This document shows, one piece after another, positions 1 to 64,000 of a stretch of 64,000 nucleotides of DNA. The stretch is from a virus. Both the position numbers and the translations under genes were made by a program. Below the pieces are notes generated by a model. The model did not search any database. It was not told where the DNA came from and worked only from the letters and a program-made list of their open reading frames with translations. Location: the UHGV virus genome UHGV-1366990. One strand, given 5' to 3'. Numbering within the stretch: the stretch's first letter is position 1; each line of letters opens with the position of its first letter.

Positions 1-1541
1 ACGATAAGCCATCTCAACGTGCCTATGCGCTGCCCTCTAACCTGGGGTCTGTAACTGCCACCACTTTGGTGGACGGCCTGCTCACGCACTCTGGAGGCAC
101 TGTTGACCTGGGTGCACTGGCGGTACTGCGAGAAGAATTCGTTACTCTGGTGGAGAACTTCACGTCTGGGTTCACTATCCGTGTTAAGAATGAACTGGTG
201 AGCGACGGTCAGTCTCTGTACCGCTGGGATGGGGCGTTACCAAAGACAGTGAATGCGGGTGGTTCGGTTTCTGCGGATGGGGTTGGCAAGGGTAAATGGG
301 TTGAAACGAGCACAAGTAATCTCAGTTATTTTCCTAAACCGATAACTTGGGCCGGGTTTGCTGGAGGCGCAGCCTGGGATGGAGTAACTAATGACAGCAT
401 CCCCTATCAGGCCGCCGCGCAATCTGGGCGAAAGTTTTTAATGCCTTATGGTGTGGGGAACATACCGGATTATTCTGTAGGCTTGTATTCTCCCAACTTC
501 TCCGTTCTGGGTGAGGCTGAGCAGTTGGGTTCGTTACAAAATCCAGTTGACGATTTTCGACCGTCACACACAGACACAAAATATTCAAAGTATCACGAAA
601 CGGATCCAGCATCTAATCGGTGGGATTCCTGTTCTATACATACAATTGTTAAATGTCCTCAGGGCGATGCTAATCCAAAAGGAAATGCGGCAGCTGTAAC
701 TGGGTATGTAAGAGCAATTAGCAGCGAGGGTGGTGATCATGTTGGCGTACATGGTAGAGCAGAAGGTGATACCAGTTACGACTTCGGTACTGGGATGGGG
801 TTGTGGGGTGGATGGCTGTCAGCCGTTTACAGACCTAATACAGGCTCAGCTGGGAAGCTAATAAAGTCTATTATTGGTTGTGAGATTGACGTGCAAAATG
901 ATGGACCACATGCACAAAACCCCAATCCGGCTGGTGTTGGTGAGCTGCGTGGTCTCGCGGTAGGGAATACTGGCACCGGCCATCTTAATCAAGGCGTTGA
1001 TGTATTCTCTAGCAATAGCGGTGCGCGTGGAAGGTGGTGGATGGGCGTTCACGTGCGTGCTAATTCCATTGTAGGAAGACATCTGGTATCATCAGAGGAG
1101 GAAGTTGGTAATGCAATGGTGATTGCTGGAGCGGCATCGTCAGGGACGCGTTACGGCGGATTAAAATTTAGTAAATATCCCTACACAGCGGTAGGACAAG
1201 GAGGTCATCTTTCTTATGGAATTGATTTCAGGGAGGCAACAATTCGCTTACAAAACGCGATTGTAATGGGTCCTCAGCACCGGATTACATGGGATCCTGA
1301 CACTGCAAAGGGTGTTGCGGTAGAGACAGAGGGAGGGGATGTAATTACTTTCCGGGGATATAATATAGCCATAAATAACTCCAAAGTTTTGGGGGCTAGA
1401 CAAACTGGTATCTTTAATATGTCGGGGATAGCAGATGGAACCTCATACAATACAGAAACCGTTACACTTGTAAATCTTGCCAGATACCTAAAGAAGGTAA
1501 CTGATGCATTAATATTTCATGGCCTTATTGGCCCAACTTGA
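1..1541 (+). CDS. virion structural protein, C-terminal part (tail fibre/baseplate-like), 5' truncated at window edge
   Basis: Frame is open from the window start (codon phase from nt 3) to TGA at 1539-1541; Gly/Ser/Thr-rich; directly upstream of the large structural gene. Confidence 0.5.
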   Translation, partial: DKPSQRAYALPSNLGSVTATTLVDGLLTHSGGTVDLGALAVLREEFVTLVENFTSGFTIRVKNELVSDGQSLYRWDGALPKTVNAGGSVSADGVGKGKWVETSTSNLSYFPKPITWAGFAGGAAWDGVTNDSIPYQAAAQSGRKFLMPYGVGNIPDYSVGLYSPNFSVLGEAEQLGSLQNPVDDFRPSHTDTKYSKYHETDPASNRWDSCSIHTIVKCPQGDANPKGNAAAVTGYVRAISSEGGDHVGVHGRAEGDTSYDFGTGMGLWGGWLSAVYRPNTGSAGKLIKSIIGCEIDVQNDGPHAQNPNPAGVGELRGLAVGNTGTGHLNQGVDVFSSNSGARGRWWMGVHVRANSIVGRHLVSSEEEVGNAMVIAGAASSGTRYGGLKFSKYPYTAVGQGGHLSYGIDFREATIRLQNAIVMGPQHRITWDPDTAKGVAVETEGGDVITFRGYNIAINNSKVLGARQTGIFNMSGIADGTSYNTETVTLVNLARYLKKVTDALIFHGLIGPT

Positions 1542-1552
1542 TAGAGGTATCT

Positions 1553-1714
1553 ATGAATCAACAAACAATTCGCAACATCATGGAGTTCATGATGCGTGTT
1601 CAGTTAACTGGGCAAGAGGTTCCTGCATTCAACGTTGCAATGAACGCCTTGCAAGCCGAATTAGATAGCCAAGACAAATCCATTACTGAGGTAGAAGATG
1701 GCTCTAAAAAATGA
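1553..1714 (+). CDS. small hypothetical protein (53 aa)
   Basis: ATG with AGAGG Shine-Dalgarno 6 nt upstream; below the ORF-track size cutoff. Confidence 0.25.
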   Translation: MNQQTIRNIMEFMMRVQLTGQEVPAFNVAMNALQAELDSQDKSITEVEDGSKK

Positions 1715-1987
1715 GAATACTGGTGGGCTATATATCCGAGTAGAACTTCCGCGAGCACATGGTAAGTACCGCGTGCAGTTCGATCTAATTCAGTATGTAG
1801 GCCATCCCATTACTGGAGAAAGGTAGAGGTGGGTCGCGAAACCATGGAATGCGACTACGACCTTGATGGTCCTAACGTGTTCGAGCAATGCTACAATTAC
1901 ACCAAGACCCAAGTCCCGTATCAAACTGTTGACTGTTAACAGAATGCCTCCACGGAGGCATTTTTATTTCTATCTGCCCACCAGTCG

Positions 1988-1999
1988 TATACTAAATAT
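1988..1999 (+). promoter_or_regulatory. late-promoter-like motif TACTAAATAT
   Basis: Member of a recurring (C)ACTAAATA(C/T) family resembling the T4 late promoter TATAAATA; about 35 nt upstream of the 2034 start. Confidence 0.4.
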
Positions 2000-2033
2000 C
2001 TCTATAAACGGCACCTTATCGTGGAGCACTAAA

Positions 2034-5000
2034 ATGCAAGAAATGAACCTCAACCGCCGCCCATATTGGGATGACTGGAATCCAGAGAAGCGTTTTTCGC
2101 GCATCCTATTCCGTCCGGCACCTATCAAAGTTCAGACGCGTGAACTGAACCAGATACAGACCATCTTCCAGGATCAACTGGAGAAACTTGGCAACCATCT
2201 GTTCAAAGACGGTTCAATGGTTATCCCCGGCGGTCTAACGATCACCAACACTGCTGTGTCCATGAAGTTCACTCTGGCTGGTGGTAGTGAGTTCACTGAT
2301 CTGGAAGGTATCTCCGAACTCTATGTTCTGGGCAAGGACAACAATGCGAAAGCACGCGTCCTGTCCTTGGAACGTTATCCAGCTGAGCCGGATACAATGT
2401 ATGCCATCTTAGAGATTACTGAAAGTGGTAGTTCAGACGGTTTCGAAGCTGGTGACAATCTATATTTCAACACCTATGACGTGAACGATAACTTCATCCG
2501 TGTCGGCTATGGTGTGGCCGATACTGTTGGCGGTTCGATTGTCGCTCGCATGACAAAGGGTGTTTATTTCGTTCGTGGTATGTTCCTGGATGTTGAACCA
2601 ACCACTTTGATCGTAGACAACGCATCGAACTCTACATCTCACCGCATTGGCTTCAAAGTTACAGAAACAATCGTGACCGAAGCAGAAGATGAAAGTCTGT
2701 TCTCCAATGCTCAGGGTACTCCGAACTCTAAAGCCCCTGGTGCGCATCGCCTGCGCGTCGACCTCGTGTTGTCTCGCTACGGTTATGATGAAGAAGTGGC
2801 CGACTTCGTTGAACTGGCGAAGGTGAAAGACGGTCGTGTTCAGTCCATGGTCACCCAGTCAACGTACAACATCCTCGAAGACGCCATGGCTCAGCGTACC
2901 TATGAGACCAACGGGGATTACAACGTCTCTACTCACCAGATCGACCTACGCGAACATCTGAAACAGAACAACAACGGTGGCGTATACACTCCGGCCGAAG
3001 GTGGCGACGAAAGCAAATTCGTGGCGGTTATGAAGCCAGGCATTTCCTACGTTCGTGGTCGTCGTATCGAAAACCTCGGCGAAGAGCTGGTCATAATTGA
3101 CAAAGCCCGTGACACTGATATCCTGAACAACAACCCTGTGGCTGTTTCGACTGGCAACTATCTGGTGTCCAAGAACTCCAAAGGGGTTCCGGTTGTCTCC
3201 CGCACAATCCGCTACAAGTTCCTGAACGCATCCAGCGATGTGCAGGCCACCGCCCTGCTGATTTCGGCAGAGCGCTCTGGTACTGAATTCCGTCTGTATA
3301 TGCGCGACCTGGTTGTGACTGGGGACATGGGTACGGTGACCAAAGTCGCTTATGAAGAAAGCGGTACAACGATGTTCTCTTGCGAACTGGAGTCCAATCA
3401 GTTCAGCCAGAGTTCAGCAATTGACCTGATCTTCCCTCTGCCTGTATTTGGTGTGAAGACTCTAGCACCTACAGGCACCATCGACATCAACTACACCGTC
3501 CTGCGGTCAAACAAGATCACGTTGAACGCCGCTGGTGCAGGCTCAATCTCTGCTCCTCTGGGTTACAGCTTCAGCCCTGAGTTTTCACTGTACTCCGCAG
3601 CGAAGGCAGATGGCACTGCAGCTCAGTTTGATATCTCTTCGGGACTGTCCCTGGCTGGTACTCCGGTTGGTTCAGCACTACAGATTTCCCTGGGCGCGGG
3701 GTACGCCAACCAGTCTATCAACCTGTTGACATTGATGGTCCGCACCACAGCGACGATCAAGACCAAGACTGTTACCGAAGCCACCGAGACTGTGACGTTT
3801 ACTGCGGCGGCCAGCGCACAACTTGGGAACCATGATGGTTACAAGCTGATCAGCGTGAAGAACGCAAATGGCGCTGATGTCACCTCTAACTTCACTCTGG
3901 ACGGCGGCCAGCGTGATGCTGCATACTACCTTTCTAACCTCATATCGTCCGCTGGAGCCATTTCAGGGACGTTCACAGTGGTGTACCAGTACTTCGCTCA
4001 CAGTTCTGGTGATTTCTTCACAGCGGACTCCTATTCGTCCATCAACTACCCAGACATCCCGAACTATGTTTCATCCAGTTCTGGTACTGTGTATGGGTTG
4101 GCCGACAGTCTGGACTTCCGTCCCAAGATCACCAGCGGAGCGTCTGACACGGACATGGTTCGCCCGAACACCGCGATCATCCTAGATGCAGAGTACTATC
4201 TGCCTCGTATTGATGCTGTGTATCTGGCAGACAACGGTGTGTTCAACGTTGCTCGTGGTGTGAGTTCCAACAACCTGGCTTCCCCTGCGATTCCAGACAA
4301 CGGTATGCGTCTGTATGAATTGATGATCCCACCATACACGGCCAACATTGACGACATCCAGATTCGTACTATCGACAACCGCCGCTACACGATGCGCGAT
4401 ATCGGTAAACTGGAGACCCGTATCTCCAATGTCGAATATTACACCTCACTGTCTCAGCTGGAATCCTCGGCGATGTCACAACAGGTATTCGATCCAATTA
4501 CTGGCAACCCGCGCTTCAAGAACGGTATCGCAGCAGACCCGTTCAAAGACTTCCGTCTGATCGACGATTTGTCTGCAGACTGGGTGGGTTCAATCGACAC
4601 TGACAATGGTCGCCTACGCCCGTTTGTTCAGCAGAACGCGATTGACCTGACGCCAGTCGGTTGGAACAACGTTCAGGATGGCATGGTTGTATGCAACTAC
4701 ACCCGTGAGATCTCTGTCCGCCAGGACTATGCAACCACGACCATCAACGTGAACCCGTATGCAGTATTCAACTGGGAAGGTTTCCTGAAACTGAACCCGA
4801 CTACTGATTACTGGTTTGAGAACTACTATGTTACTCCACGTGTGATCAACGAAACGATCAACACCCGTGGTGCGATCAAAGAAGGTTCTGTGTATGGCAC
4901 ATGGCGTACTGTGTCCGTGTCTGAGCGTGTGTGGGAACCACATGGCGCAGGTGGTGTATGGTGGGGCTATCGCTACCGCACGACTGTGTCCACCCGTGAC

Positions 5001-6872
5001 ATTACCACGTACACGTACACCGACAGGACGACCACCACCATGACTGGTGAGCAGATCGTTGAAACGCAGGTAATCCCATACATGCGCAAAACGAACATCA
5101 ACTTCGAAGCCACAGGTCTGCGTCCGTTCACTCGTGTGTATCCGTTCTTCTCTGGACGTGATGTGAGCGCGTACTGTACCCCAAACGGTGGTGTACTGGG
5201 TGGTGCGTTGAACACTGACGCCAACGGTAACATCAAAGGTGTGTTTGCGGTTCCTCAGAACGAGACTATCAAGTTTAACACGGGTGACAACGTTTTCCGT
5301 CTGACTGACAGTCCTGTGGATAGCAAGTCTGCTGATGATACCCTGACCAATGCTGAGGCTGTTCATAAGTCCTTCGGCAAGAAACAGGGCATCCAGAAGA
5401 CTTATGTCAATACTCGCGTCCTGGGATACACTGCGACCAAGTCTACGGAAAACAAAACAGAGACGGTTGAAGTCGCGAAGTGGAAAGATCCTATCGCCCA
5501 GTCCTTCATGGTTGCCACCAATATCGGCGGCGAATACATCGAAGGGATTGAAGTCTTCTTCTCCACCAAGTCCCGTGATATCCCGATCACTCTGGAAATC
5601 CGTGAGATGAGCAATGGTCTGCCAGCGACGACTGTCGTCACTCGTAAGACTCTGAATCCATCAGAAGTTTCCACCTCCACAGACTCTTCTGTGCCGACGA
5701 TGTTCAAGTTTGATTATCCTGTGTATCTGCAGGCGCAGACTGAGTTCGCGATCGTACTCCTGGCCAACACTCAGGACTACAACGCATACATCGCAGAGAT
5801 GGGCAAGAAGAACTTGCTGACCAACGAGTTCATTGCCAAACAGCCGTACACTGGCGTGTTCTTCACATCTTCAAATGGTACGACCTGGACTCCAAACCAG
5901 ACTGCCGATATGAAGTTCCGTGTATATCGCTGTAACTTCTCCGCTGGTTCAAACATCGTGACCTTCGATGCTAAAGTCGGTCCGAAGATCCGCCCTCTGG
6001 GTCTGAATACCGTGAAATGTGTCAACGGTTCTTCAACTGTTACTGTGTACGCTCCGGGGCATGGCCTGACTGCGGGTGAAAGTGTTACTCTGTCTGGGTT
6101 GACAGGTGGTTGCGGTTTCACTCCTGAGCAACTGAACGCTCAACACACTGTGACTGATGCGACGTTCACGACATTCAAATTCGTTCTGAGTTCCAACGCC
6201 GACTCCGACGGTCAGATTGGTGGTGAGGCGGCTTCTTTCCTAGGCAACTACTTGGTAGACATGTTCTACGCAAGCGTCACCAATTCAGCCCTGGAAGGAT
6301 CTGTGTTGAAACTGGAATACCGCTATCGCGATGCGACCTCCAACTCATTCTCTGATTGGGTTGAGTTCGAATCCGATACGGACGTGTCTCTGCCGACGGA
6401 AGGTATCTATCGTCAGGTGGGCGACTTCCAGGTTCGTGCAACCATGACTCGCAACGAGAGTAATGTCTACACGGCTCCAATGATCGACGGTGATGATTTC
6501 ACTATCATCTTCAACACCTACGGTGTGGATCCGTTTGAAGATGTGTTCAGCTATGTGACCAAGGATATCGGATTCGATAACCCTTGCACCACTCTGAAGC
6601 AATACTTCGGCGCGATGCTACCTTCTCAGTCTTCAATGACTGTGCAGGTTAAACTGCTACGCGCAGGTCAGGAGATGGATAACGTGGCATGGGAAACTGT
6701 GACACCGACATCCCCTCTGGTCAATGACGGTTCTGCATTCTTCGAATATGAGTATGACAAGACTGTAGACAGCACCAATCCTTTCGTTGGCCTGAAGATC
6801 CGCCTGCTGGTCAGAGGCAACCGCATAGCACCGCCGTCATTCAAAGATTTCCGTTTGATTGCTCTGGCATAA
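2034..6872 (+). CDS. large virion structural protein (about 1612 aa; tail fibre/baseplate-associated)
   Basis: ORF 1863..6872; first ATG with GGAG Shine-Dalgarno is at 2034 (MQEMNL...); position upstream of neck genes. Confidence 0.7.
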   Translation: MQEMNLNRRPYWDDWNPEKRFSRILFRPAPIKVQTRELNQIQTIFQDQLEKLGNHLFKDGSMVIPGGLTITNTAVSMKFTLAGGSEFTDLEGISELYVLGKDNNAKARVLSLERYPAEPDTMYAILEITESGSSDGFEAGDNLYFNTYDVNDNFIRVGYGVADTVGGSIVARMTKGVYFVRGMFLDVEPTTLIVDNASNSTSHRIGFKVTETIVTEAEDESLFSNAQGTPNSKAPGAHRLRVDLVLSRYGYDEEVADFVELAKVKDGRVQSMVTQSTYNILEDAMAQRTYETNGDYNVSTHQIDLREHLKQNNNGGVYTPAEGGDESKFVAVMKPGISYVRGRRIENLGEELVIIDKARDTDILNNNPVAVSTGNYLVSKNSKGVPVVSRTIRYKFLNASSDVQATALLISAERSGTEFRLYMRDLVVTGDMGTVTKVAYEESGTTMFSCELESNQFSQSSAIDLIFPLPVFGVKTLAPTGTIDINYTVLRSNKITLNAAGAGSISAPLGYSFSPEFSLYSAAKADGTAAQFDISSGLSLAGTPVGSALQISLGAGYANQSINLLTLMVRTTATIKTKTVTEATETVTFTAAASAQLGNHDGYKLISVKNANGADVTSNFTLDGGQRDAAYYLSNLISSAGAISGTFTVVYQYFAHSSGDFFTADSYSSINYPDIPNYVSSSSGTVYGLADSLDFRPKITSGASDTDMVRPNTAIILDAEYYLPRIDAVYLADNGVFNVARGVSSNNLASPAIPDNGMRLYELMIPPYTANIDDIQIRTIDNRRYTMRDIGKLETRISNVEYYTSLSQLESSAMSQQVFDPITGNPRFKNGIAADPFKDFRLIDDLSADWVGSIDTDNGRLRPFVQQNAIDLTPVGWNNVQDGMVVCNYTREISVRQDYATTTINVNPYAVFNWEGFLKLNPTTDYWFENYYVTPRVINETINTRGAIKEGSVYGTWRTVSVSERVWEPHGAGGVWWGYRYRTTVSTRDITTYTYTDRTTTTMTGEQIVETQVIPYMRKTNINFEATGLRPFTRVYPFFSGRDVSAYCTPNGGVLGGALNTDANGNIKGVFAVPQNETIKFNTGDNVFRLTDSPVDSKSADDTLTNAEAVHKSFGKKQGIQKTYVNTRVLGYTATKSTENKTETVEVAKWKDPIAQSFMVATNIGGEYIEGIEVFFSTKSRDIPITLEIREMSNGLPATTVVTRKTLNPSEVSTSTDSSVPTMFKFDYPVYLQAQTEFAIVLLANTQDYNAYIAEMGKKNLLTNEFIAKQPYTGVFFTSSNGTTWTPNQTADMKFRVYRCNFSAGSNIVTFDAKVGPKIRPLGLNTVKCVNGSSTVTVYAPGHGLTAGESVTLSGLTGGCGFTPEQLNAQHTVTDATFTTFKFVLSSNADSDGQIGGEAASFLGNYLVDMFYASVTNSALEGSVLKLEYRYRDATSNSFSDWVEFESDTDVSLPTEGIYRQVGDFQVRATMTRNESNVYTAPMIDGDDFTIIFNTYGVDPFEDVFSYVTKDIGFDNPCTTLKQYFGAMLPSQSSMTVQVKLLRAGQEMDNVAWETVTPTSPLVNDGSAFFEYEYDKTVDSTNPFVGLKIRLLVRGNRIAPPSFKDFRLIALA

Positions 6873-6882
6873 GTAGTATTAA

Positions 6883-6906
6883 CAAGGCGGGGTTGCCCCG
6901 CCATTA
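6883..6906 (+). terminator. stem-loop GGCGGGG-TTG-CCCCGCC after the structural gene
   Basis: Perfect 7-bp GC stem just after the stop at 6872; weak U-tract. Confidence 0.4.
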
Positions 6907-6921
6907 ACAGAGGATATTATC

Positions 6922-7170
6922 ATGCGTGGTGTAAAAGTACAAGGGCATGCATCGATGATGAGAAGTAGCTCTTGCCCTGGGGCTATCATCTGCACAGACA
7001 ATGCTGCCGGTTTGGCAGCACTGAACGCTCGTCGAAATCAGGAAGAAAAGGACAGAACTATTGCAGCGCAGGCAGCGCAAATAGATCAACTGACAGCGAT
7101 GGTACAACTCATGGCGGAACACCTCGGGATTGAACTCCCGTCAGGAGGCCAAGATGGCAACCCAAACTGA
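6922..7170 (+). CDS. hypothetical protein (82 aa)
   Basis: ATG preceded by AGAGGA; ORF track. Confidence 0.45.
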   Translation: MRGVKVQGHASMMRSSSCPGAIICTDNAAGLAALNARRNQEEKDRTIAAQAAQIDQLTAMVQLMAEHLGIELPSGGQDGNPN

Positions 7171-7492
7171 CACTGTGATCGATGTTAAAGCGATCCTCAC
7201 CGGGGTGCTGACGGCGACGATAGTCTCTGTTGGCTCGGTTGTTTGGATGATGGGTAAATTTGAGAATCGCCTTGATGTGGTTGAGCGTGACTCCAACAAG
7301 GTCGACCTGATCCTCACCAAGGTGAACGATATGAATGAGAAGATTGCTGTGTTAAACACAGACGTTAACTACGTCAAGCAGAACGTTGCTGAGTTGAAAC
7401 TCAATAGCAACAGTCTATCCGACGACGTTCGCACTTTACGTATCACCGTCGCTGATATCCAGAGCAACAAGGGGAATGGCAATGGCCGTTAA
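7154..7492 (+). CDS. membrane-anchored coiled-coil protein (112 aa)
   Basis: Start MATQTD with CAGGAGG upstream; N-terminal hydrophobic helix (LTGVLTATIVSVGSVVWMM) then heptad-like region. Confidence 0.5.
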   Translation: MATQTDTVIDVKAILTGVLTATIVSVGSVVWMMGKFENRLDVVERDSNKVDLILTKVNDMNEKIAVLNTDVNYVKQNVAELKLNSNSLSDDVRTLRITVADIQSNKGNGNGR

Positions 7493-8234
7493 TTCTATTG
7501 TTGATCGTAAAGGATTTATGAATTACATTCTCAAGAAATTGGGGGCACCTGTAATTCAGATCAACCTTGACCCAACGCAAGTTTCGGATGCTGTAGACGA
7601 TGCTCTACAGAAGTTTTGGGAGTATCATCGTGATGGCAGTCAGGACGCATTCTTTGTTCACCAGGTGACTGAAGAAACTATCACCAACGGTTACATCGAA
7701 TTCCCCAAAGACATCGACGACGTGGTTGAAGTCATCGTTGGCCCTCCGATTGAATCGATCGGTAACTGGGCAACCCCTCAATGGCAGATGGCCCAAGCCA
7801 TGTTGGTACCAAAGGCCGCCCTCGTTTCCATCCGCTTGGTCGACTATGTTTCAATGCAACAGCGTTTGTCTGACATCACCAGTGTGCTGAACGTGAAGCG
7901 CACCTTCGTTTACAAGAAATTCCAGCGCAAACTCTACCCACAATTCGCCCTGATAAAGGACGAGGTGTTGGCGTTCAAATGCTTCCAGAACATCGACCCA
8001 GAGGTTGAGGGTAATGAAGAAGCATGGAATGATATGTGGCTGAAGGCATATGCAACTGCGTTGGTCAAGCGCCGCTGGGCAGAAGTGCTCAAGAAGGCAA
8101 GAGGCATCCGTCTCCCTGGCGGTATCGAGCTGGATGGCGATAGTATGTTCAGTGAGGCTGAAGCGGAGATCGAGCGTTTAGAGGAAGAATTGCGTACTGG
8201 TCAGCAGTACCCTATCGACTTCTACATGGGATAA
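7476..8234 (+). CDS. neck protein, T4 gp13/gp14-like
   Basis: N-terminus ILKKLGAPVIQINLDPTQV resembles the recalled T4 neck protein ILRRLGAPIINVELTPDQI; synteny upstream of terminase. Confidence 0.65.
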   Translation: MAMAVNSIVDRKGFMNYILKKLGAPVIQINLDPTQVSDAVDDALQKFWEYHRDGSQDAFFVHQVTEETITNGYIEFPKDIDDVVEVIVGPPIESIGNWATPQWQMAQAMLVPKAALVSIRLVDYVSMQQRLSDITSVLNVKRTFVYKKFQRKLYPQFALIKDEVLAFKCFQNIDPEVEGNEEAWNDMWLKAYATALVKRRWAEVLKKARGIRLPGGIELDGDSMFSEAEAEIERLEEELRTGQQYPIDFYMG

Positions 8235-8239
8235 GGAAA

Positions 8240-8266
8240 GGCGGGATTACCCGCCCTTCTTTTAGA
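8240..8266. terminator. bidirectional stem-loop AGGCGGG-ATTA-CCCGCCT with flanking T/A runs
   Basis: Lies between the convergent stops at 8234 (+) and 8262 (-). Confidence 0.5.
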
Positions 8267-8474
8267 TTTTCAAATCCAGGTTTCCGTCGCCACTACCACG
8301 CAGCAGACCGTCTTCTGTCTTGTCTTTGGAGTTCCACCACTCAATGAAGTCTGTGCCATCTACTTCTTTCACCAGACCGACGATGTCGTAATCACCACCT
8401 CCAATCTTGGCGTCCACACAGATGATTCGGACGCGACGACCGCTGCGAACTTCTTTGATGTCTTCCACTTGCAT
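8262..8474 (-). CDS. hypothetical protein (70 aa)
   Basis: Minus-strand ORF in a 300-nt gap between + genes; GAGGAA Shine-Dalgarno 6 nt before ATG. Confidence 0.4.
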   Translation of the reverse strand: MQVEDIKEVRSGRRVRIICVDAKIGGGDYDIVGLVKEVDGTDFIEWWNSKDKTEDGLLRGSGDGNLDLKI

Positions 8475-8502
8475 GAGCTATTCCTCAAAAGAATAAACTT
8501 CG

Positions 8503-8512
8503 ACTAAATACC
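8503..8512 (+). promoter_or_regulatory. late-promoter-like motif GACTAAATAC
   Basis: Motif family member; 22 nt upstream of ATG 8534. Confidence 0.4.
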
Positions 8513-8533
8513 TTCAAAATTGAGGGTATCGAT

Positions 8534-9184
8534 ATGGCCACTTCTAAATATTTCAACGCCACCAATCACCAAGGCACACAGAAGCTGATTGAAGATTTGG
8601 TACAGGAAATGATTGAGTTGCGCGGGATAGACATCAAGTATATACCCCGTTCCATCGTTGAAAAATTTCCTATCACCAACGATGCCAACCACAGGTTCGA
8701 CCAGGCGTTCGACATCGAAGCGTACATGCAGGATTATCAGGGCTTCAACACCCAGATGTGGGAGAAGTTTGGGGGTATCCAATTGCAAGACGAAGTGACG
8801 TTCTCTATCTCGCGCCGCCGATTTGCCGAGGTGATAGGCAACGGTGTTGGGATTGAACAACAACCTCAGGAAGGTGACCTGATCTATCTACCACTGGCGA
8901 ACAAGATCTTCAAGGTCAACAACCCGAACAACGATGAAGACTTCATGCAATTTGGCAAATGGTATACGTTCTCTCTGCCGTGCACGTTGTTCCAGTACGG
9001 CAACGAAAACTTCGATACGGGCGTTCCGGAGATCGACGATATCGACAAACGTCTGTCCATCTTGGACGAAGAGAACGAACCGGACGTGTACAAGGATTCT
9101 TCTCTACAGACCGACAATGCTTTAGCAGATGATCTTGAGAAGGGGCTTGCAACAGACAAGATGAAGATCGACTTTGGAGAATAA
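8534..9184 (+). CDS. neck/head-completion protein (gp14-like by position)
   Basis: ORF with GAGGG Shine-Dalgarno; position between the gp13-like and gp15-like genes. Confidence 0.5.
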   Translation: MATSKYFNATNHQGTQKLIEDLVQEMIELRGIDIKYIPRSIVEKFPITNDANHRFDQAFDIEAYMQDYQGFNTQMWEKFGGIQLQDEVTFSISRRRFAEVIGNGVGIEQQPQEGDLIYLPLANKIFKVNNPNNDEDFMQFGKWYTFSLPCTLFQYGNENFDTGVPEIDDIDKRLSILDEENEPDVYKDSSLQTDNALADDLEKGLATDKMKIDFGE

Positions 9185-9186
9185 TC

Positions 9187-9882
9187 ATGGCCAGACCATT
9201 TGAAAATTACTTCTACCATGATTCATTGATGAAATACATCAATCTGTTTGCCACCATTATGTCTGATCTGAAGGTGAACACAGAGCGTGGTCTTATGGAA
9301 GTCCCATTACACATGGCCATCGGGAGACGCAATGACCTCAACAGGAACGTGCCGTCCAACATGCTTCCATTTGCGACCTTCTCTTTTGGTCAGTTTGAGA
9401 TCAACAAACAGGTGACGAAGACGTACCACAATCGACAATCGACACCAACAGCAGGGGCGAAGCAGCGAATCCCCCTGATTATCGATTTTGAGTACAATAT
9501 CCGAACCAAGAAATTGGTTGAGATGTTACAGGTGCTAGAGCAGGTTTATTCGGTATTCACTCCCTCTCTAGACTGTGGTATCAAGGACAACGATACACTA
9601 CAGCAAGACCAGAAGATCAAGATCCAACTGGTCAGCCACCAGATGTCCGATAACTGGGAAGGGGATGCTTCTGATTCACCACACGTCGACTGCTCCTTCA
9701 TGTTCCAGCTGAGCGGCTTCATCTACGGATATGACTATTGGGTGGACAACGAGGGAGGCGGGGATCCTAACGGGATCAAAGAGATAATTATCGAAATGTC
9801 TAATGATTTGAAAACACCGTGGACGGAACTGCCGGAGTGGTTCCGTGTTGACAAAGACGGTGTACATCATCCTGGAGATTGA
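9187..9882 (+). CDS. tail completion/sheath stabiliser (gp15-like by synteny)
   Basis: GGAG Shine-Dalgarno; immediately precedes terminase genes as in T4. Confidence 0.45.
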   Translation: MARPFENYFYHDSLMKYINLFATIMSDLKVNTERGLMEVPLHMAIGRRNDLNRNVPSNMLPFATFSFGQFEINKQVTKTYHNRQSTPTAGAKQRIPLIIDFEYNIRTKKLVEMLQVLEQVYSVFTPSLDCGIKDNDTLQQDQKIKIQLVSHQMSDNWEGDASDSPHVDCSFMFQLSGFIYGYDYWVDNEGGGDPNGIKEIIIEMSNDLKTPWTELPEWFRVDKDGVHHPGD

Positions 9883-9884
9883 TT

Positions 9885-10592
9885 ATGAGTGCTATGTCAG
9901 AACGCCTATTATCCACCCTCAGTGCTATCCAAGCGCGGGATGAGGTCGCTCAAGAAGTCATGGAGAAGACCTCGCCTATGGCCAGAAAAGATTACGATCC
10001 GGATACAGGCGAATGGTTGGGTGAAAAGCCTGCGGGGTATGAGCCTGTGGTGTTTCCTCCTTCATTGGACCCAGAAGAGCTGAAGCCCAAGGAGTCTAAG
10101 GTTCCAGACTTCGAAGACACTGATGCCACCACCGACTACAAACGCATCCGTGACACGACTTATGCCATGCAGGAAGCCACGATGTTCATGATGGGACAGG
10201 CAGCCAAACTTGCGACGACGACTGAAGCACCCCGTGCCTTCACAGTCTTCAAAGAGTTGGGTGAACTCATGCGCGGCCTGAACAAAGACCTGATGGAGAA
10301 CCAGAAAACTATCAAGGCGGTCACGGGCGACAGAGAGCCACCTCCTGGAGATGAAACAACCGTCGAGGTCACCACGTCCCCTGATGGCACAACCACGGTC
10401 AACGTCGGTAAACAGGCCAGGTCTTCCCGTGATCTACTGAAGACCATCGAAGACGCCCGTAAACGTGCTGAAGAACGTGCTGCAGCGAAAGCTGCGTCCA
10501 AAGGACCTGATCCCGAAGAAGATGTAATCGACGTTCAGGCCGAGCCGCAGCCGAAGGAAGAAGGTGAAGACAATGGCGTATCAGAAGCGTGA
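9885..10592 (+). CDS. putative terminase small subunit (gp16 position)
   Basis: Acidic Pro/Glu-rich protein; ATG at 9885 with GGAG upstream; synteny only. Confidence 0.4.
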   Translation: MSAMSERLLSTLSAIQARDEVAQEVMEKTSPMARKDYDPDTGEWLGEKPAGYEPVVFPPSLDPEELKPKESKVPDFEDTDATTDYKRIRDTTYAMQEATMFMMGQAAKLATTTEAPRAFTVFKELGELMRGLNKDLMENQKTIKAVTGDREPPPGDETTVEVTTSPDGTTTVNVGKQARSSRDLLKTIEDARKRAEERAAAKAASKGPDPEEDVIDVQAEPQPKEEGEDNGVSEA

Positions 10593-12783
10593 TGTAGAAT
10601 ACGCCCCACTCAAGACGGGGTTTAAGACAGAAGACGTCAGACTGCGTATGGACCAAACGTTCATGCGCAAGCCGTCTGTGCGCGCTCCTCGTGTGGAGTT
10701 GATGCTAACAGATGAGCAGGAATCGGAGTTCGTCGAGTGCGCGATGGACGCCCATTACTTCGCCGCCAACTACTACAAGATCACGACCATCGATAAAGGC
10801 TTCATCCTCTTTGACATGCACGATTACCAGAAGCAGTTGTTCCATGACTTCCAGGACTATCGATTCAATGCGGTCGTCCAGGCTCGTCAGTCTGGGAAAT
10901 GTGTAAAAGGTGACACGCTTGTCACAGTTTACGATACTCTCAGCCAAGAGCAGTTGCTCCTGACCATAGGGGAGCTTCACAGCCGCTTCGAGGACGTCAA
11001 TCACGCTGTGCCGCTGAATACCATTGGCAACCATGACAAGTTCGTGGACAGCCGCTTCGGCAAACGTTACTTTGTGCAATCCGATAGTGGCTGGGTTCCG
11101 GTTATCGCAGCGCATAAGACGAAGAAATATGCGGAATTCGTTATTGTGACTGTTACTGGGCGGCGAATTAACGTGGCCGACGAACATATATTCTTCACTC
11201 CGGAAATGAAGGAGATATTTGCCAAAGACCTGAATGCTGGGTCATACATCATGACGTCAGAAGGTCCAGAAGAAATCCGTGAGGTTTGGCAGACTGGTGA
11301 GACGCATCACATGTATGACCTACAGGTGAAATCTAGTGATCAGCGCTACTACACCAACGGCTTCCTCAGCCACAACACGACAGTCGTGGCAGCGTTCCTG
11401 CTCTGGTATGCGATGTTCCACTCCGACAAAGAGATCGCAGTACTGGCGAACAAAGAGAAGCAGGCGATTGAAATCCTAGATCGTATTCGCAAAGCATATC
11501 AAGATTTGCCATTCTTCCTCCAACAGGGTTGTGAGAAGTTCGGTTCCACGCTGATAGAGTTCGAAAACGGATCAAAGATCTACGCCTATGCGACATCTTC
11601 CGACTCCATCCGTGGTCGATCTGTATCGCTCCTGTATGTGGACGAAGTGGCGTTCATTGAAAACGACTTTGAATTCTGGGAGTCTACATTCCCGGCGATT
11701 GCATCTGCAGAGACTTCACGTTGTATTCTGACCAGTACGCCGAAAGGTCAGCGCGGGTTGTTCTACGACATCGTCACCAAGGCGAACCCAGAACACCCAC
11801 AATACAACGACTTCAAACTCACCGAGGTCCCATGGTATCGTGTTCCAACGTACACCAAAGATCCAGACTGGGAATCCAAACAGAGGGCGAAGCTGGGTGA
11901 TGCACGTTTCGATCAAGAATTTGGCATTAAGTTCCGTGGTTCTGTGGGATCACTGATACCTGCCAAGTGTCTGGACAAGATGACCTCGAAGCTGTATCAG
12001 GAGCCGAACGAGTTCACCAAGATTTATCACGACTACGATCCCAAACGCATCTATATGGGTATCGCAGATACAGGCAAGGGTGTCGAAGGGGATTATTCTG
12101 TACTGACCATTATCGACATCACAGACTATCCTCACAAGATCGCAGCCAAGTATCGAAATAACACGATACCTCCAATGATGTACGCGTACACAATCGCCGA
12201 TATGGGCGAGAAGTATGGAACGTGCCCGATGCTAGTCGAGACTAACAACGACGTGGGTGGTCAGGTAATCACAATTCTATACCAGGAAATTGAATATCCA
12301 GAGATCATCTTCACTACAACAGATACCAAGGGTACAGGCAAAAGAATCGGTGGTCGCCGCCCTGAGCCTGGTATCAATACCAACAAGAAGGTGCGCACAA
12401 ACGGCTGTGCCAACCTGAAAGCCCTGATTGAACGTGAAATGCTGGTGATAGATGACCAGGACACGATAGATGAACTCAGTACATTCGTATGGACTGGAAC
12501 AAGGTATGAAGCCGATGATGGTTGTCATGATGACTGTGTAATGCCCCTCGTGTTGTATGCATGGGCGGTGAAACAAGAATGGTTTAGTGATCTCACCAAT
12601 TCAAATATCTCTGTGGACATGAGAGGACGGTTGTCTGCGATGGAAGAATCTCAGATGCTACCATTTGGGGGTATGATGTCGACGCCAGATCCTCACTCTG
12701 TGGAGAACATCCCAGGGTTCGGTGGAATTCAGGTTTATGATGAACGCTCTGGTGTGTCTATGGAAGAATGGCTGAGACGGTGA
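10573..12783 (+). CDS. terL: terminase large subunit (T4 gp17-like), intein-containing
   Basis: Exteins QARQSGK + TTVVAAFLLWYAMF...ILTSTPKGQRGLFYDIV align to T4 gp17 P-loop and downstream motifs; ATG at 10573 (ORF track starts at GTG 10564). Confidence 0.9.
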   Translation: MAYQKRDVEYAPLKTGFKTEDVRLRMDQTFMRKPSVRAPRVELMLTDEQESEFVECAMDAHYFAANYYKITTIDKGFILFDMHDYQKQLFHDFQDYRFNAVVQARQSGKCVKGDTLVTVYDTLSQEQLLLTIGELHSRFEDVNHAVPLNTIGNHDKFVDSRFGKRYFVQSDSGWVPVIAAHKTKKYAEFVIVTVTGRRINVADEHIFFTPEMKEIFAKDLNAGSYIMTSEGPEEIREVWQTGETHHMYDLQVKSSDQRYYTNGFLSHNTTVVAAFLLWYAMFHSDKEIAVLANKEKQAIEILDRIRKAYQDLPFFLQQGCEKFGSTLIEFENGSKIYAYATSSDSIRGRSVSLLYVDEVAFIENDFEFWESTFPAIASAETSRCILTSTPKGQRGLFYDIVTKANPEHPQYNDFKLTEVPWYRVPTYTKDPDWESKQRAKLGDARFDQEFGIKFRGSVGSLIPAKCLDKMTSKLYQEPNEFTKIYHDYDPKRIYMGIADTGKGVEGDYSVLTIIDITDYPHKIAAKYRNNTIPPMMYAYTIADMGEKYGTCPMLVETNNDVGGQVITILYQEIEYPEIIFTTTDTKGTGKRIGGRRPEPGINTNKKVRTNGCANLKALIEREMLVIDDQDTIDELSTFVWTGTRYEADDGCHDDCVMPLVLYAWAVKQEWFSDLTNSNISVDMRGRLSAMEESQMLPFGGMMSTPDPHSVENIPGFGGIQVYDERSGVSMEEWLRR
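10900..11376 (+). mobile_element. mini-intein (159 aa) inserted in TerL Walker A
   Basis: Begins with Cys (CVKGDTLV), ends ...FLSHN followed by Thr +1; removal restores a contiguous GK-T P-loop; too short for an endonuclease domain. Confidence 0.75.
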
Positions 12784-12795
12784 TCACTAAATATC
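12784..12795 (+). promoter_or_regulatory. late-promoter-like motif CACTAAATAT
   Basis: Preceded by palindrome GTGATCAC; 40 nt upstream of the sheath ATG. Confidence 0.45.
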
Positions 12796-12835
12796 TTTCA
12801 AATTGAGCGAAACTCTACAGAGAAGGAATAAGATT

Positions 12836-14731
12836 ATGGCAACTCAAAGCTTCAGCGTTGCGCCGTCCGTACAGTGGACTGAGCGTGATGCCACGCTTCA
12901 GACGTCTCCATCCGTTGTTGTTCAGGGTGCGACTGTCGGCAAATTCCAATGGGGTGAAGCAGAACTCCCTGTGTTGGTCACTGGTGGCGAAACTGGTCTG
13001 GTGAAGAAATTCTTCAAGCCAAACGATGCAACTGCCACCGACTTCTTGGTGATTGCTGACTTCCTGTCTTACAGCTCTGTTGCATGGGTGACCCGTGTGG
13101 TCGGTCCGGCGGCACGCAACGCTGTAACCAAAGGTCAGACTGCAATCCTTATCCGCAACAAACTAGACTTCGAAACTGCGTCCCCATCTGCGTCTATTAC
13201 TTGGACAGGCCGCTATGCTGGCTCTCTGGGTAACGACATTGCTGTGAACATCTGTGATGCTGCGCTGTTCCCGACCTGGGAATTTCGTAACAACTTCGCA
13301 TATGCTCCGCAGGCTGGCGAGTACCACATCGCCATCGTTGACAAAGTAGGTCGTATTACCGACTCTTCTGGCGCTGTTAGTCAGGTTGACCGTATCTCTG
13401 TATCCGGTACTGCCACCGCTGCTGGTTCCATCTCTGTTGCTGGTGAAGCCGTGGCGTACACTGACGCTGACACCCCGGCGACTCTGGCGACAAAGATCGG
13501 AACCGCGCTGACGTCTCTGTCTGACGTGTATTCTTCTGTTGTCGTGAAGTCCAACACCGTCACCGTCACCCACAAAGCAATCGGTCCTCAGGCTGCGACT
13601 GCGATTGTTCCAGACGCGAATGGTCTGACTGCTACCGCTGCCGTCACCACTGTTGGTGCTTCCGGTACGATCATCGAGAAGTATGAACTGGTGCAGACCG
13701 CTCAGGGTTCTAAGAAATCTGATGGATCCAATGCGTACTTCAAAGACGTGATCAACGGCACCTCAAATTGGGTGTACACCTTCGCCACTACCCTGGCTGC
13801 TGGTGTCATTGAACTCGAAGGTGGTGTAGACGATTACACTGGGAACCGTGTTGCGGCTATCCAGGCACTGAACAACGCCGAAGCGTATGATGCCAAGCCA
13901 GTGTTCGGTTTCTGTGAAGAACTGATTGAGCAGCAGGCACTGATCGACCTGTCCACCGAGCGTAAAGACACAGTGTCCTTTGTGTCTCCTCTTCGCGATA
14001 CGGTCGTCGGAAACCGTGGCCGTGAGATGGATGATGTTGTGGCCTGGCGTGAAAGCCTTGTTCGCGACTCCTCCTACTTCTTCATGGATGACAACTGGGC
14101 GTATGTGTACGACAAGTACAACGACAAAATGCGTTGGATTCCGGCTTGTGGCGGCACCGCAGGTGTTTGGGCGCGAAGCATTGAAATCGCGGGTATCTAC
14201 AAGTCTCCAGCGTTCCATAACCGTGGTAAATACAACAACTATAATCGAATGGCGTGGTCTGCGTCTTCTGATGAGCGTGCTGTGCTGTATCGCAACCAGA
14301 TCAACAGCATCGTCACCTTCTCCAACGAAGGCATCGTGTTGTACGGCGACAAGACTGGCCTGACCCGCCCATCGGCGTTCGACCGCATCAACGTTCGTGG
14401 TCTGTTCATTATGGCAGAGCAGAATATCGCAGCCATCGCCAAATACTACCTTGGTGAGAACAACGATGCATTCACTCGTGGGTTGTTCAGCAACGCTGTC
14501 CGCCCATATATCCGCCAGTTGGCCAACATGGGCGCGATCTATGACGGGATGGTGAAGTGTGACGAGGACAACAACACCGCTGATGTTATCGCTGCGAACC
14601 AGATGGTCGCGGGTATCTGGCTGAAACCAGAATACTCCATCAACTGGGTGTATCTGGACTTTGCTGCGGTACGTCCGGACATGGAGTTCAGCGAGATCGA
14701 AACTGGCGGTGGCATCGTAGCCGCTTCTTAA
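12836..14731 (+). CDS. tail sheath protein (T4 gp18-like)
   Basis: Shares GKFQWG, YDKYND, RW(I/V)P, FDRINVR and TRG motifs with recalled T4 gp18; ATG at 12836 with AGAAGGA Shine-Dalgarno. Confidence 0.9.
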   Translation: MATQSFSVAPSVQWTERDATLQTSPSVVVQGATVGKFQWGEAELPVLVTGGETGLVKKFFKPNDATATDFLVIADFLSYSSVAWVTRVVGPAARNAVTKGQTAILIRNKLDFETASPSASITWTGRYAGSLGNDIAVNICDAALFPTWEFRNNFAYAPQAGEYHIAIVDKVGRITDSSGAVSQVDRISVSGTATAAGSISVAGEAVAYTDADTPATLATKIGTALTSLSDVYSSVVVKSNTVTVTHKAIGPQAATAIVPDANGLTATAAVTTVGASGTIIEKYELVQTAQGSKKSDGSNAYFKDVINGTSNWVYTFATTLAAGVIELEGGVDDYTGNRVAAIQALNNAEAYDAKPVFGFCEELIEQQALIDLSTERKDTVSFVSPLRDTVVGNRGREMDDVVAWRESLVRDSSYFFMDDNWAYVYDKYNDKMRWIPACGGTAGVWARSIEIAGIYKSPAFHNRGKYNNYNRMAWSASSDERAVLYRNQINSIVTFSNEGIVLYGDKTGLTRPSAFDRINVRGLFIMAEQNIAAIAKYYLGENNDAFTRGLFSNAVRPYIRQLANMGAIYDGMVKCDEDNNTADVIAANQMVAGIWLKPEYSINWVYLDFAAVRPDMEFSEIETGGGIVAAS

Positions 14732-14739
14732 TTTACTCC

Positions 14740-14759
14740 ATGCCCTCTTCGGAGGGCAT
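14740..14759 (+). terminator. stem-loop ATGCCCTC-TTCG-GAGGGCAT
   Basis: Perfect 8-bp stem with TTCG loop right after the sheath stop; no strong U-tract. Confidence 0.4.
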
Positions 14760-14773
14760 ATTGAGGTATTGTT

Positions 14774-15076
14774 ATGAAAAGTTTTTCTCAATTTTTAGCA
14801 GAAGCAGGTCTAAAAGGTGACCTTCAGAAAGTTAAAGACTCCGTGATTGAATGGTTGGAAGACCAAGATGTAAGGCTCAAAAAGGGTGATATCGAAAATG
14901 GAGTATTTGGAGATTTCTTCCGCATAACCATTGATGATTTTGAATATACATATAATGGCAAAGAGATTAAAGTATTCGACCTGAAGAAAGATAAACAGGT
15001 TGTTAGCAAGGCTGCTGGAACTCGAGAAGCCCCAGGTGAACTCGGTAAATTGTTTAAGAAATACAGCAAAGTGTAA
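14774..15076 (+). CDS. hypothetical protein (100 aa)
   Basis: ATG with GAGGT Shine-Dalgarno; Lys/Asp-rich; inside the insertion island between sheath and tube. Confidence 0.5.
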   Translation: MKSFSQFLAEAGLKGDLQKVKDSVIEWLEDQDVRLKKGDIENGVFGDFFRITIDDFEYTYNGKEIKVFDLKKDKQVVSKAAGTREAPGELGKLFKKYSKV

Positions 15077-15081
15077 CAAGA

Positions 15082-15109
15082 CCCCGCTTCGGCGGGGTTT
15101 TAAATTTTT
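15082..15109 (+). terminator. rho-independent terminator CCCCGC-TTCG-GCGGGG + T-run
   Basis: GC stem with TTCG loop followed by TTTTAAATTTTT. Confidence 0.7.
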
Positions 15110-15131
15110 CCAGATTATTTTATTGAATTAC

Positions 15132-15159
15132 TTTACTTCTTCAATAACTCACGTATAAT
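15132..15159 (+). promoter_or_regulatory. sigma70-like early promoter (TTTACT-16 nt-TATAAT)
   Basis: -35 TTTACT at 15132-15137 and -10 TATAAT at 15154-15159; part of a repeated cassette. Confidence 0.5.
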
Positions 15160-15207
15160 TCTAAACATAAGCAGTACGACACCAACTTGAAACGAAGGAT
15201 CTATATC

Positions 15208-15564
15208 ATGACCAAGACCGAAATTAACGCTATCCTGAAAGAAATCGGCCTCTGTAACCTGAAACGCCGCATCAATCCTTACCAGCCTGCAAAGCCAGTA
15301 CGCGACAGCCAGGGAAAGATGATAAAAGGGATCTACTGTGCAGATGTTGGTCCAATGACGGTGACCAGTCCACACATTGACAGATTTAACGCTATTGTTG
15401 GGGAGTTTTGTGGTAAGGTTCTGGGTAAACTGTCTAATGATTTATGCTCCCCAGATACCAAAGTTGTAGCTTTCGGGAGCCACCTCGTCACCTTCCACCT
15501 CACCACCTTCCGTACCCACGGTGATTATCATGTGTATTATGCTCAGGTTAGCATTCGCAAATAG
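15208..15564 (+). CDS. hypothetical early protein (118 aa)
   Basis: ATG within the conserved AAGGAtCTATATCATG start region; ORF track frame. Confidence 0.55.
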   Translation: MTKTEINAILKEIGLCNLKRRINPYQPAKPVRDSQGKMIKGIYCADVGPMTVTSPHIDRFNAIVGEFCGKVLGKLSNDLCSPDTKVVAFGSHLVTFHLTTFRTHGDYHVYYAQVSIRK

Positions 15565-15570
15565 TAGTTT

Positions 15571-15598
15571 ACCCCGCTGAGGCGGGGTTTTAGTTTTC
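15571..15598. terminator. bidirectional terminator CCCCGC-TGAG-GCGGGG + T-run
   Basis: Between convergent genes 15208..15564 (+) and 15603..15878 (-). Confidence 0.65.
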
Positions 15599-15602
15599 CA
15601 GT

Positions 15603-15878
15603 TCATACCGGATAAGACCACACCCCCCCCCAGATACACCCCAACCCGGTTTCTATCGCCAGTATATCCTCTGTTTTACCTTCTACATTGTATCCAAGTT
15701 TAAGGAATTTCTCTTTCCTGAGTTTACTATCAACCCAAGATCGGCATTCAGTTTCGGTCGTCGGGTTGTTATCCAACAAACCCGGATTGCGTTTCATCGT
15801 CCCCAGCATGAATGATTTACATTCGTCACTACAATACAACGCAGCCTTCCTGGTTGGGTGAACGGTTTGTGACAGCAT
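15603..15878 (-). CDS. homing-endonuclease-derived small protein (nuclease core absent)
   Basis: N-terminal YCSDECKSF and C-terminal GYNVEGKTEDILAIETGLGCIW match the ends of the 490-aa endonuclease at 21901..23373 (FCSDACKTF / GYDVEGKTESQLATEAGLVRIW). Confidence 0.5.
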   Translation of the reverse strand: MLSQTVHPTRKAALYCSDECKSFMLGTMKRNPGLLDNNPTTETECRSWVDSKLRKEKFLKLGYNVEGKTEDILAIETGLGCIWGGVWSYPV

Positions 15879-15950
15879 GAACAATTTTTATCGGGGAATG
15901 GCATAATAAATATCCTCACTTTGGAGTATTTTAACCCCCATTTATTTCAA

Positions 15951-15960
15951 AACTAAATAT
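15951..15960 (+). promoter_or_regulatory. late-promoter-like motif AACTAAATAT
   Basis: 26 nt upstream of the tail tube ATG. Confidence 0.4.
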
Positions 15961-15985
15961 TTACACTATTCAGAGGAGAACGACC

Positions 15986-16519
15986 ATGGCTACAGTTAAT
16001 GAATTCAGAGCAGCTATGTCACGCGGGGGCGGCGTTCAGCGCCAACACCGTTGGCGTGTGACTGTTAACTTCCCTTCCTTCGTGGCTGGAAGCGATACTA
16101 TCCGTGATGTTTCGCTGTTGGCGGTGACCACAAATACCCCAACAGGCCAGCTCGGGGAAATACTCGTCCCATGGGGTGGTCGTGAACTTCCATTCCCAGG
16201 CGACCGTCGTTTCGAGGCTCTGCCTGTGACGTTCATCAACGTCGTGGACAACGCTCCGTACAACGCATTCGAAGTCTGGCAGCAGTATATCAACGGCAGC
16301 AACAACAACCGTGCGTCTGCTAACCCAGATGATTATTTCCGTGATGTAATCATGGAACTGCTGGATGCTAACGACAACGTCACCAAGACCTGGACCCTTC
16401 AGGGCACCTGGCCTCAGAACCTCGGTCAGCTGGAACTGGACATGTCTGCAATGGACTCTTATACTCAGTTCACTGTTGACCTGCGTTACTTCCAGGCCAT
16501 TTCAGACAAGTCTCTCTAA
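15986..16519 (+). CDS. tail tube protein (T4 gp19-like)
   Basis: C-terminus LQGTWPQNLGQLELDMS...QFTVDLRY resembles recalled T4 gp19 IKGLWPTNVGELQLDWD...TFEVTLALDY. Confidence 0.85.
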   Translation: MATVNEFRAAMSRGGGVQRQHRWRVTVNFPSFVAGSDTIRDVSLLAVTTNTPTGQLGEILVPWGGRELPFPGDRRFEALPVTFINVVDNAPYNAFEVWQQYINGSNNNRASANPDDYFRDVIMELLDANDNVTKTWTLQGTWPQNLGQLELDMSAMDSYTQFTVDLRYFQAISDKSL

Positions 16520-16543
16520 TGTCCTCAGTGCTGGGGGATCTTT

Positions 16544-16553
16544 ATTCCCCCTC
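16544..16553 (+). promoter_or_regulatory. late-promoter-like variant CACTAATTAC
   Basis: Preceded by hairpin GGGGGA-N7-TCCCCC; 33 nt upstream of the portal ATG. Confidence 0.35.
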
Positions 16554-16585
16554 ACTAATTACAAGAAAATGTTGAGGACTTAATC

Positions 16586-18280
16586 ATGGCATTCGGTAAT
16601 GGTGCATTCGGAAATGGGTTCTTCGGCTTGTTCGGCAGAGGCGGCAAAGTAGAAGCGCCGATTGATACCGACAAGATGGTCACGAACCAAGAAGAGAAGT
16701 TGCTTTCAAAAGCGACTGTTGTTGCGCTGGACGATTCTCAGGATGGTTCCATCATCCTCCAGGGCGGCGCGAACACATTCAATTTCGTTGGTGTTGAGAA
16801 TGAGTTGCTCAACGTCAAACAGCTGGTCGAAGAGTACCAGTCTATGGCTCAGCAGCCTGAGATTCGTAAGGCTGTGGATATCATTGTCAACGACATCGTC
16901 ACCTGTGAAGAGGAAGAGACTCCTGTAACCATCAACCTGGAAAAGGTGGATGGCGTCACAAACGAAGTCAAAGAGAAGATCACTGACGCATTCAAAGAGA
17001 TCATGCATCTCCTTGACTTTGACAACACGGCGTATCAGAAGATCCGCAAATGGTATATTGAAGGCCGTCAGGCATTCCACGTTGTGGTGGACCCGAAGAA
17101 CAAGAAAGCGGGTATCGCCAAACTCATCATGATGGACTCACGCTGTATCCGTCCTGTATACATCGTTCAAAAGGCGATGCGCGACGGTATCGAAGTCATC
17201 AATGACGTAAAACTTCAATACTACTACAACCCGAACTACAACCGCAACCAATTCACTGGCCAGTCCGGAACGTCTCAGAACTTCCAACCGTCACAGCAAG
17301 AGCTGGTGTTTGATGATGAGAGCATAGTGTATCTGGACAGTGGTGAAGAGCCTCTGGCGAATGGGGTTGTGCCAAGCCTGCTGAACCCAGCTATCCGTCC
17401 CCTGAACAACCTTGTTACAACTGAAGATGCAACGGTGATCTATGCGATCACACGTGCTCCTGAGAAGCGAGCGTTCTATCTCGACGTGGGTACGCTGGGT
17501 AAGAAGTCGGCCGAAGAATACATGCAAGCCATGATGGGCAAATTCAAGAACCGTCTGGCGTATGATCGCACCACTGGTAAGGTGGCTGGTAACACTCATT
17601 TGATGGGCATCGCTGAGGACTACTGGTTACCACGTCGCGAAGGGCAGAACGCAACCGAGATCTCCAACGTAGGCGGTGGCGATCAACTGGGTCAAATGGA
17701 TCATGTGGTATACTTCCGCGAGAAGCTCTACGAGGCTCTGATGATCCCTAAGAGCCGCCTGCAAGAGGAAGGTTCCATCAACATCGGTGGTTCCAATCTT
17801 GCTGAAATCACACAGGAAGAACTGCGCTTCAACAAGTTCTGTGCGAGCCTGCGCCGTCGTTATTCTTCTGGTATCTTCCTGGAACTTCTGCGCCGTCAAC
17901 TGATATTGAAAGGCATTACAGATCAGGCTGACTGGAATGAGAAGATCAAGCCGTTCGTCAAGTTCGAATTCACTTCTGACAGCTTCATCCGTGAACAACA
18001 AGAGAACGAAATCTTGTCACAGCGTATGGCGGCTCTCGGTCAGATCGAACCATATATCGGCACTCTCTTCTCTATCGATTTTGCTCAACGCAATTTGCTG
18101 CGTATGTCCGATGAAGACATCAAAGACCAGCAAGAGAAGATCGCGAAAGAGAAGAAAGAAGGCAAATACCCTGAAGTGCAGGCAGATGAGTCCGGCGGCT
18201 TCGGCAGCGGGGAAGTCAGTCCACTGAAATTCAGACCTAACGTCATCCCAGCGACTAACCCTCCTGGTGGTGAAGAATAA
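16586..18280 (+). CDS. portal protein (T4 gp20-like)
   Basis: 564 aa in the gp20 position between tube and prohead core genes; GAGGA Shine-Dalgarno. Confidence 0.8.
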   Translation: MAFGNGAFGNGFFGLFGRGGKVEAPIDTDKMVTNQEEKLLSKATVVALDDSQDGSIILQGGANTFNFVGVENELLNVKQLVEEYQSMAQQPEIRKAVDIIVNDIVTCEEEETPVTINLEKVDGVTNEVKEKITDAFKEIMHLLDFDNTAYQKIRKWYIEGRQAFHVVVDPKNKKAGIAKLIMMDSRCIRPVYIVQKAMRDGIEVINDVKLQYYYNPNYNRNQFTGQSGTSQNFQPSQQELVFDDESIVYLDSGEEPLANGVVPSLLNPAIRPLNNLVTTEDATVIYAITRAPEKRAFYLDVGTLGKKSAEEYMQAMMGKFKNRLAYDRTTGKVAGNTHLMGIAEDYWLPRREGQNATEISNVGGGDQLGQMDHVVYFREKLYEALMIPKSRLQEEGSINIGGSNLAEITQEELRFNKFCASLRRRYSSGIFLELLRRQLILKGITDQADWNEKIKPFVKFEFTSDSFIREQQENEILSQRMAALGQIEPYIGTLFSIDFAQRNLLRMSDEDIKDQQEKIAKEKKEGKYPEVQADESGGFGSGEVSPLKFRPNVIPATNPPGGEE

Positions 18281-18311
18281 TTCGACTAAGTATAGAAAAC
18301 ATTTAGAGGAT

Positions 18312-18488
18312 ATGAACATGGCTGCTATCGATCTGGTAAAAGCAATCATCGCTGGTGATACTGATGCCGCTGCTGCTGAATGCGAAATGGAGCTATCCGC
18401 TCGCGCCCAAGAACTGGTCCAGCAGGGTACTGAATATGTCTTGAACTCCCTGAGCCAAGACATGGGTCCTTTCGGCGACGACCAGTAA
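18312..18488 (+). CDS. small acidic prohead-core-like protein (gp67 position)
   Basis: ATG after AGAGGA; 58 aa acidic; synteny only. Confidence 0.35.
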   Translation: MNMAAIDLVKAIIAGDTDAAAAECEMELSARAQELVQQGTEYVLNSLSQDMGPFGDDQ

Positions 18489-18500
18489 GAGGAATGTATC

Positions 18501-18806
18501 ATGGAAATCGAAGAAGTTGCAACGTTCGCTGATTTCCTGGCTTCCCGCATGGATGAGCAGAAAGTCATTGACAAGGTGAACGCAAAAGGCAAACGCCGTC
18601 GCCGTCTGCAGTGTGCTCCTGGTTTCAAACTGTCTGCGGATGGTTCCCGTTGTGAGGTGATGGTCGCCAGTGAGCGCCGTACTCGCAAGCTGGGCAACCG
18701 CAAGGCGATCCGAGCCAAGAAACGCATGGGTATGGGATACCAACGCAAAATCGAGCGTCGTAAGAAAAAAGCAATGAAGTTCCGTCGTATGATGGGACTG
18801 AGTTAA
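18501..18806 (+). CDS. basic prohead-core-like protein (gp68 position)
   Basis: 101 aa, highly basic C-terminus; AGAGGAA Shine-Dalgarno; synteny. Confidence 0.45.
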   Translation: MEIEEVATFADFLASRMDEQKVIDKVNAKGKRRRRLQCAPGFKLSADGSRCEVMVASERRTRKLGNRKAIRAKKRMGMGYQRKIERRKKKAMKFRRMMGLS

Positions 18807-18813
18807 GGAGCGA

Positions 18814-19482
18814 ATGATGAAACTGTTGCGTGAGATCACTGCGATAGGGAAAGACCTTCAGATTGGTGAAGCGGCCACGGCTACTGGCGGCAAAGCCATG
18901 TACATCGAAGGTCCATTCGTGATGTGTAACCAGGTGAACCGTAATGGTCGCAACTACGATCTCCAAAAGGTGGGTATCCCTGCTGTCGAAGCATACGACA
19001 AAGAGTATATCCAGGATCGTCGTGCAATCGGTGAACTCAAGCATCCGGATTATCCTTTCCCCGATATCGAACACGCTGCACTCAAAACCGAATCTTTGCG
19101 CTGGGAAGGCACCAACGCTATCGGTCGAGCGCGGATCCTGAATACACCGAAAGGTCAGATCATTCGTGCTCTGGCTGAAGCAGACTTCAACCTGGCCGTG
19201 TCTACACGTGGCCTTGGTGAGACCAAGTCAGTGAACGGCTATGATGACGTTCAACCCGGCTTTATGCTCACTGCTGTTGATGCAGTCGACCGTCCTTCTG
19301 GACAAGTTTGTTATGTAAAGGCTGTGAGCGAATCTGTGGAATGGCAGCTTGATGAATCTTCAGGAATTTGGGTTCCTAAGGACATTAAGGGGCATGTGGT
19401 CGATTCATTGGTGAAAACCAATATTCAGTTAGAAGACGACTTCCTGCGCCGCCTCGATATCGCATTGAAACATCTGGGCTGA
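18814..19482 (+). CDS. prohead core protease (T4 gp21-like)
   Basis: YIEGPFV...NRNGRNY, GELKHP and GRARI...STRGLG align with recalled T4 gp21; AAGGAG Shine-Dalgarno. Confidence 0.85.
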   Translation: MMKLLREITAIGKDLQIGEAATATGGKAMYIEGPFVMCNQVNRNGRNYDLQKVGIPAVEAYDKEYIQDRRAIGELKHPDYPFPDIEHAALKTESLRWEGTNAIGRARILNTPKGQIIRALAEADFNLAVSTRGLGETKSVNGYDDVQPGFMLTAVDAVDRPSGQVCYVKAVSESVEWQLDESSGIWVPKDIKGHVVDSLVKTNIQLEDDFLRRLDIALKHLG

Positions 19483-19490
19483 ATTCAGCC

Positions 19491-19501
19491 TCACTAAATA
19501 C
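19491..19501 (+). promoter_or_regulatory. late-promoter-like motif TCACTAAATAC
   Basis: Follows the 14-nt perfect palindrome GGCTGAATTCAGCC; 27 nt upstream of the scaffold ATG. Confidence 0.45.
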
Positions 19502-19527
19502 TGAAAATCGTTCAGAAGGAAACAATC

Positions 19528-20382
19528 ATGAAACCTGAATTGCAAAAACTGTTTGAGGGCGTTAACGGCCTCAGCACCGACTTCCTGGATAAAGTGTCTG
19601 GTCTGCTGGAATCTAAAGTAGAAGCCGCTCGCCTGACCGCTATTCAAGAAACCGAAAACGCTGCCAATATTGAGCGCCTGCGTCTGGTTGAAGCTCATCA
19701 GGCTGAGATTGCTCAGCTGAAAGAGTCTCACTTGATGGAAATCGCGACCAAAGTCGATGGCTTCCTGAATGCTGTTGTAGAAGAGTGGGCTAACAAGAAC
19801 GCTCCTGCAATCGATGCTCAGATCAAACGTGAAGCGGCTGAAAATCTGCTGACTGGCCTGACTGGTGTTCTGAAAGAAGCTGGTATCAACTTTGCCACCG
19901 ACGAAAACGGCCAGATCGCTGCGCTGACTGCCCGCCTGACCGAAGCAGAACGACGTGCTGCGATTGCCGAAAGCGAAAACCGTCAAATCAAAGAAGCCGC
20001 GAATGCGACTCTGCGTGACTCTGTGATCGCCCGTATCTGTGAAGGTATGGTCGACACCAAGAAAGCAACGGTTGTCAATCTGCTGGAAGCTGTGCAGTTC
20101 ACCACCGAAAGCGAATTCGCTTCCCGCGTACACACCTTCCGCAACCTGGTAGAAGGTAAGTCCGTGAAGAAAGAAGGCGATGACGATGACGATGACTTCC
20201 AGGACAAAGTCGGCGGAAAAGACGGCGATGACGACAACAAAGATGTTAAAGTCGAAGAAGGCAAAAAGTCTAAGAAAGAAGGCGATGAAGATGACGATGA
20301 AGATGAAACAGACAAAGAGCTGAAAGAATCTATCAAGCGTCAGTTAGCCGACTATAATCGTCGCTTCGGCATCAACGGCTAA
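19528..20382 (+). CDS. prohead scaffold protein (gp22 position)
   Basis: Ala/Glu-rich with poly-Asp/Glu tail (KEGDDDDDDF...DEDDDEDE); synteny. Confidence 0.7.
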   Translation: MKPELQKLFEGVNGLSTDFLDKVSGLLESKVEAARLTAIQETENAANIERLRLVEAHQAEIAQLKESHLMEIATKVDGFLNAVVEEWANKNAPAIDAQIKREAAENLLTGLTGVLKEAGINFATDENGQIAALTARLTEAERRAAIAESENRQIKEAANATLRDSVIARICEGMVDTKKATVVNLLEAVQFTTESEFASRVHTFRNLVEGKSVKKEGDDDDDDFQDKVGGKDGDDDNKDVKVEEGKKSKKEGDEDDDEDETDKELKESIKRQLADYNRRFGING

Positions 20383-20395
20383 TTTTAGCAGCCAC

Positions 20396-20419
20396 AGCCC
20401 TCGAAAGGGGGCTTGATTT
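20396..20419 (+). terminator. GNRA-loop hairpin AGCCCTC-GAAA-GGGGGCT + TGATTTT (attenuator-like)
   Basis: 7-bp stem with one GU pair between the scaffold and capsid genes. Confidence 0.35.
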
Positions 20420-20473
20420 TGAACTACTAAGTAATTTCAACTTAACTGAATATCAATGTAAGGAATGACCATC

Positions 20474-21796
20474 ATGGCTAAGAAACTTGTTACCGAACAA
20501 ATGCGCGAGCAGTGGCTGCCAGTTCTTCAGAAAGAATCTGAAAGCATCCAGCCGCTTTCTGCCGAAAACGTTGCCGTCCGTCTGCTGCAAAACCAGGCTG
20601 AGTGGAACGCCAAAAACCTGGGCGAATCCGACGCTCCTGGCTCCGTGAACGCCTCTGTGGGCAAATGGCAGCCAGTCCTGATCGACATGGCCAAACGTCT
20701 GGCTCCGGTCAACATCGCGATGGACTTCTTCGGTGTTCAGCCGCTGTCTGGTCCTGACGGTCAGATCTTCGCACTGCGTGCTCGCCAGGGCGTTGCAGAC
20801 GGCTCCAACACTGCCCAGTCCCGCGCTGAGCTGTTCATGAACGAAGCCAACTCCGGTTACTCCGGTGACGACACTGCACAGGCTGGCGACCCATCTGGCT
20901 TCTCCCAGACTGAGATCGAAGGTTCCGGCGCTGCTACCACCACCATCGGTAAAGGTATGTCAACTGCCGACGCTGAACTGCTGGGCACCACCACCAACCC
21001 ATGGGCACGTGTTGGTATCACCGTTCAGAAAGCAACCGTGACTGCGAAGTCTCGCGGCCTGTACGCTGACTACAGCCACGAACTGCGCCAGGACATGATG
21101 GCGATCCACGGCGAAGACGTTGACAGCATCCTGTCCGACGTGATGGTAACTGAAATTCAGGCAGAGATGAACCGTGAGTTTATCCGCACCATGAACTTCA
21201 GCGCAGTACGCTTCAAAAAATTCGGCACCAACGGTATCGTAGACATCTCCACTGACATCTCCGGTCGTTGGGCGCTGGAAAAATGGAAGTACATGACTTT
21301 CATGCTGGAAGTTGAAGCGAACGGCATCGGTGTTGACACCCGTCGTGGTAAAGGCAACCGTGTTCTGTGTTCTCCGAACGTAGCGTCTGCCCTGGCGATG
21401 TCCGGCATGCTGGATTATGCTCCGGCACTGCAGGAAAACACCAAGCTGGCGATTGATCCGACTGGCCAGACCTTCGCTGGTGTGCTGTCTAACGGTATGC
21501 GTGTCTACATCGACCCGTATGCAGTAGCAGAATACATCACCCTGGCATACAAAGGCGCAACCGCGCTGGACGCTGGTATCTTCTTCGCACCGTATGTGCC
21601 GCTGGAAATGTACCGCACCCAGGGTGAAACCACCTTCGCACCACGTATGGCGTTCAAGACCCGCTACGGGATTTGTGCTAACCCATTCGTTCAGATCCCA
21701 GCGAACCAGGATCCACAGGTCTATGTGACTGCGGATGGTATCGCCAAGGACACCAACGTGTACTTCCGTAAAGGGCTGATCAAAGGCCTGTTCTAA
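20474..21796 (+). CDS. major capsid protein (T4 gp23-like)
   Basis: FGVQPLSGPDGQIFALRA, AGVLSNGMRVYIDPYA, FKTRYGI align with recalled T4 gp23; ATG at 20474 with AAGGA (20465 is an alternative start). Confidence 0.9.
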   Translation: MAKKLVTEQMREQWLPVLQKESESIQPLSAENVAVRLLQNQAEWNAKNLGESDAPGSVNASVGKWQPVLIDMAKRLAPVNIAMDFFGVQPLSGPDGQIFALRARQGVADGSNTAQSRAELFMNEANSGYSGDDTAQAGDPSGFSQTEIEGSGAATTTIGKGMSTADAELLGTTTNPWARVGITVQKATVTAKSRGLYADYSHELRQDMMAIHGEDVDSILSDVMVTEIQAEMNREFIRTMNFSAVRFKKFGTNGIVDISTDISGRWALEKWKYMTFMLEVEANGIGVDTRRGKGNRVLCSPNVASALAMSGMLDYAPALQENTKLAIDPTGQTFAGVLSNGMRVYIDPYAVAEYITLAYKGATALDAGIFFAPYVPLEMYRTQGETTFAPRMAFKTRYGICANPFVQIPANQDPQVYVTADGIAKDTNVYFRKGLIKGLF

Positions 21797-21823
21797 TCGA
21801 ACAGTTGTCCTTAACCCTGACAA

Positions 21824-21848
21824 ACCCCGCTTCGGCGGGGTTTTTATT
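21824..21848 (+). terminator. rho-independent terminator CCCCGC-TTCG-GCGGGG-TTTTT
   Basis: Same hairpin type as at 15082; directly after the capsid gene. Confidence 0.75.
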
Positions 21849-21900
21849 TGTTCATATTATCGAACAGGTTATACTAGATACCATATGGAGGAGAATAATT

Positions 21901-23373
21901 ATGTATCAGGTAATCTGTAGTGTCTGCCATGAACAGTTCAAAGCATCCAGGAAAGATAAGAAATTTTGTTCAGATGCTTGCAAGACCTTCGCATCGAACA
22001 CCCTAAAGAACCTCCCGGAAGGTTTCCTTGAAGCAGTGAATGAATTGTCTGACGAGGAATCATATCGCCAATTTTTCTACAAATATATGTTTACCAAGAA
22101 CAACAAATTGGATATCCAAAAATGCAAATCTGAACTGCTTATGAAGCACATCAATGTAGACCTTTTAGCGTTCGCCAATACCCACAACACCCTACAAGAT
22201 TTGGCTTGTAAAGTCACAGCTTGGCTGTACAATAGAACCGTGAAAATATGCCCGGTGTGTTCCAAGGAAACCAACTTTTATATCAATAATAAAGATTACA
22301 GAACATATTGTTCTGAAGAATGTTATCAGGTTTCTATGTGTAAAGGTGGGATTGGTCGGAAAGCCATAGAGACTTCGAATATATCCAAATACGGGAGCTG
22401 CTCCACACTACAATTACCTGGTGTGAGGGAGAAGGCGTTGGCAACGTTACAAGAACGTTATGGTGTTGACAACCCTATGAAAAACTCGAACATACTAAAA
22501 CGTGCGTTGTTCAGCAATGGTTCTATCAGGAACAAGAAATCTTCTTATGAAAAGGAAATATCCGAGTTTCTCACCTCAATGGGAGTTGTAAACACTGTTT
22601 CTGATTACAGTATATTATCCGGTAAACAACTGGATATCTATTGCCCTGAACACAAATTGGCGATTGAATTTAATGGTCTGTACTGGCATTCAGAAGTTTT
22701 TAAAGAGAAACATTATCACCTGGAAAAGACTGAAATATGTGAATCTCAGGGTATCCAGTTGGTCCACATCTGGGAAGATGAATGGGTTGAGAAACAGGAA
22801 GTGGTCAAATCTCTTCTGAAAGCTAAACTTGGCATTAAAACGCCTGCGTCATATGCTCGCCAACACAAAGTCGTTTGGGGGAATATAAGCGGCTTGAGGG
22901 AGTTTTTAGACAACCACCACATACAAGGTTCCGTTTCTTCCACCCACCATTTATCGTTAATTGACAAGAGTGGGGTCATACAAGCCGTGATGCTATTCAC
23001 TAAAAGGAAAGATGGCCTGGAATTAGTCAGATTTGCCTCTAATGATTGCCACGGAGCATTCAGTAAACTTCTTTCACACTTCAGAAGAAAATTTGCCGGC
23101 ACCAAAATCTATTCCTTTGGGGATAGGTGTGTTGTAAGCAGGTTGTCCAACATTTACCTATCCCACGGATTCGTAGAAGAGGAAGTACAGAAGCCAGACT
23201 ACAAATATCACAAGCCTGGCACATTTATGCGTGAGCACAAATTCGGTTTCAGAAAAGGTTCATTTGCTCGCATGGGGTATGACGTAGAAGGCAAAACAGA
23301 AAGCCAGTTAGCAACCGAAGCCGGGCTGGTCAGGATTTGGAATTGTGGACTGATCAAATATGTCTTGAACTAA
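21901..23373 (+). CDS. freestanding homing endonuclease, Vsr-like PD-(D/E)xK type with N-terminal zinc ribbons
   Basis: Repeated CxxC pairs at the N-terminus; core LDIYCPEHKLAIEFNGLYWH matches the Vsr/DUF559-type signature; GGAGGAG Shine-Dalgarno; inserted after the capsid gene. Confidence 0.6.
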   Translation: MYQVICSVCHEQFKASRKDKKFCSDACKTFASNTLKNLPEGFLEAVNELSDEESYRQFFYKYMFTKNNKLDIQKCKSELLMKHINVDLLAFANTHNTLQDLACKVTAWLYNRTVKICPVCSKETNFYINNKDYRTYCSEECYQVSMCKGGIGRKAIETSNISKYGSCSTLQLPGVREKALATLQERYGVDNPMKNSNILKRALFSNGSIRNKKSSYEKEISEFLTSMGVVNTVSDYSILSGKQLDIYCPEHKLAIEFNGLYWHSEVFKEKHYHLEKTEICESQGIQLVHIWEDEWVEKQEVVKSLLKAKLGIKTPASYARQHKVVWGNISGLREFLDNHHIQGSVSSTHHLSLIDKSGVIQAVMLFTKRKDGLELVRFASNDCHGAFSKLLSHFRRKFAGTKIYSFGDRCVVSRLSNIYLSHGFVEEEVQKPDYKYHKPGTFMREHKFGFRKGSFARMGYDVEGKTESQLATEAGLVRIWNCGLIKYVLN

Positions 23374-23436
23374 AAGAACATTTCAATAACGGGGCGAGAG
23401 GTATTATTGCCCCGTCTACTATCCGAGGGTTGTACC

Positions 23437-23661
23437 ATGTACCTGAAAAAGACTGTGAAGAAGCCGAAAGGTGATGTTGTCGAGGTGTGCCTTATTGAGG
23501 CTTATGTTGACTCCTGGAATAACGAGCAGCGCTACTTCATGGTCAACACATTGGTGTATGTGCCAGCCTCTCACTTGAACCGTGATTTCATCACAACCGA
23601 GAACATCGTCCGCTGGGAGATTGCAACGCAGTCCGATATCGACGAACACAACATTCTTTGA
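23437..23661 (+). CDS. hypothetical protein (74 aa)
   Basis: Internal ATG of ORF 23407..23661 with GAGGG upstream. Confidence 0.4.
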   Translation: MYLKKTVKKPKGDVVEVCLIEAYVDSWNNEQRYFMVNTLVYVPASHLNRDFITTENIVRWEIATQSDIDEHNIL

Positions 23662-23678
23662 AAGGAAGAATCTATATC

Positions 23679-24122
23679 ATGTGTGATAAGAATTTCATTT
23701 TCATTAGTCCCGCCAAGAAACAGTTCTTCCATAGCTCCGTTGGGGACAAGGTGGAAGGTTTCCGTAAACTCAAAGATTATCGCCTGGCATGCGGTGATGT
23801 TGATTTTCAGAGCTTCGACAATGATCGCCAGGATTTGAACGATGAGGGTTGGACAGAAGTTCCATCCCCACAGTTTATCGACGTCAAGCTGTACTACATG
23901 AAGGACAGTGGGAAGTATTATTCAGAGGGTGTGATCAAAATCAACCGTGGGGAGGCCGAGGCCGAACCTGCTAAGTCCTGGATGGAGACTATGGATAAAA
24001 TCCGCTATCTGCTTGACTCAGGCAATTTGCCTGGTTTGGTTAAAGGTGCCCGGTATGAGGTCTTCGTGACCGGAGAAGGGCATCCAGGTGGGTATCCGGC
24101 GGTATTCCGCGTTAACAACTGA
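23679..24122 (+). CDS. hypothetical early protein (147 aa)
   Basis: ATG in the conserved AAGGAAGAATCTATATCATG start region. Confidence 0.55.
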   Translation: MCDKNFIFISPAKKQFFHSSVGDKVEGFRKLKDYRLACGDVDFQSFDNDRQDLNDEGWTEVPSPQFIDVKLYYMKDSGKYYSEGVIKINRGEAEAEPAKSWMETMDKIRYLLDSGNLPGLVKGARYEVFVTGEGHPGGYPAVFRVNN

Positions 24123-24130
24123 GGTCAAAC

Positions 24131-24367
24131 ATGATTATCAAAAAGATCGGCGCAAGTCCTCTCACTGGTACTATATTCCAGGGCAGGTTGAACACCAAAA
24201 CCAGCATGTGGGTTGGTGAGAAGACCGACGTGACAGATGACTGCGTGGCAGCTGTAGCTGAACACTTGCGTCACATCAAGAAAGACTATTGCTTCCCAAC
24301 AACGGATGGTAAGTTTCTGGTGCTGAGCGCCGAGGTTCACGACACCCTTCCTGATCGCTTCAAATAA
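24131..24367 (+). CDS. hypothetical protein (78 aa)
   Basis: ORF with GAGG Shine-Dalgarno. Confidence 0.5.
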   Translation: MIIKKIGASPLTGTIFQGRLNTKTSMWVGEKTDVTDDCVAAVAEHLRHIKKDYCFPTTDGKFLVLSAEVHDTLPDRFK

Positions 24368-24393
24368 ATTTTAAATTTATTCAATAAACGGGG

Positions 24394-24421
24394 TTTACTT
24401 CTTCAATAAACCCCGTATACT
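24394..24421 (+). promoter_or_regulatory. sigma70-like early promoter (TTTACT-16 nt-TATACT) inside a hairpin cassette
   Basis: The -35 lies in the loop of ACGGGGT...ACCCCGT; same architecture as the cassettes at 15132 and 58291. Confidence 0.5.
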
Positions 24422-24470
24422 TCATTCCATAAGCAGCACAACACTGACTCTGAAATGAAGGAACTATATC

Positions 24471-24788
24471 ATGAACACTCCAAAAATCTCTATCTGGGCT
24501 TTCGACGAATTCACCGCATTTGACGCTCTGATTGCTACTCTGGGTTGTGCTCCTCAGGAAGCGGAAGACGATTACTCCCGCACTAACAAAGTCAAGATGG
24601 TGAACACCACTCACGATTTCAAACACGACCTGAACTCCTTCTTGGACGTTTTGGCTACCACCCTGCCAGAAGCTGACATGGCAACTGTGCGCGGCTCTAT
24701 CTTTAAGAAGAACGGCGAAATGCGCAAGTTAGCGGGTAAAGAAGTGAAATTCGCCGCCGACGGTTTCTTCATCACCATTGAATTCTGA
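24471..24788 (+). CDS. hypothetical early protein (105 aa)
   Basis: ATG in the conserved GAAGGAACTATATCATG start region. Confidence 0.55.
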   Translation: MNTPKISIWAFDEFTAFDALIATLGCAPQEAEDDYSRTNKVKMVNTTHDFKHDLNSFLDVLATTLPEADMATVRGSIFKKNGEMRKLAGKEVKFAADGFFITIEF

Positions 24789-24802
24789 TTGAGGTGCACA
24801 CC

Positions 24803-25132
24803 ATGACTTTTAAAGGCTTTGTAGCATTCGACGCAACCAAAACCAACGTGCTGAGCAATCCGCAGCTGGAAACCATCTCTGAAATGCGCCAGTGGGTGAT
24901 GGGGATCACTGGCCATCAAACCCGCAAAGATCTTGAAGCGGAGTTCTATATCGAACCTGCTGAAGTCTTCTTCAATCGCCCTGAAGATGAACCGTTCATC
25001 CGTCAAGACTTGGATGACAATGATATCACTCTCGCGATCTTCTCTGAAGCAAAAGCGGCTATGATCGTGGACGGCCTGTGTGATGAGTCCTTCACATACG
25101 ATGAATACTGCGATCAGTGTCAGGATCTGTGA
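24803..25132 (+). CDS. hypothetical protein (109 aa)
   Basis: First ATG in ORF 24794..25132. Confidence 0.5.
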   Translation: MTFKGFVAFDATKTNVLSNPQLETISEMRQWVMGITGHQTRKDLEAEFYIEPAEVFFNRPEDEPFIRQDLDDNDITLAIFSEAKAAMIVDGLCDESFTYDEYCDQCQDL

Positions 25133-25201
25133 TTTGTTCTAAACCTTTGAACAGGGTATGTTAACCGCATACCCTATCCCCTACAAATAGAGGACTTTAC
25201 C

Positions 25202-25546
25202 ATGGCAGCAGACACCAAACTGAACAAATCCGTGGAGATCCCCCACATCGTCAAATTCGAAAAGCCGAGTGAGCGCAAGCCACGCAAAACGCGCCGCCTG
25301 ACCACCAAACTGGATATTCTGAAACAGAAGTTCGGCGACCACAGCGTGTTCACTCGCATTCGCAATGCAATAAAGGAAGGGCGAACTGAGCTGGAGCTGT
25401 ACCGTCCGAACGGTTCGACACGTGCGTATCAGACCACCGACGGCTTACTGGAACTGATCCGCCTGAGCGGGATGACGATCGAACCTCGTTCGTCAGGCAC
25501 TCCTCTGTGCTCCCTGTACGTAATCGGCAATCTTGGGGCGCTGTGA
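25202..25546 (+). CDS. hypothetical basic protein (114 aa)
   Basis: AGAGGA Shine-Dalgarno; ORF track. Confidence 0.5.
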   Translation: MAADTKLNKSVEIPHIVKFEKPSERKPRKTRRLTTKLDILKQKFGDHSVFTRIRNAIKEGRTELELYRPNGSTRAYQTTDGLLELIRLSGMTIEPRSSGTPLCSLYVIGNLGAL

Positions 25547-25551
25547 GTTCT

Positions 25552-25974
25552 ATGAAGAAGTATATCGTTCTCATTACGGGTTCCCGCTCAATCACCGAGC
25601 GGGATAAGGTATTCGCCAAGCTGGACGAACTCCTCGATCCTCATGAAGTCTATACGTTGATCGAGGGTGAGGCCACGGGTGTCGACACGATTTGCCGTGA
25701 TTGGGCTGAAATCAATTATGTTCATATCACTCCTATGCCAATACCTCCGAGCTATTATGAAAAGTATGGGAAAGGGATGGGCAACAAACGCAATCAGGAC
25801 ATGTTAGACAAGGCATTGGATCTCGTCAGACAGACCAAGCTGGAAGTGTATCCGATTGCGATGTGGGATGGTTCGTCCACTGGCACCCTGGACATGATCA
25901 ACCGTTGCAAGAAAGCTGGCCTCCCTGTGGATATCACTCTAATGGGTAAGCCGAAGACCAAGCGCCTTTTGTAA
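25552..25974 (+). CDS. SLOG/DprA-like Rossmann-fold protein (DUF2493-like)
   Basis: IVLITGSRS...GEATGVD motif pattern typical of the SLOG/DprA-like fold; assignment from memory. Confidence 0.4.
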   Translation: MKKYIVLITGSRSITERDKVFAKLDELLDPHEVYTLIEGEATGVDTICRDWAEINYVHITPMPIPPSYYEKYGKGMGNKRNQDMLDKALDLVRQTKLEVYPIAMWDGSSTGTLDMINRCKKAGLPVDITLMGKPKTKRLL

Positions 25975-26015
25975 CATATCATAAATAATTTGAGTACACA
26001 CAGCGGAGATACATC

Positions 26016-26186
26016 ATGTTTGTCGTCATCAATCTGTTCTGTTACATCTTCACGGCGTACTTCTTGGGCGCGGTAGGGATCGAGACATACAATGATCTGA
26101 AGGATGGGGAATACGCCAACCGAATGGTTTATGTCAAGAAGTTTGTTCGTAAGTTCTGGTCCAACTTCGTTTACAAACTACCATGA
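26016..26186 (+). CDS. small membrane protein (56 aa)
   Basis: GGAG Shine-Dalgarno; one hydrophobic helix; below the ORF-track cutoff. Confidence 0.35.
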   Translation: MFVVINLFCYIFTAYFLGAVGIETYNDLKDGEYANRMVYVKKFVRKFWSNFVYKLP

Positions 26187-26188
26187 TC

Positions 26189-26215
26189 CCTAAATACCCC
26201 CATCATACATGGGGG
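26189..26215 (+). promoter_or_regulatory. late-promoter-like motif CCCTAAATACC fused to hairpin CCCCC-N9-GGGGG
   Basis: Motif overlaps the 5' arm of the hairpin; the GGGGG arm is the only Shine-Dalgarno candidate for the ATG at 26225. Confidence 0.4.
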
Positions 26216-26224
26216 TATTTTCTT

Positions 26225-26953
26225 ATGAACGCACAGATCTATGACGCCCTATCACAGGGCAACGCCTTTACCAATCCTCTCCCGTCCCTCAGCAGCGCCT
26301 CACAGGGGTTAATCACCAGTGGTAAGGCGACTACAGCGTCACTGGCTAACACCGGAAATGCGCAGATTCAGGAAGCGCTGACGGCAGGTGGGTTGACTAC
26401 AGCCAAACTCAACGAATCTACAGCAATGTTCAACTCAGCCAACAACAGCATCACTACTTTGAACAACTATGGCGACCAGTCAGTGAACGAGGCATATTCC
26501 CGCATCGGTACATCTGTGTCGTATAAGTCCGCCCTGAAGTCTATAGGTCGAGAACCGAACAACTGTGATCTGATCAATAATGCATTTGGGATTATTCAGA
26601 ACCTCGGCAAACAGTGGATCAACACCATGCAAAGTGTTCTCACAACTATCACAAACAAGATGAATGAGCTGGCTGAGTTGGTAGCTCAGGGTGTCAGTGC
26701 TGGTCTTGATGCTATTCGGGCACTGGCTGCTGAAGTTACTCAGGCCATCGACACTGCTGTCGCATCAGTAGCCTCTATTGCTCAGGACATCACGAACGGT
26801 ATTGCAGCAGAGTTAGCCCATATCCAAGACATGGTTGGTAAGTGTCTTAACTTCTCTTTTGCCAACGTGATATCAGAGTGGGCGAAAGATATCTGCGCCG
26901 GAGGTGTCATCAACAGCATCGGTTCCGATAATCTGAAGAACGCACTGAAGTAA
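26225..26953 (+). CDS. hypothetical Ser/Thr/Asn/Ala-rich late protein (242 aa)
   Basis: ATG at 26225 downstream of the late motif; low-complexity composition suggests a structural or fibrous protein. Confidence 0.5.
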   Translation: MNAQIYDALSQGNAFTNPLPSLSSASQGLITSGKATTASLANTGNAQIQEALTAGGLTTAKLNESTAMFNSANNSITTLNNYGDQSVNEAYSRIGTSVSYKSALKSIGREPNNCDLINNAFGIIQNLGKQWINTMQSVLTTITNKMNELAELVAQGVSAGLDAIRALAAEVTQAIDTAVASVASIAQDITNGIAAELAHIQDMVGKCLNFSFANVISEWAKDICAGGVINSIGSDNLKNALK

Positions 26954-27361
26954 TCAGTGCTCCCGCGCCGGAAGAACTCCCAATGGTTCGATGCCATCCA
27001 ACAGCAGGGAGTTCACACCCGCATTACTCAGTCTGATCAAGATTGTTCCCCCTGGGTTAACTTCAAAGATGCTCATCCCATTTCCAACCGCGTCGTTGTT
27101 AACGAACACACCCTGAGTTGCGATTCGTACTGGTTTATCTGTGTCATTCATGATCTTGAACGTCACGATTATATCCGATGTTGTACCCAGTCGTCCAACC
27201 ATGCGTTGCTTCAGCTTGGTATAGAATGATGGATTAAAAGTGATAATGATGCTGTTGTTCTGAGAGTAATAAATACTGGCTGAAAGGTATGGAATCTTCC
27301 CTTCATCGCCACGCCGCAGGAGAGGAATTGTGGTCCTCCAGTATGGCTTGAGGGTGCTCAT
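26954..27361 (-). CDS. hypothetical protein (136 aa; start uncertain)
   Basis: Minus frame has protein-like composition across 26954-27300 while + frames there are junk-like; 3' end abuts the convergent + gene. Confidence 0.35.
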   Translation of the reverse strand: MSTLKPYWRTTIPLLRRGDEGKIPYLSASIYYSQNNSIIITFNPSFYTKLKQRMVGRLGTTSDIIVTFKIMNDTDKPVRIATQGVFVNNDAVGNGMSIFEVNPGGTILIRLSNAGVNSLLLDGIEPLGVLPAREH

Positions 27362-27632
27362 GTTCTCATCAAAGCAACCTAAAGGTACGAGCTTCTGGAA
27401 GGGCTGGAACTCTTGCACGATGATGTCCAGCATACCCTTGTTACAAGTGGGAACGCTGGCCGACAACATCACAGGTACGGTGCGCACTTCTGGGGTCCAG
27501 AGTTCGGAAACAGAAATTATTGGCGTGACAAAGATGCGACAGCTCGTAAACAAGAGCATCGAGCATGCCAACAACAATCTACTGATCCCGCGCATCAGGG
27601 TCACAACATATCTCCACAGCAAAGGTGCTATT

Positions 27633-28145
27633 ATGTCCAACGTACAATTTAAGAACGAAAACCCTAATTTCGCGGCGTCCGATAAGTGGCGTCTGACTAT
27701 CGGAGACCTTGTACTCCTAACCCGTAACATCCACGACTTCAGTATACCAGGGGTGTACTCCGAAGGCATCGATGGTCCGTCTCCTGGTGACGTGTTGGTT
27801 TCTATACCTTCAGAGCGTTTAACCTATGATCCCGTCGTATTTACTTTCGTTATAGACGAGGACTGGAAATCATGGTTACAGATCCACCAATGGATTACCA
27901 GCAACGTCGGCAAGGATTTGCCTGTCAGCAAGGACATTACCATTGAATTGCTGGATAACCTCAACCGACCGATTGGCCTCACTCTCGTGCTGGAGGAAGC
28001 CCGCCCGACTGCTTTGGACAACGTACTGGTGGACGTAGACGCGGCTGTACCTCAGCTAGTGACGACAGTGACCTTCAAGTTCCAACAGCTGGTTCCACTA
28101 TCTGGTGGGAAGGCGATTGATTCTAATCCGCAAAATGTGGTATAA
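27633..28145 (+). CDS. hypothetical protein (170 aa; may start upstream)
   Basis: ATG with AAAGGTG upstream; the ORF is open from 27330. Confidence 0.5.
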   Translation: MSNVQFKNENPNFAASDKWRLTIGDLVLLTRNIHDFSIPGVYSEGIDGPSPGDVLVSIPSERLTYDPVVFTFVIDEDWKSWLQIHQWITSNVGKDLPVSKDITIELLDNLNRPIGLTLVLEEARPTALDNVLVDVDAAVPQLVTTVTFKFQQLVPLSGGKAIDSNPQNVV

Positions 28146-28175
28146 TTTTATGACATTGACAAGCTGGGATATTTT

Positions 28176-28628
28176 ATGAAAGAACAACTACAGACAATGG
28201 CTACCGAGGACATCATGAACGAACTGGAGCCGCTGATCACAGTGGACCCAGAAGACATGAACCTTGACCAGATCTCACTGAAAATCGGGCGCTCTTGGAT
28301 GGCTGTACAGCGGCATTATCTGCGCGAGGGACGTTATCTTGAATTTCTCAACGGGCGCTTCCGCCAGATCGACCTCTATCTGCGCCGCTACTATGCAGGG
28401 GAGTTACCCCCTAACATCTACGCAGAGCGCCCCCTGAAGGTTCGCCCCCTGAAGTCTGACCTAGATACATGGGTCAAAGCAGACGATGACTATGTGGAGT
28501 TGTCTGTTCTGTTACAAGAACAAAAAGCAAAAGTCAAGTTCATAGAGACTTGTTTGGATCGCCTGAACAAACTGGGATACGAAGTGAAAAATGCTATTGA
28601 GTGGAGAAAATATATTGATGGTGTATAA
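28176..28628 (+). CDS. hypothetical protein (150 aa)
   Basis: ORF track; acidic N-terminus. Confidence 0.5.
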   Translation: MKEQLQTMATEDIMNELEPLITVDPEDMNLDQISLKIGRSWMAVQRHYLREGRYLEFLNGRFRQIDLYLRRYYAGELPPNIYAERPLKVRPLKSDLDTWVKADDDYVELSVLLQEQKAKVKFIETCLDRLNKLGYEVKNAIEWRKYIDGV

Positions 28629-28643
28629 CGAGGATCACACATA

Positions 28644-29390
28644 ATGGCATCTCTCCAAGATCTACGCAAGCTGAATGACTTCGAAAACCGTCATTACACA
28701 TTCCAGCAATACGAACTTCCTCATAAGGAACTGGAGTGTGTTACGACGGAGAATGGTCGTCATTACGTTTCACCGTCTGGTGTAAAACTGACATCCGTCA
28801 CGACTATGCTGGGACGCACTGGAGATCATGAATGGCTTGAGTCTTGGAGGAAGAAGCTGGGCGCAGAGGCCGCTGATCTTGAGACCATGCGCTGTGCTGA
28901 CCGAGGGGAGAAGCTGCACCTTGCTTGTGAACTGTATCTAAAGAACCGCCCAATGAAAGAAGTGTTGGAAGCGGCTGGCGAATACATGTTCATGTTCAAG
29001 CAGCTGTTCCCTTACCTGAACAAGATGACAAAGATCTATGCTCAGGAGATCCCATTATATAGCGAGGTGCTTGGTCTTGCAGGTCGTGTAGACCTTATCG
29101 GGGTTTATGAGGGTAAACCTGCTGTCATCGACTTCAAGACATCGAACACCATGAAGACGCGGGGCATGATCGAGGATTACAGTATTCAGCTGTGCTTATA
29201 TTCGGTCATGTTCCAGCAGATGTTCGGCGTCAAGATCACCCGCCTCATCAACGTGATTGCCAACGAGTCTTCCCCTCTACCAACCGTCATTGAGTTCAAC
29301 CGTGATGACATTCTGACTAAGATGTTTGAGCGTGTTCGTCTGTATCATCGCATGGATAAAGAACAAAACGGAGTCTGGCCGGATCACTAA
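28644..29390 (+). CDS. RecB-family PD-(D/E)xK nuclease
   Basis: GRVDLIG...VIDFKTS (D...D/ExK) followed by QLCLY (QhxxY). Confidence 0.5.
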   Translation: MASLQDLRKLNDFENRHYTFQQYELPHKELECVTTENGRHYVSPSGVKLTSVTTMLGRTGDHEWLESWRKKLGAEAADLETMRCADRGEKLHLACELYLKNRPMKEVLEAAGEYMFMFKQLFPYLNKMTKIYAQEIPLYSEVLGLAGRVDLIGVYEGKPAVIDFKTSNTMKTRGMIEDYSIQLCLYSVMFQQMFGVKITRLINVIANESSPLPTVIEFNRDDILTKMFERVRLYHRMDKEQNGVWPDH

Positions 29391-29395
29391 ATACC
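29384..29395 (+). promoter_or_regulatory. late-promoter-like motif TCACTAAATACC
   Basis: 24 nt upstream of the helicase ATG at 29419. Confidence 0.4.
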
Positions 29396-29418
29396 CCATA
29401 ATCCTTGGGAGATTTTGT

Positions 29419-30927
29419 ATGGCAGACATTCAGATTGTTAAGGTTAACGAAGTCCGCATGCGTTGCATCGCAGATCTTTCTATCAGGGAAGAACTTAATG
29501 ACTACTTCAAATTCGAAGACCCGAACTTCGTTCCCAACCCCTTCTCTAAATGGGACGGGGTTGTCCGCCTATTTACCAAGTCATCTGGTCTAATCGATAT
29601 CGGTCTGCTGTTTGAGGTATTTAAGTTCTGTAAGAACAACGGATACACCATTGAACTGGATCCGGCACTGAAGTACATTCAGGACATCCCAGATGAAGAA
29701 ATCCGTGAATTCATCGACAGCCTGCATCCAAAGATCCGTACCGAAAATCACGAATATATCGATGCCGAGACTCGTGACTACCAGTACGACACCATCGCCA
29801 AGGCTATGCGTCAAACCAGATGCGTCTGTGAACTGGCTACGAGTGCCGGTAAGTCCTTTATTCTGTATGTCATGGCGCGGTACTACAGGCGGCGCAGAGA
29901 AGCTCTCGAAAGTCCTCTGAAGACGCTTATCGTGGTGCCGTCAATCCACCTAGTCACTCAGCTGTACGACAACTTCGAAGAGTATGCGCATGGCAGTGAT
30001 TGGAAGCCCGTTGTTAACACCCAGCTGATTTTTGAGGGCGCGACAAAGGAGATCAGTAAACCAATCGTCATCAGCACATGGCAGGGCATTCAAGACCAGT
30101 CGAAGGAATGGTTCCACCAGTTCGGCGATATCGTGGTGGATGAAGTGCACACCTCCAAGTCTGAGAAACTGTCTTACATCCTGAACAACTGCATCTATGC
30201 CGACCAGCGCCTGGGGGTTACAGGTACGCTGGCGAACACCAAAGTTGCCGGGCTTCAGGTGGTGGCTCACTTCGGGGCGTACCATAAGATCATCACGGCT
30301 CGCGATCTTATCAATCTCGGGTACGCCACTGACATCAAAGTGAAGATGATTCAGCTGAAGCACACTCCGGCGGATGCTGTTGGTCTAGACGGGGATTATT
30401 CCAAGGAAATAGAATACCTTATTACACACCAGTCCCGCAACGAACTGATCGCCAAGATGGCACTGAATCTGAAAGGGAACGTGGCCATCATGTTCGAGCG
30501 TATTGACGCCCACATGATGGTTGTGTACGATATGCTGAGCGCAGTCAAGCCCAACGTGTTTGTCATCAACGGGGAAGTGAAGATCGAAGACCGCCGCCGC
30601 ATACAGAAAGCGATGGAGGATGGAGAAGATATCACGTTGTTGGCTTCATACGGGACAATGCAACAGGGTGTGTCAATCAAGAAGCTACACCACCTTGTAC
30701 TGGCACACCCGAGCAAGTCATATATCCGTGTCATACAGACATTGGGTCGTCTGATGCGTCAGCACTCCTCTAAGGACGTCGCGTGGATATGGGACTTAGT
30801 GGATGATGCATCGTACAACGCCAGCACGAACCACGCTCTCAGGCACTCTCATGAACGTTACAAGTTTTACCTGGCAGAGCGCCACCCCGTGGAGTTCATG
30901 AAGGTGGCGCTGGGCAATCACGATTAA
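29419..30927 (+). CDS. SF2 DNA helicase (DExH)
   Basis: Walker A ATSAGKS, Walker B VVDEVH, C-terminal helicase motifs; ATG is residue 32 of ORF 29326. Confidence 0.8.
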   Translation: MADIQIVKVNEVRMRCIADLSIREELNDYFKFEDPNFVPNPFSKWDGVVRLFTKSSGLIDIGLLFEVFKFCKNNGYTIELDPALKYIQDIPDEEIREFIDSLHPKIRTENHEYIDAETRDYQYDTIAKAMRQTRCVCELATSAGKSFILYVMARYYRRRREALESPLKTLIVVPSIHLVTQLYDNFEEYAHGSDWKPVVNTQLIFEGATKEISKPIVISTWQGIQDQSKEWFHQFGDIVVDEVHTSKSEKLSYILNNCIYADQRLGVTGTLANTKVAGLQVVAHFGAYHKIITARDLINLGYATDIKVKMIQLKHTPADAVGLDGDYSKEIEYLITHQSRNELIAKMALNLKGNVAIMFERIDAHMMVVYDMLSAVKPNVFVINGEVKIEDRRRIQKAMEDGEDITLLASYGTMQQGVSIKKLHHLVLAHPSKSYIRVIQTLGRLMRQHSSKDVAWIWDLVDDASYNASTNHALRHSHERYKFYLAERHPVEFMKVALGNHD

Positions 30928-31295
30928 TCTTGATTCACATAGGCGGGGGTGGCCTCGCCTTCATCAGTTACTACGCCGAACAATTTATCCAGAGAAGCCA
31001 GACATTGTGAGTTTAGGTGTTCACTGATCGTATCCTTCAGCATTTCTTCGCTGCCCAATTTGAATGGCAGAACTTTCGCTTCGATGCCGTTTTCAAACGT
31101 CACCACACCGACATACAGACCAACTTTCAGACCTGTCATCAAACCCAGAGGGACAAATCGCGGCTCCGATGGTAAGTTCTTGTCTGACGCCAGCTGTGTC
31201 AGATAAACCGGGGTGCCTGTGATAAATTGACCTGTGGTGAGGTTGGCGTCTGGCTTACTACACCCGACTGCGTATAATCCTACGAACTGTTTCAT
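30924..31295 (-). CDS. hypothetical protein (123 aa)
   Basis: Protein-like minus ORF; the overlapping + ORF 30949..31206 is Ser/Arg/Pro-rich junk; convergent with the helicase. Confidence 0.5.
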   Translation of the reverse strand: MKQFVGLYAVGCSKPDANLTTGQFITGTPVYLTQLASDKNLPSEPRFVPLGLMTGLKVGLYVGVVTFENGIEAKVLPFKLGSEEMLKDTISEHLNSQCLASLDKLFGVVTDEGEATPAYVNQD

Positions 31296-31480
31296 ATATT
31301 ACTCTCGTGTGTTGGTTAACATGACATACATATTATTTCGCGTGCATGTTTAGACCAAATAAATTAATTTTGCTGTTGAATAAAAACTGCTTTCTTGTTG
31401 AACAACGGCGTGGTATTATACGAGTTGTGAGCGTTAGCGAACAACGAGTATTTGTTTTATGAGCGAAGCGAATAGGATTA

Positions 31481-31549
31481 ATAAAGATTATTATCTTTAA
31501 TAAAGGTTATTATCTTTAATAAAGTCCATAAATGCCGAAGGCATTTATT
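31481..31549. repeat. tandem direct repeats (TTATTATCTTTAATAAAG x2) plus perfect 8-3-8 palindrome TAAATGCC-GAA-GGCATTTA
   Basis: Read directly in the 360-nt AT-rich divergent intergenic region; operator- or origin-like architecture. Confidence 0.6.
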
Positions 31550-31656
31550 AATAACGCGTAGCGCAATTTGCCACTTGTTCTATAAGCAAAACACAGCGAT
31601 ACTAGATTTCGTCAAACATGACTTGAACCCCCACTATATTTTGAGGATACATACAA

Positions 31657-32325
31657 ATGCAAGAGATCACTCTCTCCGAACGTACACTTCAGTTGCTGGC
31701 CAACTTTGAGACCATCAACCCATCTATCGTTCTGACACCGGGCAAGATGCTGCGCAGTATTAATGATTCTTCTACTGTGATCGCCGTGGCGCAGATCGAA
31801 GAAGACTTCCCGTTTGAGTTCCCGATTCTGGACCTGACCAAACTTCTGGCCATCCAGCGCCTACCTTCCTTCAAAGGTGCCAAAGCCGAATTCCATCAGG
31901 ACTACATCCTGTTGAAAGGCGAAAGCTCTCAGCTGCAATTCTGGCGTTCTGCTAAAGAACTCACTGTTGTTCCGGCTGACACCATTGAACTGCCGTCTGT
32001 TGACTTTGAAGCGATCATCACTCCAGAGAAGATGAAAGAACTGACCCGCGCCTGCTCTACCCTCGGACACAAGACTGTGCGTCTGGTTGCTCAGGGTGGC
32101 AAAACTCGCCTGGTTGCAACCACCACTACCCTGGACAACTCCAACAACTACACTGTTGAGCTGGGCGAAACCGCGCTGCCGGACTTCGTAATGCCGCTGG
32201 ATGTTGCCAACCTGAAAATGATCGAAGGCAACTACACTCTGCGTGCATGTGCTGATCTACAGATGGTGAACTTCCAATCATCAGACGCGACGATCAATTA
32301 CTTCGTCGGCGCACAGATTGAGTAA
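31657..32325 (+). CDS. sliding clamp (T4 gp45-like)
   Basis: N-terminus LQLLANFETINPSIVL resembles recalled T4 gp45 LLKNFATINSGIML; followed by clamp loader as in T4. Confidence 0.8.
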   Translation: MQEITLSERTLQLLANFETINPSIVLTPGKMLRSINDSSTVIAVAQIEEDFPFEFPILDLTKLLAIQRLPSFKGAKAEFHQDYILLKGESSQLQFWRSAKELTVVPADTIELPSVDFEAIITPEKMKELTRACSTLGHKTVRLVAQGGKTRLVATTTTLDNSNNYTVELGETALPDFVMPLDVANLKMIEGNYTLRACADLQMVNFQSSDATINYFVGAQIE

Positions 32326-32405
32326 TCAATCTCCAGCCTGATGCTATAATGTGTGGGCGGGGCGTTCCCCGCCTATTTGAAATGATTCTTCTACACGAGG
32401 CTGAA

Positions 32406-33395
32406 ATGTCTAATATCACTATCGTTTCCGACCAGTACGCATGGGAAAACAAGTACCGCCCTGACAACCTGGACGAGATTATCATCCCTCAAGACGTCCG
32501 CGCTAAAATCCATGGCTACATCACCAGCGGTAACGGCAACATCCCGTCTATGCTGTTCTACTCCCCTCAGCCTGGTACTGGCAAGACTACCTCCGCCCTG
32601 GCCGTGTGTAATGAAATCGGTTGTAAGCAACCACTGATGATCAACGCATCCCTGGACAACAGCATCGACGTTATCCGTGACCGCGTGATTCAGTACTCTA
32701 CTGGTGTGAGCGTATTCGGTGGCCGCAAAGTCGTTATCCTCGACGAAGTAGAGCGTCTGTCTATGGCGGCACAGGAGTCGCTGAAGGGTATTGTGGAGAA
32801 GGTCTCCAAGAACTGTTCATTCATCCTGACCACCAACGCCAAGCAACGTGTGAACGAACCTCTGCGCTCTCGTTGCCGTGAAATCGACTTTATCTGGAAT
32901 GAGACCGAGGCTGATGAGGTCAAACTTCAGTTCATGCGCCGCTGTGCTGAAATCCTTCGCTGCGAAGGTGTTGAGTATGACCCTCCTGTGTTGGCTGCTA
33001 TTGTCAAGCGCCATTTCCCTGATAACCGCCGCATCATGGGTGTTCTACAGGATAACGTCACCACTTACGGCAAGATCGACGAACGTGCACTGGCTGTGTT
33101 AAAATCGGCCGATATGGGCATGTTGGTGAATATGTTGAAGGATAATGACTGGGCTGGGATGAAGCAGTGGGTGACCGACAACCAGAACTATATCACTGAA
33201 GACTTCTATTCCCGCTTCTTCCAGTTCTGTGTACCACAGGATAAAGAGAAGCAAATGTTGGTCCAGAATGAGTCTATCCCTGATCTGGTATGCGTGTGTG
33301 GTCAGTCTCAGATTGAACACCGTCAAGTCGGCGATGTCTGGCTGCATGCTGTGTTTTTCCTGACCAATGTCATGCTCAACATCAAGTGGAAGTGA
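32406..33395 (+). CDS. clamp loader large subunit (T4 gp44-like AAA+)
   Basis: ENKYRP, SPQPGTGKTT Walker A, ILDEVE Walker B, SRC motif; ATG at 32406 after GAGG. Confidence 0.9.
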   Translation: MSNITIVSDQYAWENKYRPDNLDEIIIPQDVRAKIHGYITSGNGNIPSMLFYSPQPGTGKTTSALAVCNEIGCKQPLMINASLDNSIDVIRDRVIQYSTGVSVFGGRKVVILDEVERLSMAAQESLKGIVEKVSKNCSFILTTNAKQRVNEPLRSRCREIDFIWNETEADEVKLQFMRRCAEILRCEGVEYDPPVLAAIVKRHFPDNRRIMGVLQDNVTTYGKIDERALAVLKSADMGMLVNMLKDNDWAGMKQWVTDNQNYITEDFYSRFFQFCVPQDKEKQMLVQNESIPDLVCVCGQSQIEHRQVGDVWLHAVFFLTNVMLNIKWK

Positions 33396-33399
33396 TATT

Positions 33400-33822
33400 A
33401 TGGCCGCCCTTGGATTGTTCGATTACCTGGCTGCTCTGAACAGCAGCAAAGAAAACCTTTTGCGGTCTGATGACCCAGAAGTGTTGAAAGGATTCGACCC
33501 GTTTATGACGCGGCGTGGTTTAGCTCAGAGCAAAGACACTCTAGTGGCTGCGCAACAGATGAATAAGCTACATGCTATCACTCCATGGATGCAATGGTCA
33601 TATGCCTTTTACACCATTCCGGCTCGGAAACGCTACGACAAATGGTCTAAGAAAGGTCCGATTGATCCTGACGTGAAGTTACTCTCCGAGTACTTCTACA
33701 TCAGCATGGAGAAGGCATCGGAGTACGTCCGTTTCTTGCCGAAGGAAGTCCTGGCCGAGATACGCGAGAAGATGAGACGTACTGAGCTGAACGCCAAAGC
33801 GAAACCGCGCAAGGCTAAGTAG
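33400..33822 (+). CDS. clamp loader small subunit (T4 gp62-like)
   Basis: IPARKRYDKWSK resembles recalled T4 gp62 VPRGKRYGKWAK; synteny. Confidence 0.7.
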   Translation: MAALGLFDYLAALNSSKENLLRSDDPEVLKGFDPFMTRRGLAQSKDTLVAAQQMNKLHAITPWMQWSYAFYTIPARKRYDKWSKKGPIDPDVKLLSEYFYISMEKASEYVRFLPKEVLAEIREKMRRTELNAKAKPRKAK

Positions 33823-33851
33823 TTCAAACTATTGTAAAAGGGGAATGAGTC

Positions 33852-34316
33852 ATGGCGCGTAATACGCTAGACATATTGAATATTTCAGCAGTCAACGATG
33901 AGGCCAGCATCGTTGATTGTATGGTTGAAGTTCAATTGAACCAAGATCGGCCAGGTATATTCCTGGGGATCAAGGAAACACTGAGTCGAATTGGGGTAAA
34001 CACGCGCCAAGAGCCGAATACTCTGTATCAGACTTGCCATATTCTTCATAAGTGTGGTAAGTATTATATCGTCCACTTTAAGCATCTATTTATGCTGGAC
34101 GGGCATTACAACGGATTTAACCGCGAAGATGTCCTGAGGATGAACCGAATCATCAAGCTGCTGGAGCAGTGGAACATGGTGAAGGTCATTCATCCTGAGC
34201 AGGTCACCGAAGCAGCCGATATGTCTCGCATTAAAGTGGTTAAACACGATCAGGTTCCTGAATGGAAGCTGGTTCCAAAATACATCATCCGGCCTACAAA
34301 GGCAAAAAGCGAATAA
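33852..34316 (+). CDS. regA: translational repressor RegA
   Basis: LYQTCHILHKCGKYYIVHFKHLFMLDG and EWKLVPKY match recalled T4 RegA; T4 gene order 45-44-62-regA is conserved. Confidence 0.85.
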   Translation: MARNTLDILNISAVNDEASIVDCMVEVQLNQDRPGIFLGIKETLSRIGVNTRQEPNTLYQTCHILHKCGKYYIVHFKHLFMLDGHYNGFNREDVLRMNRIIKLLEQWNMVKVIHPEQVTEAADMSRIKVVKHDQVPEWKLVPKYIIRPTKAKSE

Positions 34317-34332
34317 CTGGAGTCGCTATATT

Positions 34333-35205
34333 ATGACAACTACATTTTCTAAGAACGTGAATCTGAATCTGGCTTTCGGTAATGCAAAGGGCGACGTCAC
34401 ATCGCCCGACTTTGGTAAGATCCGCAATCAGGCGAAACTGGTGCTGGAAGAAACTCGTGAACTGCTAGAAGCGGCGTATTTCGACCACGAGGTGAAAATT
34501 GAGTTCACCGCATCTCCGCGAGTCCTGAAAGAACCCGTTGTTGTCGACATCAAAGACATTATGCGCCAGATCATGGATGCCCAGGGCGACATCACAACAG
34601 TCAACGACGGTTTGGCTCATATTGCTGGTTTCGACGGTGACGAATGCCTACAGCGCGTGTATGCGTCTAATATGAGCAAGTTCGTTCGCAATGAAGGTGA
34701 AGTTGTTCCAGCGCTGGAGTATTACTATAACAAAGGATTCCCACGCGAAAGTCTACGCATCGAAGGGGAATTCCCTCAGGCGTGCATCAAAGTGGTGGAC
34801 ACCATCACTGTCGACAGCAAAGAATACCCGGCTGGCAAGTTCCTGAAGAACATGGCAACCTTCAAAGAGCCTGACTTCTCTGATATGTTGACCACCGAGC
34901 CTAAGCGCCAGATCACCGAAATCATTCTGACGGGCACGGCTACCCCAGGTCGACTCGGATGCAACGAACATGCTGGTGTTGCCTACGCGCCGTTCGATTT
35001 TATTGACGAGATCGTGGGATACACCAAGATGGGTTTCCAGGCGTTCTCTGGCGAAACAGTCGAGAGCTACATTCCCGTGTTTGTTTTCAATGAAGACAAC
35101 TTCCCAACTCTACCGTTGATCTGGGGTGAATGGAAAGCCAACGTCCGTATCTATGTGGCCAGCCCAGTGCAATCATCTATCACCCAACTGACCCGTATCG
35201 ATTAA
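34333..35205 (+). CDS. MazG-like NTP pyrophosphohydrolase domain protein with extra C-terminal domain
   Basis: N-terminal LVLEETRELLEA resembles the all-alpha NTP-PPase EExxELLE motif; C-terminal 170 aa unassigned. Confidence 0.35.
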   Translation: MTTTFSKNVNLNLAFGNAKGDVTSPDFGKIRNQAKLVLEETRELLEAAYFDHEVKIEFTASPRVLKEPVVVDIKDIMRQIMDAQGDITTVNDGLAHIAGFDGDECLQRVYASNMSKFVRNEGEVVPALEYYYNKGFPRESLRIEGEFPQACIKVVDTITVDSKEYPAGKFLKNMATFKEPDFSDMLTTEPKRQITEIILTGTATPGRLGCNEHAGVAYAPFDFIDEIVGYTKMGFQAFSGETVESYIPVFVFNEDNFPTLPLIWGEWKANVRIYVASPVQSSITQLTRID

Positions 35206-35228
35206 GATATACAGTTATTCACTAAACA

Positions 35229-35256
35229 ACAGAGGCTATAATGGCCTCTGTTTTCG
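35229..35256 (+). terminator. hairpin AGAGGC-TATAATG-GCCTCT + TTTT
   Basis: 6-bp stem; the loop contains TATAAT. Confidence 0.5.
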
Positions 35257-35273
35257 TATTCTAAGAGGATACC

Positions 35274-36497
35274 ATGAAAGATAAACCATATGACATCCCA
35301 TATTGCGGTGTCCGTGAAACCAAAATCAAATCAGCCCATCCTATGTTAAGTTCATTCCACCGCCAGCTGGCATATGAATGGATGAGGGATCGTTATGCGA
35401 TACATGTCAAGAAGGACGTGCAATGCCTTCCAGCGCCATGGACGGATAATCCGGTATTACGCCAAGTCAAGTTTTGTAACGTGCGGAGAGAGCACGATAG
35501 ACAGTCTCGAAATTTGATCAATAATATCATCCTCAATCAGGATCTCACGCTATCTGACAAAATGTTCAACTGTGTATTGTTCCGCATGTACAACATGTGG
35601 GAACCTATACAGGCTTTGGGTGGTCCATGGACGATCGAAGAATTCGGAAACATAAATCTTGAATGGTGTCGAAATGTTCTTCAGGAATTCGAATCTAAAG
35701 GTGGCAAAGTTTTCACCAATGCGTTTAATACAGGCGGTCTGAAACAATGCCTGGCTTTCCCCGAACTAGTTGTCAACCACAAGGAGCATCACTTCGGTGG
35801 GATGATGGTGAATCTGATCTGTAAAGACGGTTCAATCCAGAACATGGATTACAAGGAAGCCAAGGCCATCGCTGAAGCAGAGCCGGACTTCTACACCATC
35901 GAAGGTTGGGAACCGTACATGCCAATGCGTGTCATCCGCTCCCTGAAGGCATTCGTCAACAAACACCCTCATTACTTTGATCGCCTCAGGGAATTTAGCC
36001 GTCCCGACTCTGTTTACCAGGCGATGTATGACGACATTGAGGGGCTTGGACCATTCTTGGCATACCAGATTTGGGTTGATTTTACATACATCGATGAATA
36101 TCCATTCAGTGAAAACCACTTCACTATCGCTGGTCCAGGTTGCCGTGCTGGTATCGATCTGTTATTTTTGGACAAGGACGGCATGACGCATGAAGAATGC
36201 ATATTCTGGGTTCGTGATCATCAAGATCAATTGTTCGCTCAGTATGGGTATAAACGTAATGAATTTTGGTCGGCAGAAGAACCGGAAGACCGTTGCATGA
36301 ATGTTATGCAGCTGGAGAACATGTTCTGTGAACTTCAGAAATATACCCGCTGCGTTGAGGCAGTGATGCGCGGGGAGAAACCTCGAGGAAAGGTGGGGTA
36401 TGACGGGAATGGCAGTGCGTATAAGCAACGTTGTGATGAAGTCGTGCTCAAACGTGGTTCCGTCAATTTGCTGGACCGTTTGAAGAAACCTGAATAA
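35274..36497 (+). CDS. hypothetical protein (407 aa), Trp/Cys-rich, function unknown
   Basis: AAGAGGA Shine-Dalgarno; no motif recognised by eye. Confidence 0.6.
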   Translation: MKDKPYDIPYCGVRETKIKSAHPMLSSFHRQLAYEWMRDRYAIHVKKDVQCLPAPWTDNPVLRQVKFCNVRREHDRQSRNLINNIILNQDLTLSDKMFNCVLFRMYNMWEPIQALGGPWTIEEFGNINLEWCRNVLQEFESKGGKVFTNAFNTGGLKQCLAFPELVVNHKEHHFGGMMVNLICKDGSIQNMDYKEAKAIAEAEPDFYTIEGWEPYMPMRVIRSLKAFVNKHPHYFDRLREFSRPDSVYQAMYDDIEGLGPFLAYQIWVDFTYIDEYPFSENHFTIAGPGCRAGIDLLFLDKDGMTHEECIFWVRDHQDQLFAQYGYKRNEFWSAEEPEDRCMNVMQLENMFCELQKYTRCVEAVMRGEKPRGKVGYDGNGSAYKQRCDEVVLKRGSVNLLDRLKKPE

Positions 36498-36612
36498 AGA
36501 TTCCCTTTACTTCGTTCTTCAATAACTCTTTTCAACGTATTATTGACCTCACTTAAACGAAGCGCCCTGGCAAACGGGGCGCACATTTGAACTGAAACAG
36601 GAAGACTACACC

Positions 36613-38631
36613 ATGTCAGAATTTAAGCCCTTCGCAGTAGCTGTTAACAACAACGTGCTGGCTATGTCAGCATCTGGTCTGTTCATGACCAACATCGATA
36701 AAGATGCTCTGTGGGATCTGTATCTGTCTTCTTTCCCTGCTGGTACCAACCCGCTCTACCGTGAGCGTACCGAGCACGACTGCACCTGCTGTAAACAATT
36801 CATCCGTAACATCGGCGGTGTGGTCACCATCGACGCCGACCTGAACGTGATCTCTATCTGGGATAACATTCAGCTGGGTAACGAATACGACGTTGTCGCT
36901 GCGGCGCTGTCAGCGTATGTTAAGCAGCACGCAATCGTCGACGTGTACTTCAACGACACCAAGAAAGTTGGTGTTGAGTCGAATCACGAAATGAAAGACG
37001 GTATTGTCCGCACCTACAACCACTTCCACACCGACCTGCTGGGCAGCTATGTTCTGCGGGCAGATACCATCGCTTCTAAGAAGGGTGAAATCCGCCAGGC
37101 GATTGAAGTGTTTGAGCGCGGCCTGCGTGAACTGTCTCTGGAATCGGCTGAAATCGTTCTGGAATTGATTGACCAGAATTCTCTGTATCGCGGTGAAGAG
37201 CACAAAGCGGCAGTGCAGGCGTTCGTGGTGAACAAGACCCTGTACGAACAAACTGCAGAAGAGAAACGCGCTCTGTGGGCTTGGCGCACTGGCTACCGTG
37301 CAAACGGTCATACCCCTCACGGCATTCGTAATACCGTGATTGGCTCTCTGCTGGTAGACCTCAATGAAGGCCGGGATCTGGAAACCGCCGTGAAGTCCTT
37401 TGAAGCCAAAGTCGCTCCGACGAACTACAAGCGCCCAACCGCGCTGGTCACGAAGTCCATGATTGAAAACGCGCAGAAAGAAGTCGAAGCGCTGGGCCTG
37501 ACCGATTCACTGGGTCGCCGTTATGCCGTGTATGACGATCTGACCATCAACAATGTTCTGTTCGCCGATCTGGCAGCTCAGAAGAAGATGGACCCGTTTG
37601 CTCAGCTGGCGTCTGAAGTGAAGACTCCGACCAAGTCCCTGGACAAGGTTGAAGAGATCACGATCGACGACTTCCTGACCAACGTGTTGCCAAAGGCGCA
37701 TTCCCTGGAAGTACTGGTTGAAAACTCTCACATTGGCAACCTGATGTCCCTGATCGCTCCGGCTACCGCAGGCGCTCCTAACCTGTTCAAGTGGAACAAC
37801 GGCTTCAGCTGGTCGTACAATGGCGAAGTGGCCGACTCCATCAAAGAGCGCGTGAAGACCGCAGGCGGTAATGTCGACAGTTTCCTCCGTGTGTCACTGG
37901 CTTGGCATAACAACGACGACCTGGATCTGAGCATGAACGATCCTCTTCACAACCACGTGTATTATCACAACCGTCGTTCGACAACTGGCGCAACTCTGGA
38001 CATCGACATGAACGGTATGGACGGCATTGATCCAAACCGCCGTCCGGTGGAGAACATCTTCTTCAGCGATGAACGCAAGCTGCGTGATGGTCTGTACGAG
38101 TTCTATGTCACTAACTTCAGCCAGCGTGAAACCTGTGATATGGGCTTCGAAATCGAAGTTGAATACAAAGGCCAGACCAAGCGTTTTTCGCATCCTGGCC
38201 TGAAGCACAAAGATCGCACTCTGGCTGTTGTGATTGATGTCCGCGCTGGACAAGTGGTAGACATCCGTTCTACCCTGAAAGACGACGCTCGCTCTCAGGA
38301 AATCTGGGGCATCAAGACCTCCGTCTTCCAGAAGGTACAGCTGGTTCTGAACTCACCAAACCATTGGGACGGCGAGCAGACTGGCAACAAGCACGTGTTC
38401 TTCATCCTGGAAGGTTGTGCTAACCCTGTCGGCACCCGTGGTTTCTATAACGAATATCTGAAGCCGGAACTTGATAAACACCGCAAGGTTTTTGAAATGT
38501 TAGGCGGTAAGATTAAAGTACAGCCAAGCACTGAGCAGCTGTCCGGTCTGGGCTTCTCTACCACCCAACGCAACCACGTGTTCGTGAAGGTGAGCGGTTC
38601 GTTCAACCGCACTGTGAAAGTTGTGTTCTAA
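36613..38631 (+). CDS. hypothetical protein (672 aa), function unknown
   Basis: CAGGAAG Shine-Dalgarno; upstream TTTACTTC...TTCAATAA cassette-like element; no P-loop seen. Confidence 0.7.
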   Translation: MSEFKPFAVAVNNNVLAMSASGLFMTNIDKDALWDLYLSSFPAGTNPLYRERTEHDCTCCKQFIRNIGGVVTIDADLNVISIWDNIQLGNEYDVVAAALSAYVKQHAIVDVYFNDTKKVGVESNHEMKDGIVRTYNHFHTDLLGSYVLRADTIASKKGEIRQAIEVFERGLRELSLESAEIVLELIDQNSLYRGEEHKAAVQAFVVNKTLYEQTAEEKRALWAWRTGYRANGHTPHGIRNTVIGSLLVDLNEGRDLETAVKSFEAKVAPTNYKRPTALVTKSMIENAQKEVEALGLTDSLGRRYAVYDDLTINNVLFADLAAQKKMDPFAQLASEVKTPTKSLDKVEEITIDDFLTNVLPKAHSLEVLVENSHIGNLMSLIAPATAGAPNLFKWNNGFSWSYNGEVADSIKERVKTAGGNVDSFLRVSLAWHNNDDLDLSMNDPLHNHVYYHNRRSTTGATLDIDMNGMDGIDPNRRPVENIFFSDERKLRDGLYEFYVTNFSQRETCDMGFEIEVEYKGQTKRFSHPGLKHKDRTLAVVIDVRAGQVVDIRSTLKDDARSQEIWGIKTSVFQKVQLVLNSPNHWDGEQTGNKHVFFILEGCANPVGTRGFYNEYLKPELDKHRKVFEMLGGKIKVQPSTEQLSGLGFSTTQRNHVFVKVSGSFNRTVKVVF

Positions 38632-38675
38632 ACCTGATTTGAAATTGTAACCCATTCATCATTGAGGATAGTAAA

Positions 38676-39047
38676 ATGTTTGATAAAGCAACCCGTATGA
38701 AACTGCGCTTCGAGTCTAACAAAGGCCTGTTGTCTGTTGAGCAGGTCTGGGACCTGAGCCTGACTGCCCTGAACGAAATGGCGAAAGGTCTGAGCCGTCA
38801 GGTGAAAGCAGCAGAAACCGATGAAGAAGATTTCATTGGTACCAAAAGCAACGTTGACTCCGAACTGCAGCTGCGCTTCGACGTTGTCAAGCACATCATC
38901 GGCGTTAAGCTGAAAGAACGTGACGACAGCAGAGAAGCGGCAGAGCGTAAGGCGAACAACCAGGTTATCCTGGAGCTGATCCAACGTAAGAAACAGCAAG
39001 AGCTGGAAAGCAAATCTGTTGAAGAACTGGAAGCGCTGCTGAAATAA
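38676..39047 (+). CDS. hypothetical coiled-coil protein (123 aa)
   Basis: GAGGA Shine-Dalgarno; followed by a strong terminator. Confidence 0.55.
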   Translation: MFDKATRMKLRFESNKGLLSVEQVWDLSLTALNEMAKGLSRQVKAAETDEEDFIGTKSNVDSELQLRFDVVKHIIGVKLKERDDSREAAERKANNQVILELIQRKKQQELESKSVEELEALLK

Positions 39048-39069
39048 CCCTGTTGGCCTCGGCCTGAGC

Positions 39070-39097
39070 AACCCCGCCATGTGCGGGGTTTCTTTTT
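39070..39097 (+). terminator. rho-independent terminator CCCCGC-CATGT-GCGGGG-TTTCTTTTT
   Basis: GC stem plus U-tract. Confidence 0.7.
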
Positions 39098-39108
39098 GGA
39101 CAAAGAAT

Positions 39109-39510
39109 ATGAAACTTGTCATCTGTGATTACTGCGGCCTCCTAGCCGAATTCGTCGGTGGTGATGTTCTCTACCCTCATCGCCCTGACCTCCGCAATCT
39201 GAAGTTCTGGGTGTGCACTCCATGTGATGCCCGTGTCGGTTGCCATGCCCATGGCGACGGCAGACAACCTTTGGGAAGGATGGCGAATGCCGCTCTCCGT
39301 GCTGCTAAGCAGGAAGCCCATAGATCGTTTGACCCATTGTGGAAAAGCGGAGAGAGGAGCAGGAGCGACGCTTACAGTTGGCTGGCGCATGAGCTGGGGA
39401 TAAAGAAGCGTGAGTGTCATATTGGCTTGTTCGATATCGACATGTGCCGTAAAGTAGTTGCTGTATGCAACCAATTACGGGAAACACAGAATGGCAACCA
39501 TCAATCGTAA
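39109..39510 (+). CDS. zinc-ribbon protein (DUF3268-like)
   Basis: CDYCG...CTPCDARVGCHAHG cysteine pattern; ATG is residue 11 of ORF 39079. Confidence 0.5.
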   Translation: MKLVICDYCGLLAEFVGGDVLYPHRPDLRNLKFWVCTPCDARVGCHAHGDGRQPLGRMANAALRAAKQEAHRSFDPLWKSGERSRSDAYSWLAHELGIKKRECHIGLFDIDMCRKVVAVCNQLRETQNGNHQS

Positions 39511-40285
39511 TGAACCCCAAGGTGTTGAGCTGAAGGGTAAATCTGTTCGCGAAGGTCTAAGGCTATCTCCAGATCTTCTGAAGTCACACATTGCCGAAGT
39601 CATCTATGAAGACCGTGAAGTCGGCGGCCACCGCGTCATCACCTGCCACTTCAAGATGGACAACGGCTTTGTCGTGTGGGGTAAGAGTAGCTCTACTTCC
39701 ATCGACCCTGCCAACTTTGATGAAGAGTTGGGCAAGAAGCTGGCCTATGACAAGACCTTCTCCCAGTTGTGGGAACTGGAAGCCTACCGCGCCGTTGTGG
39801 AGAAGCAGATGTTGGAGGTGGCTACCGCCGATGCGAAGATAGACATCTTCCAGTACATCTCCGAAAGGGGGAAGATAAATCATATGGCTGGGATGGAATT
39901 CTTACAAGGCCACGGTCAGTCTTTCGTGTTCCGACATCCACGAGACCCAAGTCGCGGATTCGGTGCTGAATTTATTCAGACTGACAACGAACGCCACAAC
40001 GAACAATTCAATGGTAAATCCCGAGAGAAGGTTGAAGCCTATCTGCGTTCGTTCATGCGCCCGGATGAATTGTATTCTGAACTCGTTGTTCGTCTGGCCA
40101 AGACTTGCATGGCGGCCTACAAGGGTGGGATCTACTTTAATGCCACCTCTTGGGATAAGATGAGCGCCGAAGAACAGAAAGACTGCTGTGATGACGTCAG
40201 GCGGCTCTTGCTGGCTCCGACGGATTATACCCCAACCGACCAGAAGGATGCGCTGTTCAAGGCCATCGTTGATTCTTACAAATAA
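39491..40285 (+). CDS. hypothetical protein with Gp49-like N-terminal domain
   Basis: ITCHFKMDNGFVVWGKSS...DPANFDEELGKKLAY resembles the phage Gp49/Sf6-gp66 family; from memory. Confidence 0.45.
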   Translation: MATINRNEPQGVELKGKSVREGLRLSPDLLKSHIAEVIYEDREVGGHRVITCHFKMDNGFVVWGKSSSTSIDPANFDEELGKKLAYDKTFSQLWELEAYRAVVEKQMLEVATADAKIDIFQYISERGKINHMAGMEFLQGHGQSFVFRHPRDPSRGFGAEFIQTDNERHNEQFNGKSREKVEAYLRSFMRPDELYSELVVRLAKTCMAAYKGGIYFNATSWDKMSAEEQKDCCDDVRRLLLAPTDYTPTDQKDALFKAIVDSYK

Positions 40286-40358
40286 CTGAATTATCAAAGT
40301 CCTTCAATAACAATAACGCCCAGTATATTTGCTGGGCGTTTCAATTTGTACATCACAG

Positions 40359-40364
40359 TATAAT
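40359..40364 (+). promoter_or_regulatory. -10 TATAAT downstream of terminator hairpin ACGCCCAG-N8-CTGGGCGT
   Basis: Perfect -10 hexamer 32 nt before ATG 40396; no good -35. Confidence 0.3.
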
Positions 40365-40395
40365 ACGGCTGTACAATACACCATGAGGTTACATT

Positions 40396-40629
40396 ATGTT
40401 TCGTTTGAAATTGAACGACCAAGATGTGTTCTACAAACACTTCACCTTCCCAGGTGGTGAGGAACATATCAAGATTCAAAAATCTGGTATCCCTATCGGC
40501 CATGTTCAGAACGTGGTGATTGATGCTCACATCAAATCATCAGACGTTCAGAAGCGGTTGGCTCTATCCAGCGCCTGTGGGAGATCTTTGAAACTGGGCA
40601 CTTCCTGTTGGATGAGCACATCGGCCTGA
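40396..40629 (+). CDS. hypothetical small protein, possibly frameshifted
   Basis: The first 50 aa are protein-like, the tail is junk-like; the alternative frame gives SIQRLWEIFETGHFLLDEHIGLIYGDSITPPGA ending in a C7 tract. Confidence 0.3.
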   Translation: MFRLKLNDQDVFYKHFTFPGGEEHIKIQKSGIPIGHVQNVVIDAHIKSSDVQKRLALSSACGRSLKLGTSCWMSTSA

Positions 40630-40714
40630 TCTACGGTGATTCTATCACCCCCCCTGGCGCGTGAAGACCGCTATTAAATCCCAACAGGGCGTCGTCTCTG
40701 TTAAGTGAGATCAA

Positions 40715-40930
40715 ATGATACTGAAAGAATGTTTTACCGACCTGAAGGCGACGTCTGAAAGTATTCCGGCTTGCATTCAGAACTATGCTCCAAAGGATGT
40801 GCTCTTGGCTCAGCTGGAGCAGTCTCGTGAGTTTATCAACAATATGCTGGACTCTGTAAAGACGCGCATCGAAGCCGCTGATGAGTCTGAACTTAACCCT
40901 TACGCACAAGGCGAAGAGAACAATGATTGA
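40715..40930 (+). CDS. hypothetical acidic protein (71 aa)
   Basis: ATG ORF; stop overlaps the next start (ATGA). Confidence 0.35.
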   Translation: MILKECFTDLKATSESIPACIQNYAPKDVLLAQLEQSREFINNMLDSVKTRIEAADESELNPYAQGEENND

Positions 40931-43124
40931 ATCATTAGAATTTAAGAATGCGGTTGCGACTGCTGCCCCGTCCAACCATGTAATCGTTGTAGACATTTCC
41001 GGCTCTATGTACCGTGCGCTCCCTGAAGTCCGTAAGCATCTGAAGGAGAACCTGCCTTCCCTGGTGAAACCGGAAGACACTGTGAGTGTTCTATACTTCT
41101 CATCCAAAGGCGACTTTGGCACTGTGTTCGCTGGCCGTCAGATCAATGCAGCATCCGACCTGAGCGAAATCAACAATCTGATTGACCGTTTCCTGCAACC
41201 ATCCGGCTGTACTGGTTTCGTTGAGCCATTGAAACTGGCGATGGACACTGCTCGTGGCCTGAAGAAGCCTGGCTATGTCAACAACCTGGCGTTCATGACT
41301 GACGGGTATGACAACTGCTGGCGTACCAACGAAATTCTACTGGTTGCTGAGACCCTGCCATTTGCTTTTGATAACATTACATTTATCGAATATGGCTGGT
41401 ACTGTAACCGCGAACTGCTGGCGCAGATGGCCGAACGCTCTGGTGCTACTCACGTGTTTGCCGAAGGTCAGACCGAATACCAGACCGAGCTGGAAAACGT
41501 GCTGAAGTCATCAGTGCCGAAGGTGAAAGTTGATGTCCCAGTCATCTACACCCATGCCATCTACGTCGAAAACGGTGTGGCAACAGTACTGGCGGTGCAG
41601 GACGATGACTCTCACCCGGTCGGCTATGTGAGCATCCCTGAGAGCGTCACCAAGCTGTGGGTTGTAAACCCTAACATGATCGACCAGCTTGATGCGCTGG
41701 CGGATATCCAGGCGGCATACGTGCTGGCGTTCTACGGCGTACACATCATGGACGCGGACCTGGTGTGGGCTGCACTGAAGAAAACAGGTGACGTTCGCTT
41801 CATCAAACAGTACAGCAACTGCTTCACCAAGCAGGACTACTCCAACATCAAGAACGATCTGGTTCAGGCGATTGTTGAAGACCAGCTGCGCGGCGTTGAC
41901 GGTATTGACTATGACCTGGTTCCGGCTGAAGATGCGACCACCGTCGTTGATGTGCTGACGTACCTGGCTGAAGCTGGTGTGCCTGTTGCTACCAAGCATC
42001 CGATGTTCTCCTATAAGAGTATCGGGCGCGGTACTGTGCAGAAAACCGACGACACCGAAGACAAGCTGGCAGAACAGATCGCGAATGCTCAGTCCAAAGA
42101 AGAGCGTAAAGCCCTGGCTCTCAAGCTGGCAGAGCACGAAGAGTGGAACCCGACGTTCGAACCTACCAACGACCTGGGTGTTGTGCCAATCAGTGATTTG
42201 GTCTATAACTTCGAGCGCCCGAACATCAGTGTGCGTACAATTCAACACGGTACTGTGGCTGTGCCTGAATTCGCACAGAAGAAGTTTGGCCTGCCTGAAG
42301 AACTGGACACTTTCCAGTGGCGCAACTACACCATCGTCAAAGACGGTATCATCAACGTGAAGACTCTGCCGTTCAAGGCTGATATCGAAGTTGTACAGAA
42401 GCTGATCGAAATGGGCGTCCACGTGTTTGGTGGTCCGGAAGTGTTTGTCCTGAACCTGGAAAGCGTACCGCTGGTCAACCGCGCCATGGTCAAGAACATC
42501 AGTGCTGCTCAGTTCTTTGCGGATAATGTCCGTCTGGAAGCCCTGAAAGGTAAGCAGAAGGTGCTGAAGTTCTATCGAGACGCCCTGGTTGGTAAGGGTA
42601 ACGCCAAAGGCCTGGCAGTACAGTACGGCGCTGAGGCGGCCGAGTTCCTGTCCTCCTACGGCATCCGCGATTACGGCTTCTCACCGAAGACTGAGACCAA
42701 AGAGTCTACCGACTTCTACATGAGCCGTGAGCTGAACGTGAAGATCGCCGGGGCGTCTTCACTACCGAGCATCGCGGCAGTACAGAAGAAGATCGCAGAG
42801 AACAAGAAACTCAATGCTGGTGACTTGTTCATCGCCAATGCTCTGAAAGAGTACGAAGCATTCGTGAAGTCTCCTATGATCACTGCCGTGCCTGAAGCCT
42901 TACAGAAACAGCTGATCGAAAACTGGATCGACGCTGCTGCCAAGGCGGCCATCACCGAAGTCCGTGCCCTGAACAAGACGCTGTCTAAAGTGGTGTATGG
43001 TATCGTTGCTGGTCATGGCTGGTTCACCGACCTCGACCTGGAAGAGTCCACCATGGAAGTTGAAGTGGATGGCGTGAAGTACAAGGTCACTGCCGAACTG
43101 ACAGAGAAAGAAATCAAAATCTAA
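40923..43124 (+). CDS. von Willebrand factor A (vWA) domain protein (733 aa)
   Basis: MIDAS-like VIVVDISGSM ... MTDGYDN near the N-terminus; the C-terminal 500 aa are unassigned. Confidence 0.7.
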   Translation: MIESLEFKNAVATAAPSNHVIVVDISGSMYRALPEVRKHLKENLPSLVKPEDTVSVLYFSSKGDFGTVFAGRQINAASDLSEINNLIDRFLQPSGCTGFVEPLKLAMDTARGLKKPGYVNNLAFMTDGYDNCWRTNEILLVAETLPFAFDNITFIEYGWYCNRELLAQMAERSGATHVFAEGQTEYQTELENVLKSSVPKVKVDVPVIYTHAIYVENGVATVLAVQDDDSHPVGYVSIPESVTKLWVVNPNMIDQLDALADIQAAYVLAFYGVHIMDADLVWAALKKTGDVRFIKQYSNCFTKQDYSNIKNDLVQAIVEDQLRGVDGIDYDLVPAEDATTVVDVLTYLAEAGVPVATKHPMFSYKSIGRGTVQKTDDTEDKLAEQIANAQSKEERKALALKLAEHEEWNPTFEPTNDLGVVPISDLVYNFERPNISVRTIQHGTVAVPEFAQKKFGLPEELDTFQWRNYTIVKDGIINVKTLPFKADIEVVQKLIEMGVHVFGGPEVFVLNLESVPLVNRAMVKNISAAQFFADNVRLEALKGKQKVLKFYRDALVGKGNAKGLAVQYGAEAAEFLSSYGIRDYGFSPKTETKESTDFYMSRELNVKIAGASSLPSIAAVQKKIAENKKLNAGDLFIANALKEYEAFVKSPMITAVPEALQKQLIENWIDAAAKAAITEVRALNKTLSKVVYGIVAGHGWFTDLDLEESTMEVEVDGVKYKVTAELTEKEIKI

Positions 43125-43128
43125 TCCA

Positions 43129-43155
43129 ACGGGCGGGGCAACCCGCCTTTCTTTG
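43129..43155 (+). terminator. rho-independent terminator GGCGGG-GCAA-CCCGCC-TTTCTTT
   Basis: GC stem plus U-tract after the vWA gene. Confidence 0.65.
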
Positions 43156-43166
43156 GGAGAAGTAGC

Positions 43167-43490
43167 ATGAGCAGTAAACCAACATATGTTGAAGTCATGC
43201 GTCATCTGGCTCAGTACGCCACCGACAATCTGAATATGGATCTGTGGCGTGACGATGACAAGCGCAAATTGCTGGACGACGTGGCATCTCAGAACGAGGA
43301 CGCCCTGGACAAGCTGGCTGGCCTCCGTACCAAGAAAGACCTCGGCGGTGATGAACTGGACGCTATCGAAATCGTAATGGACCTCGAAGAAGAGTTTCAG
43401 GTCGAAATCGACGACGGCTGGCTGGGTAGTAAAGGCGATGACCCGACCATGGGTGAACTCGCTGAACTCGTGGTTGCCCTGCGCAAATAA
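43167..43490 (+). CDS. acyl-carrier-protein-like protein with DSL to DEL substitution
   Basis: DLGGDELDAIEIVMDLEEEFQVEIDD aligns with E. coli ACP [26 protein letters not shown], but the Ser is Glu. Confidence 0.65.
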   Translation: MSSKPTYVEVMRHLAQYATDNLNMDLWRDDDKRKLLDDVASQNEDALDKLAGLRTKKDLGGDELDAIEIVMDLEEEFQVEIDDGWLGSKGDDPTMGELAELVVALRK

Positions 43491-43493
43491 CAG

Positions 43494-43522
43494 AAGTCCC
43501 CAACAAACGTTGGGGATTTTTA
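43494..43522 (+). terminator. terminator TCCCCAAC-AAAC-GTTGGGGA-TTTTT
   Basis: 8-bp stem plus U-tract. Confidence 0.65.
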
Positions 43523-43532
43523 CTTTTAGGGG

Positions 43533-43561
43533 TTTACTTCCTCTAAGGAATGTCCTATTAT
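43533..43561 (+). promoter_or_regulatory. sigma70-like early promoter (TTTACT-17 nt-TATTAT)
   Basis: Same TTTACTTC -35 context as the other cassettes; followed by TTCAATAA. Confidence 0.45.
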
Positions 43562-43612
43562 TCAATAACTGGCGAACGATGGGTTCACCGGGTTGAAAGG
43601 TAAGATTATATC

Positions 43613-43852
43613 ATGAAGAACAAAATGGTCGAAACTTCAGTAGAGATTGATCGCAATTGGGGATTGCTCCGCGCTAAAGGGTTCCGCCGTGTGTATGCGA
43701 CCAAAGAAGTCTACGCACAGCGTCGTGACGTTATCATCAGCAAGAAAGGCAAAGAGTGGGTTGCTGAAGAAGTTGATGTCGAGACAGGCATCGTAGGAAA
43801 GGTAAAGGCCAAGGCCGCGATCCTCTTCGCTCTTCTGAAGCACATCAGTTAA
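43613..43852 (+). CDS. hypothetical basic protein (79 aa)
   Basis: ATG in the conserved AGGTAAGATTATATCATG start region. Confidence 0.5.
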   Translation: MKNKMVETSVEIDRNWGLLRAKGFRRVYATKEVYAQRRDVIISKKGKEWVAEEVDVETGIVGKVKAKAAILFALLKHIS

Positions 43853-43911
43853 TTCTATAACTTTGGGCGGGGTATGATTACCCCGTCTATTTGAAACCAA
43901 GAGACTATATC

Positions 43912-44286
43912 ATGAAAAAGTTAATCCTCGCTGTTGCCCTGCTGGGCGCTTCCTTTGCTGCTGTTTCCGCCCCTCCTGTCATCACCGGAGTGTCTACCAA
44001 CGGTGTTTATGCTTTCAAGGCGTATGGCCAAGACCTCGTTCTGTATAAGAACGGGAAGATGATTGAGCGCTGCGTATCAGACGACGTGAATCGTGGGATC
44101 GACAATCAGGGTAGCCCATACGTCCTGGACATCTATTCCTGCTCCAACGGGACGAAGTCCTTTGGCGTCAAGACCTTTGGCAACGTCGCCGACGGTGGCT
44201 GGGGCTTCATGTTCGAAACCCGCAACCACCACCCGGTCAAGACCATGCAAGAAGAGTTCTTGATCTCTGTCGGGGGTACGTTATGA
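43912..44286 (+). CDS. exported protein with signal peptide (124 aa)
   Basis: MKKLILAVALLGASFAAVSA-PP: signal peptide with AxA site; conserved start region. Confidence 0.6.
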   Translation: MKKLILAVALLGASFAAVSAPPVITGVSTNGVYAFKAYGQDLVLYKNGKMIERCVSDDVNRGIDNQGSPYVLDIYSCSNGTKSFGVKTFGNVADGGWGFMFETRNHHPVKTMQEEFLISVGGTL

Positions 44287-44570
44287 CACCATCAGAGAGA
44301 AGTTCTATCAAGGAGATGATCAGAGACAAGGCGTGTGTTGGCCATACTCAGTCAGAGAACATCTTGCGCCTGATGGTAATAAAGAACGATATCGACAACA
44401 GCCGATTCCAAACAGCGTTGTATGGCATGCTGGAGTTTATATCGCGGTCATCTGATCTTGGCACGGTCCGATATCTTGACGATCTGACCAAGCTGCTGAA
44501 CACGGGCGGGGAAACTTTCGACGCCGCTCGTATCCTGATTGACGGTGGACCTGAAGAAGACGAGGTATAA
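44283..44570 (+). CDS. hypothetical protein (95 aa)
   Basis: ATGA overlap with the upstream gene. Confidence 0.5.
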   Translation: MTPSERSSIKEMIRDKACVGHTQSENILRLMVIKNDIDNSRFQTALYGMLEFISRSSDLGTVRYLDDLTKLLNTGGETFDAARILIDGGPEEDEV

Positions 44571-44762
44571 TTTGGATAAAGAATTGGTTTGGGAAATTGT
44601 GAAGGGTGTCCTAGTAATAATCGCGGTGGTTTTCATCTTGGGTGGGAACTTCTTCTATTGGTTATTCCGATCCGACCAGAAACGTCGCGAACGCAAGGAG
44701 AAAGAGAGAAAGGATCGATGGATGCGCTAACTAAGGGATAACCCTATATCCCGAGGTGTGTC

Positions 44763-45212
44763 ATGTTCCTTACATCTTTTATTGACTGGTTGAACATCAT
44801 TAACGGCCTGAGGATTCCTGTTGGGAACCTCGGGCTTTCTCGTTCTTCTATGCCGCAAATCGATGCCGACAAACAAGAAGATTTTCACAAATATCTTGAA
44901 GACAACGGCGTGTCCATAGATGCTGTGCAAGTGCCCATCAAAATGCTTCGTCTTACCCAGAACGAAATCAACAAGATGAAGGTCTGGAAGATCATGAAGA
45001 ACATCAGAAATAAGAAACCTATGGGTCGAGTTTGGGTGTCTTCTGACAATTACGTTGTTGACGGTTCTCACCGATTTGTCGCTGCGTTGAACATGGACGG
45101 CAAACAGCGCATGAAGGTCTACAAAGTTGATTTGCCAGCGATGGAATTTGTTAAACTCGCTAAACAGTTTCAGGGTGTGCGATACAGAACGGTCAGTGAT
45201 ACCCGTTTCTGA
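44763..45212 (+). CDS. ParB/sulfiredoxin-like nuclease domain protein
   Basis: VSSDNYVVDGSHRFVAA matches the ParB N-domain DGxHR core; GAGGTG Shine-Dalgarno. Confidence 0.5.
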   Translation: MFLTSFIDWLNIINGLRIPVGNLGLSRSSMPQIDADKQEDFHKYLEDNGVSIDAVQVPIKMLRLTQNEINKMKVWKIMKNIRNKKPMGRVWVSSDNYVVDGSHRFVAALNMDGKQRMKVYKVDLPAMEFVKLAKQFQGVRYRTVSDTRF

Positions 45213-45291
45213 ATACGATAGTTTATTGAATCCCTTTACTCAACATGGTGAGCCGCCTATCATTTCATCCAATGAAATAAGGAGAATCGCC

Positions 45292-45978
45292 ATGAAACGT
45301 TTAATCCTCGGGGTTGTGCTGGCTGGTCTGGCATTACCCGCCGCTGCCAAGCTGAACTCCACAGGTGATAAACTGTGGTCCGACCTTTCCTATTGTGCTG
45401 GGTTCTCCCAGGCGGTTGCCATCGACAAGTCTGGTTCCATAGAGAACTTCGCTGAACTCTGGAACACAGGCAACGTCTCCACTGCTGTCGTCAATGCCGG
45501 AATTGAGTTCAACCGTTACAAACAGGGAGCCTATAACCTCAAGGGCTACCTCAATGACGACGAATTTAACCGTGGAGGCATGGAGGCTGGCGATTTAATC
45601 ATGACTGGGCGTATGGGCACCCAAGGCCGGATGACCGTAAGACAGTGCCGTTCGCTCCCTTCTCCGGCATTACAGAAGGGTGTGCAGGTTGGTCGCCGCC
45701 ACCTGAACCTCATCAACGATGGCAACCAGTGCGTCAAAGTATTCGAATACAGCGCCACGCAGACCTCTGATCGCGTCCTGAAGAAGGAATGGCGTACTCG
45801 CGCTCTCGGTCTCAGAGCCTGGCTGGTTGAGAACGATTATTACTTTGAAGACAGGGTTCAGAACGGTCTGAAAGACCTGGCCACGAATCTGAGCGTGAAC
45901 CTTGATGATCCTCGCATGTCGCGCGAACTCCAGCAGACTCGTGTTGACTGCGACAATATGATGAAGGAGAACGAGTGA
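45292..45978 (+). CDS. exported protein with signal peptide (228 aa)
   Basis: MKRLILGVVLAGLALPAAA-K signal peptide; AAGGAGAA Shine-Dalgarno. Confidence 0.6.
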   Translation: MKRLILGVVLAGLALPAAAKLNSTGDKLWSDLSYCAGFSQAVAIDKSGSIENFAELWNTGNVSTAVVNAGIEFNRYKQGAYNLKGYLNDDEFNRGGMEAGDLIMTGRMGTQGRMTVRQCRSLPSPALQKGVQVGRRHLNLINDGNQCVKVFEYSATQTSDRVLKKEWRTRALGLRAWLVENDYYFEDRVQNGLKDLATNLSVNLDDPRMSRELQQTRVDCDNMMKENE

Positions 45979-46304
45979 TGAAATGTAAAATCCTGCTCTT
46001 GTTGGTACTGATAGCCGGGTGTGTAAACGCCGCGCCACCGTCCAAACTGAACACATGTGTGGCATGGATGGAGACGTATCAGCAGTTCCACCCAGATGAC
46101 AAGGATACATCTATCCTCCTGTCCGACTTCGAGGGGGAGCTGAAGCGCCTTGATCTGTTCAGTGTTGATCAGATAGAGAATGCGCTGGATCTTCCCATGA
46201 TGCTGACTGCGGCTGATAACAGTCCACAAACGAAGAAAGACCTGATGTATTGTCGGGGGATTGCCCAGGACTTTGTCGGATTTCAAAATAAAGTTTCGGG
46301 TTAA
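45978..46304 (+). CDS. putative lipoprotein (108 aa)
   Basis: MKCKILLLLVLIAGC: lipobox L-I-A-G-C; overlaps the upstream stop. Confidence 0.55.
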   Translation: MKCKILLLLVLIAGCVNAAPPSKLNTCVAWMETYQQFHPDDKDTSILLSDFEGELKRLDLFSVDQIENALDLPMMLTAADNSPQTKKDLMYCRGIAQDFVGFQNKVSG

Positions 46305-46343
46305 AATTTAGCCCTACATTGTGAACTGAAGGAATACACTGTG

Positions 46344-47210
46344 ATGCTCCTGACCAAAACAATCGCTGCGGCGATTATCGAAAAGAATAAGGCTTTTGCC
46401 CCCAACGCAGCCAAAGTTATGTTGGTACACGAAGACGCTCGCGTGATCTTCGCCGAGAAGTTCGAGATGGGTGCGAAGTTCTGGTATGCCGACAACTTAC
46501 GTGAGAGCAAACTTCAGGGTATCATCCACAAACTGACTCTGGTCGCCAAGCGTAATGACCAGGGTGACTGGGTCGGCGTTTCTGACTTCAGTACGAAGAT
46601 CACCCCAAAGGCTCCGCTTTCTCGTCAAGAGCGCATTCTGGAAGCCCAGGAAAAGCTGCGTGCGGCTCGGAGTACCACAAAGGCGAAACCAGATACAAGC
46701 CCTGTCATCAAGCCAGCGGTTGTTCCTAAGTCCAAATACCTCCCACCCGTGAGTCAAAAGGCTGTGGAGCAATTGGTTGAGAAGCGCAAGGGTGACGTTG
46801 TGATGAAGTCTGACTCTTCAGTGGAGCCGTTCAAGCCGGATCCAGCAGAAGTACAGGCGCTGGCAGAAAAGGTAAAGAATTCACAATTCATTTCCCTGCG
46901 TGAACTTGAACCGCCTACTCGCCGTCGTATCGCCAACGAGCTGTTTGTGTCGTTCAGGTCGGATGGTAAGATCATCCTGTGCAAAGCCCTGCGCGATGCA
47001 ATCCCTTGGACAACTCTGAACATGATGGTCACTCGCGACTTCAAGCGTTTTGGTATCATGCAAGGCAAGGACTACAACGTCAACCAGAGCGGGACTTATG
47101 TTAATCGCGCCATGTGTGACAAACTGACCTTCCCAGAAGATACCGGAACGATCCGTGTCGTTCTGAATTGGGACGACAAGCTGAACATGTATGTTGGCGA
47201 TTTCCAATAA
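46344..47210 (+). CDS. hypothetical protein (288 aa)
   Basis: ATG one codon after GTG 46341; Lys/Pro-rich central linker. Confidence 0.55.
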   Translation: MLLTKTIAAAIIEKNKAFAPNAAKVMLVHEDARVIFAEKFEMGAKFWYADNLRESKLQGIIHKLTLVAKRNDQGDWVGVSDFSTKITPKAPLSRQERILEAQEKLRAARSTTKAKPDTSPVIKPAVVPKSKYLPPVSQKAVEQLVEKRKGDVVMKSDSSVEPFKPDPAEVQALAEKVKNSQFISLRELEPPTRRRIANELFVSFRSDGKIILCKALRDAIPWTTLNMMVTRDFKRFGIMQGKDYNVNQSGTYVNRAMCDKLTFPEDTGTIRVVLNWDDKLNMYVGDFQ

Positions 47211-47266
47211 TCAATAACCTCGGGCGGCTTATCATAAAGCTGCCCTTTCATTTGAGAGACTATATC

Positions 47267-47929
47267 ATGGAAAAACTTTATTCTATTATCGTCGGTCCTG
47301 ATCCTGACGGATTATTCTTCGCCCCGTTGTCTTATATTGCCCACGCCCGTATCGGTAGCCATTACGCATATTGCACACGTGGCCACGACGGTTCCAATAT
47401 CCTCCATTATAACCGCATGAACGATTTCCTGGCACTTCAACCAGAAGATGTTGTGCTGGCGCGTCGCGTGTTCATCGACTTCAACGCTATGCACAACAAC
47501 GAAATTGACGCTCGCTATCATGCCATGCGTTCTATGGAAGGGGGAGACTGCATTTATCGCATCGACCATTTTAGTGAGTTTACCGAATGTATTGATTGGT
47601 TCGTTTCAGAAAAGACGTTGGGTGAAAGAATCGTCACAACTCCGTGGGCGCATGCGGAACAACTTCGTGTGTCTACCGATGCGTACAAAGAAGTCGACAA
47701 TCTGTGCAACAAGTTCCGCATCTCGGTGACCTGTAATCAAGACCTGGGCGAAGAGATACAATGGACAGCTGAGTCTCCTCATTTCAGTGGCCTGGTGATG
47801 ACGGCCGAAACCCGTTCCCGTGCTGTTGTCCAGTTAGTACTCTGGGCGTTCTACCAGCGCACCCCGTTCTCATACATGGGACAGAAAGAGATTGATGAAC
47901 TCCTGAAGTCTCACGCGGTGGAGGTGTAA
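47267..47929 (+). CDS. hypothetical protein (220 aa)
   Basis: ATG in the conserved GAGAGACTATATCATG start region. Confidence 0.55.
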   Translation: MEKLYSIIVGPDPDGLFFAPLSYIAHARIGSHYAYCTRGHDGSNILHYNRMNDFLALQPEDVVLARRVFIDFNAMHNNEIDARYHAMRSMEGGDCIYRIDHFSEFTECIDWFVSEKTLGERIVTTPWAHAEQLRVSTDAYKEVDNLCNKFRISVTCNQDLGEEIQWTAESPHFSGLVMTAETRSRAVVQLVLWAFYQRTPFSYMGQKEIDELLKSHAVEV

Positions 47930-47930
47930 T

Positions 47931-48371
47931 ATGGCTGGCGTATGGTGTGATGTCTTGCTGGTTCGTTACAGCGTAAATGGGTGTGCCCAAGTGCGTTCCG
48001 CCTTCTATCCAGTACCGTTCTCCTCTGGTGGCCTTACAGCCCAGAGGGTGTTAAGTATCGAAGCAGAACTGAACGCGAAGACATATATCGGCGATACACA
48101 AGTGTTGGGATACGATCTTCTGAACGAAATGTTGATCGATGAAGATAAGGTAGAAACCATTATTGTTAGCCGTCAAGAAATGGAGGTCTTGATGAAACCG
48201 GAAGGCACCGAAAAGACTGAAGTTCAAACGGTGTCTGTGCCTGTCACACCAACACAGGAACGCCTTGATGCCATTGCTGGATTATTCACGCATGGATTTT
48301 GTGATGATCGCATGGCTCGTGGTATCTATGCCGCCGCACTGGGCGTTGAGAAACAAACGGAGCAAATATGA
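47931..48371 (+). CDS. hypothetical protein (146 aa)
   Basis: ATG 1 nt after the upstream stop. Confidence 0.45.
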   Translation: MAGVWCDVLLVRYSVNGCAQVRSAFYPVPFSSGGLTAQRVLSIEAELNAKTYIGDTQVLGYDLLNEMLIDEDKVETIIVSRQEMEVLMKPEGTEKTEVQTVSVPVTPTQERLDAIAGLFTHGFCDDRMARGIYAAALGVEKQTEQI

Positions 48372-48496
48372 GCACAAAGACTGAAGACGTGGCGAAAGGC
48401 TATTAATTCCGCTTTATTCAATAAAATTTGTTAGTTAAACTGTAGTCCTCTTGTAGTGAACATGAAAGTAAACATTAACCCAACGGAGAAATCCAG

Positions 48497-48775
48497 ATGA
48501 ATCGTACTGAATTTGTTGCCCACATTGCTTCGACCCAGAATATCACCAAAGGCGAAGCGGAGAAAGTAGTGGCATCCTTTATCAACGGTGTTAAAACTGC
48601 AGTTGCTGCGGGCGCATCTGTACAGCTGGTCGGCTTCGGTGCGTTCGAAGTGAAACACCAAGAAGCGCGTGAAGGCCGCAACCCTCTGGACGGCCAGACC
48701 ATTCAGATCGCGGCGAAAAACGTTGTGAAATTCAAAGTGGGCGAAGGTCTGAAGAACGCTGCCAACGGCAAGTAA
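48497..48775 (+). CDS. HU/IHF-like histone-like DNA-binding protein
   Basis: GFGAFEV...R.GRNP.DGQTIQIAAK...F is the HU-family signature; GGAGAAA Shine-Dalgarno. Confidence 0.8.
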   Translation: MNRTEFVAHIASTQNITKGEAEKVVASFINGVKTAVAAGASVQLVGFGAFEVKHQEAREGRNPLDGQTIQIAAKNVVKFKVGEGLKNAANGK

Positions 48776-48825
48776 TTCTATCTGACGCGCGGCCAGACTC
48801 TGCAATACAGGGCATGGCAAAAGAG

Positions 48826-48856
48826 AAAGCCGGAGTACAATGCTCCGGCTTTTTCG
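48826..48856 (+). terminator. rho-independent terminator GCCGGAG-TACAATG-CTCCGGC-TTTTT
   Basis: 7-bp stem plus U-tract after the HU-like gene. Confidence 0.7.
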
Positions 48857-48904
48857 TTCTTGGGGATCGGGTAAACTATAGGCGAATCCCATAGGAGGAA
48901 GAAA

Positions 48905-50623
48905 GTGACAGCATTCAACCAATATACCAAGGCGCTTGACGGCGTCGGACCAGTCAGCATAGACCACATCAAGTCTCTTGCCACTGAGTTCTTCCCGTAT
49001 GACACCGCCAACCCCGGCCAGATGGAATGCATCGTTGAAGCCATTGATGCCCTTGTGAATAAGAAATTCAAACACGTGATCATCGAGGCTCCGACTGGTG
49101 TAGGTAAATCCCTCATCGGCACTACCATCCATAACGTGCTTCGCCATTTGGTTCTTGAGCACAACCCGTATGGTCAGTTCCGCACGTCTATCACGACGCC
49201 GACCAAAGGTTTACAGGATCAGTATGCAGCAGAGAAAGCCGTGGCGATAGACATCCTGAAGGGCAAGAAGAACTACCGTTGCCACATCAGTCCCGACCTA
49301 TACTACAACGCCATTCAGTGCCGTATGGCATGCCGTGATGGCCACTGTAGTAAGAATCGTTGCCCATATGTTCAGGCGCGTCGACAGTGGACCGACGTCT
49401 CCTCCCTGCGCTGCACCAACGCCGCCATGATGGTGGAGATGTGTACGACGATTTGTATGAAGCCGGAAAACCGTGCCGATATGCTGATCCTTGACGAGTG
49501 TCATAAAATGCCCTCTACGCTCCTAGAGCATACTATCATGGAATACAGCACAAAGGCTGTGGAAGGGCTGCTTACGATCCCCGAGGGAGTGCCTATCGTG
49601 GAGACCATCAAGGATATCATCACCCGCACAGAGAACTATGAATTGGGCAAGCTGTATTCCCTGTCTGGTGAGATGCATGCGATATTTGATGAACTGCACG
49701 GCAAGGTTGAAGCCCTGTTGGAAACTCTTGAGGAACTGGTGGAGGACGAGCGCCTGACTGAAGCCCAGGTGATGAAGCTGTCTGATATTATTGATAATCT
49801 TCACAACCTCAGCGACTACTGTGGTATCATGGGGCAGACCAACGCCAGCACTTTCATCGTACAGGAGAAGGACAAGGGTATGATTCAGTTCAAGCCTGTC
49901 ATCGCCTCTGATGTATCCCAGTTCGGCCTGTTCCGCAAGGGTGACTACCACGTTCACATGTCGGCTACCATTTGTGGGATTGACTCGTACGCCCGGTCAC
50001 TGGGTATCCGCGAGGGTGAGTACCACAAGATACAGATCGGCAACCCTATCCCGATTGAGAACCGGAAAGTCAACTACATGCCCATCATGAAGATGACAGC
50101 GAACATGGGTGACTACGAGATGAAGAAGCTGGCTGAATACGTGGATGAAATTATCGCGTTCCACCCTGGACAGTCTGGCATCATTCACACAGTCAGTTAT
50201 GACCGCGCCCTGGCTCTACAAAAGTTCAGTAAGTACCGGAATATGATTCACGTTCCTCGTACTCGTAAGGCTCTGATGGACATCATGGAACACGCGTTCA
50301 GGACGAAGACGCCTTGTGTCATCGCCAGTCCGGCCATGGAAGAGGGGTATGACTTCAAAGGTGATTATAGTCGATTTCAGATCTTGATCAAGGTGCCATA
50401 CGATTACCTTGGTGATCCTCTGGTGGCCCACGTCAACAGTGTGGACCCATCGGCGTACTTCAGGATGGCGGTACTGCGTATCGTTCAGATGTGTGGGCGT
50501 TCGGTCAGGGGCGTGAATGACTGGGCTGCGACGTACATCCTTGATTCTTCTTTTGAATCACTGATGATGCGCAACCCAGAGTTCTTCCCCGCTTGGTTCA
50601 CTGATGCCGTGTTTGAGGTTTAG
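48905..50623 (+). CDS. Rad3/XPD/DinG-family SF2 helicase
   Basis: EAPTGVGKS Walker A, LILDECH, C-terminal GRSVRG...DWAATYILD; GTG start after GGAGGAAG. Confidence 0.65.
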   Translation: MTAFNQYTKALDGVGPVSIDHIKSLATEFFPYDTANPGQMECIVEAIDALVNKKFKHVIIEAPTGVGKSLIGTTIHNVLRHLVLEHNPYGQFRTSITTPTKGLQDQYAAEKAVAIDILKGKKNYRCHISPDLYYNAIQCRMACRDGHCSKNRCPYVQARRQWTDVSSLRCTNAAMMVEMCTTICMKPENRADMLILDECHKMPSTLLEHTIMEYSTKAVEGLLTIPEGVPIVETIKDIITRTENYELGKLYSLSGEMHAIFDELHGKVEALLETLEELVEDERLTEAQVMKLSDIIDNLHNLSDYCGIMGQTNASTFIVQEKDKGMIQFKPVIASDVSQFGLFRKGDYHVHMSATICGIDSYARSLGIREGEYHKIQIGNPIPIENRKVNYMPIMKMTANMGDYEMKKLAEYVDEIIAFHPGQSGIIHTVSYDRALALQKFSKYRNMIHVPRTRKALMDIMEHAFRTKTPCVIASPAMEEGYDFKGDYSRFQILIKVPYDYLGDPLVAHVNSVDPSAYFRMAVLRIVQMCGRSVRGVNDWAATYILDSSFESLMMRNPEFFPAWFTDAVFEV

Positions 50624-51387
50624 TAACCCGCAACGAAGGACAGATGGCACTTGACATTCGGTTCCAACGACGTCACAGAAACCGTCATATTGTCCGTATC
50701 TTGGCTGAAGTCAATGGTGGCGAGAGGTTTGGTCTGAATATGGTTGTATACACTGTAGATCAGATCCTCGCCACGATACCCTACCTTCCCGTCTGTGTCT
50801 TGCCAATGACCCAGTGTCTCATCGTAGACATGCACTCTGAACTCGATCATATGGAAGAGTGCCTTGGGGATGTCCTTGAGTACGCTGGTACCAACCACGG
50901 GAATCTCTATGCTGGAATCATTGGAGTTCCCTTCATAGACCGAAGCCCATGCAAAGGTAGGATCACCCCCAGCAACAGGGGTTCGCTTCCAGTATTGGAA
51001 TTCTGGGTTGCCCGAAGCGTTCTTCTGGAGTAGAATGACCTCACCACCTGTGAAGTTCGAGGTATCGATGTCGCCTCGCTGAAGTTCATCTGCTGGAGAT
51101 CCAATAAATTTCCAGCCTTCGCGATCCAGTAAAGACTTATAATAGTCGGTGAACACGTTGCTGTCTTCTGCATCGTTGATGGCATCTTTGAGACCTTGGC
51201 CTGTCACCATCTCGTTGAGCTTCAACCACATGTTCTTGACAGCAGAAGCTGCTGCGACTTGTCCAGCAGTCCCACCTGCAGTATAATCATAGATGATATC
51301 TTCTGACTTGATAGCATCATAGATAGAGAGGAGCAATTGCTCAATCTGCGGGGCGGTGAGACTGAAACGATATGCGCGGGGTGCCAT
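50620..51387 (-). CDS. hypothetical protein (255 aa)
   Basis: Minus ORF; ATG with GAGGAA Shine-Dalgarno at 51387; divergent from RNase H. Confidence 0.5.
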   Translation of the reverse strand: MAPRAYRFSLTAPQIEQLLLSIYDAIKSEDIIYDYTAGGTAGQVAAASAVKNMWLKLNEMVTGQGLKDAINDAEDSNVFTDYYKSLLDREGWKFIGSPADELQRGDIDTSNFTGGEVILLQKNASGNPEFQYWKRTPVAGGDPTFAWASVYEGNSNDSSIEIPVVGTSVLKDIPKALFHMIEFRVHVYDETLGHWQDTDGKVGYRGEDLIYSVYNHIQTKPLATIDFSQDTDNMTVSVTSLEPNVKCHLSFVAGY

Positions 51388-51432
51388 AGTTTCATTCCTC
51401 TTTCTATAAAACCAGTTTGGGATATTTATATC

Positions 51433-51960
51433 ATGATAGAAATTTATTCTGACGGGGGTTCTAACCCGAAGACCAACCAGGCCGCAGGCTGGGCATTTGT
51501 CATCAGGCCAATAACGGGTATGCAATGGAAGGTGTTCTTCGGTCATCTACCTCCCCCGTCCACCAACAATATCGCCGAGTTGTTGGGTGTGACCAACGCA
51601 TTGAAGCTACTGTGGGCATTCTCAGGAAAGGGTGAGCGCAGAATACCAAAGGCAACAATTTGGTCTGACAGCCAATATGCCATCAAGAGTGTCACCGAAT
51701 GGCGAACGAAGTGGGAGTATCAGGGGTTCCCAGAAAAGAACGTTGAACTCATCAAAGATCTGTTCAGAATCTATGATCTCGTTTGTTCAATTTGTGATGT
51801 TGAACTAAAATGGGTTAAGGGTCATGCGGGACACGAAGGCAACGAACTTGCCGATGACTGGGCTACAGCAGCCAAAAACGACAGCAACTTCCTGATTGAG
51901 AATGACAAGATCTCGGTGAGGAAGGTTGTTGGATCTTTTGATGAATTTATCGGTATCTGA
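51433..51960 (+). CDS. rnh: ribonuclease H (RNase HI type)
   Basis: IEIYSDGG, NNIAELLG, IWSDSQYAI, KGHAGHEGNELADDWA: canonical RNase HI catalytic motifs. Confidence 0.85.
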   Translation: MIEIYSDGGSNPKTNQAAGWAFVIRPITGMQWKVFFGHLPPPSTNNIAELLGVTNALKLLWAFSGKGERRIPKATIWSDSQYAIKSVTEWRTKWEYQGFPEKNVELIKDLFRIYDLVCSICDVELKWVKGHAGHEGNELADDWATAAKNDSNFLIENDKISVRKVVGSFDEFIGI

Positions 51961-51971
51961 GGACTATCATA

Positions 51972-52700
51972 ATGGGAATGAACTTCGTGGACAGAGGGGA
52001 GAATGTCGTCAAATATTTCACGGACGAAGACAACGAGCGTGTCATTAGTATCCTTCGTGATTGGATCCCTGCTCGCAAGAAAGCACTTGCTGAGGGCACC
52101 AGGCTTCCAAAGATCCCCAACTATGTTGCTCTGCAGGTCCAGCGCATCATCACCAAGATGAGTACCCGCTACAACTATCGCGATTATCCCTTCCGTGAAG
52201 ACATGGTCTCTGAAGCAATCGTCAACATCCTGCGTTACCTCCACACATTTGACGTCGACCACATCGGTAAGAAAGGGAAGATCAACTTCTTTTCTTGGGT
52301 GACCATGTGTGCTGATCGCTCATTTGCCCGTAAACTGAACATCGAAGAAGAGCACACGTACATTAAATTGCGCTCATTTGAAGAGGCGGGTGGGTTCGCA
52401 GGCCTGGCAGACGATCCCGACTTCCAACAAGAGATCTTTGTTGATGCTACAGGAATTGGCATGGACTTCCGTGAACGTATCGGCAACTTTGAGAACAAAA
52501 AGGACGCTCAAAGGCAAAAGGAGCGAGAGAAGGTGGAGGCGGCTCGTCTCGCAGAATCGAATAAAAAGATTGCGAAAGGCATACTTCAATACATGGCGCA
52601 GGCTAAGAATACGACACCAGCGCAGGCCGAAGAAAATTTAGATCAGGACTTCGGCAATACCCAATTCGGCCTAGACGAAACCGAAGGAGAAACAGAATAA
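51972..52700 (+). CDS. late-transcription sigma factor (T4 gp55-like)
   Basis: Central region shows recalled gp55-like spacing; sits next to gp47/gp46 as in T4. Confidence 0.55.
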   Translation: MGMNFVDRGENVVKYFTDEDNERVISILRDWIPARKKALAEGTRLPKIPNYVALQVQRIITKMSTRYNYRDYPFREDMVSEAIVNILRYLHTFDVDHIGKKGKINFFSWVTMCADRSFARKLNIEEEHTYIKLRSFEEAGGFAGLADDPDFQQEIFVDATGIGMDFRERIGNFENKKDAQRQKEREKVEAARLAESNKKIAKGILQYMAQAKNTTPAQAEENLDQDFGNTQFGLDETEGETE

Positions 52701-53815
52701 TGGCGATTGCTAAAATTGGTGATCTGCATATCGGGAGCCGTAATGGTTCTCGATACGTTCGCGACTTCATCAAGAACTATCTCATCAATTATTTCATTCC
52801 TGAACTTGCCGACTCTGATATCAAAGAGGTCTGGCAGTTCGGTGATACGTTTGATGTCCGCAAATTCATGTACGGTCGTGACAAAGACTGGCTGAAGGAT
52901 GAACTCACCCCTGCATTGAAAGCGGCTGGTATCAAGTGGAATGGCATCGTGGGCAACCATGACATCACCCTGGAAGAGTCCAACCGCATCAACTGGCCAT
53001 CCTACCTGAACGAACTCGACCCGGATGTGTACTGCTATTACAGCGAACCGACCGAAGTGATGATCGAGGGTGTCAAGACTTTGCTGCTGCCTTGGATCAA
53101 CAAGGAGAACTATGATGCGTCTATTAAAGCGATACGAGATACAGACGCCGAGTACTGTTTTGCGCATCTGGAGCTGGCGGGGTTCAAAATGTACCAGTCT
53201 TCTACTTGTGATCACGGTCAGATCGACGTTGCTCTGCTTTCCAAGTTTACCAGGGTCGACACGGGCCATTTCCATACCCGTTCGATGGAAGGTAACATTC
53301 AATATATTGGGACTCCGTATCACCTGAACTGGGAAGACTACAAAGACGGCACCAATCGTGGCTTCTATGTGGACGACATGCGTGGTGGTGAGATCTTTAT
53401 CCCGAACGCCGAGCACCAGACGCTGTTCCGCTATGTGGAATATGATTACACCAAGTTGTCCTCTGATGAAGAAGGCAATTGGATCGACCCGGAATGGTTG
53501 AACACAGGCTTGGGTATTGAAGGGCAAATTGTTAAGGTTATTGTACAGAACCGCGACAATGCTAAGCATTATGAAAAGTTCTGTGATGCCATGAAGCGAT
53601 GCAAGTGTATTGACTACAACTTCATCGACCGGACGATTACTGTTGCTGCCGAGAAGGTTGAGGTCACCGAAGAGATGGTGGCGACCGATGCGGTGGAAGT
53701 CTTGAAGAAGGATATCCGCGCCGGGAACAACATTCAGCGCCCCGACAACGTCTGTAAACTAGCAGAGCACTTCTATAATGCTGCCCAACAACGCCTGAAC
53801 AAACTGGATGCATAA
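52700..53815 (+). CDS. recombination nuclease subunit, Mre11/SbcD-like (T4 gp47-like)
   Basis: Phosphoesterase motifs GDLHIG, GDTFD, GNHD. Confidence 0.85.
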   Translation: MAIAKIGDLHIGSRNGSRYVRDFIKNYLINYFIPELADSDIKEVWQFGDTFDVRKFMYGRDKDWLKDELTPALKAAGIKWNGIVGNHDITLEESNRINWPSYLNELDPDVYCYYSEPTEVMIEGVKTLLLPWINKENYDASIKAIRDTDAEYCFAHLELAGFKMYQSSTCDHGQIDVALLSKFTRVDTGHFHTRSMEGNIQYIGTPYHLNWEDYKDGTNRGFYVDDMRGGEIFIPNAEHQTLFRYVEYDYTKLSSDEEGNWIDPEWLNTGLGIEGQIVKVIVQNRDNAKHYEKFCDAMKRCKCIDYNFIDRTITVAAEKVEVTEEMVATDAVEVLKKDIRAGNNIQRPDNVCKLAEHFYNAAQQRLNKLDA

Positions 53816-53816
53816 C

Positions 53817-56153
53817 ATGACTCAGAGCACAGATATCTTGACCAAATTTGGTAATCTTTTGAAGGAAGCCGACGCCCCGGTTGAGGTTGAAGTCCCATTT
53901 GAAGTGCGTAACGTTGTTACACACAAACTGACCTTCCGTAAAGGCCGCGCCAAGAACTTCCGCTCCATCGGCAATCAGTTCATGGAGATTGATTATCAGC
54001 GCAACCCGGCCACCCTTGTCACGTCTGATGACAACGGCGCGGGTAAATCCACGATGCTGGTATGGCTGCTGTTTTTCGTACTGTACAACGACACATACAG
54101 CAAGAAGGAGAAGAAGGCAGGCCTGGTTAACTCACAGAGCCGCAAGGAATGTGTGGGTGAGGTGGAGTTTGCCTGCCGTGGTAGCGAATGGAAGGTTCGC
54201 CGTGGCATTAAACCTGACTTTGTTGAAGTCTACCAGATGGTGGACGGCAAGTGGTTGCAGATCGATAACGAAGCAGCCAAAGCCGACATGAACAAGTACA
54301 TCGTGAACCTCATCGGCGTGGACCAGAAGATGTTTGAGAACTCTCTGGTGCTGGGTAAAGAGAAGTTCATTCCGTTCACGGAGATGTACACAGCCGACCG
54401 CCGCGCCATGGTGGAGACTATCTGGGACTTGGGCTTCTTCAGCCTGATGAACGAAGATGTCAAGGCATCCATCAAGAAAGCGAACGAAAAGCTGGACACG
54501 ATCGCGAATGAATGTGCGTTGAAGGTTGTTGACCACACCAACAAGAAGACGCAGCTTCAGCAGATCGAGCAATCCAACGCCCTGATCCAACAGCAGTCGG
54601 CCGATATCCTTGTGCAGCAACAGGAAGCCCTGAATTCCTTGGATGCTGACATCGCCGCCCAGAATGAAGAGCGCACCCGCCTCACTGCGGTTGAGTTCGA
54701 AGCCAGCCAGGAAATGAAGACGGTAGAAAGCCGCCTGCATGATGAATCCATGGTGGAGATCGAGGCTGTCAAGAAAGACTTTGATGCCAAGATCCAGGCG
54801 GTGAAGGACGCCGCGCAGGACAAGGCTGACGATTATGAGCGCATCGAAGTGTCTACTGCGGAGCATGATCTTCAGGTCTTGCGTGACCGCGCCTTTACAG
54901 TGGCCGAACGCAAGAACACCCTGCTCACCGAGCGCAATGCAAACCTGGGTGCCCTGAACGCTGCTATTCAGCGCCGCCAGCAGGGTGAGAACTTCCGTAT
55001 CAAGTTCCAGACTGAAATGGAGGGGCATCAGTCGGCCATCAAGCGCTTCCACGATATGGGGACTTGCCCAACATGTACCCAACTGGTGTCCGACGATACC
55101 AAGGCGCGCATTGAAAGCGAGTACAATCCTCAGATCCAGGAACTGCAGTCGAAGTTAGATCAACTGGACAAAGTTACCGCCGATATCAATGTCCTGATCG
55201 ATGACCACAAAGCCCAGGACGGCAAGCTGGTTGCTGACATTGCTGTGTTGGATGCTGAACTAGATGCAATGCGCAAGCAGGCCGACGAAATCGTTGACAA
55301 CATCAAGCAGCTGCGCCGTGATATTCAAGGTTTTTATGATGCCGCCACGATTGAGTGTAATTCGCTGAACCGTGAATGCCAACAGAAGATCCTTGACATC
55401 CGTAAGGCACTGAACGTTCGTTTTGAAGACATCACTGCGTCACTACAACAAACGCGAGAGAATGCCGTCAGCGGGATTAAAGCCGTCGATGATAAGATCG
55501 CCGAGCTGAAAGCCCGTCGTGCTCCTCTCGTGGCGTCTATTGCCGATCTGGAGCGTAAACTGGCTGTACAGCCAACACCTACCACCGACCTAGAGAACTC
55601 TATCGCTGCGTTGGAGGGTGAACTGGAGGATCTATACCAGCGCGGCGAGGATGCCGACCAAGAACTCCAGGACTTACAGCACCTGCTGTTCTTCTTGAAA
55701 GATGACCAGACCAAGGCGCGTATCATCGCCCTGTATCTGCCATTCCTCAATAGCAAGATCAACGAGTATCTTGAAGCCCTCAACATGTTCTTGGACATCG
55801 TTGTTGACGATACCTTTGAGATCACCATGAGCGCGGCAGGCCGCAAGGGACAGAGTATCTTCTCCCTGTCTACTGGTCAGCGCAGTCGTCTGAACCTGGC
55901 TGTGACATTAGCTCTGCGCGATGTGGCTAACCTCAAGGCGTCTGTACAATGTAACCTGTTTGTCCTGGACGAGATCCTTGAGAACATGAGCGAGCGTGGG
56001 GTGCAGGAATCGGTTGAAATGTTGAAGCATAAGTTCGGCGGGAACAACCTGTTTGTTATTAGCCAGCGCGAACAGGAGTTCCAGGAATACTTCCAACACA
56101 ACATTCGCTACGGCTTGCGAAACGGCCTGACTGAAGTTATCAAGAAGGATTGA
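53817..56153 (+). CDS. recombination ATPase subunit, Rad50/SbcC-like (T4 gp46-like)
   Basis: Walker A GAGKST, long coiled coil, zinc hook CPTC, C-terminal LFVLDE Walker B. Confidence 0.85.
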   Translation: MTQSTDILTKFGNLLKEADAPVEVEVPFEVRNVVTHKLTFRKGRAKNFRSIGNQFMEIDYQRNPATLVTSDDNGAGKSTMLVWLLFFVLYNDTYSKKEKKAGLVNSQSRKECVGEVEFACRGSEWKVRRGIKPDFVEVYQMVDGKWLQIDNEAAKADMNKYIVNLIGVDQKMFENSLVLGKEKFIPFTEMYTADRRAMVETIWDLGFFSLMNEDVKASIKKANEKLDTIANECALKVVDHTNKKTQLQQIEQSNALIQQQSADILVQQQEALNSLDADIAAQNEERTRLTAVEFEASQEMKTVESRLHDESMVEIEAVKKDFDAKIQAVKDAAQDKADDYERIEVSTAEHDLQVLRDRAFTVAERKNTLLTERNANLGALNAAIQRRQQGENFRIKFQTEMEGHQSAIKRFHDMGTCPTCTQLVSDDTKARIESEYNPQIQELQSKLDQLDKVTADINVLIDDHKAQDGKLVADIAVLDAELDAMRKQADEIVDNIKQLRRDIQGFYDAATIECNSLNRECQQKILDIRKALNVRFEDITASLQQTRENAVSGIKAVDDKIAELKARRAPLVASIADLERKLAVQPTPTTDLENSIAALEGELEDLYQRGEDADQELQDLQHLLFFLKDDQTKARIIALYLPFLNSKINEYLEALNMFLDIVVDDTFEITMSAAGRKGQSIFSLSTGQRSRLNLAVTLALRDVANLKASVQCNLFVLDEILENMSERGVQESVEMLKHKFGGNNLFVISQREQEFQEYFQHNIRYGLRNGLTEVIKKD

Positions 56154-56155
56154 TC

Positions 56156-56320
56156 ATGAACTACGAACAAATTAAACTCGCAATACTGATCTTTGCATGC
56201 ATCATTGACATCGTTGCATTTTCTCGTGAAGTCGAAAGGAAAAACTACCTGAAATCACTGGGGTATCTCGGGTTCTCTGTCTGGTTCTGTTATCTACTTG
56301 CAGGTCAAATCCTGAAATGA
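56156..56320 (+). CDS. small two-helix membrane protein (54 aa; holin-like candidate)
   Basis: Two hydrophobic segments; translationally coupled at both ends; below the ORF-track cutoff. Confidence 0.35.
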   Translation: MNYEQIKLAILIFACIIDIVAFSREVERKNYLKSLGYLGFSVWFCYLLAGQILK

Positions 56321-56646
56321 AAGTCGTCCACTTCAAGAAGGAGCCATATGACGTCTACATTGGTCGGCCTGGTAAATGGGGGAACCCGTTTGAGGTCAAA
56401 GACCATGGACGAGGCGTCTGTATCGAACTGTTTGAGGACGACCTGTATGTGCGCCTGATTGAAGGGGATATCACTGAGGATGAACTCCTTGATCTTGACG
56501 GGAAGGTATTGGGGTGCTGGTGTAAGCCGCGCCCCTGCCACGGAGATGTTTACGTCAAAGTCATTGGTCGTATTAAACTATTCCGCAAGCTGGGTAAATC
56601 CTTTACTGAACACCTGAGACAAACGTATGTCAGAAACCAAAGATGA
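56317..56646 (+). CDS. DUF4326-like protein
   Basis: YDVYIGRPGKWGNPF ... LGCWCKPRPCHGDV pattern recalled for DUF4326. Confidence 0.5.
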   Translation: MKVVHFKKEPYDVYIGRPGKWGNPFEVKDHGRGVCIELFEDDLYVRLIEGDITEDELLDLDGKVLGCWCKPRPCHGDVYVKVIGRIKLFRKLGKSFTEHLRQTYVRNQR

Positions 56647-56911
56647 AATTCAGGAATCCTGTGACATTGCTGTGGAGATATGGAATCGCAGGAATCCTCA
56701 TTACCAAGTGACCGTCACTCCGAATCGTTATCTTGAGCAGGGTGGTCTAATTGTGGTTGATGCTGTACTCGCTTTCAACAAGTACCAAGATATGCAGATC
56801 CTGGACGGCAACTTTACCGTCGCGACCAAGACGGCATGGGATGACCCTCTACAGTTCGTCTATGGCTGGCTGGAGTGTATCGAGGAATCCTACCACCTCA
56901 TCTACGAATGA
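56627..56911 (+). CDS. hypothetical protein (94 aa)
   Basis: ATG ORF overlapping the upstream gene by 20 nt. Confidence 0.45.
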   Translation: MSETKDEIQESCDIAVEIWNRRNPHYQVTVTPNRYLEQGGLIVVDAVLAFNKYQDMQILDGNFTVATKTAWDDPLQFVYGWLECIEESYHLIYE

Positions 56912-56920
56912 GGCTGAAGG

Positions 56921-56950
56921 GCACTAAATACCACGTGCCCTTTATCTTTT
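56921..56950 (+). promoter_or_regulatory. hairpin GGGCACG...CGTGCCC with GCACTAAATACC late motif in the loop, then T-rich tract
   Basis: Composite terminator and late-promoter-like element; about 80 nt upstream of the SLT gene. Confidence 0.4.
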
Positions 56951-57007
56951 AACCCCTGTCAGGAGGCTCAAGCGAGCTGCAAGTCGACAAACATAAGGAA
57001 CGCCATC

Positions 57008-57622
57008 ATGACGATGACAACGTTGAAGGCCATGGCCTTGTCCGTGACCTTTACCATTGCCAGCGGGAATGTGCACGCTTCCCAAAATACAAGTCAATGT
57101 GTTTATAATTTCTCCGAGCAACAACTTAATACGATGGCAACCGCCTATCACGTAGGCAAGACACAAGATCTTGGCTACACGCTGGCCGCCATATCTTGGC
57201 GAGAGAGCCGCGCTGGTGAAGATGTAGTGTCAATGCGATACGGCCTCAAAGCGGCCAACATGGGAGCCTTTCAGAACAAGGTGAAGACAGTTGGTGATCG
57301 CGAAGGTTGTAAGAATCGCAAGTGCTATGCCAATGTCGCCATAAAGTTGCTGACCGACCAAGAATATGCCGCGCAAGCCGCCCTCGATGAGATGCAGTTC
57401 TGGCTGACCTATCACAATCAGAATATCCGCAAATCCCTCTCCTCTTACAATGCTGGCTTCGCCCGTAATCCTGCATCGAACGCTTATGCTGCCGACGTCG
57501 TGAAGAAAGCTAAATATCTTCAGAAATGTGTGTCCTTCGAAGGCCGGACCATCTCCGAGGTAGATCCTCAGGTGATCGCCATGAACAAGCACACAATAGA
57601 GAAACTGAAGAGGACAAGATAA
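57008..57622 (+). CDS. lytic transglycosylase (SLT domain) with N-terminal signal/SAR-like segment; endolysin candidate
   Basis: AISWRES (catalytic Glu-Ser), AANMGAFQ, YNAG motifs; hydrophobic N-terminus MTMTTLKAMALSVTFTIASGNVHA. Confidence 0.6.
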   Translation: MTMTTLKAMALSVTFTIASGNVHASQNTSQCVYNFSEQQLNTMATAYHVGKTQDLGYTLAAISWRESRAGEDVVSMRYGLKAANMGAFQNKVKTVGDREGCKNRKCYANVAIKLLTDQEYAAQAALDEMQFWLTYHNQNIRKSLSSYNAGFARNPASNAYAADVVKKAKYLQKCVSFEGRTISEVDPQVIAMNKHTIEKLKRTR

Positions 57623-58260
57623 TGAACATCACTCCATCTCAGGCCGGATATGAACATATCTTGGTCTTCATTGCTCTACAGGGTGCGAAGGAAGGCATCA
57701 TCGTATCCGAGTACTCAGGCACGGTTCGCCTTGCTGATTATGTCGCACCGGAGGCATTTATCAAGAAGTGTATTGACGCATGGTGCCTCTATGCCCTCGG
57801 CACGTATACTACCCCTCCTGAGGGTGAGTTGTTGTTTACTGTACCGACTCCGGCTGCTGGCGATACGGACGCGATCTTTGCCGATATGCTGGCCAAGGGG
57901 TATCTGGTGTATGACCTCACCCACGATGTCTATTCCTTCACCTCGCTGAACACCGTGTTTGGATTCACCATCACATCTGAAGCCAACATCCCTGACTGGG
58001 GTATTTTGGCGTGGGGTGTTGACGGTCTGGGTGCAACCTACGCATCGTCTGACGTCGGTGCGGTTCTGATTGATGAGGGTGTCACCATGGAGCAGTACCT
58101 TGCCCAGTTCCCTCAGCACAATATCACAGGCAGCGACATCATTTTGGTCCAGCCTGGCGCTATCGCTCTACCCCGTTTGGTGGGTGGATGGAAGCCTCAG
58201 CTGAAGGACATCATCGCAGGTATTCGATCCCACATTCCGGTTGTGAATCCGACGCCGTAA
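57622..58260 (+). CDS. hypothetical protein (212 aa)
   Basis: ATG overlapping the upstream stop. Confidence 0.5.
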   Translation: MNITPSQAGYEHILVFIALQGAKEGIIVSEYSGTVRLADYVAPEAFIKKCIDAWCLYALGTYTTPPEGELLFTVPTPAAGDTDAIFADMLAKGYLVYDLTHDVYSFTSLNTVFGFTITSEANIPDWGILAWGVDGLGATYASSDVGAVLIDEGVTMEQYLAQFPQHNITGSDIILVQPGAIALPRLVGGWKPQLKDIIAGIRSHIPVVNPTP

Positions 58261-58272
58261 AAATAATTCAAT

Positions 58273-58292
58273 AAAAGGGGCTTTTGCCCCTT
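58273..58292 (+). terminator. terminator AGGGGC-TTTT-GCCCCT
   Basis: Hairpin whose 3' flank TTTACTTC is the -35 of the next promoter. Confidence 0.6.
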
Positions 58293-58319
58293 TACTTCTT
58301 CAATATCCTTCCCTATACT
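58291..58319 (+). promoter_or_regulatory. sigma70-like early promoter (TTTACT-17 nt-TATACT)
   Basis: Downstream leader CATAAGCAGTACGACACCAACTTGAA is identical to the leader at 15167-15192. Confidence 0.5.
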
Positions 58320-58367
58320 TCATTCCATAAGCAGTACGACACCAACTTGAATAGCAGGAACTATATC

Positions 58368-58703
58368 ATGACACAACTCAAGAACTTCACCGCCGATGAC
58401 ATGTTCACCTTCCAGGGTGCTGAGCACTTTGCTGACGGCTCTGTACCTCGCATCTACTACTTCTCCGACGAAGAAATGGAAGATTTCTTCGCCCTGATGG
58501 AAAAGGACTACGAACCAGACGACTTCGTTTATATCATCCATCACGCCGAAGGACTGACATTGGGTTGGACGGCCAGCAATGAACCAGAAGAAGTAAACTT
58601 CCCTGAAGGTATCATGTCAGAGCGCGTCGAATATCTACTGGAAGCCCTGGACCCCCACACCCTCCCGCTCTGGGCGATGTCTGTAGCCCAAGTTCAAAAA
58701 TAA
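58368..58703 (+). CDS. hypothetical acidic early protein (111 aa)
   Basis: ATG in the conserved GCAGGAACTATATCATG start region. Confidence 0.55.
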   Translation: MTQLKNFTADDMFTFQGAEHFADGSVPRIYYFSDEEMEDFFALMEKDYEPDDFVYIIHHAEGLTLGWTASNEPEEVNFPEGIMSERVEYLLEALDPHTLPLWAMSVAQVQK

Positions 58704-58778
58704 GATAAGGGGGCTGACGCTCCCTTTTGGTTTCGCTAATTAGAAGAAACCGCCGTTAATTCAGTCAGGAGATATAAA

Positions 58779-61706
58779 ATGTCAAAGCTAAGTTTCCTCC
58801 AGTTCATGCAGGAAAGAGATCAGTTGGACGAAGCGTTCAACTCCGCTCCGTATGAGCTGACTATGGGTAAGAAGAACGCAGGCGATGTGTTCTTCACCTT
58901 CGTCGACGAAGATGAAAAGGAATACCGTATTCAGTTCTATACCCCTCAGGGGCTGGGTAAGAGTGTTCGTCAGGTTTTCATCGGCCAGAAGCGCGGCTCC
59001 GTCTATCCTGACGCCATCGCTCGCTTTAAGAACCCAATGCGCGTTATCGCTTCCATGATCGAAGCGACCAAACAATTCATGGCGACTCCTCTGGGCAAGA
59101 CCATCGATGGCTTTGCTGTCAACTTCTCTAAGAAAGCGCTGGATCGTGGGATGACCCTGATTCCTAAGATCATCCGCCAGTCCGGCCTGAAGCAGAAACT
59201 GAATGTAATGGACCTGACCTACGCGCCTGTCCCTGACCGTGGTTATGTGTGGCTAGTTCGTAAGGGTAAAGATCCGGCTCAGGTATTTGACGGTCCGAAG
59301 ATGCAGGGTATCACATGGGATGATCCAGACAAGGTCGGTGACGTTCCGGTTCAGAACAGCGTTGATGGCGTTGTGGGTGGAACTGGTCAAACCATTGTTG
59401 TTGGTGTTGATTTCCGTTCTGAAATGGAAGACTTGGATATTTCGGTGTCTGGAAATGATATCACAGTGATGGATGGGCGCAAACTCGTAGTGTCTTTCAC
59501 TGATCCCGAGACAGCTAGAATCATTTCTGGGATGAAAACCCCTTCTGCTGCAATTACCAATTTCATGCAAAAAACGAATCCAGGAAGATACACTGGAAAC
59601 ATCAAAGTTAACAGCACGAGTACCCGCAGTGGCAAGAAATATGAATTTATTGCTTCCGACTCATCTGGGAAACAATTGTTCAATCTAAACGTAGAAGATT
59701 CCAGAAAAACAAACTTGGGAACCGGGGCTGGTTCTTCTGAAATCGAAGTCAACCGCGAGTGGTACAACAGCTCGGACACTGGTCTGAAGTTGAAGAGCGG
59801 GCGAGACCCGATTCGTGGAAACTACGTCCGCCTGATAAGCGGTTCGAAAGAAGTAGCCGCATTCTATGGTTATGATTTTGACAAATATCCAGACGGGACT
59901 GAGGTATCTTGGAATATGAAGCGCGGCTTCACCAACCAAGACTTGGTCGGTGCGTCCATGACCAAACAGAAGAAAGGCATGTACGATCAGTACACTTTCA
60001 AGAAAGGTGCTCAGATAATTCTGGTGGTGGACGTTGACACCAGCAATGACACCAGCAATGACACCAGCAATGACAACGGTTGGAAACTCGCAAAAGCCGA
60101 CGCCACTCAACCAATGTTAGTATGGGCGGGGAAAGAAAAGGGTCGCTTAGTCACGGCAAATATCGCTCCCCACTACAATGAGCCGGGTGTGTATGTTGGC
60201 GCATACATGAATGAGAAACCTGTGCGTGGGCAAAGTGCTGATTTCATTGCTCGTCAGTTGAAATTACCGCAAGTCCCTATCAGTATCCTGAATGATTTCA
60301 CCATGGCGTCCACAAATTTTTGGAAAGGTTCTCAGCAGAAGTCCGCGCCAGCTGACTCCAACACCACAATCGGGGCAACCAGTATCGATCAATTGCGTGA
60401 CAGCGGTTTCATCGCTCGTGTTCTGGGTATCATTGATACCAACATTGACCAGAAAGCAAGCTATCTCCCAGGGGAAAGCATTAAGAAGATCGGACAGGCG
60501 CGTTATCAAACTAAAGGTGGTCTGGTGATCATCGTCAGCTTCGATTCAGTCGATGGCAAGAATCTGACCTACAACGTGTTCTCTGAAATCGAAACTCAGC
60601 CTGGTGTCATCTCTGGCGATGCTCGTCGGGTGGCAAACGAAATTATGGAAACGATCACACACGTGGCCGAACATCAGTATCGTGGCGGATGGGAAATTAG
60701 CGCAGTGCCAACAAGCGCTCCATACCCTATCAAAGCCATTCGCCGTTCTCGGGGCTGGGGTTATGTGGAAACCGCAAACTGGACTCTGAAAGTGTCCGAC
60801 GCTGTCCTGAATCGTGTGAAGCCAGGGAACACTGCTCTACTGGAACTCATCAAAGAGCCTCCGCGTGGCAAGCACCTGCTGGAAATCATCCCAGAGAAGG
60901 GCGACAAGACCCTGATGCTGAAAGATCGTATTACCGGGGCCATCTATGGTTCTATCGACCTGAATGCCCAAGGTGCTGATCTGGTCAACTCTGGAACCCT
61001 GAAGATACCAAGCAACGCCATGGTGTTTGGTGAGACTGTCAACGGTATGTCCATTCGGTGGAATGTCAATTTCCCCGAAACAGGAAAATATGCCGGTACT
61101 TCTATGATAACCAACGTAACATATTATCACGACAAAGGCAAAGTTGCATTCACCCCAATTGTCTCTCAGAAAGGGCGTACCCTGAACAATCCGAAGACAT
61201 ATGAACTTCCTTTAAACAAAGATATGGTCCAGAGTGTGATTGATGAGATTTCATCAAAAATGGAATATCTTTCCAGAAACCTCCAACAGTTGAAAAGTCA
61301 GTCATACAACCCAAACCAGGTGTTCTTGAACGATATAACCATCACGGATAAAGGTGAAGTGATTTGGAATGATTACAACTTGTCTGACGGCAAAGTTACA
61401 CAAATTATGCTGTCCATGATAAGCGCAGAAAATAAACGCCTGGAGAAAGTAGCAAACACGCCGGATATCAATATCACATTGCCAAAGAAACAAGCTGAAG
61501 TGGTAGAATTTATAAACCGGATGATTGATATTGATCTCACCCCTTATGTGAGAACCCCCAAAAACCGTGATGTGGTATTATTTTACTCTTCTGAATTGTC
61601 GATAAACCAACTCAACAACATAGAACGCCTGGGAAGAGAAACAGGAAAATGGTCTCTTCAGTCAAACGGCGGTATGGGTCATGCACTATTTCTGAATGTT
61701 TGGTGA
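58779..61706 (+). CDS. large hypothetical protein (975 aa) with internal DTSN tandem repeat; possible virion or ejected protein
   Basis: CAGGAG Shine-Dalgarno; upstream CTAATTA late-like variant; 12-nt x3 repeat at 60036-60071. Confidence 0.7.
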   Translation: MSKLSFLQFMQERDQLDEAFNSAPYELTMGKKNAGDVFFTFVDEDEKEYRIQFYTPQGLGKSVRQVFIGQKRGSVYPDAIARFKNPMRVIASMIEATKQFMATPLGKTIDGFAVNFSKKALDRGMTLIPKIIRQSGLKQKLNVMDLTYAPVPDRGYVWLVRKGKDPAQVFDGPKMQGITWDDPDKVGDVPVQNSVDGVVGGTGQTIVVGVDFRSEMEDLDISVSGNDITVMDGRKLVVSFTDPETARIISGMKTPSAAITNFMQKTNPGRYTGNIKVNSTSTRSGKKYEFIASDSSGKQLFNLNVEDSRKTNLGTGAGSSEIEVNREWYNSSDTGLKLKSGRDPIRGNYVRLISGSKEVAAFYGYDFDKYPDGTEVSWNMKRGFTNQDLVGASMTKQKKGMYDQYTFKKGAQIILVVDVDTSNDTSNDTSNDNGWKLAKADATQPMLVWAGKEKGRLVTANIAPHYNEPGVYVGAYMNEKPVRGQSADFIARQLKLPQVPISILNDFTMASTNFWKGSQQKSAPADSNTTIGATSIDQLRDSGFIARVLGIIDTNIDQKASYLPGESIKKIGQARYQTKGGLVIIVSFDSVDGKNLTYNVFSEIETQPGVISGDARRVANEIMETITHVAEHQYRGGWEISAVPTSAPYPIKAIRRSRGWGYVETANWTLKVSDAVLNRVKPGNTALLELIKEPPRGKHLLEIIPEKGDKTLMLKDRITGAIYGSIDLNAQGADLVNSGTLKIPSNAMVFGETVNGMSIRWNVNFPETGKYAGTSMITNVTYYHDKGKVAFTPIVSQKGRTLNNPKTYELPLNKDMVQSVIDEISSKMEYLSRNLQQLKSQSYNPNQVFLNDITITDKGEVIWNDYNLSDGKVTQIMLSMISAENKRLEKVANTPDINITLPKKQAEVVEFINRMIDIDLTPYVRTPKNRDVVLFYSSELSINQLNNIERLGRETGKWSLQSNGGMGHALFLNVW
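60036..60071 (+). repeat. perfect 12-nt tandem repeat GACACCAGCAAT x3, in frame (DTSN x3)
   Basis: Read directly in the sequence. Confidence 0.9.
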
Positions 61707-61780
61707 AACTAGCTGGACTTGAGAACAGAATAAAGCCCCTCTGGGGGCTAATTACATCTAAATCCCCGAGGAGAGATCCA

Positions 61781-62350
61781 ATGAAACCTTTTATCGAATA
61801 TTTTAAAGAACAAGCCGCTAAACCTCAGACCCATGCTGGTGTCCAGGGTAAGACCGTATCCATCACCAAGCAAGCTGACGGCACCCAGTGGTGTTCCGGC
61901 GCTACCGTGACCCAGATCACTCCTGACAATCAGGCGGATGTCTACAACCTGGAGTTAACCAACGGCAACACCATCAAGGTGAAGCTGACTCCGGATCAGA
62001 CTCACGGTATCTCCCAAGGTCAGGAAGTCGTTGCTGTCCATGACGGTTTCGAATTCTTCTTTGGCAAGTCTGCCGACAAAGGCCAGGTGACCGAATCCTA
62101 TGCTCAGGAACTGGCGAACATGGACAAGATGATCGGCAAAGCACTGGGTGCTGGCAAGTCTCGCAAGAGTGGTCGTACTGAGTTCGAATACTCTGGCATC
62201 CCTGGCATCGGCAAGGCGATCACCGTGAACTTCGGTGGTGAAGATGACCCGTATGTGATCGTCACCTGCAACGGCAAGGAGCATGATATCAGCAAGGGTA
62301 AAAACCTGGCTGCTGACATTGCCAAGTTCCTCGGTGTTAAGCCTGTCTAG
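61781..62350 (+). CDS. hypothetical protein (189 aa)
   Basis: ATG with GAGGAGAG upstream (residue 45 of ORF 61649). Confidence 0.55.
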   Translation: MKPFIEYFKEQAAKPQTHAGVQGKTVSITKQADGTQWCSGATVTQITPDNQADVYNLELTNGNTIKVKLTPDQTHGISQGQEVVAVHDGFEFFFGKSADKGQVTESYAQELANMDKMIGKALGAGKSRKSGRTEFEYSGIPGIGKAITVNFGGEDDPYVIVTCNGKEHDISKGKNLAADIAKFLGVKPV

Positions 62351-62399
62351 AAGGTTGCACTAGACGACGCCACGGCGAAAGAACTTGGTCTGTAACTGG

Positions 62400-62430
62400 A
62401 TCCCCCTAAATACAGGGGGATTTCTTTTTC
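62400..62430 (+). terminator. terminator ATCCCCC-TAAATACA-GGGGGAT-TTCTTTTT with late motif in the loop
   Basis: 7-bp stem plus U-tract; loop sequence CCTAAATAC matches the late motif family. Confidence 0.6.
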
Positions 62431-62444
62431 TGAGGAAACAAATC

Positions 62445-62798
62445 ATGGTCAATGCGAGTATTTTCATCAACCGTGGACTGCTTGCTATAGCCCACTCTCA
62501 TGCCTTGCACTTCGTTACAACGTCCTATGCCAAGCACAAGGCACTCGGGGAGTTCTACGGGGATCTAGAGGACTTGCTGGACACGTTTACCGAAGCATAC
62601 ATCGGTGCGGGTGGTCAGTATGTTCCATCATTCGAGAATATCAAATTGTACAACCCAGACCCTATCTCCTATATTAACAGTGTGGTGATAGACGTCGACG
62701 GTATCTACAGGCAGTGCGACTCCCACCTTCAGAACACGCTTGATGAAATCAAGACGCTGTGTTACCAGACGATCTACAAACTGAAGCAGCTGTCGTAA
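62445..62798 (+). CDS. hypothetical protein (117 aa)
   Basis: ATG with GAGGAAA upstream. Confidence 0.5.
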   Translation: MVNASIFINRGLLAIAHSHALHFVTTSYAKHKALGEFYGDLEDLLDTFTEAYIGAGGQYVPSFENIKLYNPDPISYINSVVIDVDGIYRQCDSHLQNTLDEIKTLCYQTIYKLKQLS

Positions 62799-62855
62799 GT
62801 CAATACAAAATAAAGGCATATAATTTTGCTCATTATTCACCAAAAGGAAAGGACA

Positions 62856-63467
62856 ATGAGCAAAATCTTTATCCCGTCACACCGCGAAGGATGTGAAATC
62901 GCGGCCAACTACCTGCGCGGTCGCATGAACTGCGGCGCTGTCTTCATCGAGCCAAATTCGTTTGACAACAAAGAATCACCTGATGCCATCGGGTTCCGTT
63001 CCGGCGGTTGCTCTATCCTGATGGAAGTGAAGGTGTCTCGCTCTGATTTCCTTACCGACAAGAAGAAGCCCCATCGGATGGACCCCACAACAGGGATGGG
63101 CGCATACCGCTTTTATGTCTGCCCTCAGGACGTGATCAGGGTTGAAGACCTGCCACCAAAGTGGGGGTTGTTCTACTTCACACCCCGCAAGTCCCTGATG
63201 CCAGTTCATGTGCCAGACATGCAGTACTCTTCATTGTCATCACCAGAGCATTATCAGAAGTACCTTGATGAACAGATCAAGAGAGGAAGAACCGTTACCC
63301 GGCATATGCGCAGCTACATGGAACTCCTCGACGGATTCGCCCACTTTGAGCGCAACACGACTGGGGAACAGAATATCCTGTATGGGGCTTGGCGCCAACT
63401 GTGTATAGCTCAAAGTCGTGGTGTAGACTATACTGTGACCGAAGTGTTCCAGAGGCCGAAGATCTAA
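62856..63467 (+). CDS. PD-(D/E)xK nuclease-like protein
   Basis: PDAIGF ... SILMEVKVSRSDF fits a D...ExK core; weak. Confidence 0.4.
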   Translation: MSKIFIPSHREGCEIAANYLRGRMNCGAVFIEPNSFDNKESPDAIGFRSGGCSILMEVKVSRSDFLTDKKKPHRMDPTTGMGAYRFYVCPQDVIRVEDLPPKWGLFYFTPRKSLMPVHVPDMQYSSLSSPEHYQKYLDEQIKRGRTVTRHMRSYMELLDGFAHFERNTTGEQNILYGAWRQLCIAQSRGVDYTVTEVFQRPKI

Positions 63468-64000
63468 TGAAATTTCTTGATGAACAATTCATAAATTACG
63501 TTGCTCCCAGACTCGATAAATTCAAGTGGGAACGTGTTGGGTCTGTCGCAAATTTTAGATGTCCGCTTTGTGGAGATTCTCTCAAAAGTGCTAATAAGCG
63601 ACGCGGTTATTTTTTCTTTGATCGAGATAATGATTGCTTTCGGTTTAAATGTCATAATTGCCATAACATGAATGGCTGGTCATTTGAGTTCTGGCTGAAG
63701 AAGTTCGACGAACGCCTCTCAACAGAGTACAACATGGAGAAGTTCCGTCTGCTGGGTGATACGTCGGGTAGACCACTTCCTTCCCTGAAGCCGTTGCCAA
63801 AGCTGACACAGACCGCCCGTATTGGCTCAGTGGCGGCAAAACGCGACGAGAGCCTCCTCGGCAATATGCTACGGCTTGATCTGCTACCGCCTGACCATAA
63901 GGCTCGACAGTACGTACAGTGGCGTGGACTGCCGGAGAGCACTTTGTCCCTCCTGTATTACACACAGCACTTCCGCCAGGATCTACTCCAGTTCGAAACG
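63467..64000 (+). CDS. DNA primase (T4 gp61-like), 3' truncated at window edge
   Basis: FRCPLCGDSLKSANKRRGYFF...FKCHNCHN resembles recalled T4 gp61 zinc-ribbon FRCPVCGDSKTDQNKARGWYY; not in the ORF track because no stop falls in the window. Confidence 0.8.
   Translation, partial: MKFLDEQFINYVAPRLDKFKWERVGSVANFRCPLCGDSLKSANKRRGYFFFDRDNDCFRFKCHNCHNMNGWSFEFWLKKFDERLSTEYNMEKFRLLGDTSGRPLPSLKPLPKLTQTARIGSVAAKRDESLLGNMLRLDLLPPDHKARQYVQWRGLPESTLSLLYYTQHFRQDLLQFET

Follow-up and report, generated by a model that had tools for sequence, protein, structure and literature searches.

In T4-type phages, promoter-early stem-loop (PeSL) elements have been described as mobile regulatory cassettes (Arbiol et al. 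2010, PMC2839356; Comeau et al. 2014, PMC4122927). A PeSL consists of a stem-loop that lies beside or overlaps a sigma70-like promoter, and it carries an SD and a start codon at its 3' extremity (PMC4122927, PMC2839356). The promoter consensus of the T4/PST elements is TTTACW-N17-TAYWAT (PMC4122927, PMC2839356). Many copies are found beside variable small ORFs, crossovers fall between the -10 box or the SD and the ATG, and degraded half copies occur (PMC4122927, PMC2839356). Promoter, terminator, and mini-circle activity has been shown experimentally for the PeSLs of RB49 and phi1 (PMC2839356, PMC4122927). The RegA sites of T4 and RB69 form a second described system. These are located either between SD and AUG or over the AUG itself, and they are A+U-rich and unstructured (Uzan & Miller 2010, PMC3014915).

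The DNA analyzed here, called the window, is a stretch of 64,000 nucleotides from a phage of the family Ackermannviridae, subfamily Aglimvirinae. The phage is Agtrevirus-like and is not T4-type in the narrow sense; Escherichia phage ZQ1 is 97-98% identical to the window. In the paper on CBA120, early promoters could not be identified. A 2024 review of the Ackermannviridae makes no mention of promoters, transcription, or terminators, and RegA is absent from its text. A literature search found no transcription-start, expression-timing, transcriptomic, or recombination experiments for the Ackermannviridae and no paper connecting PeSLs with this family, and PeSL-type cassettes appear not to have been reported in it previously. 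A first-pass annotation of the window had noticed a string shared by the starts of at least eight genes and had proposed that it marks a target set of RegA.

A repeated string at eight gene starts

The motif YTATATCATG has eight exact matches in the window, all on the + strand (positions 15201, 23672, 24464, 43606, 43905, 47260, 51426, and 58361). Each match closes with the ATG of an ORF of 79-220 aa, and the repeated CTATATCATG string on eight genes is thus real. Dinucleotide-shuffled sequences (n = 100) contained 0.18 matches on average and one at most. None of the 100 reached eight, which bears out the first-pass statement that the copy number is far above chance. All eight ORFs have a full-length match to a PHROG family, seven of them from residue 1 of the profile, and their starts are the annotated starts in ZQ1. 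In other words, the string is part of a shared translation-initiation module of genes, as had been claimed. One of the eight products is RNase H; the other seven are without known function.

Six of the eight copies read (T/C)TGAA-N2-4-purine-rich SD ahead of the spacer. The first-pass description of the string as usually preceded by GAA-N-GAAGGAA is roughly correct; the copies at 47267 and 51433 have only TTTGAGAGA and TTTGGGATA at this place. When the motif was relaxed to CYAYAYYATG, two further gene starts were recovered in the window, 34333 (CTATATT) and 36613 (CTACACC), and no site outside gene starts appeared.

How much of the string is specific to these genes? The background set of initiation regions consisted of 65 gene starts mapped from ZQ1 onto the window. 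The generic initiation region among them is (T)TGAGGA-N-ATC-ATG, and ATC occupies -3..-1 in 15 of the 65, including late structural genes (portal, scaffold, and capsid). Because ATC at this position is common genome-wide, the ATCATG half of the string is generic; what sets these genes apart is CTAT at -7..-4 together with the upstream context. SD pairing is weaker in the module genes than in the others (mean -4.35 vs -6.19 kcal/mol, p = 0.004). The predicted accessibility of the module initiation regions did not differ from that of other genes (p = 0.30), so the idea of an unusually unstructured region, or of an unstructured enhancer, is not supported.

Anatomy and spread of the cassette

The 10-mer does not stand by itself; it forms the 3' end of a composite cassette. 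The full cassette consists, in this order, of a GC stem-loop, a sigma70-like promoter (TTTACTTCTTCAATAA-N6-TATAMT), a leader of ~40 nt, a weak purine-rich SD, CTATATC, and the ATG. Four of the eight copies in the window are full cassettes, two consist of the stem-loop and the initiation region, and two of the initiation region only (Table 1). The copies at 15208, 24471, and 58368 group in direct-repeat families and have ~80 nt in common, namely TTTACTTCTTCAATAA-N6-TATA(A/C)T, a leader CATAAGCAGYACRACAC, and TTGAA-N-GAAGGAA-CTATATC-ATG. The fourth promoter copy (43613) has the identical -35 box, a -10 box, and another leader. At 43912, at 47267, and at the variant 36613, a terminator-like stem-loop is followed directly by the initiation region, and at 23679 and 51433 the initiation region stands alone. 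In every copy the 3' end is a purine-rich SD followed by CTATATC and the ATG. The TGA within the TTGAAA of the module at 23658..23681 is the stop codon of the ORF 23407-23661.

Table 1. Coordinates of cassette elements, initiation modules, and regA in the window.
Feature	Position	Strand	Evidence
Cassette A: GC stem-loop, terminator-like, then AT-rich stretch	15080..15098	+	10-pair stem with T tail; repeat family; terminator call at 15078
Cassette A: sigma70-like promoter TTTACT-N16-TATAAT	15132..15159	+	top-scoring promoter-like site, 10/12 positions
Cassette A: conserved leader core CATAAGCAGTACGACAC	15166..15182	+	direct-repeat families; putative transcription start near 15166
Cassette A: initiation module TTGAAACGAAGGATCTATATCATG of gene 15208-15564 (118 aa, function unknown)	15187..15210	+	site of the first-pass annotation
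Terminator-like stem-loop closing the one-gene unit 15208-15564	15571..15588	+	terminator call; repeat family
Initiation module only, gene 23679-24122 (147 aa)	23658..23681	+	no promoter, no hairpin
Cassette B: stem-loop ACGGGG...CCCCGT around the -35 box, and promoter TTTACT-N16-TATACT	24388..24421	+	stem-loop 24388-24416; promoter-like site 24394
Cassette B: leader CATAAGCAGCACAACAC and module CTGAAATGAAGGAACTATATCATG, gene 24471-24788 (105 aa)	24428..24473	+	repeats, motif match
regA homolog, candidate trans factor	33852..34316	+	PF01818 E=2e-34; T4 RegA structure 1REG E=4e-26
Variant spacer CTATATTATG on gene 34333-35205, directly 3' of regA	34319..34335	+	relaxed motif; identical in Vi01
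Variant: stem-loop and TTTGAACTGAAACAGGAAGACTACACCATG, gene 36613-38631; TTTACTTC at 36506	36562..36615	+	relaxed motif, stem-loop
Cassette D: stem-loop TCCCCAACAAACGTTGGGGA and promoter TTTACT-N17-TATTAT	43497..43561	+	stem-loop 43497-43516; promoter-like site 43533
Cassette D: module TTGAAAGGTAAGATTATATCATG of gene 43613-43852 (79 aa)	43593..43615	+	motif match, PHROG
Stem-loop GGGCGGGGTATGATTACCCCGTC and module TTGAAACCAAGAGACTATATCATG of gene 43912-44286 (124 aa)	43865..43914	+	motif match, stem-loop
Terminator-like stem-loop and module TTTGAGAGACTATATCATG of gene 47267-47929 (220 aa)	47222..47269	+	terminator call, motif match
Module variant TTTGGGATATTTATATCATG of RNase H gene 51433-51960	51416..51435	+	motif match
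Cassette C: stem-loop AAGGGGCTTTTGCCCCTT adjoining promoter TTTACT-N17-TATACT	58275..58319	+	stem-loop 58275-58292; terminator call at 58270; promoter-like site 58291
Cassette C: leader CATAAGCAGTACGACAC and module TTGAATAGCAGGAACTATATCATG, gene 58368-58703 (111 aa)	58326..58370	+	repeats, motif match

A consensus scan of the window gave promoter-like sites at 15132 (the best), 24394, 43533, and 58291, and at all four a GC-rich stem-loop lies directly 5' of the -35 box or overlaps it. Terminator-like stems were called at 15078, 15571, 43497, 47222, and 58270. The promoter pattern TTTAC-N17/18-TAnnnT occurs within 130 nt upstream of four of the eight module genes vs one of the 57 others (Fisher p = 0.0005). 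In late-type genes, CTAAATA lies 30-50 nt upstream of the start, and this motif is found within 130 nt upstream of none of the eight module genes vs nine of the 57 others. These features suggest that the cassette has promoter and terminator activity and that it acts early. A search of the whole window at the Rfam gathering threshold gave no match, so the conserved leader belongs to no known RNA family.

The authors of the LIMEstone1 record independently annotated pairs of 'early' or 'middle' promoters and terminators at orthologous sites. Their annotation is a 'putative early promoter' at the ortholog of cassette B, an early promoter and a terminator at that of cassette D, and a 'middle promoter' and a terminator at that of cassette C.

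The cassette is not confined to the window. An 85-nt segment (15128-15212) has BLAST matches at 781 places in 283 phage records, 2-4 per genome. The hosts of these phages are nearly all Salmonella, Klebsiella, Escherichia, Dickeya, Serratia, Shigella, and Enterobacter, which are typical for Ackermannviridae. In Kuttervirus, which belongs to another subfamily, the segment is up to 97.6% identical. The whole genome of ZQ1 contains 13 copies of TATATCATG on one strand, 11 of them at gene starts and two clearly inside genes. Likewise, Vi01 contains 11 copies, 7-8 at gene starts and three clearly inside genes. A PWM built from the eight window sites gave 16 hits in ZQ1 and 12 in Vi01, nearly all ahead of ORFs, vs about one in shuffled genomes. 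A separate scan of viral contigs for the exact 14-mer GGAACTATATCATG returned at least 119 matches; most fall in contigs of a length that does not suit the Ackermannviridae and are most likely due to chance.

The 31 distinct cassette copies among the compared loci fall into about five subtypes. The leaders differ between the subtypes, and the stem-loop, the TTTACTT box, and the initiation end are common to them. The spacer is among the few variable spots in cassettes that are otherwise 95-100% conserved, and it appears as CTACACC, CTACATC, CTATATT, or CCACATC. Orthologs were compared on the basis of single-protein locus searches, which gave eight and five loci and are thus a base for this comparison rather than a family-wide survey. 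The spacer of the orthologs of gene 23679 reads CTATATC, CTATATT, CTACATC, or CCACATC. The ortholog of 47267 in Vi01 (Vi01_113c) keeps CTATATC at 73% protein identity and has a different hairpin sequence. The RNase H gene has TTATATC in the window, and its orthologs have CTTATAC (Vi01) and TTTATAC (phiMAM1). In other words, the spacer persists across subfamilies at orthologs that do not have the rest of the cassette, fully at 47267/Vi01_113c and partly at the RNase H gene. This persistence points to selection on the initiation region itself.

Gene replacement at the cassettes

The cassettes coincide with places where genes differ between relatives. In a comparison across subfamilies that took in the window, Vi01, LIMEstone1, and Serratia phage 2050H1, the region from -120 to -1 is 90-100% identical, and identity drops to background directly after the ATG. 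Genes have been replaced behind cassettes B and C in relatives (LIMEstone1 has an unrelated gene behind cassette B), and one and the same cassette is followed by non-orthologous genes in several relatives. In the Kuttervirus phage 'barely', identity to cassette A is 97-98% and extends over the first five codons. This copy occupies the slot that corresponds to window 58368 rather than the sheath-tube gap, and it is followed by a protein with only 30% identity to the product of window gene 15208.

The closest view of such events comes from ZQ1, which differs from the window by two clean insertions, 356 bp at 43497 and 559 bp at 43889. Two copies of the cassette D stem-loop and -35 region bracket the 356-bp insertion, and cassette D is also its left breakpoint. 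The 559-bp insertion is bracketed by two modules that consist of a stem-loop and TTTGAAA...CTATATCATG. The window module at 43865-43914 is a chimera of these flanks, because it has the hairpin of the left copy and the SD of the right copy. In LIMEstone1, Vi01, and others, denV occupies the slot at 43889; elsewhere the slot is empty or differently filled.

Every sequence-level feature that defines a PeSL is found in the window cassettes. These include a stem-loop 5' of the promoter boxes or overlapping them, an SD and a start codon at the 3' end, and several conserved copies per genome. A sigma70-like, putative early promoter with -35 and -10 boxes at a spacing of ~17 is present in four of the eight copies, and its form TTTACT-N16/17-TATAMT fits the T4/PST consensus. 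As in T4-type phages, many copies per genome lie beside small ORFs without known function, degraded 'half' copies are present, and copies bracket insertions, deletions, and replacements, with crossovers inside the element between the -10 box and the ATG.

There are also differences from the PeSLs of T4-type phages. The family is Ackermannviridae, not Straboviridae. An Ackermannviridae genome has only ~5 full and 10-16 partial copies, and several of these lie within the structural-gene block. Whole cassettes, with the 40-nt leader and the fixed SD-AUG spacer, are 90-100% identical across subfamilies, whereas the T4-type elements follow a loose consensus. Finally, the promoters and terminators of the window cassettes are predictions from sequence, unlike the PeSLs of RB49 and phi1, which have experimentally established activity. 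A similar idea exists for T4 itself, whose early genes are said to share consensus ribosome-binding sites, as Liebig and Rueger reportedly described in 1989; both cases would involve a promoter and a ribosome-binding-site consensus shared by early genes.

These findings converge on a model in which the 10-mer is probably the 3'-terminal spacer and start codon of a PeSL-type cassette, whose copies arose by descent and gene conversion and are kept by selection on expression. In its full form, the GC-rich stem-loop would serve as a terminator or attenuator. The promoter, which would be of the host sigma70 type, would be followed by the ~40-nt leader, and initiation would occur at a weak purine-rich SD (GAAGGAA or AAGAGA), the G-free spacer CYAYAYC, and the AUG. 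Small non-structural genes, most of them accessory, would thereby receive from the cassette early transcription of their own and a standard site for ribosome loading. The RNase H gene would be one of the genes served, as would that of DenV in relatives. Because the copies are near-identical, they may serve as homology for recombination, which would insert, delete, or swap the downstream ORF with a junction at the ATG or immediately 5' of it. Truncated forms, either the stem-loop with the initiation region or the initiation region alone, would persist at internal or older slots. The number of identical copies would be the outcome of shared ancestry, gene conversion of the cassette, and selection for its role in expression.

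Descent of the cassette alone is insufficient for some copies. Only four of the eight window copies are full. At 23679 and 51433 both the promoter and the hairpin are missing, and these two thus need more than cassette descent as an explanation. Two candidate reasons for retention of the spacer are translation efficiency behind a weak SD and a role as an operator for RegA or another factor. For the first, the spacer may aid initiation as an unstructured, S1-friendly A/U/C tract that offsets the weak SD.

Alternative explanations and implications for the family

The RegA proposal holds that RegA binds the SD-to-AUG tract CYAYAYC-AUG, competes with 30S, and shuts off early mRNAs later in infection. 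Several observations are in its favor. The window does encode RegA, as the first-pass annotation had stated (Table 1), and three residues of the RNA-binding surface of the T4 protein (T18, R21, and W81) are conserved. The regA gene lies directly after the clamp-loader genes, matching its place directly after gene 62 in T4 and RB69, and the gene directly downstream of it carries CTATATT. As at T4 and RB69 sites, the module lies between the SD and the AUG and is A+U-rich (7 of 10 positions; PMC3014915). Its position at or just 5' of the AUG, with no required structure and on mRNAs that would be prereplicative, also resembles the operators of these phages. Furthermore, the spacer is retained at orthologs that lack the rest of the cassette, and the initiation regions of rIIA and rIIB, two targets of RegA in T4, are module-like in ZQ1 and Vi01. 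The first-pass annotation had named, among other outcomes, two patterns that would speak against its proposal, a module equally frequent upstream of late genes and one equally frequent inside ORFs. Neither was seen, because the module is restricted to non-late genes, as the distribution of CTAAATA indicates, and copies inside ORFs are rare (none of the 8 window copies, 2 of the 13 ZQ1 copies, and 3 of the 11 Vi01 copies).

However, RegA remains an unlikely explanation. The orthologs of the classical T4/RB69 targets gp45, gp44, gp62, regA, and dexA are without the module, and in the window this includes the initiation region of regA itself together with gp44 and gp45; among established targets, rIIA and rIIB are the only ones that come close. 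The operators of T4 are degenerate and contain poly(A) and UUAUG, whereas the window has a sharp 10-mer with a CYAYAYC tract that includes C residues. The sequence CUAUAUCAUG, with A or U at 7 of 10 positions, has no poly(A), UUAUG, or UAA, and it shows no likeness to the SELEX consensus AAAAUUGUUAUGUAA of T4 or to the UAA repeats of RB69 (PMC3014915). Of the five T4 residues implicated in RNA binding, two differ here (G in place of K14, H in place of F106), so the specificity of RegA is not transferable from T4. Within the cassettes, few positions are less conserved than the spacer. Finally, the excess of copies is already accounted for by cassette repetition, and a repeated, recombining cassette that ends in the 10-mer is the simpler explanation of why so many copies are identical. 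No finding ties the module specifically to RegA.

A RegA operator is compatible with the cassette explanation and need not compete with it, because promoter and operator could be delivered together. One form of this idea, which is rather improbable, is that the cassette is a slot that also delivers a sharp RNA operator (CYAYAYC-AUG with a deliberately weak SD) for the RegA of Ackermannviridae or for another RNA-binding factor of the phage. If so, a captured gene would join a regulon of ~12-16 genes, switched on early and switched off translationally. The tract would then be the first sharp RegA operator consensus, and gene shuffling would be linked to post-transcriptional control. Two other proposals about the module SDs were considered and rejected. 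Sequestration of the SD, in which CTTCATT pairs with AATGAAG in read-through transcripts, applies to cassette B only and is not general. Evasion of a RegB-like nuclease by SDs without GGAG was dropped; the 'putative RegB' of relatives (57233-57622) has no Pfam support.

A third explanation, of which there is little likelihood, requires no factor at all. The G-free YA-repeat spacer and the generic ATC would form the best ribosome-loading context in the hosts of these phages, arising or kept independently in each gene rather than by descent of a cassette. Such an enhancer would suit the genome-wide frequency of ATC at -3..-1, late genes included, as well as the weak SDs of the module genes, which would need compensation. 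Copies that consist of the module only and the tolerance of the spacer for transitions (CYAYAYY) also agree with it. However, highly expressed late genes (capsid, portal, and sheath) have no CTAT at -7..-4, and predicted accessibility is not different. In addition, similarity reaches 60-120 nt upstream in half of the copies and tracks the recombination breakpoints, so convergence alone is not an explanation.

It is very improbable that the 10-mer acts at the DNA level as a sigma70 or gp55-type late promoter or as a nuclease or recombinase site. CTATATC loosely resembles the late-type CTAAATA upstream of structural genes, recombination junctions fall at the module, and the authors of the PeSL work left site-specific recombination open (PMC4122927). 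However, all copies lie on the coding strand and adjoin an ATG, and the junctions are explained by ordinary homology that ends where the genes differ. A promoter role of either type is ruled out by geometry: with a -10 element at -7..-1, transcription would begin within the ORF, and no -35 box lies at 16-18 nt, TTGAAA being only 9 nt upstream. Chance or composition is excluded by the shuffle and PWM counts. ATCATG is frequent (139-146 copies per genome), but in the window every copy of the full string stands at a gene start on one strand, and the module is conserved in other genera.

What would a PeSL-type cassette mean for the Ackermannviridae? Early gene regulation is essentially undescribed in this family, which is widely used for biocontrol and engineering. 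The RegA regulon is attractive but unsupported, and it is now precisely testable. The PeSL-type cassette, the probable explanation of the repeated string, provides a concrete predicted consensus for the early promoter, the leader, and the ribosome-binding site of these phages. It would also explain at which places these phages gain, lose, and swap small accessory genes. The cassettes may be useful for annotation and may offer ready-made insertion and expression slots for phage engineering.

Sequence elements around putative promoters and terminators

The repeat TTCAATAA occurs 11 times in the window against about 2 copies expected. Its copies lie within the promoter spacers of cassettes (stem-loop, sigma70-like promoter, leader, and YTATATCATG initiation module) and directly 5' of intergenic stem-loops. 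The repeat may be a companion element of terminator/promoter units, or else a recombination footprint. A second element, CTAAATA, is found upstream of many structural and late genes and is probably the core of a gp55-type late promoter in Ackermannviridae. According to the 2011 CBA120 paper, the late consensus had not yet been identified.

Positions of repeated elements and of module-like starts
Feature	Genome	Position	Strand
TTCAATAA	window	15140, 23382, 24380, 24402, 36518, 40303, 43561, 48417, 58267	+
TTCAATAA	window	15120, 45223	-
CTAAATA	window	30-50 nt upstream of 2034, 8534, 12836, 15986, 19528, 26225, 29419, 62445	
rIIA and rIIB module-like starts	ZQ1 record (outside window)	30632 and 33420	
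rIIA and rIIB module-like starts	Vi01 (outside window)	1 and 2775	

Variable genes and protein assignments

Comparison of window 15565-15985 with L001 (the corresponding locus of Escherichia phage ZQ1, 13727-15511) showed that the ZQ1 content there is absent from the window. The sheath-tube gap of the relatives LIMEstone1 and Vi01 contains other endonuclease genes, and both phages lack the 15208 gene, which lies behind cassette A in the window.

The ORF at 57008-57622 or 57233-57622 is annotated as 'putative RegB' in relatives. This annotation looks unsupported: a Pfam search returned no RegB match, and the longer frame (57008-57622) gave a sub-threshold SLT transglycosylase match and nothing else. 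An HU-type DNA-binding protein is encoded at 48497-48775 (PF00216, E=6e-29). Its counterpart in one relative may be the protein named 'transcription factor 1' within the matched region of that record.

Start codons and initiation regions

ATC occupies positions -3 to -1 at 15 of 65 mapped gene starts in the window, those of portal, scaffold, and major capsid among them. It is a pre-start preference across the whole genome that does not depend on the module. The start codon of RNase H, read from the sequence, lies inside a perfect 10-bp palindrome, TATCATGATA (51429-51438), and the 45-nt gap upstream is common to RNase H and a divergently oriented gene. The start codon of the gp44 homolog (32349-32400) is ambiguous. 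The longest ORF starts at 32349; the ATG annotated in ZQ1, at 32382, comes after a GC hairpin and TTTGAA but has neither an SD nor a spacer, and the annotated start in Vi01 differs and has an SD.

In cassette B, the SD region contains AATGAAG (24454-24460), the complement of CTTCATT (24419-24425), a stretch that overlaps both the -10 box and the discriminator. Read-through RNA could therefore have its SD masked, but RNA from the cassette's own promoter could not. Cassette A has no such pairing.

The initiation regions of rIIA, TTTGA(A/C)A..GAATAGGAATTCTATACT-ATG, and of rIIB, G(G/A)GAACTACAAG-ATG, take these forms in both subfamilies (ZQ1 and Vi01), and by their sequence both are module-like. 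In T4, rIIA and rIIB are RegA targets.

Follow-up and report, generated by a model that had tools for sequence, protein, structure and literature searches.

The 7-mer CTAAATA, together with single-base variants of it, very probably serves the phage studied here as its late promoter, a −10-type element read by a gp55-RNA polymerase and located, at many of its copies, in or beside predicted hairpins. The window that we analyzed, a stretch of 64,000 nt given as one strand 5′ to 3′, comes from UHGV virus genome UHGV-1366990, and by its sequence relationships the phage is a Vi1-like member of the Ackermannviridae. The 4-kb stretch around positions 19491–19501, which read TCACTAAATAC, is 99% identical to Escherichia phage vB_EcoM-ZQ1, ~98.5% identical to phage AV101, and 89% identical to Dickeya phage LIMEstone1; fainter matches are to Salmonella, Klebsiella, Serratia, and Erwinia phages, all of them Ackermannviridae, and the window is 89–99% identical to Aglimvirinae phages. 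The gene order, taken from AV101 and LIMEstone1, begins with tailspike, VriC-like, neck, terminase, sheath, tube, portal, prohead protease, scaffold, and capsid genes, continues with small genes, gp3, UvsY, UvsW, clamp and clamp loader, regA, and genes of replication and nucleotide metabolism, and ends with RNase H, gp55, gp47/46, and a second structural gene group. We compared the corresponding regions of genomes from five further genera: Limestonevirus LIMEstone1, Kuttervirus Matapan, Taipeivirus 0507-KN2-1 and Menlow, Nezavisimistyvirus phiEa2809, and Miltonvirus 3M. Two contigs deposited as "Enterococcus phage Efm 3-10" (OR844944.1 and OR844945.1) also match this enterobacterial phage, with 80–87% identity at window positions 15131–15211 and about 44.7–48.0 kb, and may be mislabeled or contaminating.

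Motif copies and the genes behind them

CTAAATA occurs 11 times in the window, always on the + strand, against an expected 4.0, and none of 100 shuffles reached 11; ACTAAATA occurs 7 times, likewise only on the + strand, against an expected 1.0 (0/100 shuffles reached 7). Nine of the 11 exact copies lie close to genes (1992, 8504, 12787, 15953, 19494, 26190, 29387, 56924, and 62406) and are either intergenic or overlap the upstream stop codon, and the remaining two (8544 and 57510) fall within coding sequence. By an overlap criterion, 8 of the 11 are in non-coding DNA, which accounts for 7.4% of the window according to our own rough ORF calls from a simple ORF picker (88 ORFs); the binomial P is 1e-7. 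When 7-mers were ranked with no prior motif in the windows from −60 to −9 (52 nt) before these 88 called ORFs, CTAAATA was the top-ranked enriched sequence (P = 2e-7). Outside the core, the preceding base is mostly A and the following base is a pyrimidine at every site, as the preliminary description had proposed, and conservation does not extend further upstream, the information content of the nine sites being ~0 beyond 2 nt upstream. Over the 6 nt that follow the core, A+T makes up ~48% at the nine sites, which is not above the genome level, and several sites are C-rich there. Intergenic canonical CTAAATA is missing from the replication/nucleotide-metabolism block at 31–56 kb. The exact T4 octamer, TATAAATA, was considered as the box in use and rejected: its single copy, on the − strand, is at chance level, so this exact box is not used by the phage.

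At the nine gene-proximal sites, the motif ends 23–42 nt before a + strand start codon at eight and 77 nt before one at 56924. The scaffold gene gp22 (19528–20382) is preceded at 27 nt by the motif at 19494–19500 (tcaCTAAATAc); LIMEstone1 has an identical site, marked there as a putative late promoter, and the motif is conserved in six genera. In the tail and neck region, all on the + strand, the motif at 1992–1998 stands 35 nt before the large VriC-like structural gene (2034–6872), with a late promoter annotated at the LIMEstone1 orthologue; that at 8504–8510 stands 23 nt before the neck gene gp14 (8534–9184) and is present in five of six genera; that at 12787–12793, which shares bases with the stop codon of the terminase gene, is 42 nt from the start of the sheath gene gp18 (12836–14731) and carries a late promoter annotation in LIMEstone1; and that at 15953–15959 lies 26 nt before the tail tube gene gp19 (15986–16519), its orthologues being CTAATTA in LIMEstone1, Matapan, and 0507-KN2-1. 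Also on the + strand are the copies at 26190–26196, before the DUF7217 structural gene (26225–26953); at 29387–29393, with CCCC right behind it and the start of the UvsW helicase gene (29419–30927) 25 nt away; at 56924–56930, before gene 57008–57622 (phrog_600, called RegB in some relatives), whose LIMEstone1 orthologue has a late promoter annotation at this site; and at 62406–62412, 32 nt before the DUF5856 gene (62445–62798), where LIMEstone1 annotates a late promoter and Matapan a terminator. The sites listed in the preliminary description are real, some of its positions being off by 1–4 nt and three of them (26225, 29419, and 62445) being gene starts. As for the two + strand copies in coding sequence, that at 8544–8550 is read within gp14 as the codons TCT AAA TAT and is probably not a promoter, and that at 57510–57516, in coding sequence 57008–57622, is probably a chance copy.

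The single-base variants CTAATTA, CTAAGTA, and ATAAATA occupy the same position before other + strand genes. CTAATTA had been described before the portal gene gp20 (16586–18280) and is indeed found there, at 16555–16561, 24 nt from the start codon and right after a G/C-rich hairpin; the site is CTAATTA in four genera and CTAAATA in phiEa2809 and 3M. The same variant is present at 58736–58742, 36 nt before a 975-aa gene (58779–61706), again as CTAATTA in four genera and CTAAATA in 3M and phiEa2809, and at 61748–61754, 26 nt before the structural gene 61781–62350, where Matapan has CTAAATA and LIMEstone1 has ATAAATA with a late promoter annotation. CTAAGTA precedes the small gene after the portal gene (site 18286–18292, gene about 18318–18488; CTAAATA in Matapan and 3M) and, at 20427–20433, stands 40 nt before the major capsid gene gp23 (20474–21796). 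ATAAATA at 25981–25987 lies 28 nt before a 56-aa ORF (26016–26186) and is annotated as a late promoter in LIMEstone1. The variant site at 58736–58743 reads CTAATTAG, which is its own reverse complement and therefore also scores on the − strand; in the LIMEstone1 record, some TAAATA/TATTTA palindromes are marked as late promoters on both strands.

Nearly every genome compared has the 7-mer or a variant, equally far from the start codon, upstream of the orthologues of VriC, gp14, sheath, tube, portal, the small post-portal gene, gp22, capsid, DUF7217, and UvsW; with the structural genes at 58–62 kb included, such conservation extends to as many as six genera. The intergenic sequence around these conserved motifs is often unalignable, its flanks having diverged; the region upstream of gp3 lacks the motif in every compared genome. 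Because the portal, tube, and 58736 sites are CTAATTA in some genera and canonical CTAAATA in others, and the capsid site alternates between CTAAGTA and CTAAATA, position 5 tolerates A, T, or G. This bears on the capsid gene, which had been described as having only a diverged motif and as possibly co-transcribed from the scaffold promoter. The diverged CTAAGTA is present in four genera, and since its orthologue is CTAAATA in phiEa2809 and 3M, a variant promoter is likelier than a mere remnant; as judged from this comparison, transcription of the capsid gene most likely begins at a variant promoter of its own and not solely by read-through from the scaffold promoter, although co-transcription from the latter may also occur. 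Counts, strand bias, and orthologous conservation in six genera together support the proposal of a late promoter family before structural genes.

Hairpins that contain or adjoin the motif

The hairpin at 26192–26220 was examined in most detail. Folding gives a 12-bp stem, AAATACCCCCAT / ATGGGGGTATTT, at −19.5 kcal/mol; its 5′ arm consists of the AAATA of the motif followed by CCCCCAT, and its 3′ arm, ATGGGGGTATTT, carries the sole Shine-Dalgarno candidate for the ATG at 26225 and is followed by TCTT and a T-rich tail. The helix is found in all six genera with differing stems (CCCCCAT/ATGGGGG, CCCCCA/TGGGGG, CCCCTGA/TCAGGGG, and CCCTCAC/GTGGGGG), and in the six-sequence alignment, a small sample, 98.6% of cells are paired and three pairs show compensatory changes; the covariation score is matched by none of 500 shuffles and disappears when the partners are shifted. 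LIMEstone1 has both a promoter and a terminator annotated in this region, the terminator overlapping the gene start, and Matapan has an annotated terminator containing the ribosome-binding site. Folding and compensatory changes support the earlier description of a hairpin that overlaps this motif copy and has the Shine-Dalgarno sequence as its 3′ arm. In AV101 the DUF7217 gene is given a start codon at 26183 (ATG), so that promoter and hairpin fall within the gene. The protein read from 26183 enters the Pfam model only at residue 15, PHROG 2114 matches the 242-aa version end to end, and LIMEstone1 and Matapan start the gene at the equivalent of 26225; from these comparisons, 26225 is the better call.

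Weaker pairings of this kind are predicted at two further sites. At 29387, the run of C behind the motif is able to pair with TGGGAG, the Shine-Dalgarno sequence of the UvsW gene, and this pairing is kept in four genera with changes on both sides. At 8509–8528, CCTTCAA pairs with the Shine-Dalgarno sequence TTGAGGG of gp14; this hairpin occurs only in the window and Matapan, and we therefore do not count it as evidence. Of the motif copies in the window, only those at 26190 and 29387 carry the cCcc tail (CTAAATACCCC), and in both cases the tail pairs with a G-rich Shine-Dalgarno sequence. Since the tail appears only where such pairing occurs, it may be an anti-Shine-Dalgarno arm lying outside the promoter, a small point that may be new.

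Two other copies sit in the loops of terminator-like hairpins, as the preliminary description had stated and as folding agrees. At 56915–56944, a 10-bp hairpin, TGAAGGGCAC / GTGCCCTTTA, encloses the motif in its loop, TAAATACCAC, and is followed by a T-rich tail. At 62398–62423, the hairpin GGATCCCCCT-AAATAC-AGGGGGATTT precedes CTTTTTC, with CTAAATA spanning the 5′ arm and the loop, and this is the top-ranked terminator-like site of its region in a terminator scan. Both are near-invariant in the four genera that have them and so do not lend themselves to a covariation test. The scan missed the hairpins at 26192 and 56915 because of its loop limit of 8 nt and because its T-window is placed after the maximal stem; these two are called from folding and from how related genomes are annotated. 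Between the 56915–56944 hairpin and the ATG at 57008, the leader 56945–57007 reads TTAACCCCTGTCAGGAGGCTCAAGCGAGCTGCAAGTCGACAAACATAAGGAACGCCATC and contains GGAGG; it is almost identical in four genera, above the conservation of the flanking coding sequence, and may be an autoregulatory leader of the phrog_600 gene.

Elsewhere the motif follows a hairpin, either directly (16555, 58736, and 61748) or ~13–25 nt downstream of one (1992 and 20427). The hairpin with a GNRA loop reported between the scaffold and capsid genes folds as described, at 20396–20413 on the + strand, as AGCCCTC-GAAA-GGGGGCT followed by TGATTTTGAA; it is terminator-like, and its stem is conserved in six genera. The terminator-like hairpin at 58707–58726 directly precedes the 58736 motif, its stem sequence being genus-specific and its pairing kept in six genera, and at 61748 the hairpin GCCCC-TCTG-GGGGC runs at its 3′ end straight into CTAATTA. 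Folding and conservation together support the idea, put forward with the first description of these sites, of compact terminator-promoter units.

A separate strong terminator, ACCCCGCTTCGGCGGGGTTTT, is present in three copies (15081–15110, 15571–15600, and 21824–21853) that flank small or inserted ORFs, including a 490-aa ORF (21901–23373) that occupies the place of the LIMEstone1 homing endonuclease.

Candidate reader, alternative explanations, and proposed mechanism

The presumed reader of the motif is encoded at 51972–52700 on the + strand, as the preliminary description had noted in likening the motif, whose TAAATA core is common to T4, to the T4 late promoter. This gp55 homologue matches phrog_234, "late sigma transcription factor," at E = 1.1e-51 and is annotated gp55 in AV101; Pfam and PDB sequence searches with the gp55 candidate gave no match. 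The T4 sliding clamp is an activator of late transcription, and a gp45 sliding-clamp homologue is encoded at 31657–32325 on the + strand, with a weak match to Pfam gp45-slide_C (E = 0.002, below the curated cut-off) and an orthologue annotated as sliding clamp in AV101, LIMEstone1, and Matapan. The third component, gp33, is absent from the 64-kb window and has been reported in the family members AG3 and CBA120 (PMC3121705, PMC3184105). The lack of gp33 in the window, the downstream sequence that is not A/T-rich, and the two exact copies in coding sequence count against a late promoter.

The genes downstream of the motif are mostly virion structural. UvsW, a late gene in T4, the RegB-like gene, and the 56-aa ORF are not counted among them. 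According to the GenBank notes for LIMEstone1, mass spectrometry confirmed as structural proteins the products of the orthologous genes served by 1992, 8504, 12787, 15953, 26190, 61748, and 62406.

We considered whether the motif instead acts as RNA, CUAAAUA being a processing or cleavage signal or a leader element and the nearby 5′ ends being processed rather than primary. It would lie in transcribed leaders, 23–77 nt before start codons and often beside RNA hairpins, and a gene called RegB in some relatives is encoded here; yet the T4 RegB cleavage site is GGAG, not CTAAATA, no Rfam family matched anywhere in the window, and the core is the same as the late-promoter core of T4 and of Aeromonas phage Aeh1 at an equal distance from genes. 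With gp55 encoded in the window, and with a motif found mostly at structural genes and missing from the early/middle block at 31–56 kb, we regard an RNA signal as very unlikely.

Equally improbable, in our judgment, is recognition as the −10 element of the host sigma-70 polymerase, or of a modified early or middle form of it, in place of gp55. TAAATA shares three of six positions with TATAAT, and before the VriC-like gene a sigma-70-like TTCTAT-N14-TATACT at 1968–1993 overlaps the late motif (tataCTAAATA). Against this, no −35-like conservation was seen upstream of the nine CTAAATA sites, no sigma-70-type hexamer pair was called at a motif site in a scan of 15–30 kb and 56–63 kb, the genes served are mostly structural, and a distinct motif of the TTCAAT-N14-TATAAT type is enriched before other genes: allowing ≤2 mismatches, TTCAAT[N14]TATAAT has 17 matches in the window, 14 of them on the + strand, against 4.3 expected. 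The whole 1968–1998 stretch is conserved in Matapan and may be a dual early/late promoter.

TTCAAT[N14]TATAAT, the other published Ackermannviridae motif, is also included in a ~80-nt cassette repeated at 15132–15212, 24394–24473, and 58292–58372, with partial copies at 23658–23681 and 43891–43914. The cassette, TTTACTTCTTCAATAAC...TATAAT...CATAAGCAGTACGACACCAACTTGAA...CTATATCATG, ends at the start codon of small genes; its sequence suggests an early or middle promoter followed by a conserved leader, and it resembles the mobile promoter-stem-loop cassettes of T4-type phages.

Least credible of all is that the copies are functionless by-products of A/T-rich intergenic composition and terminator A-tracts (AAATA/TATTT), for which the G+C content of non-coding DNA (44%, vs. 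about 49% for the whole window) and the pairing of the motif's AAATA with the TATTT of the terminator tail at 26190 could be cited, since non-coding base composition predicts 0.56 CTAAATA copies per strand as opposed to the 8 on the + and 0 on the − strand observed, such pairing is missing at most sites, and the 7-mer is kept in six genera while its neighbors change.

Returning to the gp55-dependent late promoter, we propose that host RNA polymerase with phage gp55 recognizes the motif without a −35 element, probably, as happens in T4, with gp33 and the gp45 clamp assisting, and that the promoter tolerates the variants CTAATTA, CTAAGTA, and A/TTAAATA. By analogy with T4 and Aeh1 (motif at −12 to −6), transcription would start ~6 nt after the last A, giving leaders of ~15–40 nt, mostly before virion structural genes. 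A late RNA that begins inside a hairpin cannot form it, and in computed folding of truncated RNAs that start 7 nt after the motif the helices are lost. The hairpin-associated copies fall into three arrangements. In the first, seen at 26190 and 29387 and with less clarity at 8504, the motif is followed by the predicted 5′ arm of a hairpin and the Shine-Dalgarno sequence is the 3′ arm, so that read-through RNA would fold and be terminated or untranslatable; the late RNA, starting inside the hairpin without its 5′ arm, would be translated. At 56924 and 62406, with the motif in a terminator loop, transcripts from upstream would stop, and late transcripts would begin in the 3′ arm and escape termination. 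In the third arrangement the motif follows the hairpin (16555, 58736, and 61748 directly; 1992 and 20427 at the longer spacing given above). A broader reading, which we hold only tentatively and rate at a little under even, is that these elements constitute an Ackermannviridae-wide two-state switch packed into 30–40 nt, which silences or stops early and middle read-through and launches late RNA, with cCcc acting as an anti-Shine-Dalgarno arm and not as part of the promoter.

Relation to known systems and significance

Neither the motif nor its reading as a late promoter nor hairpin gating as a principle is new; all are found in the literature or in public annotation. The motif was reportedly first described by Adriaenssens et al. 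in 2012. That work is cited for a "known late gene promoter" in a later paper, and the EspM4VN paper lists two "unique regulatory motifs" for this phage group, CTAAATAcCcc being one (PMC7283392). In the LIMEstone1 record, TAAATA carries the label "putative late promoter" at nearly all of the orthologous sites, 19494 included, with VriC, gp14, sheath, tube, gp22, DUF7217, UvsW, and the 58–62 kb structural genes among the orthologues so marked, and the LIMEstone1 paper predicted 33 late promoters by T4 similarity (PMC3296691). Previously, the CBA120 paper (2011) had described the late promoter sequence of the ViI family as then unidentified (PMC3184105), and the AG3 paper had searched for TATAAATA with one mismatch allowed (PMC3121705), which misses ACTAAATA because two positions differ. 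The Ackermannviridae element and that of the window are the same 7-mer, in the same family and at the same orthologous positions; the published 11-mer with its cCcc tail, however, fits only 26190 and 29387, whereas the general element of the window is a 7-mer with a variable position 5. A full-text literature search for CTAAATAC returned unrelated primer sequences only, the literature searched held no Ackermannviridae study in which transcription start sites had been mapped, and the accessible portions of the Ackermannviridae motif literature yielded no discussion of the hairpin context.

Outside the family, the nearest likeness is to T4, whose late promoter TATAAATA, served by gp55, gp33, and the gp45 clamp, shares with the window the TAAATA core, the lack of a −35 element, and a position just upstream of late structural genes. 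The T4 late box lies at −13 to −6 (PMC1524935). The two differ upstream of the core, where T4 has TA and the window (A)C, and downstream of it, where T4 shows a marked A/T preponderance (PMC2988020) and the window is not A/T-rich. Aeromonas phage Aeh1, which belongs to another lineage, that of T4-like Aeromonas phages, has a predicted late promoter CTAAATA starting at −12, which its authors link to a divergent gp55 (Nolan et al. 2006, PMC1524935); this is the identical 7-mer, upstream of orthologues of T4 late genes, and it is likewise a prediction.

The gating proposed for 26190 and 29387 has its precedent in T4 e, soc, 49, and I-TevI: there a helix hides the ribosome-binding site, its 5′ strand is encoded by the late promoter region, and late transcripts, which start within the helix, are translated (PMC3014915). 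The same geometry is predicted from sequence at our two sites. Unlike in T4, the candidate gated genes are those for the DUF7217 virion protein and UvsW, the hairpin in the window also resembles an intrinsic terminator, and two more sites carry the motif in a terminator loop.

For the annotation and engineering of Vi1-like phages, which serve as reporter and biocontrol phages, these results offer a reliable placement rule for late promoters that applies across the family, CTAA[A/T/G]TA at ~20–45 nt before the start codon, in place of the published 11-mer, which is too narrow. While adding no new principle, the hairpin-embedded copies would show a T4 mode of regulation at work in another phage family, at a virion gene and at the UvsW gene, which is useful detail.

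Follow-up and report, generated by a model that had tools for sequence, protein, structure and literature searches.

What is the 490-aa open reading frame (ORF) that lies directly behind the major capsid gene in the virus genome UHGV-1366990? We analysed a stretch of 64,000 nt from this genome (the window), for which a first-pass annotation, made from the letters alone, had proposed a freestanding Vsr-like homing endonuclease inserted after the capsid gene. Our best explanation, to which we assign a probability of about 0.82, is that the ORF is a predicted free-standing homing endonuclease gene (HEG) of the Hef-like branch of the Vsr-fold EDxHD family, and that it is the Escherichia-phage allele of F-LimVII.

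The ORF is real and intact, and runs on the + strand from ATG 21901 to a TAA stop at 23371-23373. A mechanical ORF list had extended it upstream to TTG 21805. Since this TTG sits at the capsid terminator and every annotated homolog starts at MYQVICS, we took ATG 21901 as the start. The coordinates, the Shine-Dalgarno sequence and a terminator scan confirmed that the ORF directly follows the terminator of the capsid gene (Table 1). The hairpin of this terminator was kept in all 14 phages compared. The capsid gene itself is uninterrupted, and on this ground an intron- or intein-encoded gene was rejected. The GC content is 0.36–0.44 in the ORF (0.40 overall) versus 0.52–0.60 in the capsid gene.

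Table 1. Features of the capsid-proximal slot and of the 490-aa protein; positions are those of the window.
Feature	Position	Strand	Remarks
Major capsid gene	20465-21796		Uninterrupted; directly upstream of the capsid terminator and the 490-aa ORF
Intrinsic terminator of the major capsid gene	21822..21848	+	9-bp GC-rich stem (hairpin 21822-21843), then T run; from terminator scan; marks the left end of the variable slot
Promoter-like element of the HEG cassette	21848..21875	+	TTGTTC 21848-21853, 16-nt spacer, TATACT 21870-21875; putative function
Shine-Dalgarno GGAGGAG	21887..21893	+	7 nt before ATG 21901; direct sequence reading
Hef-like (EDxHD / Vsr-fold) free-standing homing endonuclease gene (predicted)	21901..23373	+	490 aa; F-LimVII allele
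Zinc ribbon 1	21916..21981	+	C6, C9, C23, C27; 'KFCSDAC' type; from sequence; strands E2-5 and E12-15 in the model
Zinc ribbon 2	22249..22323	+	C117, C120, C137, C141; weak YacG zinc-finger matches (Pfam E 0.0038, NCBIfam E 0.0017)
Two helical 'KYG(V)' repeats, DUF7487-like	22357..22515	+	Presumed DNA-binding; Pfam DUF7487 E 3.9e-5, 24.1 bits (cut-off 27 bits)
Vsr-fold nuclease domain	22537..22833	+	aa 213-311; candidate catalytic E217, D245, N258, H263, E275
C-terminal GNAT-fold, Mom-related domain	22834..23370	+	aa 312-490; ~180 aa
Repeated intergenic cassette	23381..23429	+	Hairpin 23389-23415; marks the right end of the variable slot; MK-13 is again homologous from 23381

A consensus promoter scan upstream of the ORF flagged nothing, the −35 hexamer being too weak. 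The sequence GGTTATACTAGATACCATA is found upstream of every allele of the gene, including alleles that are ~15% diverged, and it is this conservation across alleles that suggests a promoter of the cassette's own. On the right, the slot is bounded by the repeated intergenic cassette TTTCAATAACGGGGCGAGAGGTATTATTGCCCCGTCTACTATCCGAGGG. Cassettes of this type precede successive small ORFs in the HEG-less Shigella phage MK-13; there are two copies in RPN242, one of which is a hybrid of two MK-13 cassette types, and two copies in PC3. A search for flanking direct repeats of the ORF, as would be left by target-site duplication, gave no such repeat, and nothing beyond the shared intergenic cassette on the right was detected. 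The gene is a separately translated, intact cassette between the capsid terminator and the repeated intergenic element.

The window derives from a phage of the Ackermannviridae (Aglimvirinae, ViI-like), and not from a phage that is T4-like in the strict sense. The native DNA of such phages carries hypermodified thymidine. The region is ~98% identical to Escherichia phage vB_EcoM-ZQ1 (ZQ1) and 95–98% identical to phages LHE287, RPN242, YX22 and AV101; the 490-aa ORF is 98.8–99.4% identical in these five phages. GenBank annotates the counterparts in ZQ1 and RPN242 as "(putative) homing endonuclease". Some records annotate an HNH enzyme, a candidate that we rejected because a Pfam scan gave no HNH match. 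The family search that the first-pass annotation had recommended was positive for homing endonucleases (PHROG 3339 'homing endonuclease', E = 1.7e-156) and returned DUF559 and Vsr only below threshold. A word-indexed protein search yielded 1369 homologs at E ≤ 0.001; given these and the PHROG match, the ORF is not a product of chance.

The comparison with F-LimVII of Dickeya phage LIMEstone1 ties the gene to the published literature. The two have 87% protein and ~85% DNA identity, the same position after the capsid gene and its terminator and the same three-part architecture; the N-terminal third is the most diverged, with 80% nucleotide identity. F-LimVII was listed as a free-standing "Hef-like" homing endonuclease in 2012 (PMC3296691), and the Hef-type homing endonucleases of bacteriophages were assigned to the Vsr-like EDxHD family by Taylor et al. 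in 2011 (PMC3239194). Hef is an enzyme of the T-even-type phage U5, in which it replaces mobE, and according to a review it cleaves nrdB (PMC2988022). Homologs of the 490-aa protein in the T4-type phage G8 and in Acj9 lie precisely between nrdA and nrdB, which is the original hef locus (tblastn E 1e-31 to the G8 protein and 3e-35 to the 'Hef-like' protein of Acj9). These homologs have the nuclease and the C-terminal domain in common with the 490-aa protein at 35–36% identity; they align only from ~aa 200, and their N-terminal DNA-binding region differs. Their nrdA–nrdB location supports the view that the "Hef-like" proteins are relatives of Hef, a link that we base on reviews, annotations and this conserved location. 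The 490-aa gene is an already annotated and published type of gene and the assignment of its fold is prior knowledge. The proposal of a Vsr-like homing endonuclease was right, though known already.

The family is not rare. We found homologs of the 490-aa protein in 418 phage records, and genomes of Campylobacter phages contain as many as 12 matching places; the C-terminal domain occurs in 19,736 metagenomic clusters at 50% identity (E ≤ 0.001). These counts, in which Hef-like homologs alone are considered, do not support the first-pass statement that Vsr-type homing endonucleases are uncommon.

The 490-aa product is a three-part protein: zinc ribbons and KYG repeats are followed by a Vsr-fold nuclease closest to I-Bth0305I and by a Mom-related GNAT domain. 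In the AlphaFold model (pLDDT 93), the N-terminus consists of zinc ribbons and helical repeats and the C-terminus of a GNAT-fold domain. The motifs quoted beforehand are all present, namely the two CxxC...CxxxC repeats (C6/C9/C23/C27 and C117/C120/C137/C141), LDIYCPEHKLAIEFNGLYWH (aa 244-263) and GYDVEGKTESQLATEAGLVRIWNCG (aa 459-483).

The N-terminal 205 residues comprise the two zinc ribbons, connecting helices and the two "KYG" helical repeats. C117 is conserved in at least 90% of the family. The family consensus contains repeated KYGV...K..T....G units, which are present in many more copies in the ZQ1 paralog. Among family members, the N-terminal region varies in length and content, and the nuclease and C-terminal domain are constant. 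This is the pattern that would be expected if the N-terminus were a modular DNA-recognition region.

Searches of the curated libraries Pfam and NCBIfam with the 490-aa protein gave only sub-threshold nuclease matches (MTES_1575, DUF559, Vsr and TIGR00632); the scores were 19.6 bits against TIGR00632 (cut-off 97.85) and 18.3 bits against Pfam Vsr (cut-off 27). Because all of these matches were below threshold, the assignment of the fold rests on the structure model and on comparisons with the PDB. The sole PDB sequence match was 3r3p, the catalytic domain of I-Bth0305I (E 0.0018), the prototype of the EDxHD family. The modelled nuclease domain has a Vsr-type nuclease fold, and the structure closest to it was again the homing endonuclease I-Bth0305I. 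In the alignment to 3r3p, the candidate catalytic residues E217, D245, N258 and H263 correspond to E170, D196, N208 and H213 of I-Bth0305I, which in turn correspond to E25, D51, H64 and H69 of Vsr (PMC3239194). D245 and H263 do not vary among 83 homologs, and conservation of E217 and N258 is 89–95%. The last residue of the EDxHD motif, D222 in I-Bth0305I, aligns to E275; this is a conservative change, at a position where E, N or D is found in only 70 of the 83 homologs. H273, K276 and D293 are invariant in the Hef-like branch, as represented by the same 83 homologs. The two proteins differ in their overall organization. I-Bth0305I is intron-encoded and carries N-terminal NUMOD/HTH modules with the nuclease at the C-terminus, whereas the 490-aa protein is free-standing and has zinc ribbons, KYG repeats, a central nuclease and an extra 180-aa Mom-like domain.

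The C-terminal module noted in the first-pass annotation is present, but it belongs to a larger domain: GYDVEGKTESQLATEAGLVRIWNCG is part of a GNAT-fold domain of 180 aa. Among the 150 matches listed, this domain is almost always at the C-terminus of proteins of 420–700 aa. Its invariant or near-invariant residues include R320, H340, Q342, G343, R377, G385, D408, Y419, R444 and G483. A few GenBank records name homologs "nuclease/acetyltransferase". When 20 diverse C-terminal domains were scanned singly against Pfam, the best family was Mom (PF25680), with matches in 3 of the 20 (best E 2.1e-7); generic acetyltransferase families were matched by one member each, weakly. Further members match positions 3-150 of the 202-position Mom profile, one of them above the cut-off (34.5 versus 27.1 bits), and a precomputed PF25680 match was found in 12 of 120 homologs, among the matches listed. 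The C-terminal domain of the window protein alone gave no Mom match in Pfam.

To compare the families as a whole, we aligned the profile of the C-terminal family with an alignment of 32 Mom proteins using hhalign. The result was a probability of 95.5% with an E value of 1.6e-8 over 115 columns. Single-sequence comparisons with Mom were weak (E 5.8e-4 at 29% probability; E 0.093 for the window protein against the Mom profile), so that only the profile–profile comparison is convincing. In this alignment, H340, R377, D408 (within an SFAD/SFGD motif in both families) and Y419, all invariant or nearly so in the 83 homologs, match H58, R111, D149 and Y159 of Mom. R409 in a single-sequence alignment, and R410 in other members, is a candidate counterpart of R151. 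In Mom, H58, R111, D149, R151 and Y159 line the active site and are needed for activity (PMC7261163, PMC13219725), and R111 is reported to be conserved in Mom homologs and not in GNATs generally (PMC7261163, PMC13219725). A helical insertion between the last strands of the modelled domain is in the same place as that of Mom, whose HTH-like insertion is essential (PMC13219725). No identical counterpart of S124 or Y59 of Mom was present in the profile alignment. Judged by these profiles, the predicted homology of the C-terminal domain to Mom of phage Mu, a Gly-tRNA-dependent adenine-modifying enzyme (PDB 8bv8), is solid at the family level. The two have the GNAT fold and the residues H, R, D, (R) and Y in common; unlike Mom, the domain is fused to a nuclease and is ~60 residues shorter. 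Our literature search for a nuclease–Mom or nuclease–GNAT fusion found nothing.

Does the gene behave as a mobile element at this locus? Comparison of the capsid-downstream junction in related phages revealed both presence/absence and replacement polymorphism, as the first-pass annotation had anticipated: the 490-aa gene is present in ~25 of 287 phage records that match the capsid region (~9%). Neither observation that would have spoken against the proposal, the lack of a predicted nuclease fold or conservation of the locus in all relatives, was made. Relative to MK-13, homology breaks off where the terminator ends (21845) and is regained at the intergenic cassette. The slot of MK-13 is 965 bp and has three small ORFs annotated in place of the HEG, and that of PhiSH19 also holds small ORFs. 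In RC-2014, KE31 and SW16-7, a gene of ~282 aa, annotated as NUMOD3 or homing endonuclease, replaces the first small ORF; weak sub-threshold matches to SegE GIY-YIG in two of these three phages make it a probable GIY-YIG gene. In PC3, PH4 and A221, the slot contains a different Hef-like gene of 621 aa. One small ORF is retained after the HEG in RPN242 and pSal-SNUABM-02, and in the window the 490-aa gene has displaced all three small ORFs of the relatives. The gene has taken the place of small ORFs of relatives and is not a clean insertion after the capsid gene.

Upstream of the capsid gene, PC3 and CECAV_050 are ~99% identical to the window. The HEG allele of CECAV_050 is ~15% diverged, and the raised divergence starts ~450 bp inside the 3' end of the capsid gene. 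In ZQ1, AV101 and RPN242, the HEGs are 99.0–99.8% identical, and some flanks are 78–95% identical. The slot is polymorphic among Ackermannviridae, and closely related backbones have different occupants. These patterns fit cassette exchange by recombination with co-conversion of neighbouring sequence. We found no phage that combines the same ~99% backbone with an empty slot, and recent gain or loss is inferred from replacement. In an alignment of eight phages with and six without the HEG, no column of the capsid gene or terminator separated the two groups, as immunity substitutions would. The cleavage target could be within the segment that was replaced, or right at the junction.

The 490-aa gene is intact in all eight phages that were aligned, with a dN/dS of 0.09–0.13 for the whole gene; a pseudogene was rejected on these grounds. 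Against three diverged alleles, dN/dS was 0.06–0.11 in each of the three domains (0.07–0.09 in the Mom-like domain), which indicates that all three are under purifying selection (dN/dS ~0.1). The dS between alleles was ~0.5–1.2 across two genera, with values of ~0.6–0.8 between alleles at one locus. Such long retention would also fit a gene kept for some benefit to the phage. A second Hef-like gene in the window had a different fate. Located at 15603-15904 on the − strand, it consists of frameshifted N- and C-terminal stubs. Compared with the 594-aa gene that adjoins the tail tube gene in ZQ1, the window copy has an internal deletion of 1466 bp with a 7-bp overlap at the junction. A decaying second copy is what would be expected in the life cycle of a selfish gene, and not if the gene were useful.

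How firmly do these data point to a homing endonuclease? An extension of this explanation, partly compatible with homing, is that the protein is two enzymes in one, in which the nuclease cuts DNA and the Mom-like domain has transferase activity, so that a DNA base is modified in the way that Mom does with glycyl-tRNA. The modification could mark or protect the carrier's own site, or create a distortion that is recognised by the Vsr-type nuclease. The profile match, with Mom as the best Pfam family for the domain, the conservation of H340, R377, D408 and Y419 at positions needed for Mom activity, the alignment of R409 with R151, the low dN/dS of the domain and the placement of its helical insertion all argue for such an activity. 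However, S124 of Mom, whose replacement in S124A is catalytically dead, has no identical counterpart, and neither has Y59. Moreover, the window protein alone has no significant match to Mom, our literature search found no paper describing such an activity, and a modifier acting in trans would shield a co-infecting target genome as well, which speaks against simple self-immunity. We consider it unlikely that this protein is such a two-enzyme protein, and it is only a tentative suggestion that in Hef-like homing endonucleases in general a Vsr-type nuclease is fused to a Mom-type transferase that is still active. If this were true, target choice, self-protection or cleavage would depend on base modification or flipping, possibly with aminoacyl-tRNA or acyl-CoA as the donor, a mechanism undescribed for any homing endonuclease.

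The strong purifying selection and the long persistence at one locus would also be accounted for if the nuclease had been domesticated, and, no longer mobile, were kept because it excludes competitors, degrades host or rival DNA or has a role in recombination. The lack of a target-site signature in the alignment of HEG-carrying and HEG-less phages, and the failure to see a closely related backbone with an empty slot, are in line with this idea. The gene is, however, present in only ~9% of the capsid-matching phages, different nuclease genes swap in the same slot, alleles are shuffled between near-identical backbones, and the sister copy in the same genome is decaying. We regard domestication as improbable. 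The Vsr fold and the weak Vsr family matches might also be taken to indicate a mismatch-repair endonuclease that serves the repair of phage DNA. This is very improbable: the family scores are far below the cut-offs, the closest structure is a homing endonuclease, and, unlike E. coli Vsr (PDB 1cw0), the enzyme of very-short-patch repair, the 490-aa protein is multidomain, with large extra DNA-binding and Mom-like parts. Its gene behaves as a mobile element, and its patchy distribution and multiple matching places per genome are unlike those of a housekeeping gene.

If the gene is a homing endonuclease gene, as we favor, it would act during mixed infection with a relative that lacks it. The N-terminal modules would bind a long target near the capsid-downstream junction, and the Mom-like domain probably also contributes to target binding; its most likely role is in DNA binding, base flipping or dimerisation. 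Cleavage would then take place at the Vsr-type active site (E217, D245, N258, H263 and E275). Recombinational repair from the HEG-bearing genome would bring the gene into the recipient, along with neighbouring markers such as the 3' part of the capsid gene.

As a gene, this is a routine addition: one more intact Hef-like HEG in the Ackermannviridae, at a known type of hot spot beside a conserved structural gene. It helps to explain the mosaicism around the capsid gene. This matters in practice, since Ackermannviridae phages are used in biocontrol and typing and the capsid region often serves as a marker. Of more interest for future work is the Mom-related C-terminal domain, which is common to the whole of this abundant nuclease family. 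The link to Mom gives a starting point for tests of how Hef-type enzymes recognise or process their DNA and of the origin of the Mom-type DNA-modifying enzymes.

At the place where ZQ1 (Escherichia phage vB_EcoM-ZQ1) carries an intact Hef-like gene of 594 aa, the window retains frameshifted stubs only, corresponding to aa 1-65 and aa 553-594 in ZQ1 numbering; on one side lies a small plus-strand gene that ends close to 15564, on the other the tail tube gene (15986-16519). Relative to the ZQ1 gene, 1466 bp are missing, and the deletion junction has a 7-bp overlap. In the Dickeya phage LIMEstone1, this position is occupied by F-LimVIII.

Coordinates of features in the window and in two related phages
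Feature	Location	Strand	Basis
Second Hef-like homing endonuclease gene, reduced to a remnant	window 15603-15904	-	comparison with intact ZQ1 gene
Short, strongly diverged patch inside capsid gene	window 20765-20915		
Palindrome CTGTTC TAATC GAACAG, overlapping capsid stop codon	window 21788-21804		
Repeated intergenic cassette TTTCAATAACGGGGCGAGAGGTATTATTGCCCCGTCTACTATCCGAGGG, with hairpin	window 23381-23429		
Repeated intergenic cassette, copies in MK-13 (HEG-less Shigella phage)	L002 about 5080-5135 and 5340-5390		
Repeated intergenic cassette, copies in RPN242 (HEG-bearing relative)	L010 5917-5960 and 6177-6220		
Pair of small ORFs (105 aa, 112 aa)	window 24471-25132		

The Mom-like domain that forms the C-terminus of the Hef-like protein also occurs by itself: the proteins P0191 and P0260 (about 195 aa) consist of this domain alone. 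In the metagenomic protein P0121 (880 aa), an N-terminal GIY-YIG domain precedes a C-terminal Mom-like domain of the Hef type; either the domain pairs with a second nuclease class too, or gene calling fused two adjacent genes.

Within the capsid gene, the diverged patch differs from the HEG-bearing relatives AV101, RPN242 and CECAV_050 by 20-25 mismatches per 150 bp. The same three phages are almost identical to the window in the adjoining bins, and ZQ1 and PC3 agree with the window in the patch itself. This pattern resembles what a small mosaic exchange inside the gene would leave. At the capsid stop codon, relatives have a different palindrome (TTGTTTTAAT/ATTAAAACAA); pairing has therefore been maintained despite the sequence change. 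The palindrome is present in both HEG+ and HEG- phages and may, at the RNA level, fold into a hairpin ahead of the terminator.

Further downstream, the 105- and 112-aa ORFs are missing in most close relatives (ZQ1, RPN242, PC3, CECAV_050 and ChubbyThor); roughly half of the segment has a match in AV101, and likewise in pSal-SNUABM-02. By this comparison, the segment is another variable slot.

On its right side, the HEG's recombination boundary is marked by the TTTCAATAACGGGGCGAGAGGTATTATTGCCCCGTCTACTATCCGAGGG cassette, copies of which precede successive small ORFs 3' of the capsid gene. RPN242 contains a hybrid copy, and this suggests that small ORFs are gained or lost via cassette-to-cassette recombination.

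Follow-up and report, generated by a model that had tools for sequence, protein, structure and literature searches.

A slippage-prone tandem repeat appears to be the variable part of a conserved control region upstream of the sliding-clamp gene in Ackermannviridae phages

The primary replication origin of bacteriophage T7 consists of a promoter followed by an A+T-rich stretch that is unwound, and the same layout is seen at oriF (uvsY) and oriG (gene 34) of phage T4, where a MotA-dependent promoter points into some 50 bp of A+T-rich DNA that serve as unwinding element. A further T4 origin, oriE, carries 12-nt iterons that related phages retain at the syntenic positions. Leader RNA elements of two hairpins lie downstream of early promoters in phages lambda (nut) and HK022 (put), and T4-type phages are said to harbor PeSL, repeated promoter-plus-stem-loop cassettes reportedly described by Arbiol and colleagues in 2010. 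On the side of single-stranded DNA, mini-hairpins of the types GCGNAGC, GCGNNAGC, and CCGAAGG are found at the complementary-strand origins of G4, St-1, and alpha3, in ssiA of RSF1010, and in the N4 virion-polymerase promoters (PMC13037366); the RNA forms of such hairpins are much less stable (Kimoto and Hirao 2026, PMC13037366). Phages of the family Ackermannviridae are widely proposed for the biocontrol of Salmonella, E. coli O157, Klebsiella, and Dickeya, and a search of the accessible literature returned neither transcriptome or origin mapping for this family nor any experimentally mapped origin, promoter, or regulatory RNA.

Here we describe the gap between a minus-strand gene and the sliding-clamp gene in a 64-kb stretch of viral DNA (UHGV-1366990, hereafter the window), in which an initial annotation had singled out a tandem repeat and a palindrome. 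Comparison with relatives suggests that, within a conserved control region, these two elements make up the part that varies between strains or clades. In themselves they are ordinary, and it is the surrounding cassette, composed of a predicted promoter, two hairpins (H1 and H2), an A+T-rich module that holds the repeat (hairpin H3, duplicated) and the palindrome (H4), and a CGCG box, that appears to be undescribed: the AG3 and LIMEstone papers contain no annotation of it and we found no description in the searchable literature. Present in three copies with covarying hairpins, it marks three precise sites for early transcription, RNA function, or replication initiation.

The cassette resembles nut, put, and PeSL in its few copies per genome, its position just after an early-type promoter, and its conserved sense-strand hairpins. 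Those elements, however, offer no sequence or structure match to its tandem G.A motifs and GNA loops, and the cassettes occupy fixed orthologous sites instead of flanking variable genes. The mini-hairpin systems are matched at the level of individual loops, namely by the H1 apex GCGTTAGC (as in St-1 and alpha3), the CCGAAGG of H4 (as in ssiA), the GCGAAGC of H2, and, for the N4 promoters, by the GCGGAGC of H1 in Serratia phage 3M. They operate on genomes or plasmid strands that are single-stranded, and the primases or polymerases involved are known, whereas the genome that carries the cassette is double-stranded, and the H1 of Kuttervirus and Taipeivirus has a TTT loop. With the iterons of T4 oriE the cassette shares short, evenly spaced direct repeats in an intergenic position beside replication or late genes; unlike the conserved T4 iterons, its repeat varies and is absent from other genera.

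The 3 kb around the gap are 98% identical to Escherichia phages vB_EcoM-ZQ1, RPN242, and LHE287 and 95-96% identical to Shigella phage Ag3, and weaker similarity reaches the genera Limestonevirus, Kuttervirus, Taipeivirus, Miltonvirus, and Nezavisimistyvirus, all of them Ackermannviridae; the window comes from an Agtrevirus-like member of that family. The genes run in the order uvsW (+), a 123-aa ORF (-), the gap, the gp45 clamp gene, gp44, gp62, and regA, and the phage encodes both UvsW and RNase HI. A Pfam search of the 123-aa ORF detected no domain, and the phrog to which it belongs has no assigned function. Its 3' end overlaps that of the convergent uvsW by 4 nt (30924-30927), which leaves no space for a terminator between the two. 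The A+T-richness noted at the outset holds (33-39% G+C in the gap vs ~50% in the flanks), over a length one nucleotide greater than the 360 first given. Coordinates of all features are collected in Table 1.

Table 1. Features of the gap upstream of the clamp gene and of its minus-strand neighbor (positions in the window; promoters are predictions).
Feature	Position	Strand	Details
123-aa ORF	30924-31295	-	phrog_4255
Gap	31296-31656		361 nt between 123-aa ORF (-) and clamp gene (+)
Minus-strand ORF promoter (predicted, sigma-70-type)	31330-31358	-	-35 TTGGTC 31358-31353, 17-nt spacer, -10 TAATAT 31335-31330
Cassette promoter (predicted)	31382-31419	+	A-tract 31382-31386, -35 TTTCTT 31391-31396, 17-nt spacer, TG 31411-31412, -10 TATTAT 31414-31419
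Hairpin H1, TAC-GA-GTTGT-GA-GC-[GTTA]-GC-GA-ACAAC-GA-GTA	31419-31450	+	Two tandem G.A/A.G motifs
Hairpin H2, GTTTTAT-GA-GC-[GAA]-GC-GA-ATAGGAT	31454-31478	+	Core GAGCGAAGCGA 31461-31471, contains GCGAAGC
A+T-rich module	31476-31554		79% A+T; contains repeat and palindrome
19-nt tandem repeat (hairpin H3, duplicated)	31478-31524		Tandem Repeats Finder: period 19, 2.5 copies, 96% matches
Perfect palindrome H4, ATAAATGCC-GAA-GGCATTTAT	31528-31548		9-bp arms, 3-nt loop; core CCGAAGG
CGCG box	31555-31561	+	CGCGTAG here; CGCGCGAG in most other copies
Proximal clamp promoter (predicted)	31575-31603	+	-35 TTGTTC 31575-31580, 17-nt spacer, -10 GATACT 31598-31603
Clamp leader and translation initiation region, GCGTCAAACATGACTTGAACCCCCACTATATTTTGAGGATACATACAAATG	31608-31659	+	Nearly invariant in four genera

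Against Kuttervirus, the gap retains 76.7-78.5% identity, a level equal to that of the clamp coding sequence (77%) and far above that of the adjoining ORF (59%), and the alignments point to a control region that is kept in all six Ackermannviridae genera sampled. The gap is also one of three paralogous cassettes of ~360 bp wherever all three sites could be examined. The H2 core stands upstream of gp45, gp5, and gp6 in the Serratia 3M, phiMAM1, and Erwinia phiEa2809-like genomes, and three cassettes are likewise present in Ag3 and in LHE287, whose whole genome was scanned and where the cassette gaps measure 361, 363, and 365 nt (gp5 gap at 10918-11280, gp6 gap at 46753-47117). Kuttervirus EP75 has a gp6 copy besides its clamp copy, and the window holds the clamp cassette only. 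Hairpin H1 is shared by the clamp and gp6 copies and H2 by all copies, while those before gp5 and gp6 have in common a GGAATGG linker and two extra conserved hairpins, GCC-TCCAT-GGC and CTGCCC-GCATA-GGGCGG, with U-A to C-G exchanges. In every copy H2 is followed by an A+T-rich stretch, next to which most have a CGCG(CG)AG box; after the box comes the downstream gene's own promoter, represented before gp5 and gp6 by a late motif.

That motif, YTAAATAYC, is likely the late-promoter motif of this phage group. It occurs eight times in the window vs 1.04 expected, with + strand sites at 1992, 8504, 12787, 26190, 29387 (29387-29395, before uvsW), 56924, and 57510, and genome-wide such motifs lie 8-74 nt, typically 20-45 nt, upstream of an ATG. 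A search of the clamp gap for the exact motif found none.

What the clamp gap does carry, by prediction, is two or three conserved sigma-70-type promoters. The divergent promoters proposed in the initial annotation are thereby corroborated as predictions, since -35/-10-like blocks with 17-nt variable spacers are kept across genera on both strands. On the minus strand TGTTTAGACCAA is invariant in the alignments, and the -10 reads TAATAT in Agtrevirus and TATTAT in both Kuttervirus and Taipeivirus, with a spacer of constant length and varying sequence. The proximal clamp promoter shows the same pattern of a spacer fixed in length and free in sequence, between a nearly invariant CACTTGTTCTATA (1-2 substitutions in 3 of 19 sequences) and an invariant GCGATACTA. 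The predicted cassette promoter has a layout (A-tract, then TTTYYW or TTGGAC or AGGTCA, then 17 nt and TAnnnT) that recurs in 14 of 16 cassette copies from six genera; the clamp copies of Ag3 and of the Dickeya phages, with an 18-nt spacer, are not matched by it. Across the 149-kb genome of LHE287 this pattern hits exactly the three cassettes, where 0.27 matches are expected by chance. Neither promoters nor terminators are annotated in the clamp gap by the AG3 paper. The CGCG of the box is invariant in alignments of the clamp copies and follows the A+T-rich module in most copies, the box being missing from the gp5 copies of LHE287 and Ag3.

Several smaller elements lie in or near these promoters. 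The palindrome TTGTTGAACAA (31395-31405) falls within the spacer of the cassette promoter and a similar CTGTTGAATAA lies 22 nt upstream (31373-31383); both are conserved in four genera and might represent an operator peculiar to the clamp copy. Three other candidates were rejected. A T4 MotA box is suggested by TGCTTTC, which is present but stands 19 nt from the -10, not 11-13 nt. The TTGTGAGCG at 31425-31433 equals the left half of E. coli lacO1, with a different right half and spacing; in view of that spacing, and of an equal degree of conservation in Kuttervirus phages that were isolated on Salmonella, the resemblance is probably a coincidence. The sequence is also kept in phages whose hosts have no LacI. 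A 13-aa ORF beginning ATGAGCGAAGCG... has its ATG changed to ACG in Kuttervirus and Taipeivirus.

The two hairpins H1 and H2 are supported by compensatory changes, and RNAalifold predicted exactly these, and nothing else, from nine orthologues. H1 folds singly at -11.2 kcal/mol, and over 14 orthologous and paralogous copies, a sample partly picked by a filter that requires pairing, which weighs against the count, 96.9% of its cells are paired and all seven of its seven pairs have changed on both sides; none of 500 shuffles equaled this and slid controls came nowhere near. The core of H2 is invariant in all genera sampled, its closing pair changes from U-A to C-G, and in the gp6 copies its apex is swapped for an extra stem (GAGC-GAGGG...CCCTC-GCGA). 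Both hairpins combine tandem G.A/A.G steps in a YGAR context with a two-pair G-C cap, and in the Serratia and Erwinia phages the stems are lengthened by matched insertions. The structure is specific to the + strand, because the G.A and G.U pairs work only there: the G.U pairs of H1 exist on that strand alone, and the + strand folds as RNA at -37.4 kcal/mol (z -4.4) vs -23.9 kcal/mol (z -2.8) for the minus strand. Folding with DNA parameters, which do not model G.A mini-hairpins, gave no strand asymmetry. H1 and H2 thus display the two general marks of a structured RNA or single strand, compensatory changes and strand specificity; a palindrome or cruciform of duplex DNA was rejected for them, the G.A and G.U pairs becoming C.T and C.A on the other strand.

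In the window, the apices of H1 (GCGTTAGC), H2 (GCGAAGC), and H4 (CCGAAGG) all obey the DNA mini-hairpin rule of a C-G closing pair and a G...A loop. Family-wide, H2 fits it nearly always and H1 in about half of the copies, the TTT loops of Kuttervirus and Taipeivirus being among those that break it. Searched against Rfam, the clamp and gp6 cassettes gave no match with E<1 and none near a gathering score; at the gp5 locus one match had E<1, to RsmY (E=0.04, 17.5 vs 57 bits), which lies off the cassette on the terminator of the upstream gene.

We favor, with roughly even confidence, the reading that the cassette is an early-promoter-driven non-coding structured unit or a long clamp-operon leader, in which H1 and H2 would be single-stranded + strand signals and the repeat a slippage-prone spacer. 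This preference arises because repeat copy number varies while H1 and H2 covary and are + strand specific, because the predicted promoter is unique to the three cassettes, because the gap is as conserved as the clamp gene and recurs as three cassettes per genome, and because H1 of the paralogues lies 13-27 nt past the -10 and so fully inside the predicted transcript. We infer from these properties that a sigma-70-type promoter of the cassette's own drives its transcription and that H1 and H2 act in single-stranded form. Host RNA polymerase would initiate at the cassette promoter early in infection; H1 and H2 would fold in the nascent + strand RNA and/or in the displaced non-template DNA and serve as a sequence-specific signal. 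Transcription would then pass the AU-rich stretch, where H3 and H4 could in this clade provide a leaky pause or a 3'-stabilizing hairpin, and read-through would merge with the clamp-operon mRNA from the proximal promoter. The repeat units would have no sequence-specific role and would merely lengthen and destabilize the spacer.

Some features speak against a purely RNA-based role. The -10 of the clamp copy borders directly on H1, and an RNA starting about 7 nt downstream would therefore lose the lower H1 stem, and the loops GAA, GTA, GTTA, and GTCA with C-G closing pairs fit the DNA mini-hairpin rule. An early leader, moreover, has no obvious purpose before the late promoters of gp5 and gp6, and H4, which lacks a U-tract on the + strand and is missing in three genera, argues against a family-wide RNA 3' end at this point.

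These features bear on a second explanation, unlikely in our view yet deserving real weight, namely that replication starts at all three cassettes in the manner of T4 oriF/oriG or of T7. The transcript from the promoter would form a persistent R-loop in the A+T-rich unwinding element, its 3' end would prime the leading strand, H1, H2, and H4 of the + strand, on the displaced non-template strand, would hold it open or recruit a primosome, and extra 19-mers would simply enlarge the unwinding element. As in oriF and oriG, a promoter (here predicted, and not of the T4 MotA type) is directed into an A+T-rich stretch whose sequence is not conserved and which, in the clamp copy, would be easily unwound, and the element exists in several copies per genome, some before late genes or at strand switches. 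The A+T content of the module is 74-89% in all genera, only this composition and its rough length being conserved family-wide, and across the 149-kb genome of LHE287 the module of the clamp copy ranks lowest or second lowest in duplex stability at lengths of 40-80 bp. The cassette promoter is confined to the cassettes; the early-type promoters before the late genes gp5 and gp6 would gain a purpose that is otherwise not obvious; cumulative GC skew reaches its global minimum at the gp6 cassette, which also coincides with a strand switch; the apices of H1, H2, and H4 are mini-hairpins of the kind reported at the St-1/alpha3 complementary-strand origins and RSF1010 ssiA; and UvsW and RNase HI are both encoded by the phage.

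Several observations speak against this model. The clamp copy fits a ~50-bp unwinding element, but the A+T-rich stretches after H2 in the gp5 and gp6 copies span only 20-30 nt and are not unusually unstable, and, unlike in T4, two conserved hairpins intervene between the promoter and the A+T-rich stretch. The TTT loop of H1 in Kuttervirus and Taipeivirus violates the mini-hairpin rule, all copies point to the downstream gene, as would suit a transcriptional role, and the clamp cassette lies off any turning point of the GC skew, which follows gene orientation and places only the gp6 cassette at an extreme. The case for an origin made in the initial annotation, for its part, had relied on the repeats and the palindrome, which are the non-conserved parts. 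We nevertheless retain an origin as a serious minority explanation because the -10 abuts H1, the loops are of the DNA type, early promoters precede late genes, and T4 provides a precedent. In an extended form, which we regard as rather doubtful, the cassettes would be Ackermannviridae replication origins at which the RNA 3' end doubles as leading-strand primer and as a clamp-loading site that activates the adjacent gp5 and gp6 late promoters; both roles would follow from the polarity of this end toward the downstream gene, which is that of a nick in the non-transcribed strand. It is to the same degree doubtful that, as this form would have it, the early RNA stays hybridized in the module while the G.A mini-hairpins of the + strand fold on the displaced strand.

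Within the module, folding energies beat those of shuffled sequences only in Agtrevirus, Limestonevirus, and Kuttervirus (z -3.3 to -5.0), with z about 0 elsewhere, so that in this test no family-wide structure was detected for H3 or H4. The perfect palindrome flagged in the initial annotation is borne out as H4, with a fold energy of -8.3 kcal/mol, and by its distribution it is a clade-specific hairpin at the end of the A+T-rich module: its arms are invariant in Agtrevirus, Limestonevirus, and Kuttervirus around a loop of GAA or GTCA, and it is missing from Taipeivirus, Miltonvirus, and Nezavisimistyvirus. The window has nine perfect hairpins whose arms are 9 bp or longer vs 1.05 +/- 1.16 in shuffles (about ninefold), the others being mostly G+C-rich terminators or lying within genes.

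There is a small chance that H4 stops transcription in both directions, or that it forms two weak late promoters placed back to back, and so insulates the divergent units, with the repeat incidental. In a terminator scan H4 passed in the minus-strand orientation only; on the + strand, with three G-C pairs out of nine and the tail UAAUAACG lacking a U-tract, it does not have the form of an intrinsic terminator, and it is weaker than all terminators of the AG3 paper (-10.4 to -22.9 kcal/mol). For an insulator, moreover, no minus-strand gene lies upstream for ~7 kb. The idea of late promoters draws on the arm CATAAATGCC, which is one base off the gp5 late promoter CATAAATACC, and on its Kuttervirus version TATAAATG, which resembles TATAAATA of T4, but the distances to the ATG would be 121 and 245 nt, well outside the usual range given above, and the exact motif is absent from the gap.

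The tandem repeat itself is real and has the period of 19 nt first assigned to it, although the unit quoted at that time is an 18-mer, found exactly twice (31488-31505 and 31507-31524; 0.02 expected by chance) and, upon searching, nowhere else in the window, and the array comprises 2.5 copies. The internal dyad AAAGAT-TATT-ATCTTT that had been ascribed to each repeat is perfect in unit 1 and contains a G.T in unit 2. In composition, the array consists of three 9-mers TTAATAAAG interleaved with the 10-mers ATTATTATCT and GTTATTATCT, and Tandem Repeats Finder reports it as one array. Among phages that are ~90-98% identical across the locus, copy number takes three values: 1.5 copies, or one 19-mer plus the flanking 9-mer, in AV101, fGh-Ecl02, EspM4VN, SW16-7, Ag3, and the Dickeya phages; 2.5 copies in the window, YX22, and LHE287; and 3.5 copies in A221. 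The single-copy form is one imperfect hairpin between two 9-nt direct repeats, an obvious slippage substrate, and this single imperfect hairpin would seem to be the ancestral state. Nowhere in the gap do the alignments show lower conservation than at the repeat stretch, whose position is taken up by unrelated A+T-rich sequence in Kuttervirus, Taipeivirus, Miltonvirus, and Nezavisimistyvirus.

The module appears prone to slippage in more than one lineage, because in Serratia phage IME250 it contains a tandem duplication of 8 nt (TATTTGAG twice) that is of independent origin. Comparative data thus present the 19-mer array as, in all appearance, a small A+T-rich hairpin whose copy number varies through slippage. 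Such a strain-level length polymorphism is possibly useful for strain typing and is not a conserved signal. The notion that the repeats are clustered protein-binding sites is not supported, given this variation in copy number among close phages and the unrelated sequence in other genera, and the expectation that they would be conserved in relatives fails on the same grounds; an iteron or operator array would have at least three even repeats whose number and sequence are kept in relatives, which is not what is seen here. That the 19-mers are iteron-like or operator-like duplex sites for a phage DNA-binding protein (such as an initiator or the HU-like one), with the palindrome as a dimer operator, is therefore highly improbable. 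This holds despite the exactness, even spacing, and internal symmetry of the repeats, the iterons of T4 oriE, and the invariance of the palindrome arms in three genera, because near-identical phages have 1.5-3.5 units derived from one imperfect hairpin, four genera have unrelated sequence, the motif recurs nowhere in 64 kb, and a loop change from GAA to GTCA would shift the half-site spacing.

Recurrence in the window was sought for the 19-mer, the palindrome, TATACGAGTTGTGAGC, and CACTATATTTTGAGG, and none was found. A different motif, TTGTTGAAYAA, is enriched in the window (11 sites vs 3.2 expected), its sites being scattered. Pattern scans of IMG/VR gave matches of which about half were chance hits in unrelated contigs, as expected for 15-17-mers, and these were discarded. 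The hairpin core CGAGCGAAGCGAGTGAT is present in unrelated IMG/VR viral contigs (sites at ~5772-5900, ~8361, and ~7865), where one occurrence precedes two iteron-like attttaacattttttaacatttgag repeats, another is in tandem, and a third lies within a palindrome with 17-bp arms; these occurrences may be meaningless, since by a rough estimate ~20 chance matches are expected.

Further downstream, the junction between the clamp and clamp-loader genes (32341-32378) has TGCTATAAT, an extended -10, followed by a G+C-rich hairpin, GGGCGGGGCGTTCCCCGCC TATTT, which corresponds to terminator Torf165 of the AG3 paper. The clamp-loader ORF called by the program runs from 32349, and the annotated start lies further downstream, at the ATG at 32406. 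In YX22 (3908-4564), PC3, PH4, and SW16-7 (2386-3042), an extra ORF of 657 bp, absent from the window, is inserted between these two genes, and we suspect that it is a mobile gene of the homing-endonuclease type.
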